From Oikopleura dioica (taxonomy: Eukaryota > Animalia > Chordata): DNA of 64,000 bases. The stretch spans positions 5,828,001 through 5,892,000 of the forward strand of contig OU015568.1 of NCBI GenBank assembly GCA_907165135.1. The letters run 5' to 3'. The notes below the pieces were generated by a model. That model was not told the DNA's origin and did no database searches. It was given only the letters and a program-made list of their open reading frames with translations. Positions 1-64,000 of this stretch are shown one piece after another. The first letter of the stretch is position 1, and every line of letters starts with the position of its first letter. The translations under genes and the position numbers were made by a program.

Positions 1-124
1 GGAAATTGTCAACCAATCAGAAGCCTGGATCGGCAAATCATCAGTCGAGTAGCCGCCCACGCAAAATTTGTCGAATATTTTTTTTTGTCGGTTCGAGACA
101 CCATCCCAAATTTTCGAGCCGAAA

Positions 125-1302
125 TCAATATTTTTTGTCTTTAAAAATTTGAAAAAGCTTTCCTGAATCATAGTCAATATTCGGATTTTCCCACCCAACA
201 ACGACATTCGCTCTTTCCAAATCCGAAATGCTCTCTTCAACAATTTTCAAATTCGCCGGCTTTGGAGGCAACGACGTGACTTTGAAATTCAGCGGCGGGG
301 ACCAGGCTTCGTTGGTCGGATTTTCGCAATCGTCGCAGGCAACTGATTGGATTTTGTAATCCATTGAGACGCCTTTGCCGATGGTGAGTTGAATGCCTGT
401 TTCGGTGGTGAAGTAACGCTCATTTTTGTCTCGAGCATTGGTGATGACGTATTGGTCTGGGTCGCCTTGGTCGCCGACGTAGCTTTTGAAGGGTTCAAAT
501 ATTTTGCCGATCAAACAGGGCGACATGAGGTATCGGCAACCTTTAAAAATACCTGCGTCAGGGCTTAAAAATATTGAATAAAAAGACGCTTAGCGGCTTT
601 TTTAAAAACGAAGCCGCGAAGCGGCTTCGCAAAATTATTTCTCTGATTAATTTCGAAATTCAGGCGAAGCCGCTTCGCGGCTTCGTTTTCAAAAAAGCCG
701 CTACGCGGCTTTTTACAAATGAAACCCTGACTCAGGTTTGCTACACCGGTGTCCGATACCGGGTTTTCCCAGCAAAGAATCTTTGAACCCTGGCTTGGAG
801 GTTGCCATTCGATCCAAACTGTCGAGGAAAATCTTCCAACTGTAACGACCTTTTCGACTGCTCTAGGACTAGTCCACGCGGTGAAAATGCTCTCTTCGCC
901 TTCATCTGTTTTCGAAACCGGCGTTACGGAAATTTCGTATTTTGTGTGAGGCTTGAGCTTGTCCACGGCCATCGATGGTCGGTCGTTTTTTATTTTGAGC
1001 TTGGAGCGACCGGCTTTTCTGCCAGTATCGCTGTCGGTGATCGTGACTTTCCAGTCGGAAACGGAATCGGATCCGATCGTGTCCCAGTTGAAAAAGAGAC
1101 GGGTTCCTCGAGTCATGAAAATGTTGAAATTTGTGATGGATGCATCAAGTAATGCATCGGAACCGACTAAATAGCAAATTTTGAGCCAATATTTTTCAGA
1201 AATTCTAGCAAAAAGAGCTCGAGATTGTCGATTTCTCGAAAAAAATCTCTTTCGCACTGATTTTTTACCTGAAAAAACTGACAAAATAGAAGACAGCTTC
1301 AT
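125..1302 (-). CDS. Fibronectin type III repeat protein, partial (continues past the left edge; 5' end not resolved)
   Basis: The ORFs 565-1302 and 125-526 join in frame through a GT-AG intron at 541-746. They carry FN3-like signatures (W..., LKPHTKYEISV, PPKPANLKI..V.W). Confidence 0.65.
529..760. mobile_element. Palindromic MITE (CCTGACTCAGG / AAGCCGC-GCGGCTT family) forming the FN3-gene intron
   Basis: Inverted ends GGTATCGGCAACC / GGTGTCCGATACC, with internal hairpins AAGCCGCGAAGCGGCTT. Confidence 0.75.
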
Positions 1303-1872
1303 TTTCTCTGATTTTTCTTTTGAAAATAAAAAAATTTATAAAAGGCGAATTGATAAGAAAGGTCAGCAGCGTAGTGTGAAAGGCTACTGGGGCTAGAAAT
1401 GGGACCGATACGGAGCGCAGCGGCTCCTGAGCGCTGCTTAGTAGAAACATCAACGTGGTCACAACACACAACCGAGCAAATCCGGGGGTCCCGATCCCCT
1501 AATGTCTATTTTTCCTTGATACAGCTGAAAACTCACTTCTGATTGATATTTTTTCGTCATTGTATATTTCAATCTTTACTAAAGACGAAAAATTTTAAGT
1601 AAATTTTGCTCATTGAAATCCTTATTTATTTTAAATAAAAAATTCATCAATAAGAACCTTGATAAAAATAAGGGTGTCGAAATCTTATCTTGTTCAAAAT
1701 TCCAGATTCCCATGATCCGACCGCCGCGTCAAAAACTACATTGAATGTTTGAAGTGTTCTTTTTTACTCAGAGTTCGCTTGAAATTTGCCGAGTCTTAAA
1801 ACTGAAATTGTTTTTCCACTAATTCCATTTTTTCGTCATGACAAAAAATTTTCCAGTGATGAATTGAAAGAA

Positions 1873-4735
1873 ATGATTTTTCTGAAATTTTTTCTCTTGA
1901 ATATAGCTGTTGGGGAATTACAGTCAGAGAATTTTAGTAGGAGAAGAGTAAGAAGACAAGAACTGCCAGAAGAACCGGATAAAGAAGATGTAACTACTGA
2001 TTTTACGGAAATTACGCCGTGGACAGATAACTCGACTGATTTTTCTTTTTCGACGGATGCTGAAACATCGACGGAAAATGCAACTTATATTACAGAAACT
2101 CTTGAAACAACAGAAACATCAACCGAAAACTCGACTTTTGACTATGAAAGTGCGGGAACGGAAGTTTTCTTCACAGGGTCGACAGATTTTCTACCAACAA
2201 CGGAGTCGTTAACAGATTCATCGACAGTAATGAGTTTTGCGACGGAGAATTCTTCTTTTGAGCCTGAAACGACTGATATTTTGGAAACAACGGAAGAAAC
2301 TTTGTTAGAAAACACGACTGAAGTGTATTTTTCTGAAATTTCTTCAGAAGTTTCGACAATATCGAATGCTTATTTAACCGAAGAAACCTCTTTAGAGCCC
2401 GCAACAAGCGATTCTACCGATATTCTTAAGACAACAGAAGTAAGTAGCTCCGAAAACTCGACTGAAGAATCTTCAACGACTGATTTTCTGACTTCCTTCG
2501 CACCAGAAACTTTCACTGCTGTGGAAGAAACTGGCGCAACAACTGATTTTCAAAGCTCATCAGAATCACTCACAACCAGTGGCTATTCGTTTACTGATGA
2601 AATTTCTTCGACCGAATTCAATACTGAAGAAACCACGGAGACTTTCTTTTCTGCAACTACAGAAGAACCAATAACAAAAAACCAAACGGAAGATAATACT
2701 GTGACTTACCCTTATTCGACGGTAAGCTCAACTGAGATTCCAAGAACTGATCTTTCAACAGAATCGATGATAACCACTTCAAACTCAACAGAAACCATCG
2801 AATCAACCGAGGCGTTCAACTCATTAGACCCAACTTTTTGGCCAACTGAGGCCTCAACCAGTGATTTGACCTCAATCACTGCTGAATATCCAACTGCTTC
2901 TCAATCTGGAGCATATTCAACTTCAGACAGTTCCATCACAACCACTGTTCTCACTACAAAAGCTCTAACTGAGACATCAGAACCACCCTCGTCTCAATCG
3001 ACTGATGGTCCTTTCTCCACAGAAGGCCCGATAACCACTACTTTTCAAACAACAGAGGCGACAACTCAAGATCATTCTACATTGAATTGGACGTCTGAAG
3101 CTCAGACTCAAGCAACAGCTGCAGCATCCGAGCTATCTACTTTGTTCTCGCAAACAACAGCTTTAGATACTTCAACAGAAGATTCGACAGATAAAACAAC
3201 TAGCTATGAAGACACTACCGCAATTTATACAGGAACAGAAGAACTTTCAACTGAGACACAATCTTTTGCTACCTTCACAACCGATCATTATTTTACTACT
3301 GGAACAATTGGCCTTTCAACTGATTCGATGACTACTTCTCTTGCTCAAACAGATTTGACAAGCGTTACATCAGACTACGAGACTTCATCAGAAGTCCCGA
3401 TTTCCTCTTTAACGTCCATCGAAATGCTAACTACGAATGCTTCTGAATCAACAACAGAAATTATCGAACAGACGACGATTTATTCTTCAGTATCAACTGA
3501 GTTCACAACCGAGTCGTCTTCAACTGCCTCCTCGTTCACAACTCAGGAAGTCATCTCAACGACTCAAGCTGAAACACTCCCTTCAACTGGGCAAACAACT
3601 GATTCAGCAACAATGACGACTGATCGATTATTAACGAGTTCTCAACTTACAACCTCTCTTCCTCAAGTCTCAACGACAGTGATGACAACGATGACAACAA
3701 TAACCGATCAAGTTTTAACTACTTTAGAGACAATAACAGAAGGTACGACATCAACAACATCTTCAACTACTTCGACAACATCAACAACGTCCACAACAAC
3801 GTCGTCAACGACGTCAACAACAACTTCAACCACCTGGACAACATCAACCACAACAACATCAACAACGACTTCAACAACGACTACCACAACATCAACAACT
3901 TCGACGACAACGTCAACAACAACAACAACGACAACAACGACTACAACGACAACTTTACCCCCTCCCGTCTCCTACACTGTCGAAGATCAAATCAGCCTTC
4001 AAAGCACAGCATGGAATGAGGATTATTCCGATTTGACTAACCCGAGCTCCAAAAAGTTGGCAGAGGACATCGAAGCGGATGTAAAAATCATCTTGGAAGC
4101 TGATTCCAGTTCAATTGAAAAAGTTACTGTTTCCGTTCAAAGCCTTGAGCCAGCTCAAAGCCGAGATGGTGGTACTACGGCAAAATTTCAGTAAGTAGCT
4201 CTTGGAGATTTGTTTTTTCATTCGCGTTCTAGAGTAACAGGAGAAATGAGAGGATCGGATGATGAATTTATTGCTGCTTACAACTACAGGTTCGAAAACG
4301 CGAACGTTTTTCCGCTAAAAGTCATCGAACGAGGTAGAAAAAATCAAAATGACAGATGTTGAATATATTTCTAGCTGACCTAGCCAACAAGCAACCAATA
4401 TCTAGCGACAATTTTGTCGTTGATGAAAACAGTAAGTCATTTTTAATCTCAAAATGATTATCTAAATCGCATTCAAGCGTTAATGATCATAATCATCGCC
4501 GTCTCAATCGCAGCATTTATTCTCATCGTTGTCATCGTCACGTCGGTTTGCTGCTATTGCCGGGTAATCAAACTGCATGACTCAAATTTTAACCCCTTTG
4601 AAGCACAAAAGAAAGAAGGATGATATGAAAAACGACCGTCTTTCAACACTAGACCGAGGTCCCATTGAAGATGGTTTCTTTTATAGAATCGAGAATGGAA
4701 TCAGAATATCTACTCCGACCGAAAGGCTAATTTAA
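1873..4735 (+). CDS. Membrane-tethered mucin-like protein: signal peptide, RRRVRR site, long S/T/E-rich region, poly-Thr stretch, SEA-like domain, TM helix and short tail
   Basis: ATG at 1873 is followed by a hydrophobic leader and a ~770-codon S/T-rich exon. A SEA-like segment (WNEDYSDLTNPSSKKLAEDIE) follows, then short GT-AG introns, a TM segment (~4478-4563) and a stop at 4733-4735. Confidence 0.8.
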
Positions 4736-6113
4736 TACTTTGTCGCTGTAAATTCTGCTGCGTTTTTAGACAAATCGATGAATAAAATATAAAAGATCAA
4801 AGCTCATGTACGGAAATACAGTTGACATGAGTTTTGGTCATCTTCCAAAAACCAAGAATTCGTCCGCTCAACAGGTGCAATCTTGCATATTTTAAATATC
4901 AAATTTAATTCTTCCGCATGAACCTCATCTCATAAAATAACCATCCAACATCAAAAAGGGCTCATTTTCGCTCATCCCTTCTTTCATCTTTTCTTGTTTT
5001 GAAAATGCTTCTTCCAAAAAAATTGTTCTTTTTTGCGACTTTCGCGATTCAAAACTTTCACAGATTTGCGCCAAGACTTGGTTATCATCTCATTAATGGC
5101 CACATGAGAGGAGGATTTCACCAGATGAATGTTTTCAAACGAAACTTCTTCGAGAAGTAATATTATTGAGAAATAATAAATTTTCATTATGTTCAACCTT
5201 TATTTTTCTGTTTGCGATCTGAGATTTCAAAGAGCATATTGAACATAAACATTCATTATTAAAATCATGTAAGGAAGCAGGGTGACTAAAATATAGAATT
5301 CTTCATGGAAACAAAACTGCATCCTTAAAATAGGGCTAATCTTCATGTCTATAACAAACATAACAAAGTCTGAGCTCGACAACATGTATGGTCCATCCAG
5401 TATGGTAAATCTGTGTCAGACTTCAAAACTAGGAAAATGAAAAGCCGAGGAGCGGCTTTTTCAATAACGAAGCCGCAAAGCGGTTTCGTCAGTTATAGAA
5501 ATTTTTAACTTTGGCGTCGCCGCTTTCCGTTCTTCTCTTTTTGAATCATGAGTCAGATTTTTTCTACAGGTTGGCGAGCTTCGCCGATATTTGAGAGTAG
5601 CCCGTAACAAAATGTCATAATAAAATACGCATAATGATGAAGATGAGGGAGCAGCTTCAAACCCATTTGATTCCTTGCTTCTCTCTGATATTAGTATTGT
5701 CAGATCAGGTGTCGCCAAAATAAAGTTTCGCACCTCTCACGCTTTTTTCTGCCGCTATCTTATTTAGCAAAGGAAATACTCTTGATTTATTCGGGGAAAT
5801 TTTTTCACCCTTGAGTCTTTTTGTTTTATTTTTGGAAATCTCGGACTAGGCCCCGCCGCCGCCATGTTTGCCAACAACAAAAGACGCGATTAACTCGCCA
5901 CTCATTATGAAATTTTTATGGTCGACGATGATCGTATTTCGGAGGTCAATAAAAATGAACGGTTGTGATGAACTTGAAAAATATTTAACAAAGTAAGAAT
6001 GACGATTTTTCGTTAAAAAATTTGCAGTAGACATTTATTGCTAAGTAAATGCAGTGATACCCTTATTTAATCGTAAAATCTAAAAGATGAGACCCTTCGT
6101 CAACGTCCTTTAA

Positions 6114-6911
6114 CCCGTTAACAGGCGCGAGGCCCTCTGAGGGCCTTTTGGCCTTTGGAGCGCGATAAAATGGTCTAGGCTCTTTTTTTACGAAAAAATT
6201 TTTTATTTCTGAGATATTCAATCGATTCTCTATCCATGTATAGGCTTTCCGCGCAAAAAATAGCTAAAACAGGGCTAACCCTTATGAATTTCAATGTTAG
6301 ACACATATTCTTGTAGCTCGTGAGATGCTTATTCCGAAGCACGAATAAAAACTTTCTCCGCAATGGAAAATTCTAGAGATAATCTCGATTAACCGGATTT
6401 CCGGTGTACTTTCAACGGTACCTAACTCTAAAATTTTCCATTGCGGAGAAAGTTTTTATTCGTGATTCTGAATAAGCATCTCAAGAGCTACAAGAATATG
6501 TGTCAAACATTGAAACTCATAAGGGGTTGGCCCAGTTATTAGTTTTGCGAGGAAAGCCTATCCATGTATTTGATTCCGGAAAGAATTGGCCTGAAATTAA
6601 AAAAATGAGAGTCGAAAGAAAAATTTCGATCGGCGGGAAAAAGGGAAAGCGTAATACAATGCGCTCGCGCTTTCCCTTTCTTTGAATCTCAGCGCCGAAA
6701 ATGACGTAATTTTGACCTCAAATTTAACCCACTAAACGAGCGTGAAAATGACTAAAACAACATCTAGAGAAAGATTAGACGCTTGTGAATCATCTGGTCC
6801 TCTTAGAAATGAATTTCTTAAACCAATTCACTCAGAAAAAGCCAAAATGTGCGAGGCCTTCTCACGGCCTCGCGCCCGTTAACCCCTAATATTCAGTGCC
6901 CAGTTAACGGG
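6114..6911. mobile_element. Non-autonomous piggyBac-like element
   Basis: TTAA on both sides (6110-6113, 6912-6915), ends CCCGTTAAC...GTTAACGGG, a nested internal palindrome at ~6340-6475, and no transposase ORF. Confidence 0.75.
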
Positions 6912-7049
6912 TTAAGTATCACAAATCGAAAAAATCAGGAAGTTCCATGAAATTTGCTCAAAAATATCCTGTTTTTCGAAAATATCGGAGATTTTTATCA
7001 CCCCTCTTGCTTCTGGTTCAACGAATCTGCGATTAAAAAGGCTGAAAAA

Positions 7050-9423
7050 ATGAAGCTTTCAACTTGTTTTCTCTCCACTTTTTGCTCTGCTGCTGTTTTC
7101 GACAAGCAGCCGGAAGGAGATTGGGAGGTTCAGATCGGAGAGAATCAGCATTTATGGACGGAAGAGTTGATCGAAGAGAACTGGGAAATCGAGTTTGATA
7201 TTTTGAACTATGAAGACGGGGAGAGCTCGACCTACACTGGCTTGTTATTTCTCAGGACTTGATTTAATGCGTTTTTGTACGATTCTAGAGCTGTATTTTA
7301 GCAAGTAGTGAAATCAAAGTAGCGAGACAAATAATGCCTGGGATCGCGTTTTCTCGGTCTTTCAAAAAGGCTTTACAAATGTCCTCCATTTCTCCTGGAA
7401 TTTCGAGTCGAGCAGCAAAAATCTTGTCTGCGAGTTCCCGATGAATCTTGGCGAATGGAACGCTATCAAAGTTACCAACACTCCCATCGGGCAATACACG
7501 ATCGCCGGCGTCACCGAATCCCAGATTGAAATTTCTCTCAACGGCGTTGTCCAACCCGACTGCTCGAAGAAGCAAACTTATCACGCCAAATACGGCGATG
7601 TCGCTGTAATGGCAGCTCATTGGAACTGGCAAGCACCGTCCAACGCGCATCTCAAAAACTTGAAAATCAAGTCTTGGGACGCAACTCCTCCGGGAGAGCC
7701 GATTTTTCAAGGGAAAATGGTCAAGACGCTTCAGAATGTGAAGGAATCATGGAGACTGAGCTTTGATTTGTTGAAGACGCAAGAACCAACCGAATACTAT
7801 TCGAATTTTCTGACGTTTTCGAGCAAATGCATGGAGGAGCAAAATCGAGCTGCGAGCTTGTGGCAAGGTGGTAGTACTACTTATTTTTCTGTCAATTGTA
7901 ATGATACTGATCAATCAATCAGGAAGGGCTTCGAAAAAAAAAGATAGACGAAAAATTCGTTTATTACCATATCATCGTTATTTAGGACTAAACCAATTTT
8001 TGGAAGTGAATTTTCGGATTACCAATAAGATTGCTGTATTTGGCCTACCGGCCAATCAAAACCCTTTCCATAAAAATCGGTTCCGAAAATTGATTCCGCC
8101 CGTTATTGAGTCCCCATACAGTACTAATGCCTGCAGCGATATCGCCGGGGTAGGCCGGGATATCCCCTTAATGACCTGGCAAAACGTCGTCTTTGAACAA
8201 ACAAAAATCCAAAACACGGACGCCTACCGACTTCTCATCAGCTACAACGGCGAGCAAATCGTCGACCGTGTCAACACCGCTTTCGCGCCTTTCACAAACG
8301 GAGGCATTTCGGTAAGCAAGCAGTGGGCAACTGCAGCAAGTGGATTCATCGACAACATTGACTTCCAAACTTGGGCGTTGGAGAACGAATGCGCGATGGG
8401 AACGGCGAAGTGTGATGCGAACGCGATTTGCACTGATTTGGAGAAGTTTTATGAATGCACCTGCGCGGATGGCTTCGTTGGGGATGGATTTACTTGCGAA
8501 GCGGGTAAGAAAGCCTTTCAATGAAATGAAATATCAGAACAAGTTCAAGAGAAATCTTGAAAGCGCAGAAAATCTGACAGCTTTTCAGTAATAGCAGAAC
8601 TATCTTAAGAATATACCTTTTCAATGTAGAGAAAAGATCATCTTCAGCGACATCAACAGCGACTTCAACAACGACCACCACAACATCAGCTCCCTCGACG
8701 ACAACTTCAACACCCACAACAACGACGACAACTGATCCGTGCGAGTGTAACCGAGTCGTACCAAACATGCTGACTGAGAAGGCCCTCTGGAAATGGAAAA
8801 TGATGAAGCCATATTTCACGGTAACTTGCTTGTAGTAAATAATGAGGCTAAGAAGATCATTATTCAGACAAACACCGCTTCATCGTTCACCGTTTCTACC
8901 AGTCGTGCAGCCGGACTGAATGACTATCAGGGATACTTGATCTTTTCCCGAAAGACCTGCAAGCAGCTTGTTCTGGACATGTTCCGAGGAGCAAATCCGC
9001 AGCATGCTTTCAGCTTCGAAATCATCGACAAGAGAGCTCCAAAGACCAACCATGCCATGCCAAACTACAAAGCTTTTAACGCGACTTACTATCAGGATTA
9101 TCCAAAGGAGCAGAAAGATCATCGATCCATCACCATGGGATTCAAGTAAAACCCTACCTCCTCGTCTCCTTCATTTCAATTCTAGTGTCCACAAAACCCA
9201 GCCAGATATCACCGGAAACCTGAAGAAAGACGCGTACGTTCTCCAACTCAACTACCCCAACGGCCTGCCCAATACGGTCACCTGGAACGATCTCTACAAC
9301 TGTGTCAATTATGCTCGACCAGTAACCATTCCAATGGGCCAAAATGAAATCGCCCAGTTCGGTGTTGATCCCACTTGCGACTACACAGCTTGTGTTGGCA
9401 AAAATATCATGGTTGGCTTCTGA
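7050..9423 (+). CDS. Secreted multidomain extracellular protein with a calcium-binding-type EGF module and a Thr-rich linker
   Basis: Signal-like MKLSTCFLSTFCSAAVF and the EGF motif NECAMGTAKCDANAICTDLEKFYECTCADGFVGDGFTC. ORF pieces are joined by short GT-AG introns; the exact exon set is not fully resolved. Confidence 0.7.
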
Positions 9424-9719
9424 AAGGAAAAGAACTACCATAAGCTCTGCAGAAATGCCGATTCGATACTTCTCCCTTACATGTGTTTCATCCTTATTTG
9501 TCGAATAAAAATCCAAAAAACGCAGGAAATCTTGCGCTATTTTCAATTATCAGAATAACACTGTCTTAGTTTCCATAGAATATACTGAATAGAAAACCAG
9601 TTACAAGACTAATAGAAAGGCGAAATATTGAAGATGGCGAGAAATTCGACGGGCAGGAAGAGAAGAAATTCTAGAGCAAGATCGAATTTGTTCAGAAGAT
9701 TATAAAACTACCTGGAAGA

Positions 9720-10385
9720 TCAACTTGTGTTCCTTCCATGCTGTTTCTGTTTGTTATTCCGTATCGTTTCGTCCTTTGCCGCGATCGTTTCTCTCACCGC
9801 TGCTACAAAATCCTCATCAGTCATCTTATTTCCCCAGTCTGGAAGAGCCAGAGAAGGGAGTTTGATCTTTGACATGACGTTTTTCACTGCATCGACGTCG
9901 ACTTTCTCTGATGGATCTTTCGATCGAAGGGAGGATTCGTTTTCGCTGTTTTCTTCGTTTTCAGAGTCGGAGGAATTCTCACCGTTATTTGGATCTATAT
10001 ATAACATTGAGTATAGTCGGACTTTTCTTATTCCAAAAGATTCATTTTATGATTGCTAAAAGTCAATTGAAAATATGGAGCAGTGAAAGGTAAGTGATTT
10101 TCATTTGAATAAGAATGAGAAAACGAGAGATTATGCCCCTTTTTATGCCAAATTTCGAGCACCTGCTTAGGCAGGGTGCTTCGATTCTTATCTTATCAAT
10201 CGAACCAAAATCAAAAAAGTAAAGGTACCTGATGGCAGAAGCGCATAACCATCTGGCGCTTGAATCTCGTCATCTGAGTCTTCTGAATCGTCGTCCGAAA
10301 AATCGTCGTTTTCTTGCTCAAAAATCAAGTCTGGAGGCGTCAGTGGTCGTCTATTCGTTTCTTCTGGGTTATTTGCAAGTCCCAT
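9720..10385 (-). CDS. MEA1: Male-enhanced antigen 1-like acidic protein
   Basis: The acidic N-terminus contains GYALL. The C-terminal VDAVKNVMSKIKLPSLALPDWGNKMTDEDF resembles the conserved MEA1 C-terminal motif (recognised from memory, no search run). Confidence 0.6.
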
Positions 10386-10460
10386 TTTTTGATATTTCTT
10401 CAATTGGATTGATTGAGAATTGTATTTCGTAATTTTGAAGGTTTTATTGTGATTTTGCCT

Positions 10461-10615
10461 CCACCACGTGTGTAGAAAACCTGAGACAGGGTCTACAAGG
10501 TCTTCTATAAAAAGCCGCATACAAAGCGGCTTCGCAAGATAACCTTTTACCATCAATTTTCGAATAGAACCGAAACCTGACCCTGACTCAGGTTTTCAAG
10601 ACAGGTTGCGGAGCC
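10461..10615. mobile_element. CCTGACTCAGG-family MITE copy
   Basis: GTGTAGAAAACCTGAGACAGGG ... CCCTGACTCAGGTTTTCAAGACAGG inverted arms. Confidence 0.65.
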
Positions 10616-10735
10616 AAATCTGTGATAAAATAATATTTTTTGACTAAAAGAAGTAGCGTAAATTCAACAAAGAAGAAAAATGAAGGTGTAAAAAGGTAAA
10701 ATAGGGATAGAAAAACAGTGATCGAATAATTAGTT

Positions 10736-12356
10736 CTATCGTTTTGGACCATTGAAGAATTGCTCTGAGAACATTCTTCGAATTTGCTCCAAATAAAATT
10801 GTTGCGTGAGTAGGATTTGATTCGGATTGACTCCGTTTGATAAGTTCTGGTGTTGGGGAAGTTGTGATAAGAAGGGAGGATGGAAACGGTTCGATCCAGA
10901 CACTGATTGAAATGATGAAGAATTCGGTTGTGAAGAAAAGTGGCCTACTTGAGGTGAAATCGACTGTAGCTGCGGAAAAGGGTTGAAAGGAACGCGATTC
11001 TGATAAGCTAGATTTTGATAAGAAGAAAAGTGAGGATAAGACAGAAGATTGAGCGATTCTAGCGCTGATTCCGCGGCATTTTGATTCCTTCTTGCTTCAA
11101 ATTCTTCTCTCGCGATGCCAGAGGGATGGTTTTGTGCAATTTGCGATGAGGGGGCGAAAGGTGGAAGCCTTCGAATCGCTGCGGCGCCCGGAGATTGCGA
11201 GCTGGGCGGAGTTTTCTTGGGGGAGTCTCGGGGCTTTGCGGGACGACGCTGCTGGGAGCTGTTGATTCGCTCGGCAAGGGCTGAGTTGGTCTGGAGAAAG
11301 TTTGAAAGCAAGCGTTGAAAATAAAAAAAAAAGAAAAATCGCGATTTGAAATCCGAAAAGCTTTGATCCTTTCCAAACCTTCCTGATTCAACAAATCAAT
11401 CTCGTTCTTTCGAAACTCTTCTCCAAGCCGTCGAAGTCGAGGATCAGCGGAAACGAAACAATCTCGATTCGGGTAGTGCCCTTCCCTAGAATGGTCGATT
11501 ATGATCGGGCGAAAAGGCGGAGTTCCTTCTGAGATGGGCCGGTCTAGAATTCCGACTCAGAAAGTGCTCCGCTCAGTCGCCCCTTCATTTTTAGGAAATT
11601 TTCTCTGAAAAGAAGCTCTTGATTTCTCAATTCTGTCCCTTTTGAAATTGAAGGAAAATTTTAACGTAAAAATGAAGAGTTCACTTTTCAAGTTCATCTG
11701 TTTCTTTCTATTTGTCTTTTTATTATATAATTTCATTGTAAGCTCGTTTTTGTTTGTTCTAAAAACGCAACTTACCGGAGATGTTGCTGCATGAGATTGC
11801 CGTCCTTGCACTTGAAATCGCACATTTGGCAGAGGTGAAATCCTCGCTTATCTTTTCGTGAAAGCGTCGGAGTGGCGAGTTGATCGTCGTCGGCAACTTC
11901 GAAACATTCTTTTTTGTCCGCGTGTTGTTTCATTTTGAAAGCGCTCGGGAAGGGAAACTAAAAGAAAGGAGCGAAATTTCGGGAAGTTCGGGAAAATGAA
12001 GATTTTGGGAAATCCTGTGTTTTTTGAAAAGGAAACTTTACCTTGCAAGTTGGGCAATCGTAGCTTTTTCTTTCTATCTTCCGAAACCCGGGCAAATCCG
12101 CTGGCGGATCATGAGAAAGCATCATGTGCTCAATCAAATCCGCGAAAGTTGTGAAAATGACGAAGCTGCACTTTTTGCAAGGAAACGAAACAGGAGCTGT
12201 AGGATCTTCAGGCAAGTCATTCGTCTTTCTCGGGCTCCGACGAAGCTCAATCGTCGTTTTGTCGAGTTTCTCGAGACCGCTCTGGAGGCGCTCGAGGGCC
12301 GATTCGGACGAGAGCGTTCGAGCAGAGTTTTTTTCAGAATCGTAACTATTAATCAA
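10736..12356 (-). CDS. Zinc-finger protein with a low-complexity Q/S/P/N-rich C-terminus (5' end uncertain)
   Basis: A C2H2-like CKKC...HMMLSH motif, a second finger split by an intron (CPTCK|FPFPSAFKMKQHADKKEC), and a terminal exon in ORF 10736-11311. Confidence 0.6.
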
Positions 12357-12708
12357 ATTAACTATTTAAAATTATTTTAAGACCTTTTTTCTAGAAAAAT
12401 TTTACCTCGCTTGGCGCGTTCTCGTCTTTTCTGACGATTCTTTCTCTTCGCTCATGATTTATTTTTGAATAATCGCTTTTCCCTTTTTTCCGAAATAATG
12501 ATTTTCTCTGAAAGGAGAAAAAAATAACATGGATCGGTCCGAAGCGCTGCGCCCAATCGACGCGCTTTCCCACGCATTTTTTAATATGTCTTGCAAAACT
12601 ATCCAAAAAATTAGGGGCCCCTTGCTCATCCTCGACTTGTTGCAGGTGTGCCTTTGTTCGTCTTTTTCTTTCCTGCGTGTGTTGCCTCCTTGCTCCAGCC
12701 AAGGGTCT

Positions 12709-12866
12709 TCGCTCGGCAACCTGTGTAGAAAACCTGAGTCAGGGTCTGAAAGATCATTAATGAAAAGCCGTTTAGCGGCTTTCAAATAAAAAAGCCGCAG
12801 AGAGCGTTTTCATGAATGATTTTTCAGACCCTGACTCAGGTTTTCAACACAGGTTGACGGGCCTAG
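12709..12866. mobile_element. CCTGACTCAGG-family MITE copy
   Basis: TCGGCAACCTGTGTAGAAAACCTGAGTCAGGG ... CCCTGACTCAGGTTTTCAACACAGGTTG. Confidence 0.75.
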
Positions 12867-13839
12867 ACCAAAAGGTGAACAAGGTAACACATGCAGGAAG
12901 TTAGACGATGAACAAAGCTCCTTTTCTTCATTTTGAAAGGAGAATTTTTCTCCGTAATTTCGAAAAAAGCCCGCGTTCGAAATTTGCTCCCGGTAATTTC
13001 CAAAAACTAGACACACGTCTATCGCTTCTTACGCAATATCCATCCTAGAAATCCTTTTCGATTGAAACCACCAAAGGAAGAATGAACGATCAAGGACTAG
13101 AAAGGACCCTTTGAATTCCTAAGAGATTAGGAGCTTTTCAGAGTCAGAAAAGTGATTGATTTGCTGAGGTCTTTCTTTTTTATTGTTCTGGCGTGAACTT
13201 AGCCAGACGTTTTTAGGTCACGTAGCCTGAGTTTTCATTTTTTTTGGGGCGATTGAGGGGGGTTTTGGTCGATTCTGAGGGGCAACAAGGGGTCAGGAGC
13301 GAGAAGGAGAGGAGAAGAAGGGTCAGCGATGACCAGAATTACGAAAGAATGAGATTAAGGGTGTCTGAAAAGTGCCCGCGTCGGCGAACGTGCCTCCCGG
13401 GTACGGCCAAGCACGTGAGAAATGAACTTTCAGCGGCGCTGGTCAAACAGAATAGAAATCCTTCACATAGAGAAGTTCACAGCAGAGAGTCCTACCAGGG
13501 GTGATTGCTCCCCTACCCCGCCAAGTTTCAGAGAAAAAAATCAAAGAAGAAAAAAAGTATCTGCCCCAAATTCACCTTGGTATCAAGAACTGTGAAGAGA
13601 AAATATTAATGAACTTGGTTAAAACTTACAGTGATTGATTCAAGGTTCATTTGTGGCAGGTTTTAAATCGACAGCTGACTGATTTCGATTTTGAACTGAA
13701 ATAGAAGGAGAGAGAACATGTGCCGAAGCGTTCAATCATGACATTTTTTTCCGCCAATAGATTAAATATTTATTTTTTTCGAATTTAAGCTAGGGCTTTT
13801 CAAAACTCTCATTTACTAGATAGAGAATTTGGTCGAAAG

Positions 13840-13958
13840 CTAGGCCGGGAACCTGTGTAGAAAACCTGAGTCAGGGTTACGAAAGAGCCAAAGCGAATTT
13901 TCATTTTCGCTTATTCAGGACCCTGACTCAGGTTTTCCACACAGGTTTCTGAGCCCAG
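13840..13958. mobile_element. CCTGACTCAGG-family MITE copy (short)
   Basis: CTAGGCCGGGAACCTGTGTAGAAAACCTGAGTCAGGG ... CCCTGACTCAGGTTTTCCACACAGGTTTCTGAGCCCAG. Confidence 0.75.
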
Positions 13959-14624
13959 GTTGAAGTTAGACTTGAACTTTTAGCTCTTTTTCTTGGTTCA
14001 TTCAAGATAATTTTCTAGAACTTAAAGTTAAAAATATTTTTAAAAATTATTTAAAATTATTAAAAATATTTTAAAATTAATTATAATAATTCAAAATATT
14101 TTTAAAATTATTTAAAAAAATTAAAAATATTTTTAAGATTTTTAAAAATATTTTTAATTTTAGAGCTTTTTTTACTGAAAATCAAAGTAATCAAAGTTCA
14201 TCTTCAATTTTAGTTGAGAAGTCTTGACCGAGCAATAATCTGTTAAGCACGTGTCATTTGAACTCTGAAATAGATAGTTATCGCGCTGGCCCGGCTGTAA
14301 CGATTTCAACTCGAGCAACGATTTTTTCTTTTTATTTTCTCTCCGGCGGAAAAAGTTAAAAACACGCACTTTTCTCAGTTCAAAGTTTTGTCACAACGCA
14401 AAAGCCCAATTTTCCGAAAAACGAAAAAAAGCAAAAATTGCGAAGAAAAAAGAGAAACGATTTTCAAGAGAATTCGGAACTTGAATAAGGTCACCTTGGT
14501 ATCAAAATTTGCGCTGTGAAATAAAGATACAGGCAATTTTTGATACAGGGTAACATGAAACAAGTTACAGTCGACGAAATGCATCACAGAGAGTCCTGAC
14601 TCAGAAACCTCTGACTCAGGACTC

Positions 14625-14736
14625 CTGAGCTCGGCAACCTGTGCAGGAAACCTGAGTCAGGGTCTGAAAAAGCGGCTTTTTTCATTTTAGCTATTTCAGA
14701 CCCTGACTCAGGTTTTTTACTCAGGTTGTCGAGGCC
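14625..14736. mobile_element. CCTGACTCAGG-family MITE copy, with extra CTGACTCAG motifs just upstream
   Basis: Same inverted arms as the other copies. Confidence 0.7.
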
Positions 14737-14935
14737 ATAAAAATTTATGCTCTTTTCCAGAAAAGCGCTAGAAATCGTGTCATCGATGCAATTTTCCTTA
14801 AAAAATATGCAAAGTAAATATTCTTTGACAGCTTTTTTGAACGCTCTTATGCCACATTTTTGACAGAAATCCGGAATCAGATAAATAACCAACTCGATTT
14901 TTTCCGGAAATTATCTCATGCCCGCTGGCGCTTTT

Positions 14936-16099
14936 TTATTTTTGGATAGCAGAGAGAATAACGGAAGTGAAATCTTCGTAAAATTTCTCGACAGTTTCTG
15001 GCAACTCGTTCATCAGCGAATGATACGCTCCTTCGTAAGTAAACAGCTTGGATCCAGGAATCCGGTCATGAAGGAAGTAGGAAGACTCAGGGTTGATTAC
15101 TTGATCCTTTTCGCCGACAAAAATTGCAATCGGAATCTCAAGATTTTCCGGCAAGACCTCCGAATTCATCCATTCTTGTATTTTTGCCTGCGCATCGAGG
15201 GTTTTGATAGCCATATCGGCGTTATATCCGCCTTGGTCGCCATCTGGGCTAGGAAACCTGAGTAGAAAACCTGACTCGGGCTTTGAAGAGCCTTTATAAA
15301 AAGCAGTGGCTTCAGAAGTTTTCCATTTCAATTTATTTTTTAATATTGCGGCATTTTATTGGGGCTCTTCAGAACCTGACTCAAGTTTTCTACTCAGGTT
15401 GCCGAGCCCAGATGGCCATATTTTTCAAGATCAAGTTCCATTTGTTCGAGGTGCTCCTTGTTATTTTTGTAAAATCGCTCTTTTTCGATTTTTTTACCTT
15501 ATTTCTCGTGAGTAAATCGTGATTGATGTTCATTGGAGTCTTCATTTTAGGAAAACAACAATGAATAGCCCTTCCAAAAGCAATTAGCCATGAAGGTGCA
15601 GTTTTCCTATCCAACTTTATCGCCGGGGCAAGAAGAATAAACGAATCGACTTTCAGATCGTCATTTTTCATCGCAATCAGACCAAGTAGCGCACCAAGAC
15701 AAGAGCCGAGAAGAATAAATGGAAGGCCGGGATTTTCTTTCTTGGTAGCTTCGATTCGTGAGGAGAGATCGCTTGCCGCTTCGTCAAAGCTTCGTAGTTG
15801 ACAGCGATCGTGATGGGTGATTTCGAAGGGGCCGGATTTTCCGTGGGCGTAGTGATCATGGCTTTTTCAAGCTTTCTACTGTCTGCTTTGCGCATATTCA
15901 ACCTTGAAAGCTCGGGCCTGTAGACGACTCCCCCAAGACCTAGAATCTTCGGAATAAACTCTCTTCGATAACCATAGTCGTTCGCGAAATTTCCGTATCC
16001 ATGACTCAGATAAATTGCAAATTTCGGCTCCCCAACCGGCTCCCATTTATAAGTCTCTAGCTCGTAGCCGAACTCACTTTTAAATCTCCCGTTTTGCAT
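14936..16099 (-). CDS. Monoglyceride lipase-like alpha/beta hydrolase with GSCLG at the nucleophile elbow
   Basis: The spliced reading gives YLSHGY, HDHYAHGKSG, PFILLGSCLGA, FILLAPAI, VGEKDQVI and GAYHSL. Introns lie at 15862-15917 (GC-AG), ~15467-15508 (GT-AG) and 15244-15407 (GC-AG). Confidence 0.8.
15244..15411. mobile_element. CCTGACTCAGG-family MITE that constitutes an intron of the hydrolase gene
   Basis: Ends CTGGGCT...AGCCCAG flanked by AT on both sides (15242-15243, 15412-15413). Confidence 0.8.
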
Positions 16100-16419
16100 T
16101 TTATTATTAAAAATGCCTACCATCATAAATTTTGAGGACATAAACAGGAAGTGTTATATACATTGTTTCATAATCATGGTTTCGATTTCGAGAAAAAAAA
16201 TAAGCCGCGCTTTTTGCAGCTTTTTTGCAACATTTTCGATTCGAAAAAAGCCGAGAAGCCGCTTGCGGCTTCGAGCAAAATATTTTTAGCCGCACGACGC
16301 GCTGCTTTCTTACTCTTGCTTGTTCGAAGCCGCGAGCGGCTTTTCTTGTTTCGAAAATTTTGAAAACTGTATATTTTGAAATCAACAAGGAAGAAGAAAA
16401 TGGTCTAGACGCGGATATT

Positions 16420-17060
16420 TTCTAAATCAAGGTTCAGCTCAGTTTAAAAACTCAATCAGTCGGCGATGAGTTAAGTCTCCTCCGCGTTAATTATTGCGAC
16501 TCACAAAAACTCAGTCTTTTTAAACAAAGAGTGACAGGAGCAAAATTTTTGCATAACAATCGCTAATTCGCAAATCCGGTAAAAAGCGCTTGTTTTATCC
16601 GCTCTCTTGTCTGGTGTGAGAACGGAACAAAAATGTGGACGTCTGCTTTCAAATTTGAATAAGAGAGAGGTGCCCCATGCAAAATGCAATCTATTCTAAA
16701 TTCTAGCGTGAGCGATCAACTTCCGATTCGCGTCATCAGATCGGCCGCTTTTTGGCAGTGAAGGAATTTTAGAAAGACGCTTTTTTTCTTAAAAAATTTT
16801 CATTATTTTTCATAAATTTTATTTGATAAGGCTTTCGAAACTTATTAAATCTTCGAAAATGATATTTTTTATTTCAAAAATTTAATAAAAGGGCTTATAA
16901 TTGGTTCTTGAAAAATCCGAAAAATCTTGAAAAGTCAGCAAGGCAAAAAAAGAAGATCAAATAGAAAATGCAGCAATTCTGAATTCGCGTGAGAGGGCAA
17001 ATATCAAATACGCCTTTGCGTTCAGTCATTTTCCCTTCCAAACACGACCGAGCAATTTTT
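16420..17060 (+). repeat. Duplicated intergenic block, also at ~35678-36300 and partially at ~21140-21330
   Basis: A shared run begins CTAAATCAAGGTTCAGCTCAGTTTAAAAACTC in all three places. Confidence 0.8.
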
Positions 17061-17234
17061 GTTAAGGGTGGGTTTTATACGAGAGTTTCTCATGGCCTAC
17101 TGGGGCTCAAAGCAACCGACAGGGTCGCCGAATCAAACAAGTGGAAGTGATGAGGTTTTCAACAGGTAAATGAATGATGATGTCGAGAGCTTTTTCGATA
17201 GAATCTCCTTTTTTTCAGCCCTGTTTCTTCCCGA

Positions 17235-17568
17235 ATGCAGCGTTTTGAAACAAAAAATGATTTGAATATTCCCGAAAGCCCGGGAAATTCTCCTGCAATG
17301 CCGAAAAAGCCAGCTGCTATTCCTCTCTGTGATTCCGTCTCGCCTCAAAAATCCCCACAGCAGGAGCATCAAGCAACTTCTGCTTCTGATGAGTCATCAA
17401 CTTCCACTGGACTGCCCCAAAAACAAAGAGCTTCGAGCTTGGGCTTGTCAGTAAAACCTAACTCAGAACCAAACGCGGCCAAAAAACAGCAATTCAAAAA
17501 ACTCGATTATATTTCTGGCGACGAAGAAGGCGAGCAAACGGGCAGTTCTCGATTTAAAAGGCAAGTCG
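17235..17568 (+). pseudogene. N-terminal fragment of the MPKKP... coiled-coil gene, fused to an inverted hydrolase fragment
   Basis: It is co-linear with 36552-36812 up to AAGGCAAGTCG, then switches to hydrolase sequence. Confidence 0.7.
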
Positions 17569-17870
17569 ATCCACTTCTGTATCTTTTTCTGCGCATCAAG
17601 CGTTTTGATAGCCATATCGGTGTTATATCCGCTTTGGTCGCGATGTGGGCTCGCCAACCTGAGTGGAAAACCTGAGTCATGCTTTGACGAGCCTAAATGA
17701 AAAGCAGAGGCTTCTTAAAATTTCTATTTCAATCTATTTTCAATATTGGCGAAGCCGCTCCGCGGCTTATTTTTAAGAAGCCGCTGGGCGGCCTTTCATT
17801 CTGGCTCTTCAGAACCTGACTCAGGTTTTTCACACAGGTTGGCGAGCCCAGATGGCCATATTTTTCAAGG
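17569..17870 (-). pseudogene. Internal fragment of a hydrolase paralogue that retains the MITE intron (17645-17851)
   Basis: Matches ~15168-15430, including the AT-flanked MITE at the same site. Confidence 0.75.
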
Positions 17871-18209
17871 ATATATGATTCGTAAATTATGATCTTCGGG
17901 ATTGAAAAGGACTTGTTTACTCATAATAAAGGGGAGGTGTCTAGAGCCGACAAAAAATCCTATAAAAATTTTTATAATGCTTGTAAGCGGTAAATTATAT
18001 TTCTATGACGATAAACGCAAACAAGTCATTCTTCTTTACGTTTAGCAATTTCAAGAGATTTTTATTTTTATATTTTAACCATTTTTAGAAGAATGGAGCG
18101 CTCTTTGCAAAAGTTATCAAAAAAAAATATGAAAAAAAATTATCATCAATCATCAATGATTCATTATTTTTGACAAGGTTTATTATTTATTTGATAATTC
18201 CATGAAAGA

Positions 18210-20964
18210 AGAACGGAAGGTTTGGGTCAATCGAAAATGCTTCCTTTGAAAACGACCGCGGAGTCACGAAAGCTGTCGACACGGAAAGTGGTGCGTCCGT
18301 TATAATCAAGTGGATCACGGCTAAGGGGCCAAAGTACATCAAAGCAGCTGAAGAAGAGGCCCAAAAACTGCGAGATTTGAGCGCGCAGTGCCAGTTTATC
18401 GTCAAATTTATCGACTTTTTGCCAAAAGTGCGGCCAGACTGGTGGGAGTGGAGTATTTTGTCCTTCATCGTCATGGAGTTCTGCCCTGGTGGTTCTTTGA
18501 AAGACTGGGTTGATGCAAGAAAGGCGCAAGGTCGGAGAACTACTGTCAAAGAAGCGACTGTAATCGGGACGCAAATTGCTTTGGCGCTGAGTTTTTGCCA
18601 TTCTCGAAAAATCGCACACTTGGATGTCAAACCAGCAAATGTGATGATGATGAGCGACGGCTATACTGTAAGAACGATCTTAAGCAGAGTTGCAAATTTG
18701 GCTATATTTTCGTTGAACTGAGCTGAGCTGCCATGTGTGAGAAATTCTCTGAGCTGAGCTTAGCTAAGCTGACCTATTTCGGAGCTCACTGAGCCGAGCT
18801 GACCATTTTCAGAGGTCAATGAGCTGAGCTGAGCAGACCTTTTTAAGGTAGCTGAGCTGAGCTGAGCAAACCCTTATTTGAGCTGAGCTGAGTGAGATGG
18901 GTTGAGCTGTTTTTTACTGTATTTAAGTGGTGAAATTGTGTTAAAATTGTTCAGCTTAGCTGAGCTGAGCTGAATGATACTTGCCTGAGCTTAGCTGAGC
19001 TGAGCAGAACAGTTCATGTTCGAGAATAATTGAGCTGAGCAGACTTATTTTTTAAGGTAGTTGAGCTGAGCTGAGCAGACCCTAATTTGAGCTGTATGAG
19101 CTGGGTTAAGCTGTTTTATACTGTTTTTAAGTAGTGAAATTGTGTAGGAATTATTTAGCTGTGCTCAGCTTAGCAGATTAATTCATTTACGAAAATCAGT
19201 GAGCCAAGCTCAGCTCACTCAGCCAGCTCAGCTCACTAAGCTCACCAAATTTGCAACTCTTATCTTGAGAGCTTTATCTCAAAAACATTTAGATCAAACT
19301 AGGCGATTTCGGCATATCATCGCTTCTCGATACTGTCAGAGACACGATAACAACAAAAGGCCTGCAAGGAATCGTCGAACATACTCTTCTCTACATCACT
19401 CCAGGAAATTTTTAAATTACTAAACACTAGAAATAAGAGCAGAAAATGAGAATTTTGAAAGAATTTCTTAGAAACCGGGTCGATTCACAGTCGCCAAGAA
19501 TCGACGTTTGGGGATTCGGACTTGTTCTTCAAGAGATGATCACCCTCGAGCACGCGTTTGGTCGTCAAGAAGGACAGCCAGCTGATGAGATTAGAATTGG
19601 TAAAAATTAACACTTTTTATCCTTATCCAATTATTCTCTACAGTCGAGAACATGAAGTTTGGAAAACGAACTAATTTTTTTCAAATATTCGGAGAAACGG
19701 ACGAATTTGGGGAATTCGAAATTCTGATTCAAAAATGTCTTCATCCAACTAGAGAATTGCGCCCAAATAACATGATGATTGTGAAGAACGTAGAGATCTT
19801 CTCCGATTTTGTCCAACGGATCGAGCGAGGGGAGCTTCCAAGTGATATCATGGCAACTTCAGGGGAAATGATAGAAAAATTACGAGATGAAAATCGGCAG
19901 AAAGATCAACAAATTCAAGTTCTCGAGAACATTGTCAAAAATCAGATTCGCGAATTCGATCGTCTCAAAAAAGTACCTTTTTATATGAAATTTGAATAAT
20001 ATCAAAGAAAGGAACTCGATTCTGAATGTGAAACAGAAGAATTTGGGCCTAATCGGATGAAAACTGAGCTTCACTGGAAAAACGAAGAACTTCAGGTTCA
20101 TTTCAAAATAACAATTCAATGAAATGCTTTTTAGTCTCTTCATCGTCGAATTCATGAGCAAGATCGCGAAATTTCCCGACTTTCCAGAGCCGAAGAAGAC
20201 CTCCATCGAAACATCAAAGAACTGATGACTAAGCATGAAGACATCGTTCTTCAAAAAATGCAAGCAGAAGAACAGCTCCAAGATTATGCGCAAAGAAACG
20301 AAGCTGATCAGAAAATAATTGAAGAACTACGAGTAAAGATTTTGAGCTTGGAAGACAAAATACGCATTTACCGATGTATAGAAACCGGGCGACGGGGTTG
20401 GATCACTGATTTTGTATTTCTGTACAGTCAAATATTGTAAGGTTCATTTTATCTGATTGAGGAGTGCTTTATCACTGCGCCTGTTAAAACGAGATGTTAA
20501 TTTCCAAAGATTTGTTTATTTACAAAAAATAACTTAACGTTAGATCAATATAATATCACTTTACAAATTTTTCTTATGCCAGAATACATTGGTATAATCC
20601 ACTGTAGGTAGTTACAAGGTTTGTGAAACCAACCCCCTGGTAAGCCGTGCGTATAAATCATTTACGTATAATAGAAAAAAAGAAAATAAAGATCAAGAAG
20701 ATAAAGTTGAAATATTTGAAGAACTTGATGAAGGTACTTCTTTACTTTCATTATTCGAGCCTTATTTGAATTAAAGGGAATATACTGAGCTGTGTTATTT
20801 GCATGGAAAGATACAATGGAGGCGACCATTTCTGCTGCGTGCTTCCTTGTGGTCATCGATTTGGAAATACCTGCATCAAAGCATCGATAGCCCAGCGCCC
20901 AAAATGTCCGACTTGTAACAAACCATGCAAAGTTGAACAACTCATCAAAATATTCGTTCATTAA
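18210..20964 (+). CDS. Ser/Thr protein kinase - coiled coil - RING gene, copy 1 (3' exon structure uncertain, possibly degenerate)
   Basis: Kinase motifs IIKW, EEEAQK, HLDVKPAN, KLGDFG, YITPE, DVWGFG and LIQKCL..RP are present. Coiled-coil exons follow, and a RING exon at 20777-20964 is in phase with an upstream FEELDE exon. Confidence 0.65.
18686..19260. mobile_element. TIR element rich in AGCTG repeats inside a kinase intron
   Basis: TIRs AGAGTTGCAAATTTGG / CCAAATTTGCAACTCT. It is absent from the equivalent intron of copy 2. Confidence 0.75.
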
Positions 20965-21339
20965 GAAAAAATTTGAACATAAAATCTTTTACCGAAATTT
21001 TCAGCCCGAAACTTTCGGGCCGAAAGTATCTTCAATAAACTTTAATCTTGAACTGATTTAATTTTTAAATCAACGAGGACTTTTTTGAAAAAAGAAAGAA
21101 ATTGCTTTTTCGAAAAATGGTCTAGACGCGGATTTCTTCTAAATCAAGGTTCAGCTCAGTTTAAAAACTCGGTCAGTCGGCGATGATTTAAGTCTCCTCC
21201 GTGTTATTGTCACTCACAAAAACTCATTCTTTTTAAACAAAAATGACAGGAGCAAAATTTTTGCATAACTATCGCAAATTCGCAAATCCGGTAAAAAGCG
21301 CTTGTTTTATCCGCTCTCTTGTCTGGTCTGAGAAGGTAA

Positions 21340-21515
21340 CTAGACGACTCCTCCAAGAGCTAGAATCTTTGGAATAAGCTCTCTTCAATGACCATAGTCG
21401 TTCGCGAAATTTCCGTATCCATGATTTAGATAAATTGCAAATTTTGGCTCGCCAACCGGTTCCCATTTCTCTAAATTATATCCAAACTCACTTTAAAATC
21501 TCCCGTTTTGCATTT
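21340..21515 (-). pseudogene. Degenerate copy of hydrolase exon 1
   Basis: Matches ~15920-16105 (GACCATAGTCGTTCGCGAAATTTCCGTATCCATGA shared). Confidence 0.75.
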
Positions 21516-21909
21516 TTTAATGAATATTTAGTCTTTGTTCGGCTTATTTTTGAGGAGCAAACAGGATGTACTTGAATCATTATGGGGATGACTTATTAGC
21601 TTTAGACTCGGGATCGAAAAGGACTTATTTACTTATAATAAAGGGAAGGCGTCTGGAACCGACTGAAAATGCCAACAAAATTTTAAAATGTTTGCAAGCA
21701 GCAAATTCTAACACTATGACTGACACCATAATACGCAAACAAGTCATTGTGCTTTACGTTTCGCAATTTCAAGAGATTTTTTAACCAAGAATGGAGAGGT
21801 CTTTGCCAAAGTTATCAAAAAAATAGGAAAAATAATTTTATTATGTATTATGAATTAGTAATCATTATTTATGACAAGTTAAATTTTTATGTTTGATAAT
21901 TCGATGAAA

Positions 21910-24144
21910 GAAAAACGGAAGGTTTGGGTCAATCGAAGATGCTCCCTTTGAAAACGACCGCGGAGTCACAAAAGCTGTCGACAAGGAAAGTGGTGCGACT
22001 GTTATGATCAAGTGGATCACGGCCAAAGGGCCAAAGTATATCAAAGCAGCGGAAGAAGAGGCGCAAAAACTGCGAGATTTGAGCGCACAGAGCCGGTTTT
22101 TCGTCAAATTCATCGACTTTTTGCCAAAAATGCGGCCGGACTGGTGGGAATGGAGTATTTTGTCCTTTATCGTCATGGAGTTCTGCCCCGGTGGCTCTTT
22201 GAAGGACTGGATTGATGCAAGAAAACCCCAAGGTCGGAGAACTACTGTCAAGGAAGCGACTGTAATCGGAACGCAAATTGCTTTGGCGCTGAGTTTTTGC
22301 CATTCTCGAAAAATTGCTCACTTGGATGTCAAACCCGCAAATGTGATGATGATGAGCGATGGCTTCACTGTAAGATTGAACTTGAGAACTATATCTCAAA
22401 AACATTAAGATCAAACTGGGCGATTTCGGCATTTCAACACTTCTCGATTCAGTTCGAGACACTATTACAACCAAAGGCTTGCAAGGAATCGTCGAGCATA
22501 CTCTTCTCTACATCACTCCAGGAAATTTTTAAATGACTGAAGTTCGCTGAAAAAGGAAGTAGGGGTTATCCTTCGAGCTTGCCTCGAATTCACTACATGC
22601 CTCCTGGCGCAGCTATAATTCGAGCCGCTCGAATGTTACAGATGTCATTTGAGCGCCTATAAATTATACTTTCTCTTACCCTTTTCAGAAAACTTTTGAC
22701 GCAGAAGACTTTTATTATATACCTTTAGCTCGAATTTTAGGTAGTCGAAATACGCCTATTGCATTCGAGCACCTCGAATTATAAGTTTTCAAGAGACATT
22801 TATAACATTCGAACGACTCGAATTATAGCTGCTCCAGGAGGCATGTAGTGAATTTGAGGCAAGCTCGAAGGATAGCCCCTCACTACGCTGAGAAATCGCG
22901 GGTAAACACAAATGCTCCGAATTCAGCAGCCTTGGACTTAACACTAAAAATAAGAGCAGAAAATGAAAATTTTGACAGAATTTTTGAGAAACCGGATCGA
23001 CTCGGAATCGCCAAGAATCGACGTTTGGGGATTTGGACTTGTTCTTCAAGAGGTGATTACCCTTGAGCACGCCTTTGGTCGTCAAGAAGGACAGCCAGCT
23101 GATGATATCAGAATTGGTAAAAATCAACACTTTTTATCCTTATTTATCAAAAATTCTCTACAGTCGAAAACATGAAGTTTGGAAAACGAACTAATTTTCA
23201 AATCTTCGGAGAAACGGAGGAATTCGGGGAATTCGAAACTCTGATTCAAAAATGTCTTCGTCCAACTAGAGAATCGCGCCCAAATAACATGATGATTGTG
23301 AAGAACGAAGAGATCTTCTCCGATTTTGTCCAACGGATCGAGCGAGGGGAGCTTCCAAGTGATATCATGGCAACTTCAGGGGAAATGATAGAAAAATTAC
23401 GAGATGAAAATCGGCAAAAAGATCAACAAATTCAAGTTCTCGAGAATATTATCAAAAATCAGATTCGCGATTTTGAAAGCCTCAAAAAAGAGTTTGAAGA
23501 GGAAAAAGCAGCTGGACATGAGGATCTTATAAACCACGTTGATGAGTTCACTCAGGAATTGGAAATAATAACGACTGAAAGGTAAATCAGTTAATTATAA
23601 AAAAAGTCTGCAATAACAGCTCTCTTATAGAAACGATCTTGTTGCCGAAAACAAATGCATCAAGGAGCGAAACGAAACTCTCGACACGAAGAACAAGCAA
23701 ATGGAACTCGATCTCGCTGCAAAAGACGAAGAAATAAAGCAAATTCGAGCCGAATTCCTTGAAGGAGCAGTCAAGCGAGCCGATCACATCAAGCTCAAGA
23801 ATGACTACAATGCTCTTATTGACGAACTGGAGAAGCAAGAAGCTCGAGTCAAAAAAGAAATGGTTTCAAAGGCTGCTTTTGCCGCGATGGAGCGAAGCAA
23901 GGAAAACTACAAAAACAAGCTCATCGAGAAAAACGAAGAAATTGAGCTATATCACGAAGAAATGGAAGCTCATTTTTCTAAGATAATGAATTTACAAGAA
24001 AATCAGCAAAAAACCTATCAAGAATGGCTTCTAACAATGAAGAAGAAGAAGGAGCAAAAATGGATACTAGCGCTTGAAAACTCAAAAATGCCGAAGAAAC
24101 CAGAAGCTGCTTCTCTTGCTGCTACGGTCAAGCCTCAAAAATGA
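21910..24144 (+). CDS. Ser/Thr protein kinase - coiled-coil gene, copy 2; its C-terminus is replaced by an MPKKPE... fragment and it has no RING
   Basis: Same kinase motifs as copy 1. Coiled-coil exons are shared with 36552-38350, and the stop is at 24144. The start exon is not resolved. Confidence 0.7.
22560..22880. mobile_element. Palindromic MITE in the GA-AG intron of kinase copy 2
   Basis: ~90-bp inverted arms (TCCTTCGAGCTTGCCTC...CTACATGCCTCCTGG vs CCAGGAGGCATGTAG...GAGGCAAGCTCGAAGGA). It is absent from copy 1. Confidence 0.8.
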
Positions 24145-24243
24145 AATTTCTGGTGACGAAGAAGGCAAGCAAACGGGCCTTTTTCGATTCAGAAATTGAA
24201 CCTGAAATCTTTGATTTAAGTGTTATAAATAAATTTTAACCTT

Positions 24244-24517
24244 CGTGGAAAGCTACATCAACACCCCACGGCGATGCTGCTGTTGCAATCTTGGTTCAAT
24301 CTGTTATCTACATCTTTGTGCAAATCTGTGCAGTGCGAGCCACAGCGGGTCATTCCTAGAGAACCCGTTGTGGTAAGTACAACTTCTATCTTCTCAGTAA
24401 CTTTGACTAAACTAGTGCTTTCCGTATTTATTGGAAAAGTACAGAAACAACAACATTTCGACTCGTTACTTGTACGCATTCTTCGATCAGCAGGCGCAGC
24501 AGGCTCGCACTTCCACG
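24244..24517 (+). repeat. 5' LTR
   Basis: CGTGGAAAG...CTTCCACG; it matches 35319-35592 with no difference found by eye. Confidence 0.95.
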
Positions 24518-24532
24518 TGGTAACTGCAAGTG
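24518..24532 (+). promoter_or_regulatory. Putative primer-binding site (tRNA not identified)
   Basis: TGGTAACTGCAAGTG directly after the 5' LTR; TGG is complementary to tRNA CCA. Confidence 0.6.
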
Positions 24533-24582
24533 AAAGTTTTATCACGACTGATTCTACTTGTTCGAACTCCCCCCGAAGAGTC

Positions 24583-25984
24583 ATGAGCGGTACATCGCTA
24601 ACTGAAATCGTCAACGCTGGAAAAGGGACGCTCTCAGCAGCAGACCTCAAGAGCAAGGCGAAAACAAGAAAAGTGATCGAAGCTCTCGCACAATCACAAA
24701 CGGACCAGTACGTCTCATGCGACATGATACTTCGCGCGAAATGGCTGTGGACAGGTCATGGCCAGGACTTAACGCCGAAAGACAACAAGCTGGGTGTACC
24801 GACGACGTTTGTGGATCTGGTGAAGATGGTGCAGAGTAAAGCACTTGAAAGAGCCGACATAACTGCCTCAAACGAAGAGTACTTGAGGTACATCGCTGGA
24901 ACTGAAGTGACCATCGAAAAAAGAAGGTGGCTACAGTATAGAGATCCAGCAGCGACGGAGTCTGACATCAACAAGGACTCGGAGAGAGAAAGCTCAGCAT
25001 TCTTCGAGAAATTGAAGAGTGACAAGTACTCTGATGCAGAACTTCTAGTACAAGCGACACGGAAAGCACGCACGATTATGAAAACAGCACTAGGATCGGA
25101 TGACCCAACGATCATATCCATAAAGAAGTCAGTACTTCGAGGGGGTCATTACCGAGACTTAAACGAATTCATTTCGATCTGCCAGGATCAGGATGGTTGC
25201 CAGGACATAGCGAACGAAAACGTAGCGATTACGGATTTTGCGCGGGAACTCAAACGGAACTTGTCGCACAATCTGGGTCAAGCGAATCTGAAGCAGCTGG
25301 CACTATTCTATTCGGGCGCACTACAAGACAATTTGGCTGCTGGCGATGACAAGAAGGTGAAAACACAGAATGTCGACGGCAGAAAGCTGAGCAGAAGTCT
25401 TGCGGAAGAAGAATCGCCCATCATCTCAAGAACAGCAGTAGCGTTAGCTTTGACTCACTGCGATGACCGAACTCTAACGAGGATAGAGCGGGAATATAGA
25501 TCTCAATCGGGAAAAACAACATCACCGGAGGATCTCCCGCTCGATCTAACGAAGTTCCTTTCGATCGCAACGCTGGAGGCGGCGAAGACGAGCCAAAAGC
25601 GTTGGAGTAAGGAAGGTTGAAAGCGAACCGAAGAGCGAGGTCACGGAGGAAGTAAAGTTCGTAAAGTCGAAGCAGGGCAAGAAGGGGAAAAAGGATGATA
25701 AGAAGAAAGGGGAAGGTCAAAACGTCCAGAAAAAGGAGGACGAGAGAAGCCCAAACGAACCGGAGAGACCACCCTGCCCCTACTGTGCTCTAAGATTCAA
25801 CACGGTGGTATTTCACTCGAAGGGATGGAGATGCCGCAGCAAGTACATCACAAACGAACGAAAACACTACGATGGCAAAGCAAGACAGGAGAAAAGGGAT
25901 GAAAGGAAGGGCGAATCACTGAAGCAAGTCACAGAATCATCGAGTGTCTACAGCGCGTTGAAGCTGAGTGAAGATGATCTATGA
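24583..25984 (+). CDS. gag: Gag, with a +1 frameshift near 25595; ends at TGA 25982-25984
   Basis: ATG at 24583, and frame 1 is open to 25620. Frame 2 carries a lysine-rich tail and a CX2CX9HX5C knuckle (25775-25834) and is in frame with pol. Confidence 0.8.
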
Positions 25985-28900
25985 CTAGAACGAGTGCACG
26001 CCGTTGGAGCGAATTCAAAGAGTCTACTGCCAACTCTGAAGATGGAAGCTCGCGGAAAAGCACAAAGCCTCGTTAAAATAAGCGTTCAGCTGGACACAGG
26101 AGCCGAAGTCACGTGTATTGGAGAACGGATTCTGGAGAAACTGGACCACAAAGTAAAATGGCAGAGAAGATTCGTGAAAGGCGTAAGCGGCAAAAGAATC
26201 GGAATCATGAACGAAAGAAACGAGAACAAAGTTTGTGACATAGAGTTGATGGTGAATGGAAATCCATGGATGATCAGCGACGCCATAGTCTTGGAAAGCA
26301 TTGACGGACTACTGATGGGCGTAACAGACATGGATGGGAACACATCAATCGACATGGTCAATAGAAGAATCGTTTTCGAAAAGTTCAAGGTCGCCGCAAG
26401 CTATGACCGACAAAACGTACTGAAAATCAGTACAAAGCACGAACTGTCAGACGGAAACTTCGAACCAGATGCCAGAAAGACCTACAAGGAAAAACTGGAG
26501 AAGATGAGAAAAGAAGCTCGAGAATCGTCGACGGTGGATGACATCGTACTTGGTGAAGTAGTCAAAGAAAACCCGAAGCTGGAGGAGCGACTCATGACCA
26601 AGATAAGAGACAAGAAGTACAAGAAGGTGTTCTCAAAAGTCACAGGATGCCTTCCAAAAGAATTCGAGATATCAGCGCCGATGATGAGAGTGGAACTATC
26701 GAATCAAGTCACCAGGCAAAAGAACGAGCAAATGTCCGATGAAAAGAAGGAGATTGTAGCGAAACATCTGGACGAACTTGCTAGAGACTACATCGTGGTA
26801 TTTCCACAAGATCATGGAATCTCGGTCAAAAACATCATACCAATCATGGTTGTCGAAAAGAGAGACGACCAAGGTGAAGCCATCCCACTGGCTCAATCGG
26901 CGAGGATCGTGGCTCAGGCACACAGAAGCGTGAACCTGTGGACAAAAGCCCCTCCAAGAGTAACGGATGAACTGAAGGACGTTCTAGCAAAAGCAGCGAA
27001 GGCGTCGAAGAACAAGTTCATGATGAAGACGGACATCTCTCAAGCGTTCTTCCAACTACCGACGGAGAAGGCGCTATGGCCGTATTTTGGAGTGTATCAC
27101 CCCTATAAAGGGGTGATGTGCTATACTCGAGCGAGCCAGGGATGGATCGCCAGCATGGGAATGGTGAGAGAAGCGTTCCTGAGAATCTTCGAGCCGCTGA
27201 AGAAGTACATGGTGCGGTATGCCGACGATGTGTTCATCAGCGCAAACAACGAGGACGAGTTTGTTCTCGTTGTCACAAGATTTTTGGACATCTGCGCGCA
27301 CTTCAATTTGAGCCTGAAAGGGTCCAAAATGGCGATTGGTGTATCGGAGATGAACTTCCTTGGCGCAAAAGTCAAAGGAGGAAAGATCGTTGCTTCACCT
27401 CATCAAGCTCAGAAGATAAGAGATTACGACATCTCGACGATAAAAACGGTGTCGGATCTCAGAAGCTTTCTAGGAATACTGGTACCGCTGAGTAAGTTCA
27501 AATGCAGAGCCACCGACTTTCTCGTCCCACTAAGAAAATGCCTGGACAATGATGGAAAGGCGAAGATCGTTTGGACGGAAGAAGCGAAAGAAGCGATAAA
27601 AATGGCGAAGAAAGCGATGGACGAACTCACGGAGCTAACACCATTTGACGAAGATAAACAGCAATACATCGTAGTCGACAGCTCAGCAAAAGGAACAGGA
27701 GCAATCCTGTTTCAAAAGGAGCTAGTGGACGGCAAAGAGATCAACAGAGTAGTGGAATTTTACTCGAGAAAACGACCAGACAGCGAAAGAAAGTACACTG
27801 CATCAAGTTGCATGCTAGAAACAGCAGGGTTGGTTGGAGCACTGTGCTACTGGCGACGATATCTAATCGAGAGCAAATTCCCGACGATTGTATTCACTGA
27901 CTCGATGCCACTAACGATGATAGCAAAGAGATGGACGGAGAACTTGACGCCGAGCGACATTGTATCAATAAACAATTTGTTCAAGGCTATCCTAGGCTTA
28001 AGAATCGTAGTTAGACATCTGCCGGGAAAAAGCATAGAGATCAGTGGCGTGGATTTCATCAGTCGCAGCTCGGGTCACATGGAAGAATGTGATGCGAAAC
28101 GCTGCAAGATTTGTGAGATCAGTCAAACCCCGAGAAGTGATCAATCTCCATTCATCTCGGAAGAAAAGTTGGAGGAAATCAACAAGGAAGTCAGAAAGTT
28201 GAAAGACTGGCATTCATCGAAAAGAATCATGATCGTCGACGACCAATTCACCGAGGAAATGAGCAACGAAATATGGTCGGCGAATTGTGATGAAGTAGTT
28301 GAAGTTGATTACAACAAAGAAGCATTCCAGACAGTGGCGATGGCACTCAGGGAAAGAAAAGCTAGAGACTTACTGGATTTCTTGAAGGACGAGAAGACGC
28401 TGAGGAAGATGCAGCTCTCGGACAAGCTACTGAAAGAAGTAATCAAGTACGTGGAAAAAGATCTGAACCCACCGCCACGAAAACAACGACTAAACACGCT
28501 ATGCAAGAAGGCATTCTTGGAGAAGGGCTACCTAAAAATCAAGAGATAGATAGGGACAGCGGAGTATGAGCTAGTACTAGTTCCAGAACATTGCGCTCTG
28601 AAAGTGATAAAGATAGTGCATGACACAGTCGGGTGCAATAGTCCAACTCAACTTACGAACAATGTCAGAAGATACTTCGATCTCCAAAATGTCAGAAATC
28701 ACGTGCTGAAGTTTGTAAATCAATGCTACAAATGTACGCTGATGAGACGACCAGACAACTTCGAAGCAAAACCAATGAAGGAAGTCCCAGTGCCAAGTAA
28801 ACTTGGGGAAGTCATATTCGTGGATGAGATACACAGAACGGATAGATTCAAGAGACCGCTGAAGATCTATTTCGCCACGGAAGCCATCAGCCGATTTGCA

Positions 28901-30430
28901 GTAGCACTACCGAGCAGAAATCACACGAATACAGAAGGATTTGTAGAATTCATGTTTCTGGCGAAGCAACTATTGTCTCCACTACAATCAACGAGGAGCA
29001 AAGTCATCGTAAGATGCGACCGCCACTCAGTCCATAAATCAGAAGAAACAAAGAAAAGTCTTGAGGAACTGGGAATGGAAGTATCGATTTACGAATCTAC
29101 AACTTTCTCGAAGAACATAATACCGGAACAAGATGCGAGGATCGGCCTTTTCTCGAAGTTACTAAACGCGGTGCAGAATGACCCATCGAAATCGGTTTTA
29201 GAAGCTACAAGCTGGGCTTGCGCTCAGTACAATCACACGTTATCATCAGGGAACTTGGCACCGGTCGAAATAATGACTGGAAGAAAGGCTGTAACGCAAG
29301 AACCGGTGGACATAAACCTCGACAGCTTGATCGACGATATCAAGTCGAATAGAAAGACGAAAAGAGATGCGGCGGACAAGTCAAATGCATCAAAGAAGAA
29401 GTCGAAAAGGCTGAATCTAGTGGAAAAAGGAAAAGCGACGTCGGAGGAGGAAACGGAGATAGACGTTGGCCAGATCATCAGAACAGCGCAGAAATGGGAC
29501 AAAAACGATCTCGACAGACTATACAGAGTTACAAGCATCGAATGGTCCAGAAGAGAGGTCAAAGCGGTCAAAGTGAACGCGAGAAACAAGACGAAACCGA
29601 AAACGATAAGTTTCAGCGCGATTGATGCAGTGATAAGTCAGGAAGTGAGGACAATCCAAGAAAACCTCATAGACAATAGCATCGTGAGAAGCTGGATTGT
29701 CACGAAGAATGGTTTGTCAGTCTGGGAAGAAGCTCCGCAAGATCACATCGGACCAAGGGCCCCGAGAATGCCGACATTTGATGATTCGGGCATCTCACAA
29801 GGACCACCAGGGTCAGTAATGCCACCAACTCCGTTACCAGAAATTGTTGAAGAACCGGGCGAATCCACACCAAAATTCGACTCACACATCAGCTCAGCGA
29901 TCGAATGGAGAAACCCGAGGAAAATCAATCCGACGGAAGAAAGATTCAACTGGATACCATCGCCGGAAGAAGTCCTAGAAACTACGGATGAAGGAGACAA
30001 CTCAATGTCGACTGTCAAGAGTTTCGAAACGTTGATGAATTGCTCGAAGAACTCATCGGAACTGAATGAGGAAGACATGAAAGAACTAGAAAACTCATTC
30101 GAATGGATAAATGAGGATGAAATGAAAGAAAAACAACCCAGGAGATCAACTAGAAAAACCTGGAGACCTGCAAGTTATGAAGAAAAAGCTCGAATGAAGA
30201 AAACTAATGAGAAGATATCATCTTTTCGTCTTTATTCGTCATCATTTCAAGTGAAGAGAGATCAAACAGTCTCTTTAAAGTTTCCCGAGTCGTGTCCAGC
30301 GTCAGCATCGTTGGAGGTTTCTGCATCGAACGGGGTGAAACACCTGAATGAAGATTTAGAAGAAGCGAGCTCACATCTGTACCTACATGTCTATCATCGC
30401 GCGGTAGCTCAACTCAGAAGGCATCGGTAG
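25985..30430 (+). CDS. pol: Pol (protease, RT, RNase H, integrase), interrupted by an in-frame TAG at 28547-28549
   Basis: LDTGAE (26093), YADD (27218-27229), RNase H motifs VDSS / ETAGL / FTDS, and integrase D...D(35)E with exactly 35 residues. The natural end may be TAA-TGA at 30205-30210. Confidence 0.9.
30231..30236 (-). promoter_or_regulatory. AATAAA polyadenylation signal of the antisense gene
   Basis: TTTATT on the + strand, 25 nt past the antisense stop codon. Confidence 0.6.
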
Positions 30431-33400
30431 AAGTCGAGTTGCTAGCATCTTTGCCGCCAGAGCTGGGTGGAGATCCTTGCCCACCTTCGAAAGCATCTTC
30501 TCCGTCGGATACATCCGGCAAAGTACTTTCATAGTCGCGGAGAAGTTGTTCTTCAGATACTCCACGAGGATTGCCGTCAAACGTAACTTCGTGCTGGCGG
30601 TACAGGTGAAGAGTTTGCCGACTGATGGCCGCACCACGGCTTCGTAGAAAGACGAGATCTCCCCGATGGTGCGCTGAGCTAAGAGTTCAAAGGTTATCAT
30701 CTACTTGTGGCGCATACCTGGCGCGCCGGACTCCCATGTTCGCTCAGTCTCAGCAGGGTCGAATGGCACGAAAGTGCTCGGCCGCACTTCGGGTCGATCG
30801 CCTCGCTCGCAGTCAGCTTGCAGAAACCGGAACGTAGCCACGATGTCGGCGTCATCACCGCCATAATATTGCACATGGCGTCGTCGTTCGTAGTTCTCGC
30901 GCCAGCTTGGCGGGAGAAGTTCTTAAAACAAACGATTACTCGCGGAACTCACTAGAAATCATTACCTGGATGAAAGCGACACTTGGTGGTGCGCCGTTTT
31001 CCTTCATCGGAGGAATACGGCTCTTCACAATCTCCAGTACCGAGCTCACCGCGCTCGTACAAGGTCTTCACGTAGCAATACAGCCCACCAGTGAACGCTA
31101 GAAATACACGAATCAATCACGATTCTACAATAAGCAAGTTTACCTTCGAAGGGGAGCACTGCCATCAACTTCGGAAGAATCATCAGCAAGTGCGACGAGC
31201 TATCACCGGCTTGATGCGCGAAATGAACACCCGGCAGTCCAATATGACGCACGGGCTTGTCAGCGGGTGAAGGTCCAGCGGAAGACGCACGCCACGTAAA
31301 AGTATCTTGATATGGCGGGGCCGAAACGTCATCGACAGGGCGAAGATCGGCATAAACCGGAGGATGTCGACGTCCTTGTCGATCGTAGAAGCGATCCTTA
31401 ACAAAGAAGCCGTTAAGTATCGCAGAGAAGAAACATTAGCTTACCTGGTTGAGCTGCGCTGGTGCAGTCGCTCGATACTTGCCATGACGTCCATCAGGCG
31501 GGAAATCAACCTGACTGAACTTGGACATCTCTACAGAAGCACACCCAGCGAAAAAGGATTCAATCATCCAAAATGTACGCTTGCGTCCACCAGCGCCGCA
31601 AGACAGAGTCAAACCAGGAACACCGCGAACAGAGAAGTCCATCACGAAGCAGGACTCGGGCGGTGTAGACGTACTCAGGGCGTTGGGTCGAAGCCCATAC
31701 TCAGCAGTCATCACAGAAGCGATGACAAGTACAGACTCTAGCATGCCCAAGCCGTGAACATCGAGATCTGGAATGTTCACGCCCCAGCTCTGCATACCTG
31801 AATGATCATGTTAAAGAAAGAATCAACGCGAAGAAGTACTTACACAAACCGCTAAGCCTCATCGTTTCATCAACAGGCGGCCGAATCACTTGCTGCATCG
31901 AAGCCCGATAGAGATCCATCGGCGTCAGCAAGAACACTTCTTCGCACGGTCGATCGCCAAGACGAAAAAGGCGTCGACAACACATTCGAAGATGAGCGTC
32001 CGGATAGACAGTGTCAATCCGAGACAAAGCGAACATGACATCAGGAGCTCTAAACATGCAGAGTTAGGGAAGTCACTTGATATTGACAAGAAGAACTCAA
32101 GTCCCAAGATTACATACCGGTGCTGGCGATGTTCATCGAATTCGCGCATCGGCAAATCGTACGATCCGAAACCGACTCCGCGGAATGCGCCGTATCCGAA
32201 GTGACAAGCGTCGTTCTGTGAGTCGAGGATGAAGGCATCGTGTCGGAAAAGATCCGAAGAAGGGTCGAAGCCAAGCGGTAGATCGAGCAGAGGCTCGAGG
32301 AACTTTTCAGCAAATACAGAGGGACCCAGCGAATCCTCAAGAGCACGCTAAAGAAGTTCATTAGTTTTAGTACGACGGCAGTAGACTTACAAGATAGGAG
32401 CAGCCAGGGGATCTATCACCATGAAACATTGGATGCCCCAGAAGCGTCTGACTCAAGCCGAAATCTTGACGGTCGACCAAAGAACGCCCATAATAGCCGC
32501 CGTCGAGCAGAAGATTCCAAACACCTACACTCCAGTCGTCATCCAGCAAAGTCGGCCGACCACGCAGATAATCTTGAAAGAAAAGTTTAGTAAAACGAAG
32601 AAATCAACGAAGAACTACCTGGCAGAGTCACAACGACCCGACTTAGTCGATTGAAGGGCCGTCGAGGGCCGCTGGAAGAGATCTTCCCGCCCGACTGCAG
32701 GTAGAAGACATCATGAGCACGATCAGCATCAGTCCGGGGTCCGACGTAAGGTGCAGCAGCGTACCGACGAAGGACAGGCTCCAACAAGATGGGCGCTTCT
32801 TGAGAAATCAGCGGCAGACCATCACACGGGTCCATGTCGACGTGTAGATAGCTGTCGCACTCATCTTCATCGTGACAGCGATGGCGTTTGGCAGCCTCTT
32901 CTCGGACCGAAGAAACAGGAAATCGTGGAAATCGGCGCCGACGACGATTTGGAGAAGGTGGACGAGCGGGAATAGCTGGCACGGGCACGAAAGCAGAGTC
33001 GGAAGTGGTCCGGCGTGTCGAAGTACCAGCAAGAAACTGCTGCGAACGAAAAGCAGGCAGCAAGAAATCGCGGAAAGCTTCACAACCAGAGCCGCGTCGT
33101 CCCTTATCCGATTGCGAAGTACTCTTCGTGACGGGATAATGAACGAGATCTACAACAGAATTTTAGAAGACAGAAAAACAAAGAAGAGATTTGGACTTAC
33201 TCGCACTGCCAAGCGGCCGACTGACCAATTTCAGTTGAGCCATACATCGCGAGAGAGATGTCTCGGTCGTTTCGGTAGATACATCTCGAGTTGCAGCTTT
33301 GAGATCAGCAATTGGGCCAATTCGTCGAGAGTATTTCAACTGGTACGCGGGAGAGCAAGCAGCGATCTTTTGGGAATCCTTCAGCGTTCGTTCGTAGTCA

Positions 33401-33921
33401 CGAGATTCCTCCCAGTTTGAAAACTCCCGCGGAACGGCATAACCAAGATACATCCGGGACGCGTTGTAGTACTGGATAGGCTGATCAACGAGCGGCCGAG
33501 AAGAGATCGATGCATCGTCAGCAACTCCGCGTCGATGCACACTGGTTTTCTTGCCGGTGTCGATCAACAAAGAAGGAGGATCGTAGAAATCGACTCCTGA
33601 CTCAGGAGCACCGAGGGGATGATCCATTTCGGGATCACGAGGACGAGCGGCGACTTCATCAACTTCATCTTTATCTAGAAAGATGGGAGCTTCATCCAGC
33701 GGGCGAGGCTGAGGATTTGGAACTGAACGAACGTCGTTCCGGATGTGTCTGTCCCAGTCATCGCCAGAACCACCGCCAGAAAGGTCGCCACCGCTGCTTT
33801 TCTCGAGCTGATCGCGTAAAGTAGGAGTTCCTCGCCGTGGGTGTTTCTCAATGAACTCGCCGGACTCCAACGACTCCTGAGTTGAAGGATCTTCTTCATC
33901 AGAGCCAAGATCCCAAGCCAT
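30262..33921 (-). CDS. Antisense 11-exon gene inside the retrotransposon, 1061 aa, no recognisable domain
   Basis: Exons are 33921-33201, 33149-32619, 32572-32391, 32347-32118, 32049-31844, 31797-31445, 31396-31144, 31097-30966, 30921-30718, 30678-30387 and 30343-30262. Ten GT-AG introns of 51, 46, 43, 68, 46, 48, 46, 44, 39 and 43 nt separate them. The total of 3186 nt has no internal stop. Confidence 0.88.
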
Positions 33922-34324
33922 TTCTCTACAACAACTAGATTCCGTCTGAAAAGAAAAGAAAGGATGAATCTAGTTGACAAACAAGCAAAAGTAGTTCAAG
34001 CAGAAGTTTTCTCTAGAAGAATGATCAAAATCCAGCAACTCTCGTAGAAAAGGATCAAATGGAGATGATCTGAAGACTGGTAAACAAGTAAACAAGGTCG
34101 CGAGAGTTTTTCAAATGAAGCGCGGCGTAGGCGGCGCGAAATGGGAGGACCTACGTGTGAACCCGGAGGACCCGCGAAAAGAAGAAAACAACTGCTGAAC
34201 AACAACAACACGAAAACCGGCAAAAGCAGATGGCCGGAAAAATGCCACCGAAACCATGACGCAGAAAGCTTCACTTTGCAAAGAGTCAACTAGTGATCGC
34301 ACGCGTCTTGAGAGAATTTGAAGC

Positions 34325-35257
34325 ATGAATCGGCTGGCAGCAGCGTTGGAAACCTCGAAGTTATTGCCGAAGAGCTGGAACTATCCGAGCCAAGTGGACG
34401 ACTCGCGACTCTCCGAACGCTCGAAGAAGATATTGAAGAAGTTCGAAAAGTTGGACGAAACAGGCAAGCGATTGCCTGCGAGTCTGATGTCGGAGCGGGT
34501 CCACGCCTTCCACTTTGAATACGAGAAGACGGTGGCGGAGCTGATGGAAGTCCTCTCGGACAAGGGCATCGAGAAGAATGGAGGCAACCAACTACTTGCG
34601 TTCGCCATATTTAATCCGTATAGTGGCGGATATAGAATCCTGATGAAGCAGACGAGCTTTCGGGCTGAACTCCTGCTGCAATCTCCAGGCTATTGGCCGA
34701 GAGACTCCAACTATCCTGGGGACCATCAATACTCCCGTGACCTGAACCGATCGGTCCGAATGCAGTCGGCGATTGAAGGTGGTACTCTTGAGGTGACAGT
34801 GAGCTCTGACGCGGCTAGCCGATCGTCGGAGGAGGCGTTGGGACTGCTGTCATCATCGGAGGAGTTGCCAACGATGGCGGAGCTGTCGATTGTGAAAGGA
34901 TCCGGGGATATTGAAGCGGAGGAACCGAGCACGTCAGGGTTGAAGACATTCTCTCGAAACGGATCGACGAGGAAATCCGACAAGCGAAAGCGGGAGCAAC
35001 TGGATTCAACCTTGACAACGTCAGCTAAGAAGCAGAAGAAGAGAGAGCCACTCAAAGTTACTACATTCTTCGAGAAGAATTCGTCGTCGGACGGTGGCAG
35101 TGACTTCAATGATGAAACTTTCGATCATTTGGTCGTAGTTAGCTCTGAAGAAGAGAAAGCGCCAAAGAAGAAGGTGCTTCCACGACCGAAGGTGCTGTCT
35201 AAGATCGTCCGACCGTACAATAAGAAGAGAGCCGAGAAGAAGAAGTCAAAGAAGTAG
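34325..35257 (+). CDS. 310-aa accessory ORF of the retrotransposon with an acidic/Ser-rich middle and NLS-like basic clusters; not env-like
   Basis: Intact ATG-TAG ORF just upstream of the PPT, with KRKR, KKQKKR, PKKK and KKKSKK clusters. No signal peptide or TM segment is visible. Confidence 0.75.
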   Translation: MNRLAAALETSKLLPKSWNYPSQVDDSRLSERSKKILKKFEKLDETGKRLPASLMSERVHAFHFEYEKTVAELMEVLSDKGIEKNGGNQLLAFAIFNPYSGGYRILMKQTSFRAELLLQSPGYWPRDSNYPGDHQYSRDLNRSVRMQSAIEGGTLEVTVSSDAASRSSEEALGLLSSSEELPTMAELSIVKGSGDIEAEEPSTSGLKTFSRNGSTRKSDKRKREQLDSTLTTSAKKQKKREPLKVTTFFEKNSSSDGGSDFNDETFDHLVVVSSEEEKAPKKKVLPRPKVLSKIVRPYNKKRAEKKKSKK

Positions 35258-35298
35258 ATCCCAATCAAGAACTGCATCGAAGAGCCTACTCTTCTCCT

Positions 35299-35316
35299 GA
35301 AAGGGGGGGGAGGGGG
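35299..35316 (+). promoter_or_regulatory. Polypurine tract
   Basis: GAAAGGGGGGGGAGGGGG, 2 nt before the 3' LTR. Confidence 0.9.
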
Positions 35317-35318
35317 CA

Positions 35319-35592
35319 CGTGGAAAGCTACATCAACACCCCACGGCGATGCTGCTGTTGCAATCTTGGTTCAATCTGTTATCTACATCTTTGTGCAAAT
35401 CTGTGCAGTGCGAGCCACAGCGGGTCATTCCTAGAGAACCCGTTGTGGTAAGTACAACTTCTATCTTCTCAGTAACTTTGACTAAACTAGTGCTTTCCGT
35501 ATTTATTGGAAAAGTACAGAAACAACAACATTTCGACTCGTTACTTGTACGCATTCTTCGATCAGCAGGCGCAGCAGGCTCGCACTTCCACG
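35319..35592 (+). repeat. 3' LTR
   Basis: Direct repeat of 24244-24517. Confidence 0.95.
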
Positions 35593-36551
35593 CTTTATAC
35601 TTTTTCTATATTTTTCCTTGCTTGAATTATTAAAGATACAGTATCTATTTGGGCAAAAAAAATTTAAAGGATTTTTCTAAATCAAGGTTCAGCTCAGTTT
35701 AAAAACTCAATCAGTAGGCGATGAGTTAAGTCTCCTCCGCGTTAATAATTGCCACTTACAAAAGCTCAGTCTCTTTAAACAAAAAATGACAGGGGCAAAA
35801 TTTTTGCTTAACAATCGCTAATTCGCGAATCCGGTAAAAAGCGCTTGTTTTATCCGCTCTCTTGTCTGCTGTGAGAACGGAACGAAAATGTGGACGTCTG
35901 CTTTCAAATTTGAATAAGAGAGAGGCGGCCCATGCAAAATGCAATCTATTCCAAATTGTAGCGTGAGCGATCAACTTCCGATTCGCGTCATCAAATTGGC
36001 AGTGAAGGAATTTTAGAAAGAAGCTTTTTTCCTAAAAATTTTTCATCATTTTTCAAAAATTTTATTTGATAAGGCTTTCGAAACTTATTTAACCTTGGAA
36101 AATGATATTATCTTATCTCAAAAATTACATAAAAAGCCTCATAATTGGTTCTTGAATGCTTGCCGAAAGAATTTTGAAAAATCAGCAAGGCGAAAAAAGA
36201 AGAACAAATAGAAAATGCAGCAATTCTGAATTCGCGTGAGAGGGCAAATATCAAATATCAAATACGCCTTTGCTCAGTCATTTTCCCTTCCAAACACTTT
36301 TCTCGGCCCGCCTCGATTCTCGTTTACTCACGAATAGCCGAGCAATTTTTAAAACTGTGTTTTCGTATTAAAGAGATTCTTATGTCATCTTCGTCTTACT
36401 GGGGCAAGGCAGCTCCGAAGCAGCAGTCTCGTTCACCCAGCCAAACAAGTGGAAGTGATGACCCAGTCTTTGTGAGGTATTTCGAATTGTTTCGAAAGCT
36501 CTATCAAATATTATTTATATTTGAAGTCCTGAAAGCTCTGTTGCTTCTGGA

Positions 36552-38350
36552 ATGCCAAAGAAGCCAGAAACTACTCTTTTTGGTGACTCCAACACGCCTC
36601 AAAGATCAACTCAGCAGGAGCATCAAGCAACTTCTGCCTCTGATGAGTCATCAACTTCCTCTGGAATGCCGCAAAAGCCAGAAGCAGCGAGGTTAGGCGG
36701 TACAGTAAAGCCTAATTCAGAGCCTAACGCCGCCAAAAAACAGCAATTCAAAAGACTCGAGCAAATTTCTGGCGACGAAGAAGGCGAGCAAACCGGCAAT
36801 TCTCGATTTAAAAAGCAAGTCGTCGAGGAGGAAGAACAACCAGCCGCTCTCCCTCGAGGTCAAAAACCGCCAAGAGCGAATCAACGAAAATATCTTCCTC
36901 CGAGAAATACCGATGGAGAGGAACTTCGTCAACTTAGAGTGAGAAACCAAGAGCTCGAAAATGATTTGAGAATGAAAGAACAACAGCTGAAAAACCAACA
37001 AGAAGAATTTGAAGAGGAAAAAGCTGCGGAACACGAGGATCTGTTGAACCAAGTTGATGACTTGACCGAACAATTGGACAAAATAACGATGGAAAGGTAA
37101 ATTTTTCGTTCAAACGAATCAGAAATTGAGAGTCTCCCTTGATCTAGGGTGGGCAAATGCTTGGGGGGTTGGGCTCCTGTGAGGCTTTGCTCTTCTGTGA
37201 TTGGCGGTTAAAAAATATACTTAGCTCTTATTGTCTGAGGGGCCCCCGACCCAACTGCGGCAGTGGTAATCCCCAAAGTTTTCGAGGATTTTGCCCACTC
37301 TAGGTCTTGATTAAATGAAAAAAATTTGAAATTATTTTACAGAAACGATCTTGTTGCCGAAAACAACGACATCAAGGAGCGCAACGAAACTCTCGACGCC
37401 GAGTACAAGCAAATGGAACTCGATCTCGCTGCAAAAGACGAAGAAATAAAGCGAATCCGAGCCCAAGTCCGTGAAGGACCAGTTAAGCGAGCCGATCACA
37501 TCAAGCTCAAGAATAACTACAATGCTTTAATCGACGAACTGGAGAAGCAAGAAGCTCGAATCAGAAGCGAAATGGTCTCAAAGGCGGATTTTGCGGCGAT
37601 GGAGCAAAGCAAGGAAAACTACAAAAACAAGCTCATCGAGAAAAACGAAGAAGTGGACCAGTATCACAAAGAAATGAAAGCTCATGTTTCTGGAATAATG
37701 ACTTCAAAGGAAAATCAACAAAAGACCTATCAAGAATGCCTCAAAACGATGGAACAAAACGAGCAGAAGTGGAGACGAGCGCTGGAAAATTCTGAAAATC
37801 GACATCGCTATTTTATCAGCAGAAGCAATGAGGCAGAATATGAGCTGAATCGGGTGAAAACTGAGCTTCACTGGAAAAACCAAGATCTTCAGGTCTCTAC
37901 TTATTTTCAAATTCATCATTCAATCAAAACTTTTAGTCGCTAAATGGTCGAATTCACGAGCAAGATCGCGAAATTTCCCGACTTTCCAGAGCCGAAGAAG
38001 ACCTCCATCGAAACATCAAAGAACTGATGACTAAGCATGAAGACATTGTTCATCAAAAAATGCAAGCAGAACAACATCTTCAAGATCATGCTCAAAGAAA
38101 CGAAGCTGATCAGAAACGACTTCAAGAACTCAAAAGACAGGTTTGGAATTCTGACCATAAGCGGGATCATTGATTTGATTTTAGCAAGATGAAATGGCGA
38201 GGCAATTGCAAGTTGGACAGGATGAACGAAATAGGCTCATGACGAGTCGCAAAAATTTTGAAAAAAGAGTCAAAGACAATGAAAATCAATTCAAAAACAA
38301 GCTCAAAGAGCAAGAAGAAAAACTCGAGACATTTGAAGAACTTGAAGAAG
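36552..38350 (+). CDS. Coiled-coil gene with a low-complexity MPKKP... N-terminus instead of a kinase; probably once spliced to the RING exon at ~44739
   Basis: ORFs 36552-37100 and 37326-37943 are paralogous to 23500-24080. The last exon ends FEELEE|gt at 38350, like the pre-RING exon of copy 1. Confidence 0.7.
37144..37303. mobile_element. Small hAT-like MITE in an intron
   Basis: CTAGGGTGGGCAAA ... TTTGCCCACTCTAG with a degenerate 8-bp flank (CCCTTGAT / GTCTTGAT). Confidence 0.65.
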
Positions 38351-39889
38351 GTACAGTTTGAAGCACTTTTAAGGCCAACCCTTTTAAGGCCACTTTTTCG
38401 AAAAATTCCGAAAATCTGTCATCCTAAAAAAATCCACTTTAAGGCCACTTTCCCTTCAATTTCAGTTCAAAATCCGAAAGTTACAGTGTCACTTGAAAAA
38501 GCTTTCTATCTTCGACTGCGTGATGCCTTGTGTTTTTATTTTTATTTTTCTTTTTGGTATTTTTCGATGTTTTTTCTCGACTTTTTCAATTAACGATGAT
38601 TTCTTACGGTCTTGTTTGAATTTTCACTTAGATTTTGATTCCAATTGTTTCAATCTATAATCATTATATAGCCGTGTAAAAATACGCAGAGGAATGTCTT
38701 AACCCTAGCCGGTCAAGGTACTCCAAATATGGAGCAGGTTTTTACTCATTTCCAATATTTAACGTATAATTTCCAAGAAACTCATTCTGGAGCGGTTTTT
38801 TCTATTGCATCTTGATAGACAGGGTTTAATCTATTTCCCCAAGACCATATAATTTGAGATTTATCATTTTTATAGTCTTATTTGCAGGTAAATCCTGGCG
38901 CCAAATATGGAGTACCTTGACCGGTACCCGAGAAAAACCATTAACTAAATCATCTAGGGTGGGCGAAGCCATTTCGAAGCAGGGGGTTTTTTCCGCCAAT
39001 CAGATGCAAGTATTGGTAACGGGGTTCTCCGCTTTGTGTTGGTGCTAAAAACTCGCAGTGGCCAAGTACAGGCAGGTGTCAAGCTGTGCAAATAGGATGC
39101 AACGGGCCCACCGACACGCGCAGCCTACTGCGATGTCCTGCAGAGACTGGTCCTAGCACCAATTTCGAGCAACGCTCGGTGTGATATAGCTTCAAAATCA
39201 GCAAGCTAAGCCGAGGATAAGCTCAAAAGTGAAGTTTTAAAAGAGTAAAAAATTGGAATTTCATAAAACCTTGTAGAGTAATTTTTTGTAGATTTTACTT
39301 CTGAGATCGAAAATATATTTATCTGACCATAGGTAGGCTTACCGCGGTGTTTTTCCATTTTCAAGGTTCTTTTGAAAAATCTCCCCATACTTTCTGAACA
39401 TATGCATCAAGACAAGCCTTGAAAAACTGCACTTGCAGAATTTTCGATATGAGTCATCTTACCCCCTTTTTTGGGGGATTTTTAGCAAGAAAAAAAGCAC
39501 TTGTTTGATTAGAAGCGGCTTTTGAGTGCGTGCTAGATCGATTTTGATAATTTGATGCCTACCATGTGAAAGATAAGCGCAAGATGCATCGATACATATG
39601 AAATTTATTATTGCGGAGTACTTCCTTCATATGATTCTAGAGCTCCAAAGTTGACACAAGCAGCCAGATACGAAAATCCAATATTATCAACTTCTGATAT
39701 AAGCATGCTATGATGATGTTTTATAGCTCAAATTGAAGCTTGTAAATTACTGAACAAAATAGAGTGGTATTTTTTGACCAGCCGGTTGTGCTTCCAGTTC
39801 GTCGCGGTTCATACCCGGAAATAGGTCAAAATGTAGAAATATGTATATCAAATGAATAAATTTTCAACAGCGAATCTTTTGAACATATT

Positions 39890-41230
39890 CAGAAGTTCAA
39901 CCGCCCGGTTATTATTGCGGTTCATGGTGGTTCATGGTGGTTCAAGCGCAGAAATGAACAAAATAGCAGCAATATGTATATCAAATTGAAACATAAATTA
40001 AGAACATTCATAAAATCATTTAATAAGCCCGAACCAACCGGTTGTTCTCCCGGTAAATGGCGGTTCCAAACGGTTCAAGCCTGTTCAAGCTAAAAACATG
40101 CTCAAAGAGGTTCAATATGGTTATCAAATGTATTCATTTACAATAGCAAAGCTTTCTAGAATATTATGAAATTCAACCGCCCGGTTATTCTTGCGGTTCA
40201 TGGTGGTTAATCGTGGTTCAAGCCCAGACATGAACAAAAAAGCATCAATATGCATATCAAATTGAAACATAAATTAAGAACATTCATAAAATCATTTAAT
40301 AAGCCCGAACCAACCGGTTGTTCTCCCGGTAAATGGCGGTTCCAAACGGTTCAAGCCGGTTCAAGCTAAAAACATGCTCAAAGAGGTTCAATATGGTTAT
40401 CAAATGTATTCATTTACAATAGCAAAGCTTTCTAGCATATTATGAAATTCAACCGCCCGGTTATTCTTGCGGTTCATGGTGGTTAATCGTGGTTCAAGCC
40501 CAGACATGAACAAAAAAGCATCAATATGCATATCAAATTGAAACATAAATTAAGAACATTCATAAAATCATTTAATAAGCCCGAACCAACCGGTTGTTCT
40601 CCCGGTAAATGGCGGTTCCAAACGGTTCAAGCCGGTTCAAGCTAAAAACATGCTCAAAGAGGTTCAATATGGTTATCAAATGTATTCATTTACAATAGCA
40701 AAGCTTTCTAGCATATTATGAAATTCAACCGCCCGGTTATTCTTGCGGTTCATGGTGGTTAATCATGGTTCAAGCGCAGAAATGAACAAAATAGCAGCAA
40801 TATGTATATCAAATTGAAACATAAATGAAGAACATTCATAAAATTATTTAATAAGCCCGAACCAACCGGTTGTTCTCCCGGTAAATGGCGGTTCCAAACG
40901 GTTCAAGCCGGTTCAAGCTAAAAACATGCTCAAAGAGGTTCAATATGGTTATCAAATGTATTCATTTACAATAGCAAAGCTTTCTAGCATATTATGAAAT
41001 TCAACCGCCCGGTTATTCTCGCGGTTCATGGTGGTTAATCGTGGTTCAAGCCCAGACATGAACAAAATAGCATCAATATGCATATCAAATTGAATCTTGT
41101 ATTAAGTACATTCGTCGAATCATTGAATAAGCCCAAACCAACCGGTAACTCTCGTGAGAAAAGGCGGTTTCTGACGGTTCAAGCCGGTTAAAGCCGAATA
41201 TATGCTCAAAGTGGTTCAATATGTACGTCA
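39890..41230 (+). repeat. 276-bp tandem satellite, about 5 copies
   Basis: CCGCCCGGTT recurs at 39901, 40177, 40453, 40729 and 41005. Confidence 0.95.
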
Positions 41231-41324
41231 AATGAATGTTTATTAAAAAGCACGTCTTTTGAAACTTTAACGAGATCCGGACGCGTGGTAAAACACTTAA
41301 TATGCGAAAACCAGACCCATTTAT

Positions 41325-43432
41325 TCAATTCAGTCTGCGACGGGGCCAAGCCGACCCGAAGGGGAGGCCAGGCCCGCTTAAATAATTCAGTCTGAGACGA
41401 GGCCAAGCCGACCCGAAGGGGAGGCCAGGCCCGTTCATACAATTCAGTCTGAGACGGGGCCAAGCCGACCCGAAGGGGAGGCCAGGCCCGTTTATTCAAT
41501 TCAGTCTGAGACGGGGCCAAGCCGACCCGAAGGATAGGCCAGGTCCGTTTAAACGATTCAGTCTGCGACGAGCCGAAGCCGACCCGTAGGAGACCAGGCC
41601 CGTTCAAACAATTCAGTCTGCGACGGGGCCAAGCCGACCCGAAGGGAAGGCCAGGCCCCTTTATTCAATTCAGTCTGAGACGGGGCTAAGCCGACCCGAA
41701 GGAGAGGCTAGGCCCGTTTATACAATTCAGTCTGAGACGTGGCCAAGCCGACCCGAAGGAGAGGCCAGGCCCGTTTATACAATTCAGTCTGAGACGGGGC
41801 CAAGCCGACCCGAAGGGGAGGTCAGGCCCATTTATTCAATTCAGTCTGCGACGGGGCCAAGCCGACCCGAAGGGGAGGCCAGGCCCGTTTATTCAATTCA
41901 GTCTGAGATGGGGCTAAGCCGACCCGAAGGAGAGGCCAGGCCCGTTCAAACAATTCAGTCTGCGACGGGGCCAAGCCGACCCGAAGGGGAGGCCAGGCCC
42001 CTTTATTCAATTCAGTCTGAGACGGGGCTAAGCCGACCCGAAGGAGAGGCTAGGCCCGTTTATACAATTCAGTCTGAGACGTGGCCAAGCCGACCCGAAG
42101 GAGAGGCCAGGCCCGTTTATACAATTCAGTCTGAGACGGGGCCAAGCCGACCCTGAGGGGAGGCCAGGCCCGTTCAAACAATTCAGTCTGCGACGGGGCC
42201 AAGCCGACCCGAAGGGGAGGCCAGGCCCGTTTATTCACTTCAGTCTGAGACGGGGCCAAGCCGACCCGGAGGGAGGCCAGGCCCGTTCAAACAATTCAGT
42301 CTGCGACGGGGCCAAGCCGACCCGAAGGGGAGGCCAGGCCCGTTTATTCAATTCAGTCTGAGACGGGGCCAAGCCGACCCGAAGGAGAGGCCAGGCCCGT
42401 TTATACAATTCAGTCTGAGACGGGGCCAAGCCGACCCGAAGGGGAGGCCAGGCCCGTTCAAACAATTCAGTCTGAGACGAGGCCAAGCCGACCCGGAGGA
42501 GGAAAGGCCGGTTCAAACAATTCAGTCTGCGACGGGGCCAAGCCGACCCGAAGGAGAGGCCAGGCCCGTTTATACAATTCGGTCTGAACCGGGGCTAAGC
42601 CGACCCTGAGGGAGGCCAGGCCCGTTCAAACAATTCAGTCTGCGACGGGGCCAAGCCGACCCGAAGGAGAGGCCAGGCCCGTTTATACAATTCAGTCTGA
42701 GACGGGGCCAAGCCGACCCTGAGGGGTGGCCAGGCCCGTTTATTCACTTCAGTCTGAGACGGGGCCAAGCCGACCCGGAGGGAGGCCAGGCCCGTTCAAA
42801 CAATTCAGTCTGCGACGGGGCCAAGCCGACCCGAAGGGGAGGCCAGGCCCGTTTATTCAATTCAGTCTGAGACGGGGCCAAGCCGACCCGAAGGAGAGGC
42901 CAGGCCCGTTTATACAATTCAGTCTGAGACGGGGCCAAGCCGACCCGAAGGGGAGGCCAGGCCCGTTCATACAATTCAGTCTGAGACGGGTCCAAGCCGA
43001 CCCGGAGGGGAGGAAAGGCCGGTTCAAACAATTCAGTCTGCGACGGGGCCAAGCCGACCCGAAGGAGAGGCCAGGCCCGTTTATACAATTCGGTCTGAGA
43101 CGGGGCTAAGCCGACCCGAAGGGGAGGCCAGGCCCGTTTATTCAATTCAGTCTGAGACGGGGCCAAGCCAGACTGAATTGTATAAACGGGCCTGGCCTCC
43201 CTTCGGGTCGGCTTGGCCCCGTCTTAGACTGAATTGTTTGAACGGGCCTGGCCTCTCCTCAGGGTCGGCTTGGCCCCGTCTCAGACTAATTGTATAAACG
43301 GGCCTGGCCTCCCCTTCGGGTCGGCTTGGCCCCGTCTCAAACTGAATTGTTTGAACGGGCCTGGCCTCCCCTCAGGGTCGGCTTGGCCCCGTCTCAGACT
43401 GAATTGTATAAACGGGCCTGGCCTCTCCTTCG
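41325..43432. repeat. 57-bp GC-rich minisatellite, ~32 forward and ~5 inverted copies
   Basis: Unit CAATTCAGTCTGAGACGGGGCCAAGCCGACCCGAAGGGGAGGCCAGGCCCGTTTATA; orientation flips at ~43167. Confidence 0.95.
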
Positions 43433-44724
43433 TGAAATGATTTTATGAATGTTCTTAATTTATGTTTCAATTTGATATACATATTGCTGCTATTTTGTTC
43501 ATTTCTGCGCTTGAACCACCATGAACCACCATGAACCGCAATAATAACCGGGCGGTTGAACTTCTGAATATGTTCAAACGATTCGCTGTTGAAAATTAAT
43601 TCATTTGATATACATATTTCTACATTTTGACCTATTTCCGGGTATGAACCGCGACGAACCGGAAGCACAACCGGCTGGTCAAAAATACCACTCCATTTTG
43701 TTCAGTAATTTATAAGCTTCAATTTGAGCTATAAAACATCATCATAGCATGCTTATATCAGAAGTTGATAATATTGGATTTTCGTATCTGGCTGCTTGCG
43801 TCAACTTTGGAGCTCTAGAATTATATGAAGGAAGTACTCCGCAATAATAAATTTCATATGTATCGATGCATCTTGCGCTTATCTTTCACATGGTAGGCAT
43901 CAAATTATCAAAATCGATCTAGCACGCACTCAAAAGCCGCTTCTAATCAAACAAGTGCTTTTTCTTGCTAAAAATCCCCCAAAAAGGGGGTAAGATGACT
44001 CATATCGAAAATTCTGCAAGTGCAGTTTTTCAAGGCTTGTCTTGGTGCATATGTTCTGAAAGTATGGGGAGATTTTTCAAAAGAGCCTGAAAAATAGAAA
44101 ACACCGCGGTAAGCCTAGCTATGGACCATAGCTCACCTAAGCCTTCCCTTGACGAGAAAGCTCGGGTACCAATTGGTATTGTCTGCTCAAAATAAAGTAC
44201 AGAAAAATCTGCCAAGGCAAAAAGAGCAGATTATAGATAGCGATTCATATATAAAAAATATTTTCATAACTTTATTATAACCAAGGGAATCTTGATTTTT
44301 ACGAAGATGATTTCGAGGTTCATAATCGAAATCTCCGTAAAAATAACCATATAAGGCGAGTTTTCATAAAATTTCAATCTTCATTCTTTTTATCTTCACT
44401 TTTAACCGGCTGAGCTTGATCCGATTTTGCAGCTAAGTTCCCCTTGTTTGTGTTAACTTTGGCTCAATCCATCTCACACCGAGCCTTGCTCAGAGTTGGT
44501 GCTAGGAGCAGTCTCTGCGGGACCTCCCAGTGGGTAGCACATGTCGGTGAACCTCTTGCATCCTATTTGCACAGCTTGACATCATGCCCGTACCTGCCCA
44601 CTGTGAGTTTTTAGCACCAACACAAAGCGGAGTGAGCCTTGGTAACATGAACCAATCAGAGACGAGAAAACCCCTAAGATACTTCCGAATCTTTTGCCCA
44701 CCCTAGTTTATCATTCAGGACCTT

Positions 44725-44925
44725 ATGTCATTATTTAGGAGTGTACTGAGCTGTGTGATTTGCATGGAAAGATACAACGAGGGCGACCATTTCTGCTGCG
44801 TGCTTCCTTGTGGTCATCGATTTGGAAATACCTGCATCAAAGCATCGATAGCGCAGCGCCCGAAATGTCCGACTTGTAACAAACCATGCAAAGTTGAACA
44901 ACTCATCAAAATCTTCGTTAATTGA
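44725..44925 (+). CDS. RING finger (RFWD3/TRAIP-like CGHxFGxxC type) exon or 66-aa mini-gene
   Basis: CVIC...CGHRFGNTC...CPTC; near-identical to 20777-20964. Confidence 0.75.
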   Translation: MSLFRSVLSCVICMERYNEGDHFCCVLPCGHRFGNTCIKASIAQRPKCPTCNKPCKVEQLIKIFVN

Positions 44926-45769
44926 GCCTGAAAATTGAAATGTTCTTTTTGCTAAAAAATTATCAATAAACTATCATCTATAAAGAAAAAATAAAATATA
45001 AATTTATTTTTTATAAACGAATTTTGAAGAATTCAGTATTTATCAAAAGCCTCAGTGAATTTGAAGGAGTGGCAAAATAGTAATTTGCGCCGAGCATGTC
45101 TTACAGCTGATGTTGATTAATAATTCCGAAGATTGGAATTTCGCATTTTCGCAGTTTAGAAAAAATGCGCGAAACGTGTGTTTTAGAATATTCATCTCGT
45201 AACATTCCATTTTTCGCGCGCGATCAGCTTGCGAAAACGAATCTAATCGAAAAATTTTAAGAAATATCGTTAATTATTGAATTATCCGAAAGCTGCTGAT
45301 AAATAACTTGAAAAACCTCTCCTCAAATGGGTCGAAAGTAAGACAAAAATACAGTATTTTTTGACTCAAATTCGCCCCAATTCTTTTTGATAAAACCGCC
45401 AATCAGTAAAAATAACTCCCCAAAAAGCGGGCCACGTTGCAATTCTCAAAATTTTTCGTGAATTCTTTTGAGTTTTGACCTTCTTTTATTTACCTTTTAG
45501 AAGTCATCTTTTTAAGTTTCTTCCTGTTGGCTGGTTTTTGCTGCATCTATGCAAAAATCGTCAGCTTTGAAGATCCGTATCTCGCAAAAAGGTTTGAATA
45601 TTCGGAATACGTAGACAGGAATTCGCAAGTTGAAATTATGTGAACTGAGGCTCTAATTTCGGCTCAAAGAAAGGAATCAAGAGCTCAATTTGAGCTTTCA
45701 ACTTTTCAAATTGAAAATTTGCAATTTCGAAAATTCCGGACTCTGATTCGGGCTTCGCGAGCAGAAGAG

Positions 45770-46145
45770 AAAACCTGACTCAGGCAGAGTTCGAAATCGG
45801 AGCGAAAAATCAAAAGGCTAGGCTAGGCTAGGTAGCGTTCTAGGCGAATTCGCCTAGGTGATTTTGAACCCTGGACTCAGGTTGCTGAAAAAGCTTCGAT
45901 AAAAGCCGCGTAGCGGCTTTCTAAAATCAAGCCGCGAAGCGGCTTCGCCAGATTTAAATTTTTGACCGAAATGATAGTTTTGAAAAGCCGCTTCGCGGCT
46001 TCTTTTAAAAAGCCGCTACGCTAAATAATAAATAAAATTATTATTTCGGTCTTAAATTAAAATCTGGCGAAGCCGCTTCGCGGCTTTGTTTTAAAAAGCC
46101 GCTACGCGGCTTTTTATTAAATATCTTCCTGACCCCGACTCCGGT
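45770..46145. mobile_element. Composite CCTGACTCAGG / AAGCCGC MITE cluster
   Basis: Family motifs and multiple AAGCCGC-GCGGCTT hairpins. Confidence 0.6.
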
Positions 46146-47839
46146 GTTTTACCGTCTTTTCCCTATTATTAATTAAGCCAGCCTTAATAAAGGTAAAACA
46201 AAAAGTGCGTAGCTGTCGAAAAATGGTTCGAAAAAGAGATGGATCCATCTAACGTGGACTGGGTAGATAGGCGACCACGATTCTCGCGATCGGGTTTCTG
46301 TTTTGATTTGAAAGTGTGGTTGATGAAGGAAATCACCGCGTCATTCAACACGGCTCATAGGGTCAATTTTTCGTGATAATAAATTTTCTATTACCGCCGC
46401 TGCTTTAATTTTTCAAGCTGCAGGCTAATTTTATTCATTTATGGAAACAATTTTTTGTCAATAAAAAATACGCATTGCTGAAAAGAGTAATCAGTTTTCA
46501 TGTTTTCTTTTCAGCAGCAAAGTCGAGAACAATCGGATGGGCTTTGGACCTCTCTGCTGGATGTTATCTCGTCGGTCGAGAAGATACTGTGACAGGAACT
46601 CAAGAATTATCAATCTTTTTCCATGGAAAAGCGCATTTACCTTTGAGAGGCGAATTTTCTGAGCCAATTTGGCATATTGTTTCTGGGTCAGATATTTTGG
46701 GATTTCGGTCTTTCCTTTAAATTTTTGCTTTTTCAAAAGACCGAGATTTTTCTGCCGCGACTTAATAGTGAAGATGAATTACTCGCAAATTTTTCCGCTG
46801 AGCTAGCTCAGAAATTTTGATGTGAGAGTCAGCTCAGCTCAATTTTTCTAAAGAAAGCCAGCTCAGCTCAGCTCAATGATTCTTCGAAAAGAGCCAGCTC
46901 AGCTCAGAAAAAATTTCAAAAATTTTCCTCCCTTGATGCTGAGAGAATGTTTACCTCAAAGTATTTCCGAAGCTGAGAATTGTAAAATTGCCTTTCTCCG
47001 AGAATAGTGGAGAAAAAAGAAAAATCGGAAAAAATCGCATTTTTGAAAAAATAATATTCATCGACGATTTTTAAAGAAGTTGAAGATGTTCGTTTGAATA
47101 TTCTAGAGCTACTGTTTTACCTTGAAAACACACGTGACTAGTAGCCTATGAGTCATAATTTATGCCCCTAGGCAAAAAAATATTTTTCTAGCACAACTTT
47201 TACGCTCTTTCAGATGAGCACATAAAAAGGGGGTCATTTTTGCCCGAAAATTTCTTATTGAAATTCGTCTACAAGTAGTGTTTCAACTTTGTACCAGGTT
47301 CGACTTGACGAAAGAAACGATGAGTCATCAATGATGAGAGAAAATTCTTGGGGCAGCTATTTTTGGATAAAATGGAATACACTCGAAAAACGTGAAAACG
47401 ATGAGCCAGTGTTAACTCATCAAGCCGTGTTTCCTCGCGTAAATGGGTTAAAATCCAGCTTGGATTGAGGCTGTTTATATGTCTTTCAATCAAAGCCATA
47501 TCTCTCCTCTCAATTCTCCCTAGAAATTTTTCGACAAAAATTTTTACGAAAAAAATTGAAAAGAAACTGTTTAGGAAATTGAATCATAAATATCGCAAAT
47601 GAATGCATATGAAAATCTGGTTGTCTCCTGATCCGATCAACCAAATCGCCAAAGCCAAACACCCTTTCCCAGAAAATGGAACGTGGCTCAATCCGCGGCT
47701 CAATTCGCGTGGCGGAAATTATTTTTGATAAACTTTTCAAAACAGTGCCAGGTTACCGAGTTTTTTATCGTTTATCGCAAAAAGCGAAACAACGTTTTTA
47801 AAAAACTTTGTTTTAGAGACAAAAAAAATTTGGTTAAAA

Positions 47840-48060
47840 TCGGCAACCTGCGTGGAAATCCTGAGTCAGGGTTCTGGAAGGTTTTCAACGAAAAGCCGCG
47901 TAGCGGCTTTTAAAACGAAGCCGCAAAGCGGCTTTGAAAGGAATTTTAAAGAGATAAGGGTGATCTTATTTTTGAAGCCCCTCTGCGGCTTCGTGTCGAA
48001 AAAAAGCCGCGGCGCGGCCATTCGTTAAAACGTTTCGACGACCCTGAGTCAGGATTACCG
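47840..48060. mobile_element. CCTGACTCAGG-family MITE copy
   Basis: TCGGCAACCTGCGTGGAAATCCTGAGTCAGGG with internal GCCGC/GCGGC hairpins. Confidence 0.65.
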
Positions 48061-50971
48061 CACATTTTGCTGGATCGTTCATTTTATTCTTTCGGCTAAA
48101 GAAGTGTTTATTTCATCCAAAAAGCGCAGTGAATATTCAATCGATTTTCAAAGGGTCTTAAATTCGCAGCTGAGTCAAGCGAAAATGAGCCAAAATGAAG
48201 CCAAAGCGGTGTTGACGTGTTCCATTTCGGGAAAAAGGATGCCAAGTCGCGATAACTCTCCTCATTAGTCAACTGATGGCGGTAAGTTGGGTAACCTTAG
48301 AGCATCAAGACTCGATGGCGGGTTATTTTGATGTCAACCGCTACGTTTCTTCATTTTTCTTGGGTTCGAAAATTTACACTGTTGATGAAACTACAACTAC
48401 TTTTTACCGTCATAGATTTTCCACTTGCGGTGGCTAGTTGTTTTGCTTATCATTAAGATTTTAAGGGGCAAGAATCAGAAAGTAACGGTCTTGAACCCGA
48501 AACTTCGTGAACTTTGAGGGATTTTAGCCGCGCTTTCAGCGGCTTTTATTTTTATGAACTGAAAGCCGCGCATGGCTTTTTGATATTTGGTCATTAGGCG
48601 CTAGAAATTTCGGAAGAATAATTATTTGAAGAAGTTTTTAAAGTTATTTTCTTATCATAATATAAATATCTAATTTATTAGTTATTTTTTATAATTAATT
48701 ATTAAAATAATAAATATCAATACACAAAGATGTAATTGTTAATAATTTATTTATTTATTATAGAATTAAATTTGAATAATTTATTTTATCAATAAATCAA
48801 TTAATTTATTGATTTACTGAATAGGGTTGGCCAAAAAAAGGGATGGTCCTTCGATTTCCTTTAAACTTTCCTTGATTCATTATTTGGGTCCATATAATAA
48901 ATATTTTCAAAAAATTCCCCTGGAGAATCACCCGCTGAGTAATTTGATGCTAATCCCAAGCTTATCTTCTGCATACTTACTGAGAAAAAGGGTAAAACTT
49001 GAATACTAAAAATCCGCCTACGCGAAAAATACAGTTTTGTATACCGATTTTCGAGGTCTTCCGCTCAACTTGATGATTCATATGGGGTATCAAAATGTTC
49101 GTCTCGTCGAGATCTATCAGAAACTGCAATAAAATTCGCTGAAATGAGACCTCACTTTTTCTTGGCCTACCCTATTACTGAATTTTAAATTTAATAAATG
49201 TATCCATAATTTAATTCAATTTTTTTGAGAAAAGATAAGAAAATTGACAATAAGAGTAAAATTTTTTTGTTTATTTTTTACTTCCGGTGTGCTCGATGAG
49301 TAGGAAACCAGCGTGAAGAAAACTATCAGAGCTTCAGAAATAATTTTCTTTATTTTTGAGAAGATGGTTAACGACAATACCGATTTCTTTAGCTTTTTGA
49401 CTGAAGAGCAAAAAGCCGCGTTTGAGAACTTGCAAAAGGCGCAGAAGGATTTCTTCGATGTCTTGTCAAGTGCGGAATTGACTGAATACACGCTCTACTA
49501 CAGAGACCAGATCGACAAGGGATTTCGATGGGGATGGCGGGACCAAGAAGATAGTCGACCTGCTTCTTCTTAATAAAAAACCTGAGAAAATTTTCAGAAT
49601 AAACTGAACTGTCTAAAAAGGTCTTATTGACTTGTCTGAGCAGGAATGGATCTACCAAAGCACTCAAAAATCACCAACGTGTTTAAGTTTTTGATTCTCG
49701 CAAATCAAGAGTCCACCTTTTTCTTTTCAAAAGGTTCATTCAATACGCACTTTTTAGTACTTAGTTTTTGAGTTATTGAGGTCAATCTGTTCTTTTCCGA
49801 ACTAAGGGCAATTACCACTAGATCAAAGTCTTATTATGAATTTGGTTAGCTATTCAGGTTAGCATTCAGAATCGCCCCAAAGCAAGAATTTTTTTAACAA
49901 AAAATGGTGTAGCGCAGAACAATTTTGAGCCGGAAATTGGCATAAATCCAGAAATTCCGATAAAACGTTGCATAAAAATTTCACTAACTGGAGGGACTGC
50001 TGGCTAGGCTTGGCAAACTGTGCTGAAAACCTGAAAATGAAAATCTGCGTAGCGGCTTTCTCCTAAAAATTAGCCGCAATAGCACTATTTGTGTCTAATT
50101 TTCGCGGCTTCGTATTTTTTAAAAAATGCCGCTTTCCGAGCCCAGATTGCTGGATTTTGAAAATTACTGCTTTTTTTTTCTTTAAAAAAACCCTAAAAAA
50201 AGAAGAACTCTTAGAATTCAAAAGGAAGTCACTTGAGTGATGAATATTTTCAAAACTGCGTTTGACGCGTTACCACAAAAGTGAGTACGTCTTTTAGTTG
50301 CCTTTTTTAGAGCATTTATGCATTCCAGCACTTGAGCATGTTCATTTCTTCGAGTGCTTTTTCTCCCCTATGACTTGGTAATTCACTTTTCGTAGGAAAT
50401 TCTGGTGAAATAAAGACTTGAAAAAAATATGAAAAAAAAAACTTTTTTTCAGGGTCATTTTTCTGATTATTTTTTGAAGAAATCAAAAATATATTTAATA
50501 AAAATTAAATAAATTGATAATAAACAAATTTTTTTAGGGTCCCCTTATTGGGGAGGTTTTGCGTAGAAATTTTCAACCAGTCAAAAGCCTGGATTCGGCG
50601 AACCGGCCAATCAGCAGCCAAGTAGCCGCCAACGCAAAATTTGTTGAAAATTTTTTGTCGGTTCCAGACACCATCCCCCCTTATTTTCCAAAAAGCTGAT
50701 AGAAAAGAACCTTGGAGCATTAAAATTTTATTTCTCCCCTTCGCTTCTTTTTTCGTAATACCCCTAGTTGACGCGTCGAACACGCAATTCCCGTCATCAG
50801 CATCATTGCCGCGCGATCGAGATCTCTCATGGTGGCGCTGCTTCGCTCCCTTGCGCGATTGCGCCGCGGCGATTTAAAGCGCGCACCGCTAATGCGCATC
50901 TTCACAAAACAATTCCTTTTCATTCATCCCCTTTTTTCAAGAGTTGAGATAAATTTTTGAAAACATCAAAC

Positions 50972-52672
50972 ATGAAGCTTTTTCTCGCGCTTTCAATTTT
51001 CGGGTCTGCAATGAGCACGATTGTGAGAAGAAGCGCGGGAGCTGTGAAGATGAGCTTTTCTGGAGAAGAGAGCAGCTTTGAGCTCGATAAGATTCTAGCG
51101 GAGATTACTAACGGAACAGGTAGACAATAGTTTTAGACTATTTGAGTCTAAATTTGGTCGAAAATCGATATTTCAAACGACAAACTCTAAATTTTGGTCA
51201 AAAATATCAAAAATTTAGCCATTAAATCGACAAATTTGTCAGAAAATCGATTTTTAAATCGAAAAAATCTAAATTTTAGTCAAAAATATTGAAATTTTTG
51301 TCGAAAAACTCAAAGTTTTGTGCATAAATGAAGGAATTTCGAGTTTTTCGACTCAAAATTTGATATTTTTTATTTTTTTGGCTAAAAATTAGACTTTTCG
51401 ATTTCCAAATAGATTCATTTTGTCAAAATTTACGATTTTATGGGTAAATTTTTGATATGTTCGACTTAAATTTAGTCTTAAATATCGATTTTTTTGACCA
51501 ATTTTTTGAATTTTTCGACTTCATTTTCGATATGAAAACTTGTTTTCGAGTCGGAAACATTTCGACTAATTTTTAGACTTTCTCTTTTCAAACTACCCTT
51601 AGCCATAAAAATCAAATGATATATCCTCCGTTTGCAAAATCCTTTTCTAGTGGATGACATCGAAGAAGAAATCCGCCGAAACATGGGAATGGTCCCCGCG
51701 TTTGGCCTCGCTTCGCGGCGAACAAACGAAGTGATCGAGCGTAAGTTTCGAAATCTAAAAATTCTAGTTCTTTGGCTCCAAAGAGAGAAGCTCTTTGGCA
51801 GGTATTGTTACTACGGCTGCCACTGCCTGCCGGAAGGAACGCACAACATCGCAAGAGGAGGCTATGGCAAGCCGGTCGATGATTTGGACGCGAGTTGCAG
51901 GCGCTTCGGACAGTGCTACCAGTGTTTAATTGACGAGCACAAGGATGACAAATTCAACATCAACGGCGTCACGGAATGCAAAGGAGAAGAGATCGGCTAC
52001 CAATTCGAGTTGCTGGAAGACGAATATGGAAACAAGTCCATTCAGTGCATGAACAAGGTAAATCAACGAGTGAAAGATTAAATTCGAGCCTAAAATACGA
52101 GAAGCCGCTTGCGTCTTCGAGTCAAATATAACTTTAGCAGCGCGAAGCGCGGCTTTTACTTTTCCTTTGCTCAAAACTTATGAATAATTATCTTAAAACT
52201 CATGAAAAACGAGAAGAATAAAAGCCGCGCTTCACGCGGCTTATTTTTTAATTTGACTCGAAGCCGCAAGCGGCTTCTCGGTTTCAGAACTTTTTGATTA
52301 CAATATTTTAGCTTGGCTCCTGTAGAAGAAATATCTGCGAGTGCGACAAACAACTGGCTGAGGGACTCTACGAACACGAACTTAGTTGGGACGAAAAGTA
52401 ACGAACTCAGAAAAGATTTCATTTGAGCAAACAAAATTTTAGATTTCACTCAAGAAGAAGCGGATTCGACAGAAATGACTCTTGCGCTCTTCCTGCTTCG
52501 AACCGTTAGTTTTTAGAAAATCAAACCTCCAATCTTACTTTCTTCCCTAGCTGGTGTGCGATTCGAAGAATGCTGCGGCTCCAGAACGACTTTTCCATTC
52601 AACGAGCCAAAGAACAACATGCAGTGCTGCGAAGGCCCCCTTTCCCTGCCAAATGGCCAATGCTCTTCCTAA
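50972..52672 (+). CDS. Secreted phospholipase A2-like protein lacking the catalytic His-Asp
   Basis: Signal peptide MKLFLALSIFGSAM. The exon at 51651-52057 has YGCHC...GGYGKPVDDLDASCRRFGQCY, the next exon has ICECDKQLA, and the stop is at 52670-52672. Confidence 0.75.
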
Positions 52673-54403
52673 ATCGCGCCCCTTTCTAAATCTGTAAATA
52701 GCGACCTTGACGCCTTCTTTCGAAATTATCGAGACAAGATGAAAAATGAAAAAAAATTTCAAAATCTGTTCTGTTGTAAAATACACTTTCATCGATTCTG
52801 TTTTTATTTACTTTTGGTATTTTTCTTGAAACTGACGCGAAAAGGGGTTGAAGAAAGATCGCCTTCAGAAAGTCGAATTCGCTCGGCGAAGTTTTTAAGT
52901 CTTCCTTGATTTCAATTTTTTTCAAGAAAAAGCGTTGTGACACCCTTTTTGAGGCGACCCCTGAGTCAGGTTCTGAAGAGCTCTACTGACCCTGACTCAG
53001 GTTTCTTAAACAGGTCGCCGAGCCTAGGGCCCCTTATTCTTATCCTTGAAACCTTGCTTATCAGTTCCAGCTCGATCGCTCTAGAAATTCAAGCATTTGA
53101 TACTTATCTCGTTTTTTGACAAACCTTTTGGACAAATCTTGAGCTGGCTGAAAGTCGATACTCATCTTTTTCAAAAAAGAATGAAAATATAAATGCAAAT
53201 TTATTCCGGGCGAGTTTTTTCTTTTATTCGAGCCGGAGGGAACGATCCTGAAAAGACTGCTTTTGAAGGAGTTCGGAACAAAGACACTCCGATAACATCG
53301 TGCTTGTGGAATAATTAATCGATGGAACAACAAATGAGAAGGTATATGATAAGCCTGAATGACGAGGAGACCGATTTATATTGTTTTCAAAGCTCAAAGA
53401 AAAATAATGCTATTTTGGCTTTAATTTTTCGGTTAGAATTTGGTTGACGCTGCAAATAAAATCTGGGTCAAAAAATATTTTGCAGGAAAAATTAATTTAG
53501 CAAAAATAATGTTCTAGAACAATTTTCAGTTTGAAAAAGTAGCAAAAACGTTAAAAGCTACATCAAAAATATTTTTGATAAACTATTAAATTGAACTTTG
53601 TTAAATCATTTTATTAGACTCAAAATAACTTCTTCGTTATCAATTCTTTCATCTGAGAAGGGTTGAATTCTCTTTTTCAGTGTTAAATTTGATCGGCCGC
53701 GATTTGCAAAAAATAACGTCATTTTGAGTGCTGACTTTTTGCTGATTTTGTTAAAAACTTCTTTATTTTTAATGGTTTTTTGATTTTTAATAAAAAATTG
53801 ACCTTGTTTGATTTTAATTTTCTGATTTTATCCATTTCGTGCGAATTCGCTTTCAGCCTTTATTCAGATAATATTTTCATTAATTTTGAGAGAAAAAAAT
53901 ATATTTTGTTCTAGAAAATTTTTTATTGGAAGATTATTTGCAAAAGTGCGAGATATTGCTAAAAGTAAAAATTATTCATAAATTTCAACAAAAGCCGTCA
54001 AAATTATTTTATTGAACTCAAAATAAGCCTTTCAGACTTTATCTGATCTTGTGGCAGAGCTAGAATTCGAGTTCTTTAGCATTTTTTGCTGAACAACCTG
54101 GGTTTACAAAAAGCGTCATTTTTCAAGAGTTTGTTCTCAGCTGGTTTAGTTAAAACATTCATTTTCTCAAGCTGATTAAGACGCTTATTTAAAAACAGAA
54201 ATAGTTTGACTTTAATTTATCTTTTAATTATATTTGACTTTAAATTTTATCTTTTAATTATGCATTTTCTTCTTAATGATATTTGCATCCTGGCAACTTA
54301 AAATTTCTATTTATTTTCAAAGAGAGAATAAACAAAAATGTTCTAGAACAATTCTTCTTTATTTTTTATTTTGTCAGTTTTCAGAAAAATCAACAGTTCA
54401 ATT

Positions 54404-55877
54404 TCAGCCAAGCCAAGGTTTCCAAAAGCCCTGATGATATTCCGGGAAGCTCTTTGGATCCACATCGGGAAAATTGATCGGCACTTGCGTCGAGTTCCAG
54501 AAAGAAAGTCGATCCAGCAGAAATTCAACAATGTCCAGATGAAAGTCTGAAACCTCGTTGCCCTCAGTTGGGTCCTTGATGACGTCATAGAGGCGGACAA
54601 GTCGGTCGAGAGGTTCTGGCCGCGGCGGGATTGGGTATTGAAGCCCGTTTTCGACCGTGAAAATGGGCTTTTTGTTGCCTTGGGGAGGAATGGTGATTGG
54701 AAAGTCTGGGTAGCCAGGGTCGCCGGTCAGCAGCTTCCAGTTCTTCCAGCGAATCGCCGCTTGAAATATTGGGTTGAAATTTGACGGTTGATTTTTTCTT
54801 TACCTTGGACGGAAATATTGAAGTCCGACTTGAAGGTTCGATTGTCTGACCCTTTCGCCACGGTCATTTCGTCGATATTATGCAAAATTTCATCCCGAGC
54901 TAACGAAAAACAATCAAAGAAGAGCGCTAGAATTTTGACTCACGAGATTGCTCAAGATCCAGGAGCATTTTCCACTGAGACATTCCATCTAAATCGGGCG
55001 AATTCGGCGCTTTCTGGCAGCCAGTAGCTTCCATGATCGTCGGGTACCAGTCGGAAATGTGGATGAGCTCCTTGTTGATGACTTCGTTCCCGGTTCTTCG
55101 GGTTTCAAAGTATCCTCCAGCGACGAAGCCGTTTCCATGAACGCCGCCTTCCCAGTAGCCGGCCTTGTTGCCTCGCAAAGGGAGATTGTTGCCGCCGACA
55201 TAAGCTTGTCCGCCGTTGTCAGTGGAGAAGATGAAGATCGTGTTGTTCCACAAGCCGGATTCCTTCAAATGAGAAGTGATGTTTCCAATCCCTTCGTCCA
55301 TCACGGACACCATTCCCGCGTAGATCTTTCTCGGCTTGTCGTCGATGATTCCGTCGTATTTGGCGATGTACTCAGCTGGTGCTTCTAGCGGCGCGTGAAC
55401 GGATTGCATCGGGAGATAGAGAAAGAAGGGCTTGTTCTTGTCTCGCCCGTCAATGTACTTTTTCGCCTGGCGAATGTATTTAAACGCCGAGTATTCGCTT
55501 GGATCAGCTTGGTAAACCCGCTCCCCGAAAACATCTCCATCCGTGTTTTGGTCGATTCCGCAAGTGTGCGAGTCCAAGCACCGCGTTTTCTTGTAATAAT
55601 CCTCCGATCCGCCGAGGTAGCCGGTGAAGTTTTGAAATCCTCTGCCCCAAGGCGTGTTTGCCGTTTTGGCGTAGCCGACGTGCCACTCGCCCGCGGCCAT
55701 CGTGTGGTAGCCGCAGTTTCGCATCGTCTCGGGGAGCAATTCCGTGTCTAAGGGAAGAGCGGAAGGCATTCCCATCCAAATGAGCTGATGCTGCAGGCCA
55801 GAGTGGATTTGATAGCGGCCGGAGAGGAGCTGGGAGCGGGAGGGAGTGCAGATTGGCTGCACGTAGTAGTTTTCAAC
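54404..55877 (-). pseudogene. Arylsulfatase B-like gene, apparently 5'-truncated
   Basis: NYYVQPICTPSRSQLLSGRY (CxPxR), FSTDNGG, RGNKAGYWEGG, HISDWYPT and AAIRWKNWKLL are present. No signal peptide or N-terminal DD exon was found upstream. Confidence 0.7.
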
Positions 55878-56640
55878 GTAGTATGGAAAAATGTTTCGGT
55901 AAAAGCGACCGAAATATAAATCACTTTCAAGGGGTCAAATGTGATAAATATTTCGGTAGGCAGCCGAAAGAATTATACAAATAAGACTCGTTTTTAGCAA
56001 AAATATTTCGGTACGAGCCGAAACAAAAATCAGAATTTGATGTCTTTTGAGCAATAAAGTTTCGGCAGGTTTTTCCATTATCATCCTGATTTGCGCTGGT
56101 ATGTGCATTCAATGAGTGTGCCTTGTCATTTTTTTACCTTAAAAATCTCGAGTTATTGTCTGTTCTCATATCCAGAAGATCATTTCTTTGGCTTCATTCT
56201 TTATTACGCAAAAATGAAGGAAGCCGATGATTAAAAATTGAAATCGAAGTATTTGCTTCAATAAAGGTTAGGGTTAGGGGGCACCTTCAAAAATGACGGA
56301 ACAAATTACCCGAGGGGGATAGGCTAGGGTTAGTTAGGGTTACTGAAGGTAACCCTAAGTAACCCTAGACTAGACCCCGGCATCTTAGGACCTAAGGGGC
56401 GAAGCCCCGTGGTCAGGGGAACTTAGATTCCTTGATTTCTATCATCTCCGGCGCTTTTTTTGCCGAAATGTTTTTGCTAGAAACGAACCTTAAAGTGAAA
56501 AAGATTTCGGTAGCCTGCCGAAACATTTTTGTGAAAAAAGTGGAAAAAAGTGAAAAAAGTTTCGGCTGTTACCGAAATATTAATCAGAAAATAAGCTCAC
56601 CATATTTCGGCAATTTTACCGAAACTTTTTTCCATACTAC
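55878..56640. mobile_element. TIR element with CCGAAA/TTTCGG subterminal repeats
   Basis: GTAGTATGGAAAAA..TTCGGTAAAA / TTTTACCGAAAC..TTTTTCCATACTAC. Confidence 0.75.
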
Positions 56641-56702
56641 CGAAATAAACAGGGACAGGTGAGAGAATATGTCGGGGAGGAGCACTGAAAAATATTTTTT
56701 AA

Positions 56703-57169
56703 CCCGATAACGAGAGCGGGAGCACTAAGTGCTCCCGGAGCTGGTTGTTGCATAATGATTTTCTTCAATTTTGAAGATAATTCAAAAATTCGAAAAAACT
56801 TAGATTCGTACACCCTTTCCGCACTTAGTTTTACTTAAAGAAATTTTCATAATTCTTATTTAATCCTTTTTTTTTACAAAAAAAGAAGCAAAATTTCGGA
56901 AACTCATCTCGAGAACTCGATCTTACGTAACAGTCATCAAGAGAATGCGCGTTCTTCTCGCGTTTTTCCTTACGAAAAAGAATTCTCAAGAGTTCTAGAC
57001 CAAGCATTTTTCAAAAATCCGACGAAAAACCCGTCTTACAGACTGAGAAAACAAGCAGGTTTGTCCTTTTTTTGATTAAAATTGTTCTAGATAGCCTGGG
57101 TGGCACCCAGTGGGTGCACTAAGTGCTCCCACTCTCGTTATCGTATAATTTCATACTCTCGTTATCGGG
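56703..57169. mobile_element. Second piggyBac-like MITE
   Basis: TTAA flanks (56699-56702, 57170-57173) and ends CCCGATAACGAG / CTCGTTATCGGG. Confidence 0.75.
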
Positions 57170-57189
57170 TTAATCTCTTCAAAGTTGAC

Positions 57190-58143
57190 ATATCTCGAGT
57201 ACCCGGTGAACATGACGATGAAAGTGGTCAATCATCTCGACGTTTCCGGCCATCACCATTTGCAGTCAAAATCGATTTCAGAAGTCAAAAGGTCAAAAAA
57301 TCTCATCCTTGATTTCAAATTCTATTTTCAGCCGTAAAATAAGACAGATGAATTTTGTTCCCGGAAGAACACGGTCAAAACGCTCCAGTAGGCGCTGCAA
57401 CGGCTGTTTCTCTCAGAGCGAATCAAAGTTCAAGAACGGTTCTGCCTTGGAACAAAGAGAACTGTACCAATGTTTATGACTATAACGATCCGGAGTTTGA
57501 CGGGCATTATACTTACAGAGCTTGTCAAAAAGGATGTCTTCAGCGGCATTTGAGGGATGAATGCGGCTGTATATCGTCATTGTATTTGAAGAAAAATGAC
57601 CCTGTTTGTGGTTTACTCGACAAAACAACTTGTAAGTGACTGTATTGTCTCCTCGGTAATTTATTTAATTGAAGACCTTTGTGTTGAGAAAATCAAGGAA
57701 GACTTCCAATCTGGGCTAATTAGCGACTGTTACTGCAGCCAGCGTTGTTCCGAGGTCTTTTATGACTGTAAGTAAAACAGTCTTGAAACAGTAAATAATC
57801 GTTTTCAGTGCATTACAGCACTGTAAAATGGCCGAGTTCGCAGTACGAAGGGCTGTTGCTCAGCGCGATTTCGAACTCAACCGCTGCGGCGAAAATTCGC
57901 AACGCAACTGATCTCCAGTCCGCTGTGGAGGACAATCTGCTTCGATTGAGCTTCACTTTTGACGAGTTGAACGCAAAACTGATCGAAGAAAGCCCTAAAT
58001 ACGACATTTGGACGCTTTTTGCGAATATTGGCGGAACACTCGGACTTTACGTCGGAATTTCTTTCATTACTTTGTTCGAATTTCTCGAAGTTCTGACCGA
58101 CATTTGCCTGTTTACATGCTGCTATCGCTGTAGCAAAGAATAA
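57190..58143 (+). pseudogene. DEG/ENaC (ASIC-like) channel paralogue A, with N-terminus and central exons deleted
   Basis: Co-linear with 61755-63275 but lacks the HG/TM1 region, has a 5-nt deletion before FPAITIC, and lacks the region equivalent to ~61865-62485. Confidence 0.75.
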
Positions 58144-58284
58144 TATCAAATATAAGGCTTCTTTTGTTTTATTTGATTTTTATTAAAAAGACAATCTTAC
58201 AGGAAAGATTCTTTGGAAGAAGGCCAGACTGAAACTGAAGCTTAAATTTTACTAGAATTTATCCAAAATATTTTAGCTTACTGT

Positions 58285-61084
58285 TTATTCCGTAGTAAGA
58301 GTGATTGAATAGGCTTGAGGCAAAAGATACCACTTTTCTGTGTCCATGTTAAATTCTTCGTTCGTCAAAGCAAGAAACTCGTTATTTGGTCCGTAAAAAA
58401 CATAATCTTTGTTCCAGTGGAAACAATATTTCATCATTTCTTCAGAAGCATAGAACTCGCGAGAACTGGGAATTCTGATTTGAGCGCCGGAATGCTCGAT
58501 GAGAGTGTTTTGGAGAATGAAGGCGGAGTTTTCGACTCGGTCCAGCACCATTTGGTGGAAAATCATTGATCCGTCGGAATTAAGGTAACAGCCGGTGACG
58601 GTTAGGGGACGGGTGGGGGAGAATTTGTCGTGGAGAAGCACTGAAAATATTTGATTCTTTTCACAGTTTAGATGACGAAGTTAAGATACCTGGCTCGAAA
58701 TCCAAATTGCCTATTGCGTGTCCAAAGTCATCCATTTCTTCAATAATTTGCCATCCACTTGGATTCAAATAAGTCTTAAATTTTAATCTTTTGAGAAGCA
58801 ACTCAATTTCGTTCGTTTGGAATTCTTGTTCTTTAAACTTCGGATTGAGATTGAGTCCAGCCAAACTGCGCGGATAAATCACCATCGTCAGAATTGTAAA
58901 GATTTTTTCAAAAGAATAAAATTCTTTCATTTCCGAATCTTTAACTCCCAAATCATTTTTCATCGCCCATCTCAAAAGAGTAGTGACAGAAATCGGCACA
59001 CAAAGATTGGTTCCTTTTTGGTTCAAAACATTTTTCGTCACGTTTTCGAAGTCGAAATAGATTTGTTTCGTCATTTTCTGTTTCAGAGTGGCCATCGCAG
59101 AGGACTTTGTCAAGTTTGGATCGTCCAGGCAAAAATGGGAAGGCGCGTTTTTGAGCGAAATTATTTTTGATAAGTTTTCGATTTCCTCGATTGATGGAGT
59201 TTCTCTTGATAACCAGGCCGCAGTGAATCTCTAAGGAGTTGCAATTGTCAATAAAACAAAAAATTCAAAAACCTTAAATTCATTTTTGATCTTTTCTCGC
59301 TCGCCTTCTTCGATTGGATTGTAAAGAAGACTCCAAGCAGACTTCCAGTCGCAAAGAATAAAAATATGAAGTGGCGATCCTTCTTCTGCTAAATTAAAAC
59401 AAAGTTCGAAACTCCCCGAAAAAGCAGCAGAACCAGAATCTAAAAAATTCCCGGAAAATTAATTCAAAATATACGAATTTTAAACTTACATAAAAATTGA
59501 CTGAGTCTATATTTGGTTCCTCTCCGCGCGTAGCCCATTTCGCGGTAGCTCCTTCTTCCAGTCCTTTCTGCCAACGTTCCGTAATCGATCATTTTTGGTT
59601 CTCCATTTTTCAGGAGAATATTTTCGGGCTTCTTGTCGTGATGTTTGATTCCGACGCTCTCCAAATAATCAAGTCCGTTTTGCACTCCAAGTGCTATTTT
59701 CTTTCTTTCTTCCAAGCTGAGATCTTCATTTTTCAGGCGGCCTCGAAGATCGCAGTCGCATTTTTCCATGATCGTGATCCATCCGAGGCAGTCATCGTTG
59801 TTTTTGTCAAAGCTTGAGTAGACTTCGATGTTGCAAAAATTCTTGATGATGTTTGAATGAAGGGGGATCACGGGAACGTCATCTTTTTTGTCGTTTTCGG
59901 CGGTTCCATAATCTAAGAATGAAAAAATAGAAAATATAATGATTATTCTTACCATTTGAAAGATGAATCTCAAAATTCAACTCTTCATCCTTGTCCACAA
60001 ACAGCGCCGAGTCAAAGGCTTGAACCCTCACAGCCACCTCGAGTTCATCAAATTTTTCTTCCAAAACAATTGCTTCTCCTCCTTCAGAAATCGTTTTGAA
60101 AGATTTGTCTAGAATCCATTTTCCAGTTTCTTCTTTCAATCCAGATCGCGCGATTATTCGACTTTTAAAACTCGGATTTTTTTCAAGAATCATTTTTTGG
60201 AAAGCAGTAATCGCCCAGATTTCTTTGCCATAACACGGAAAATTTTTTCCTTCTCCATTTTGAAAAACAACCTCCTCCCAATTAGCATTAAATTCATTTT
60301 CAAACTCTTGTCTCTCGACCGACAAAATCAGTCTGTCCAAATCATTTCTGCTCGTCGTTCTCTTCAACTTCTTCTTAAAACCCTCCAGCCATTTCTCAAC
60401 CGCTTCTCTCGTCAATTCTTTTGGATGTATGCAATTAGTCTGAGTACAGACCCAGACTTCGAGTAAGAATTGCTAGTCTGGGTCCAGGGGCCAGAATTGG
60501 TTATATTTCCGTAGTCTGGGTCTCGGGACCAGAGAAGCTCTTTTCACTGGTAGTCTGGGTCCAGGGCCGTAAATAGCCTTTCGTATGGTAGTTTGTACTA
60601 GGATTTCGGCACAGTACTGACATTATAACCTTCTTTTGACTCACGCGATCATCAGCCCTGGATCGGGTGGACCCGGTTCATGATCTGTGTGAACCCAAAA
60701 TTTTCCAAAGTAAGAAATTACGGGTCAATATGCGCTCCGCGCCTGATTTCGAAGAGAAACTCATTTTTAAGGTGTTAAGCTTTCTATGCAACCGCGCCTT
60801 CAGTCAATTCGAGTCACTTTTTTGACCGAAATTGTGAACCATCCTCCCGAAATTTTGAACCGGGTTGAGAAAATTTGTGAAACTAGGCGCCAGCCACCCC
60901 CTGAACCCAGACTACGGGTCAAAAGATCTTCTCTGGGCCAGAGACCCAGACTACGAAAATATAACCAAGTCTGGGCCCTGGACCCAGACTAGCAATTCTT
61001 ACTCGAAGTCTGGGTCTGTACCCACTGGTCTACTACCCAGACTAATTGCAAACCTCCTTTTGGATGCGTCGTTTCTCGACTCAT
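58285..61084 (-). CDS. Atypical protein kinase fused to a papain-like (clan CA) domain
   Basis: The kinase part has VAVR, HHDKKPEN and DYG. Spliced downstream exons give NQKGTNLC (Q-x5-C) and HQMVLDRV...FILQNT. The fusion rests on my exon joins. Confidence 0.6.
60428..61056. mobile_element. TIR element with CCCAGACT repeats forming the first intron of the kinase-papain gene
   Basis: Inverted arms TGCAATTAGTCTG / CAGACTAATTGCA, with CTTTTGGATG duplicated at 60418-60427 and 61057-61066. Confidence 0.75.
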
Positions 61085-61577
61085 CTGCAGCTTCTTTTTC
61101 TTGAAAATTTTTCTCAATCTCTTCATTTTTCAAAAAAAGGAGTTTTTAAAATGGTCTCTTCCTTGAAGAAGATAGTTAACCGGCAAGAAAGCGGCTGGCT
61201 GGTGACTCTGAAAAACAAGTCAAAGTAACCAAATAGTCGTGAAGTCCTGCGCTGCGTCCAGCAACCAGTACATATTTATTGAAAAACGTGAGTCAGAGTG
61301 TCAAAGATAAATAATGAAATTTTTGAAAAACGAATCCGCAAAGCGGCTTGGCAAGATGTTAAACAGAAATTATAAAGATAATTTCGCAATGCGGCTTTTC
61401 ATCATTGATCTTTCAGACCCTGAAATTCAGGGCCTGAATCAAGTTTTCCAGAAATTTCGCCGAAAGGTTTTCAAAGAAAAAAGCAATTTGCAACAACTAA
61501 AACAATTATTTTTGAGAATTAAGAGTTATTTTTTTCAAGCAAAAGCCATAGAAAAAAATCATAAAAAGAAAGAGAAA

Positions 61578-63275
61578 ATGTAAAATTCGAAAGCCAACGA
61601 AGCGGCTCTCTTTTCGAATTTTTGCGAAAACACTTCCGCCCATGGCCTCGGGAAAATCTCCGGATCAAAGAATCGAATTCTCAAATCGACTTGGGCGCTG
61701 ATTTTTCTGATTTCGCTGACGATTTTCTTCTAGCAGGCGACGATGCTGATCCTGGACTATCTCGAGTACCCGGTGAACTTGACGATGAAAGTGGTCAATC
61801 ATCGCAACTCGACGTTTCCGGCGATCACCATTTGCAATCAGAATCGATTTCAGAAGTCGAAATTGCAAGGAACGCCTTTTGAGCCGCTTGTTCGAATCGA
61901 CGAGGCGCTAGAAAATGACCCGTCGCTGAAAAGAAGAAAGAGAAGATTTGTCGAGCTGCAAGAGTTTTCTGATTTTGAAGAAAACGACAGTCAGTTGGTT
62001 TCAGATCTTTTCGTAAGAAATGACAAACTCAACTGGACAATAATTCTTGACGAAGTCCCTGTCGATCGAGTCGCTTCATTAGGAATCGGCCAAAAGACTG
62101 ACATTTCTTTGACAATTTGACTTTTTTAGCCGAAAAAAGACAGCCTTATTTCCGCTTCGAAAGACCAATCTGAGCGATTCGGGCAAAGCTTTGAAGATTT
62201 TGTTATTTCCTGCGAATTCGACCAGGCTCCTTGTGGAAGGGATGATTTTTTGACTTTTCAGCATGAGCAGTATGGAACTTGCCATACTTTCAATGGTCAT
62301 TCCATGAAGCGCAGGAGTACCTCAAACATCGGTTAGTTTCCCCGAATATATAGAATATGAAAGTCTTGATTTCAGGAACGGAGTACGGATTAAAGCTAAT
62401 TCTCTTCGCCGACGAGTCCGAATACGTCGGCGCCACCTCCGCGACCGTCGGAGTCCGCTTCGACATCCACCAGTATGGATCAATTTCGTTTCCAGAAGAA
62501 CACGGTCAAAACGCTCCAGTTGGCGCTGCAACGGCTGTTTCTCTCAGAGCAAATCAAATTTCAAGAACGGTTCTGCCTTGGAACAAGGAGAACTGTACCA
62601 ATGTTTATGACTCTAACGATCCGGAATATGACGGGCATTATACTTACAGAGCTTGTCAGAAAGGATGTCTTCAGCGGCATTTGAGGGATGAGTGCGGCTG
62701 TGTGACGTCATTGTTTTTGAAGAAAAATGACCCTGTTTGTGGTTTACTCGACAAAACAACTTGTAAGTGACTGTATTGTGTCGTCGGTAATTGATTTAAT
62801 TGAAGACCTTTGTGTCGAAAAAATCAAGGAAGACTTCCAATCTGGGCTAATTAACGATTGTTTCTGCAGCCAGCGCTGTTCCGAGGTCTTTTATGACCGT
62901 TAGTAAAACATTCTTTAGACAATGACTAATATTTTTTCAGTGCATTACAGCACGGTAAAATGGCCTAGCTCTCAGTACGAAGGGCTGCTACTCAGCGCTA
63001 TTTCGAACTCAACCGCTGCGGCAAAAATTCGCAACTCAACTGATCTTCAGTCCGCTGTGGAGGATAATCTGCTTCGATTGAGCTTCACCTTCGACGAATT
63101 GAACGCGAAACTGATCGAAGAAAGCCCTAAATACGACATTTGGACGCTTTTTGCGAATATTGGCGGAACACTTGGACTCTACGTCGGAATTTCTTTCATT
63201 ACTTTGTTCGAATTTCTCGAAGTTCTAGCCGACATTTGTCTATTTACCTGCTGCTATCGCTGTAGCAAAGATTAA
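61578..63275 (+). pseudogene. DEG/ENaC channel paralogue B; domain set complete but with two in-frame stops near the N-terminus
   Basis: TSAHGL, TM1, FPAITICNQN, YGTCHTFN, GLKLIL and GGTLGLYVGISFITLFE are present. The stops are TAA at 61581-61583 and TAG at 61731-61733. Confidence 0.7.
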
Positions 63276-63444
63276 TATCAAATAAAAAGCTGCTTTTCTT
63301 TTTTAAAAGACAATCTTCTTTGATTTCCCGGAAGACAGGTTTTCAGCTGCTCTTCAGAAAAATCATTTTTTAAAGATGTTTTACCCAGGATTCTCGTGAA
63401 TGAAACTGAAACTAGAATTCTTTCAAGATATTTTTGCTCACTGT

Positions 63445-64000
63445 TTATTTCGGAGTAAGAGTGATTGAATAGGCTTGAGGCAGAAGATACCACTTTTCTG
63501 TGTCCATGTTTAATTCATCGTTGGTCAAAGCAACAAACTCGTTATTTGGTCCGTAAAAGACATAATCTTTGTTGTAGTGGAAACAATCTCTCATCATTTC
63601 TTCAGAAGCATAGAATTCGCGAGAAATGGGAATTCTGATTTGATCGCCAGAATGGTCGATGAGAGTGTTTTGGAGAATGAATTTCGAGTTTTCGAGTCGG
63701 TCCAGCACCATTTGGTCGAAGATTAATGATCCGTCGGGGTTGAGATATGCGCCGGTGACGGTTAGGGGACGGGTGGAGGAGAATTTGTGGTGGAGAAGCA
63801 CTGAAAATATTTTACTCTTTTCAAAGTTAAGATGACGAAGTTGAGATACCTAGCTCGAAATCAAAATTGCCTATTGTGAATCCTCCACGCAAATTTTGAA
63901 TAATTTGCCATCCACTTTCATTCAAATAAGTTTTCAATTTCAATCTTCTGAGAAGCAAATCAATTTCGTTTGTTTGGAATTTTTGTTCTTCGAATTTTGG
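63445..64000 (-). CDS. Paralogue of the papain-like C-terminal exons (continues beyond the window)
   Basis: Near-identical to 58285-58860, but with Asp in place of the putative catalytic His. Confidence 0.7.

Follow-up and report, generated by a model that had tools for sequence, protein, structure and literature searches.

A gene called brtn, carried by Boty elements, is reportedly intron-rich, with 14 exons. Previous studies have described it as an antisense gene of Boty-like Ty3/gypsy elements in Botrytis cinerea (Zhao et al. 2011, PMID 21802103, as cited in the available parts of PMC7264820, PMC4227169 and PMC8365987). In plants, gene23 of maize Grande is presented as antisense, nuclear and driven by its own promoter, with a proposed regulatory role (PMC7264820, available part). 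HTLV-1 HBZ is likewise an antisense accessory protein of an element that replicates through RNA (PMC11963269, available part). The Tor elements of Oikopleura dioica include two groups, Tor3b and Tor4b, in which env is transcribed from an internal promoter (PMC4402516, available part). That text uses the word antisense seven times, always for probes. The literature covered holds no report of an antisense gene in Tor elements, although the supplement of PMC4402516 and Volff et al. 2004 lay outside its scope and an earlier mention is possible.

Here, we analyze a 64-kb stretch of O. dioica DNA (the window), in which an 11.35-kb Ty3/gypsy (Tor-like) retrotransposon encloses an antisense gene. Like brtn, this is an extra gene lying antisense between pol and the 3′ LTR, and like genes of the brtn/gene23 type it is found in multiple copies under selection. 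Grande gene23, RIRE2 of rice and Retand (TRP28) occupy the same slot in the same orientation and are conserved across copies (PMC7264820, available part). Several differences are nonetheless evident. Brtn sits in a fungal chromovirus, whereas the present gene, of ~1060 codons, sits in a chordate Tor-like element which also carries a second, head-to-head sense ORF that sets it apart from Boty as described. The plant genes appear as ORFs in the available part of PMC11963269, where the word intron is absent, whereas the Oikopleura gene has ten introns; its protein, unlike TRP28, has no Transposase_28 or other Pfam match. HBZ is a small product of transcription from the 3′ LTR, whereas the gene here has ten coding introns and likely an internal promoter. 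Tor1-Tor4b share with our element the host, the Ty3/gypsy domain order, near-identical LTRs and, in Tor3b/4b, an internal promoter for the third gene, but the third gene of Tor is a sense env (PMC4402516, available part) and the one here is antisense. The sequence-only reading that first drew attention to the locus noted extra antisense ORFs in some plant Ty3/gypsy lineages but knew of none with ten introns. The design is less unprecedented than this suggests, since fungal brtn, as far as the cited excerpts go, occupies the same place.

The element and its antisense gene

The features of the element are collected in Table 1. As expected of Ty3/gypsy, gag is followed by PR-RT-RNaseH-IN between direct LTRs, with a PBS and PPT; the LTR ends read CGTGG...CCACG rather than plain TG...CA. 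Its pol is nearest to those of O. dioica LTR elements, in keeping with the Tor family: of eight matches, three are named O. dioica (55-56% identity), three are at 51-55% or are the window's own, and two are at 24-27%. No tRNA genes were found in the window. Across 64 boundary pairs of the single copy examined there is no perfect 4-6-bp target-site duplication, and a 3-nt CTT flanks both ends; in Tor elements such duplications measure 4-5 bp and are marked for some elements only (Henriet et al.). A single plus-strand AATAAA occurs in the element, at 27967, and none in its 3′ region.

Table 1. Features of the retrotransposon, in window coordinates
Feature	Position	Strand	Description
5′ LTR	24244..24517	+	274 nt; 100% identical to 35319-35592
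Primer-binding-site-like sequence	24518..24535	+	TGG start; abuts 5′ LTR
gag	24583..25984	+	345-aa ORF, frame break at ~25.6 kb, then Cys/His knuckle-like segment
pol part 1	25985..28549	+	protease-like segment, RT, RNase H; Pfam RVT_1 (E 1e-15), RT_RNaseH(_2)
pol part 2	28550..30430	+	integrase: Integrase_H2C2 (E 1e-4), rve (E 0.009)
AATAAA poly(A) signal of antisense gene	30231..30236	-	25 nt past stop
Antisense gene	30262..33921	-	11 coding exons; ATG at 33921, stop ends at 30262; 3186 nt, 1061 aa
Antisense exons 1-4	33921-33201, 33149-32619, 32572-32391, 32347-32118	-	
Antisense exons 5-8	32049-31844, 31797-31445, 31396-31144, 31097-30966	-	
Antisense exons 9-11	30921-30718, 30678-30387, 30343-30262	-	
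Pyrimidine-rich splice acceptor	33946..33962	-	24 nt before ATG
Non-coding spacer	33947..34324	.	between head-to-head genes
Sense ORF	34325..35257	+	310 aa, intronless; acidic/Ser-rich, then Lys-rich C-terminus
Polypurine tract	35299..35316	+	from sequence
3′ LTR	35319..35592	+	LTR pair identical

The window was compared with short-read contigs from four DNA runs of one study, two of which may be its source. Contigs of X1 and X2 differ from it by a small indel at the gag break, which may therefore be an assembly error. The knuckle-like segment of gag terminates with TGA then CTAG, in frame with pol. We take this TGA-CTAG to be a likely stop read-through motif. Pol part 1 ends at an in-frame stop (28547-28549) where homologues are open; short-read contigs across this region differ from the window by 0-1 letters. 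With its pol interrupted, this insertion is probably non-autonomous. The Integrase_H2C2 and rve matches fall below the Pfam curated cut-off but align with homologous pols (tblastn). Likeness to those pols stops near 30.15 kb, X1 and X2 show an indel difference near 30.18 kb, and the run-on of pol part 2 into the last exons of the antisense gene is probably an assembly artefact.

The antisense gene has ten GT-AG introns of 51, 46, 43, 68, 46, 48, 46, 44, 39 and 43 nt in phases 1,1,0,2,1,0,1,1,1,2. GC content is 30-42% in the introns versus 54% in the exons, and retention of any single intron (10/10) truncates the protein to 252-1035 aa. Intron 10 is the least certain: its retention costs just 26 aa, and two homologous loci (L002 and L003, below) have it in another phase. 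As a chance control, we searched for open paths limited to introns whose splice score exceeded a threshold, at two thresholds with 60 dinucleotide shuffles each (120 in all). At each threshold the real minus strand gave a path of 1074 codons. The plus strand gave 190 codons, and the shuffles gave at most 274 and 231; the thresholds were picked after the real scores were seen, but the homologue evidence is independent of them. The region contains 18 strong intron candidates on the minus strand and none on the plus strand. The acceptor upstream of the ATG would belong either to a 5′ UTR intron or to a trans-splice site.

The sequence-only reading had proposed this ten-intron, 1061-aa frame, together with an AATAAA 25 nt after the stop and an acceptor ending at 33946. 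Lengths and phases were reproduced exactly, the signal occupies minus-strand positions 30236-30231, and the acceptor is present. Its scan of the element was right about the antisense reading frame but overlooked the 310-aa sense ORF (34325-35257) and the pol stop.

Could the arrangement be an artefact, either a misassembly or a host gene caught between two separate insertions? The small indels that separate the window from the short-read contigs, and the lack of a perfect duplication, might be read that way. Yet the LTRs are identical, the PBS and PPT are in place, one contig of X2 (26974-33955) joins integrase to the antisense gene, another of X3 (33926-35592) joins the gene to the 3′ LTR, and the same layout is repeated in two other families. 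The bridging contigs and matching layouts refute this explanation, a risk that the sequence-only reading had itself raised. In base composition the antisense gene shows the strand bias of the element: fourfold sites have T at 0.32-0.40 on the antisense coding strand and A at 0.33-0.37 in gag/pol, as against A 0.18/T 0.19 in one host exon.

The 310-aa sense ORF, between the antisense gene and the 3′ LTR and head-to-head with the former, matches no family in Pfam or PHROGs; its homologues were sought only among the loci described here. From the layout, we infer that the spacer (33947-34324) is a bidirectional internal promoter. Compared with the region upstream of the gene in one homologous locus (L004), it gives weak short matches only, with a best E of 0.01.

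Homologues, intron positions and selection

A 1055-aa homologue of the antisense protein is found in a second element family, adjoining pol at two chromosomal loci. By gene number, P0023 (PAR.g8582) neighbors pol P0002 (PAR.g8583), and P0034 (chr2.g6485) neighbors pol P0009 (chr2.g6486); this linkage, 2/2 loci on two chromosomes, rests on gene numbering. In a third family, represented by metagenome contigs L002 and L003, the homologue lies tail-to-tail with a pol whose end is 99-100% identical to P0004. The two stops are 139 and 155 nt apart, respectively, with an AATAAA between them in both contigs. Thus, the homologue lies beside pol at 4/4 loci of known context. No pol is visible on L001 and L004, which are too short or lie within the gene; L004 has an acceptor similar to the window's, 22 nt before the ATG. 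The pols of the families are 51-56% identical. In antisense gene and pol alike, it is the family of the window that stands furthest from the other two, as co-descent of the two genes would predict, albeit with three taxa only.

Pattern scans for the antisense gene confirmed four loci among 323 metagenome matches, and none among 106 viral matches or 108 from prokaryote genomes, with no phage match. Pol alignment scans yielded 595 pattern matches in metagenomes and 163 in viral sequences, none of them confirmed as a locus. A word search with exon 2 confirmed 0/833 candidates among longer proteins, and a search of shorter proteins with P0023 found 1/7999. With exon 6 (116 aa), phmmer returned five matches among 1.84 billion representatives, four of them family members; the fifth, P0022, was set aside as a false match of low complexity.

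Introns 2, 3, 4, 7 and 8 fall at the same alignment column and phase in every covering locus, and the phase is also shared at introns 1 and 6, whose positions agree within 13 and 3 residues. Intron 5 is missing from L001-L004. At introns 9 and 10 the phase in L002/L003 is not that of the window, while L001 matches the window at intron 9. Nearly all homologue introns (23/24) would break the frame if retained. For the L002/L003 pair, dN/dS is 0.15 (748 codons), and intron divergence, at 34/377 sites, is below that of synonymous sites (pS 0.15); for L001/L004, dN/dS is 0.09 (119 codons). Distant pairs, being saturated (dS above 2), were left out. Alignment across families leaves 129 invariant columns. 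By these comparisons the antisense gene is old, conserved and under purifying selection. We put the probability that it is a real functional gene borne by the element at roughly 0.85. The main inference of the sequence-only reading, an antisense accessory gene travelling with the element, thus passed the comparative tests it had called for: homologues adjoin pol in two further families, intron positions are common to families, and dN/dS of 0.09-0.15 shows no neutral decay.

It is very improbable that the antisense RNA, rather than the protein, is what matters, for example through self-limiting double-stranded RNA as with micropia. Antisense non-coding regulators have been described (PMC7264820, available part), and the antisense transcript would end near the end of pol, but the dN/dS values and invariant residues indicate selection on protein. 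A captured host gene that keeps a host-type function and merely hitch-hikes is also improbable, if less so. Its introns, at 39-68 nt against a host peak of 47 nt (PMC4122922, available part), and its 5′ acceptor are host-like, and capture in inverse orientation is a simple route to introns. On the other hand, exon 6 retrieved no non-element animal protein among its five matches, the known contexts all lie beside pol, and Oikopleura has gained most of its introns recently (PMC4122922, available part), so that host-like introns can arise in place.

The protein and its possible role

The antisense protein comprises a variable N-terminus (~1-410), a conserved core (~411-910) and a C-terminal part predicted to be helical. 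Identity to the other families is 30-48% in the core and 19-28% in the first 410 residues. The core has many invariant Asp, His, Arg and Gly residues, in motifs N523-D524-x-x-H527, D634-x-D636-x-H638-G-L-G, a strand followed by S689-x-G-x-G-G-x-K696, and Y888-Y-G-G, which match no curated family. Pfam and PHROGs searches gave nothing significant, including TRP28/Transposase_28. Sequence searches of the PDB gave no match, save one at E 1.3 (the Gly loop of a sugar isomerase), and the ESM Atlas gave no usable match to either the sense ORF or residues 410-1030 of P0023. AlphaFold gave pLDDT 39 for P0023 with a badly misaligned input alignment and 38 for a 189-aa core exon with a clean 9-row alignment; fold searches from these low-confidence models reached Z 4.4 and E 1.3 at best. 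The family is thus unrecognised by the libraries searched. DxH, GDxxD and GNH motifs on a beta-sandwich fold mark a calcineurin-like/PPP metallophosphoesterase, an identity that we considered for the core. It gained no support: the core profile matches lambda phosphatase with a probability of 0.04%, there is no Pfam match, and GNH was not seen.

A divergent envelope or fusion protein, the Tor third ORF turned around, is still less probable than a role for the RNA. The gene does occupy the slot in which Tor3a/3b/4b carry env, and the protein has one moderately hydrophobic helix (Kyte-Doolittle 19-mer 1.6-1.9). But the N-terminus is acidic and polar, unlike a signal peptide, there is no C-terminal transmembrane segment, and none of the 129 invariant columns is Cys, versus seven conserved cysteines and a C-terminal TM in Tor3b/4b Env (PMC4402516, available part). 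Together with its antisense orientation, this separates the gene from Tor env.

LTR elements are copied from sense-strand genomic RNA, in which the spliceosome is blind to antisense introns. Such introns are therefore inherited intact. The gene is probably a helper on which the element depends, spliced by the host and perhaps serving to evade silencing. From the spacer promoter, transcription would run leftwards through the gene and rightwards through the 310-aa ORF without relying on the LTR promoter, so that the helper could be made while the LTR is repressed. The host would transcribe the gene from this internal promoter, splice it and translate it to a soluble, enzyme-like protein that would act in trans for the element; the most probable way is by opposing silencing by the host. 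We favor such a trans-acting, enzyme-like role against silencing, but tentatively, at a little under even odds. No more firmly, we would propose that the core has sites for a metal and for a ligand carrying phosphate, such as a nucleotide or nucleic acid, and that its target is the RNA or chromatin of the element. Basic clusters are few (two in the window's protein, one in P0023), so nuclear import is not evident. Matching reads from four RNA runs, which are not tied to the window's population and so do not bear on expression, numbered 0, 1, 1 and 0.

It is also quite possible, if again short of even odds, that the protein serves the mechanics of replication, such as the export of unspliced genomic RNA, the assembly of particles, entry into the nucleus or the choice of target sites, roles modelled on proposals for retroviral accessory factors. 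Conservation of introns and dN/dS fits this equally well, such roles have been proposed for antisense ORFs (PMC7264820, available part), and the unusual LTR ends of the clade might need a helper. A helper of this kind could, however, be sense-encoded and spliced from the LTR promoter, as is Tor3a env (PMC4402516, available part), and a separate promoter suggests separate timing, which is an argument rather than data. The fullest form of the silencing proposal, in which env was replaced by a bidirectional two-gene cassette whose antisense gene is a new enzyme family disarming host silencing, is rather unlikely as a whole.

Implications for Tor elements

Antisense, intron-bearing accessory genes are a known design in fungi and plants, extended here to a chordate. 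What appears new is an antisense gene with an unrecognised protein family in a Tor-like element, plus the head-to-head sense ORF. About 4.9 of the element's 11.35 kb is given to two genes with no recognised family, in a compact, transposon-poor host genome, which makes it likely that the cassette supplies something the element needs. Annotation easily misses such genes: the collection searched includes the pol piece, the gag piece and the sense ORF of this element, but the window's copy of the antisense gene is absent among its long proteins. Oikopleura embryos permit injection and knock-down, so function is testable. If the fullest form of the proposal is true, the gene has stayed in a reverse-transcribed genome for long enough to have gained, lost and shifted introns, and would offer a natural test bed for intron turnover. 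Finally, Tor elements have been studied through their env-bearing groups; the present finding points to another survival strategy in an env-less group.

The antisense reading frame and its introns

An intact antisense gene with ten introns had been claimed, in a sequence-only reading, within the LTR retrotransposon, and we reproduce its frame with the same intron phases and length (see table). GC content is 30–42% in the introns versus 54% in the exons, and retention of any of the ten breaks the frame. When only well-scoring introns are admitted, the longest open path runs to 1074 codons on the real minus strand and 190 on the opposite strand, with a maximum of 274 in shuffled controls (n = 120). 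Intron 10 is the weakest of the ten calls. The intron sizes fit the host, where intron length peaks at 47 nt according to PMC4122922.

A metagenome scan yielded four confirmed homologous loci (L001–L004) among 323 candidates, and the comparison of intron positions and dN/dS proposed by the earlier reading comes out in its favor when their gene models are set against the window. Introns 2, 3, 4, 7 and 8 have the same column and phase as in the window at each locus that covers them. Introns 1 and 6 keep their phase at a nearby position. In L002 and L003, introns 9 and 10 fall at or close to their window positions but in a different phase, and none of the four loci has intron 5. A stop occurs in 22 of the 24 homologue introns; of the other two, one shifts the frame and one is open. 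In L004, a pyrimidine-rich acceptor precedes the ATG by 22 nt. Values of dN/dS are 0.15 (L002/L003) and 0.09 (L001/L004), more distant pairs being saturated. Fourfold sites of the antisense gene show the same strand bias as the element, and neither strong intron candidates nor an AATAAA occur here on the sense strand, a pattern predicted for a gene that has long been part of a genome copied from RNA of the sense strand.

Features of the element and of the surrounding window
Feature	Position	Strand	Remarks
5′ LTR	24244–24517		274 nt, identical to 3′ LTR
3′ LTR	35319–35592		274 nt
Antisense gene, spliced frame	33921→30262	minus	3186 nt, 1061 aa; ten GT-AG introns, 39–68 nt
Sense ORF	34325–35257	plus	310 aa, intronless, Lys-rich tail; head-to-head with antisense gene
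In-frame stop in pol	28547–28549		
Mucin-like exon	1783–4194	plus	803 codons, Thr/Ser/Glu-rich, signal-peptide-like stretch; start of a folded domain may follow
Short motif with conserved core, eight dispersed copies	724–53030		near 724, 10580, 12828, 13920, 14700, 15373, 17813, 52989; possibly the termini of a small mobile element
Foldback- or MITE-like element	39492–43963		4.5 kb; ~530-nt terminal arms, 99% complementary, enclosing 276-nt and 57-nt tandem arrays
Host sulfatase exon	54927–55934	minus	Pfam PF00884, E 3e-42
Direct duplication	57347–63710		spacing ~5.1 kb, 91–94% identity

The retrotransposon and its relatives

Between the LTRs lie a PBS-like site starting with TGG, gag, pol and a polypurine tract. 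The gag terminator, TGA, shares the frame of pol and stands in a sequence context that is a probable read-through signal. Pfam finds RT and RNase H in pol, followed by weak matches to integrase. Its nearest relatives share 51–56% identity, the next 24–27%, and the species-named ones among the nearest are from Oikopleura dioica, whose LTR elements are the Tor family (PMC4402516). Both LTRs start CGTG and finish CACG, that is, TG...CA flanked by CG on each side, and the element boundaries show no perfect target-site duplication of 4–6 bp, just a 3-nt flanking repeat; the integrase of this clade may process ends unusually. Since pol homologues are open at the in-frame stop and short-read contigs match the window there, this young copy is unlikely to be autonomous. 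Contigs from two short-read runs, both from a single study, join integrase to the antisense gene (X2, 26974–33955) and the start of that gene to the 3′ LTR (X3, 33926–35592).

The setting is repeat-rich, both flanks (16413–24243, 35593–38147) matching other places in the window at 80–96%. Short-read contigs also contain a second gag-protease-RT copy, ~92% identical to 24567–27200, as well as a copy of the putative promoter/5′ UTR region (33920–34156) that has diverged and has unlike flanks; together these are possibly a deleted sister element. A gag cluster mate (P0036) is annotated in the Y-specific region. In three of four DNA runs, 34 nt of exon 10 (30543–30576) recur in a contig whose flanking sequence differs on either side; this may be one more diverged paralogue.

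That the antisense gene travels with the element is upheld in two other families. When exon 6 was used as a phmmer query against 1.84 billion representatives, five matches came back, four of them genuine, including P0023 (1055 aa; 31% identity over residues 407–909, E 8e-51). Consecutive gene numbers link P0023 (PAR.g8582) to the pol homologue P0002 (PAR.g8583), and the cluster mate of P0023, P0034 (chr2.g6485), to the pol homologue P0009 (chr2.g6486); judged from this numbering, the gene adjoins pol on two chromosomes in the second family. In the third, represented by L002 and L003, the homologue and a pol end 99–100% identical to the pol protein P0004 lie tail-to-tail, with AATAAA between the two stops. 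No pol is visible in L001 or L004.

The protein and its possible role

Residues 1–410 are variable, and 411–910 are conserved (30–48%). Asp, His, Arg and Gly are numerous among the invariant residues of the conserved part, which include the motifs NDxxH, DxDxHGLG, YYGG and a glycine loop, SxGxGGxK. The earlier statement that no domain is recognizable holds in Pfam, PHROGs, PDB sequences and ESM Atlas, which returned nothing usable; two AlphaFold models were too low in quality to interpret. A phosphatase reading suggested by sequence motifs found no support. The protein is unlike Tor Env, because it has no signal-peptide-like start, C-terminal membrane anchor or invariant cysteine. By analogy and motif character, countering silencing or sustaining transcription is our tentative choice of role; a part in replication mechanics is nearly as likely, and a host-type or other role less so.

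The 310-aa sense ORF, overlooked previously, is separated from the antisense gene by ~380 nt of non-coding DNA, and this head-to-head arrangement suggests a bidirectional internal promoter. Internal promoters have been demonstrated for Tor3b/4b env (PMC4402516). We put at roughly 85% the reading in which the host would transcribe the antisense gene from the predicted internal promoter, then splice and polyadenylate the transcript; its protein would work in trans, and the introns would survive, since the template of reverse transcription is the opposite strand. The RNA runs examined yielded no usable coverage of the gene.

The nearest likeness is brtn of Boty, which reportedly has many introns. 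The gene would also work like the antisense additional ORFs covered in PMC7264820 and PMC11963269. None of the literature searched describes an antisense gene for Tor elements, but Volff 2004 and the supplement of Henriet, outside that search, may be relevant here. The architecture itself is therefore of a known kind. Novelty lies in its host group and size, in the sense ORF paired with the gene and in the protein family.

Follow-up and report, generated by a model that had tools for sequence, protein, structure and literature searches.

Introduction

To our knowledge, most of the accessory genes known from LTR retrotransposons come from plants and fungi, and what they do is largely obscure. 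Among the closest described systems are the Tor3b and Tor4b elements, which, like the element analysed here, are Ty3/gypsy retrotransposons of the same host group with a gap after pol and a third sense gene ahead of the 3′ LTR. Their third gene is env, and capped env RNA starts within pol (Tor3b) or in the space behind it (Tor4b), from a promoter referred to as Penv (Henriet et al. 2015, PMC4402516). Transcription from Penv was found to be LTR-independent by 5′ RACE and reporter assays (PMC4402516). However, the third gene of Tor3b and Tor4b encodes a membrane glycoprotein with seven cysteines, whereas its counterpart in position here, ORF310, encodes neither a membrane segment nor a cysteine. 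Moreover, the main-text sections consulted on Tor3b and Tor4b mention no antisense gene and no divergent gene pair (PMC4402516).

Antisense additional ORFs between pol and the 3′ LTR have been described for the plant elements Retand, Grande and RIRE2 (PMC7264820, PMC11963269), and gene23 of maize Grande is described as having an upstream promoter of its own and as encoding a nuclear product (PMC7264820). The element analysed here likewise carries an antisense gene between pol and the 3′ LTR, in the manner of the aORF-3R type, and this gene is conserved in a related locus (L001). Some Retand elements also hold sense ORFs without membrane segments in the region from pol to the 3′ LTR, as is the case for ORF310. 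In contrast, the antisense genes of Retand, Grande and RIRE2 are plant genes that mostly encode a TRP28 domain, for which the exons scanned here gave no match; introns go unmentioned in the available parts of one description (PMC11963269), and a head-to-head promoter is mentioned in the available parts of neither description (PMC7264820, PMC11963269).

An antisense accessory gene behind pol of a Ty3/gypsy element is furthermore known as brtn from the Boty-like elements of Botrytis (as cited in PMC7264820 and PMC8365987), but brtn is fungal and a single gene, as opposed to the two-gene module here. Foamy viruses do have two accessory genes, Tas and Bet, with an LTR-independent promoter near the 3′ end, and their accessory products comprise one transactivator and one defence antagonist (PMC6669543). 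Both of these are sense genes of an enveloped retrovirus, however, and no sequence link to the module here was found. VANC of the VANDAL elements, finally, is a transposon-borne accessory protein with an anti-silencing function, and its likeness to ORF310 lies in the proposed role only (PMC13547354): VANDALs are plant DNA transposons, and VANC has a MAIN-related fold. An earlier note on this DNA had likened ORF310 to VANC and to lentiviral accessory proteins; Pfam returned no sequence link to either.

While internal promoters and antisense accessory genes are thus already known singly, the literature searched contained no Tor antisense gene and no divergent non-env accessory pair (Volff 2004, Denoeud 2010 and the supplement of PMC4402516 lay outside this search). 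Judging from the DNA, the two-gene accessory module in this chordate Ty3/gypsy element is real and its promoter plausible, while its function is suggested by short motifs. As an animal element with two accessory genes, in a host that completes its life cycle in six days and offers promoter maps and embryo reporters, it makes both the role and the control of such genes testable.

The element and its Pol relatives

The element spans 11.3 kb (24244–35592, plus strand) of the window, by which we mean the whole 64-kb stretch of Oikopleura dioica DNA that was analysed, and holds both accessory genes. It is bounded by two 274-bp LTRs of identical sequence (5′ LTR, 24244–24517; 3′ LTR, 35319–35592), with a probable primer-binding site (24518–24535) opening with TGG right after the 5′ LTR, and a polypurine tract (35299–35318) ahead of the 3′ LTR. 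A probable gag region (24583–25984) was assigned from the ORF list and its position before pol; it comprises two frames (24583–25620 and 25550–25984), and no Pfam family reached the cut-off there. The gag-side frame stops with TGA followed by CTAG (25982–25988), and pol carries on in the same frame; we take this to be a stop-codon readthrough context, offering a possible Gag-Pol route.

The pol frame (25985–28549) encodes protease-like, reverse transcriptase and RNase H domains up to an in-frame stop at 28547–28549. RVT_1 (1e-15) and RT_RNaseH_2 (2e-16) both exceeded the Pfam cut-off, and the protease match was weak (E 0.095). Behind the stop follow the integrase frame and a variable tail (28550–30430), the end of which is uncertain past approximately 30.2 kb. 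Its Pfam rve match (E 0.007) stayed below the cut-off; the frame shares 49–56% identity with the integrase region of five Pol relatives. The resulting domain order of protease, reverse transcriptase, RNase H and integrase is that of Ty3/gypsy elements. Of seven Pol relatives found at E 1e-30 or better, three are named Oikopleura dioica proteins with 55–56% identity. Based on these named relatives and on the predicted introns of 39–51 nt, in a species in which intron length peaks at 47 bp (PMC4122922), this Ty3/gypsy element most likely belongs to the Tor family of O. dioica.

The Pol relatives (1104–1334 aa) continue past the site of the in-frame stop, and contigs from three DNA runs match the window in this region. 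Since these contigs agree on the stop, a full Pol can probably not be made from this copy. The reading frame also breaks near 25.6 kb and near 30.2 kb, at sites where two of the three DNA runs differ slightly in length; both breaks may be assembly errors.

Several features of the element ends were observed along the way. The LTRs end in CG..CG, with a 5-bp inverted repeat (24244–24248 and 35588–35592), instead of in TG..CA. The flanks of the element share three exact bases and show no exact target-site duplication of 4–5 bp, the length described for Tor elements (PMC4402516), and no empty insertion site occurs within the window. A perfect splice donor, GTAAGT, lies in the middle of each LTR (24373 and 35448), and AATAAA is absent from the plus strand of the LTR but present once on its minus strand (24432).

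ORF310, a sense gene in the place of env

The earlier note had placed a 310-aa sense ORF at 34325–35257, head to head with an antisense ATG (33921) at a distance of 403 bp, and these coordinates were confirmed. This intronless ORF, referred to as ORF310, combines a helical N-terminal half with a low-complexity acidic and basic tail, and its stop codon lies approximately 40 bp short of the polypurine tract and 3′ LTR, inside the element. In 200 dinucleotide shuffles of the region 30431–35318, an ATG-initiated ORF of at least 252 aa never arose (the longest being 244 aa).

ORF310 had also been claimed to lack a membrane segment and a signal peptide, to carry basic clusters and not to be an envelope protein. 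Hydropathy reached at most 0.79 over 19 residues, in line with the first claim; as to the second, the hydropathy scan, taken by itself, bore it out to the extent that no hydrophobic N-terminus was seen. Five basic clusters were indeed found, at aa 220, 235, 281, 300 and 305. Tor Env proteins combine a membrane segment at the C-terminus with seven conserved cysteines (PMC4402516), and since ORF310 has neither (no cysteine at all, next to the low hydropathy), the claim that it is not an envelope protein held as well. Its relative P0002 contains two cysteines and has a hydropathy maximum of 0.69.

P0002 (311 aa) is a full-length relative of ORF310, with 187 of 302 residues identical (62%), the same start methionine and no frame break; it was the only relative among 2932 candidates and is known here from the protein alone. 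Identity amounts to 72% over aa 1–60, to 69% and 70% in two basic blocks, and to 51–58% elsewhere; the basic clusters of ORF310 are preserved in P0002. A profile search of 1.84 billion representatives returned ORF310 alone, no relatives were found in metagenome or viral contigs, and searches of Pfam, PHROG, PDB sequences and Atlas features gave no match. AlphaFold2 models (two runs on two sequences) were weak, with a mean pLDDT of 43.1 and 47.2. Their best structure matches (Z 6.3, rmsd 4.1 over 76 aligned residues; Z 5.1, rmsd 2.6 over 63) were generic helical hairpins, and a comparison with viral structures yielded no match at E 0.001. Models of such low pLDDT indicate neither a known nor a new fold. 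As far as its sequence tells, ORF310 is a conserved coding gene that does not encode an envelope protein.

Two short stretches in the variable tail of ORF310 are kept in P0002. In SUMO-interacting motifs (SIMs), serines and acidic residues follow a hydrophobic core, and a SIM-like stretch at aa 269–276 (35129–35152, plus strand) shows a hydrophobic core, two serines and acidic residues. The second stretch (aa 245–249, 35057–35071, plus strand) resembles the core of a PIP box, for which the pattern is Q-x-x-aliphatic-x-x-aromatic-aromatic, and the same five residues occur in P0002. Both patterns were written after viewing the sequence, and the shuffle counts are therefore flattering: the SIM-like pattern, which ORF310 and P0002 share at one alignment column, recurred in 29 of 5000 tail shuffles and 3 of 5000 column shuffles, and the PIP-like core was matched in 152 of 5000 tail shuffles. 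A canonical PCNA-binding PIP box was discarded, its Gln being absent from both proteins.

The tail also bears on whether ORF310, within the same gene layout, might instead be an RNA-binding or particle-associated helper that acts in export or packaging of genomic RNA via its basic end. Its last 30 residues do include 15 Lys/Arg and a single acidic residue, and RNA export is described as a frequent role of retroviral accessory proteins (PMC7264820). The SIM-like and PIP-like stretches, however, are kept within an otherwise variable tail and point to docking sites of a nuclear type, and we regard the helper role as improbable.

An antisense partner gene with ten predicted introns

On the opposite strand, between pol and the spacer, a splice model predicts an accessory gene of 11 exons and about 1069 aa (30262–33921, minus strand). 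Its ten GT-AG introns measure 39–51 nt, with uncertain boundaries for introns 4, 9 and 10; T content is 41% in the introns and 26% in the exons, and an AATAAA at 30236 lies 26 nt past the stop codon. The 252-aa antisense ORF in this region corresponds to exon 1 plus read-through.

A metagenome scan with the integrase returned one locus, L001, among 390 candidate stretches, with 44% identity in the best segment. L001 carries a homologue of the antisense gene at the same place, behind pol and on the opposite strand. Because the L001 contig ends inside exon 5, exons 1–4 lie beyond its end, and four of the seven exons that L001 could cover (exons 5, 6, 7 and 9) matched in tblastn at 37–48% identity. 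Exon 8 aligned in the joined model only, and exons 10–11 had no detectable match in L001. The joined antisense model was identical to L001 at 123 of 302 positions (41%), with a score of 436, whereas no more than 67 was reached in 200 shuffles. Two canonical introns that had been set beforehand occur at the same codon and phase in L001 (aa 832 and 876); two further L001 introns were fitted and are thus not independent. By codon position, identity over 245 codons was 54/60/33%, next to 60/67/36% for the integrase, in alignments made as protein, which favours a pattern of this type. The homology to L001, the common introns and the integrase-like codon-position pattern indicate that the antisense gene is an old and selected part of this lineage.

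No Pfam family, Transposase_28 included, was found in ten of the 11 exons scanned singly, a procedure that may miss a family in the spliced protein. Exon 6 retrieved no longer protein among 123 candidates and no PDB, phage, viral-contig or Atlas match, and the one PDB match of exon 7 was at chance level. Both accessory proteins of the element are thus without recognised families, and either could define a new domain. P0002 and L001 each hold only one gene of the pair, and the present element is the only one in which both genes were encountered side by side.

The age of the partner gene argues against ORF310 being a host gene or fragment that this copy captured in a single event and that does nothing for the element. 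Such a capture would agree with the module occurring once in the three DNA runs (among the matches listed), with P0002 being known from protein alone and with pol being interrupted in this copy. However, no host-like family was found for ORF310, which is whole, lies flush with the polypurine tract and shares the A/G-rich composition of gag and pol. We hold capture to be very unlikely, and consider both accessory genes real with high confidence.

A candidate divergent promoter in the spacer

The 403-bp spacer between the two ATGs (33922–34324) emerged from motif and composition scans as a candidate divergent promoter region, its minus-strand half being T-rich. It contains TCTAGA in a TT-rich setting (34012–34017), which, as a consensus match chosen, like the other spacer motifs, post hoc among nine patterns, was present in 24 of 500 shuffles; across the 64-kb window the hexamer is found at 24 sites, one of them inside antisense exon 1. 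Further to the right lies a GC- and CpG-rich band (34120–34180) with two TTTCGCG sites on the minus strand (34141 and 34179). These sites, E2F-like and representing a motif chosen after reading the sequence, occurred as a pair in 4 of 500 shuffles. An ACCATAA with one mismatch, at 34253, is too poor a match to be considered. In O. dioica, 71.6% of male-specific start clusters were found to have TCTAGA 40–50 nt ahead of them, and broad promoters to have a GC band immediately before the start (PMC6389100). Read on the minus strand, the TCTAGA of the spacer predicts a start at approximately 33962–33972, 41–51 nt before the antisense ATG. Seven upstream ATGs separate the start predicted on the plus strand from ORF310, which makes TCTAGA a poor promoter for the latter; ORF310 transcription more likely starts nearer its own ATG, downstream of the GC band. 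A 21-codon upstream ORF (34256–34321), in frame with ORF310 and with its stop 3 nt ahead of the ORF310 ATG, could modulate translation, provided that the RNA begins ahead of it.

It is also conceivable that the spacer promoter serves the antisense gene only and that ORF310 is spliced from a 5′ LTR transcript, perhaps via the GTAAGT at 24373 or a GA donor. The donor in the LTR is perfect, an AG lies 1 nt before the ORF310 ATG so that splicing there would skip every upstream ATG, and env RNA of Tor3a is spliced from an LTR transcript with a GA donor (PMC4402516). The acceptor side, however, fits poorly: an acceptor scan found no plus-strand acceptor near the ORF310 ATG, and the AG in question is not preceded by a T-rich tract like that of the 14 modelled acceptors and scores –2.7, as compared to –0.4 to 8.7, on a measure of composition only. 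The acceptors of Tor3a, for their part, are described as ordinary (PMC4402516). With its AG scoring below all 14 modelled acceptors, LTR-derived splicing of ORF310 is disfavoured, and we rate this reading as unlikely.

Genomic RNA is of the wrong strand for the antisense gene to be read from it, so a minus-strand promoter is needed, either in the spacer or in the 3′ LTR. In the latter case, the antisense gene would be expressed in the manner of HBZ of HTLV-1, spliced to an acceptor in the spacer, with the spacer promoter left to ORF310. A strong T-rich splice acceptor is indeed present (33946–33975, minus strand, AG ending at 33946) only 24 nt before the antisense ATG, and is the best minus-strand AG of the spacer, with a score of 7.8 that the A-rich plus strand itself promotes by making the minus strand T-rich. 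An intron-like GT..AG stretch (34248–34195, minus strand) would also suit this reading, and antisense LTR promoters are known (PMC7264820). On the other hand, no GT[AG]AG donor occurs on the minus strand from 35592 to 34001, which comprises the 3′ LTR and ORF310, although GA donors in about 12% of O. dioica introns (PMC4122922) render missing GT donors a weak argument. Furthermore, trans-splicing, to which 39% of O. dioica genes are subject (PMC6389100), normally shows itself by unpaired acceptors, making the acceptor at 33946 a candidate trans-splice site as well as a candidate 5′-UTR intron end, and the promoter of Grande gene23 lies directly upstream of that gene (PMC7264820). Drive from the 3′ LTR therefore seems to us a distinctly improbable option, and we consider it reasonably probable that both genes are transcribed from the spacer. 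Four RNA runs, which may stem from animals without the element, gave 1, 0, 0 and 0 reads on 29900–35700, and one further contig set, guessed to be RNA, gave one 38-base piece in pol.

Proposed role of the two-gene module

We lean towards a reading in which two conserved non-env genes stand head to head and are transcribed outwards from the spacer, with ORF310 as a predicted nuclear adaptor that aids expression of the element. Genomic RNA would carry both genes through copying. The antisense introns would survive this copying because they are located on the strand opposite to genomic RNA; ORF310 lies on the genomic strand and has no introns. Being the third cistron, 10 kb away from the 5′ LTR, and lacking an acceptor, ORF310 would need a start of its own in the spacer, with the 3′ LTR as the place where its RNA ends. 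For the spacer, two back-to-back core promoters round the shared GC band are more probable than one symmetric promoter, and TCTAGA would drive the antisense gene, in testis. The ten introns would be spliced out of the leftward RNA, which would probably be leader-spliced as well, perhaps in testis. This RNA would be complementary to genomic RNA, so that a separation in timing or tissue would matter, an issue that has been raised for antisense RNA of plant elements (PMC7264820).

The basic clusters would then import ORF310 into the nucleus, and we are inclined, by a small degree, to assign it a nuclear role. There, in what is the weakest step, the SIM-like motif would bind SUMO-modified chromatin factors. 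Such docking might, among other outcomes, lead to relief of silencing or to transactivation, which we put forward tentatively, and an anti-silencing function of ORF310 in particular appears doubtful.

In a more far-reaching version, the env route to the germ line would have been replaced, in a lineage of chordate retrotransposons, by a two-gene cassette, with one divergent promoter that uses the testis core-promoter code of the host to express the ten-intron gene in one direction and a SUMO-docking nuclear factor in the other, and with the pair lifting silencing in male germ cells. We judge this rather unlikely; if true, such an anti-silencing cassette would be the animal LTR-element counterpart of the anti-silencing systems of plant transposons. 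Embryonic somatic expression was predicted to help env-bearing elements only (PMC4402516), and an element that lacks env but has an internal promoter of the testis type would, if real, represent another germ-line route.

Copies in DNA runs and genomic neighbourhood

Copies were assessed on contigs of three DNA runs, which are possibly the source of the window itself and hence not independent of it. Among the matches listed, long contigs span most of 26974–35348 with almost no differences, and the accessory module looks single-copy in these runs. One of the three runs differs at 33919, within the antisense start codon; together with the stop in pol, this variant suggests that the element copy may be decaying.

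The DNA runs also contain a diverged second copy of parts of gag and early pol (24567–26696, about 92–94% alike). It additionally matches the left half of the spacer (33780–34156) before departing from the window, is without ORF310 and is perhaps a deleted relative. Within antisense exon 10, two of the three runs show a contig match of 34 bases only (30543–30576) with both flanks unlike the window, which may reflect a distant gene copy at another genomic site, or chance.

The element sits amid repeats (83–95% alike) of a host coiled-coil-like gene, at 16400–24150 and 35650–38150, without a Pfam match. A foldback-like element at 39492–43963 has inverted arms of 283 bp and 251 bp (99%) that enclose tandem arrays of 276 bp and 57 bp. 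Elsewhere in the window, an intronless 773-aa ORF without a Pfam match (1873–4194) carries short tandem repeats near its end, and a duplication of more than 1 kb (57347–58550 and 62478–63710) shows 91–94% identity between copies 5.1 kb apart, with sulfatase exons (54927–55775) and kinase exons (59464–59955) nearby.
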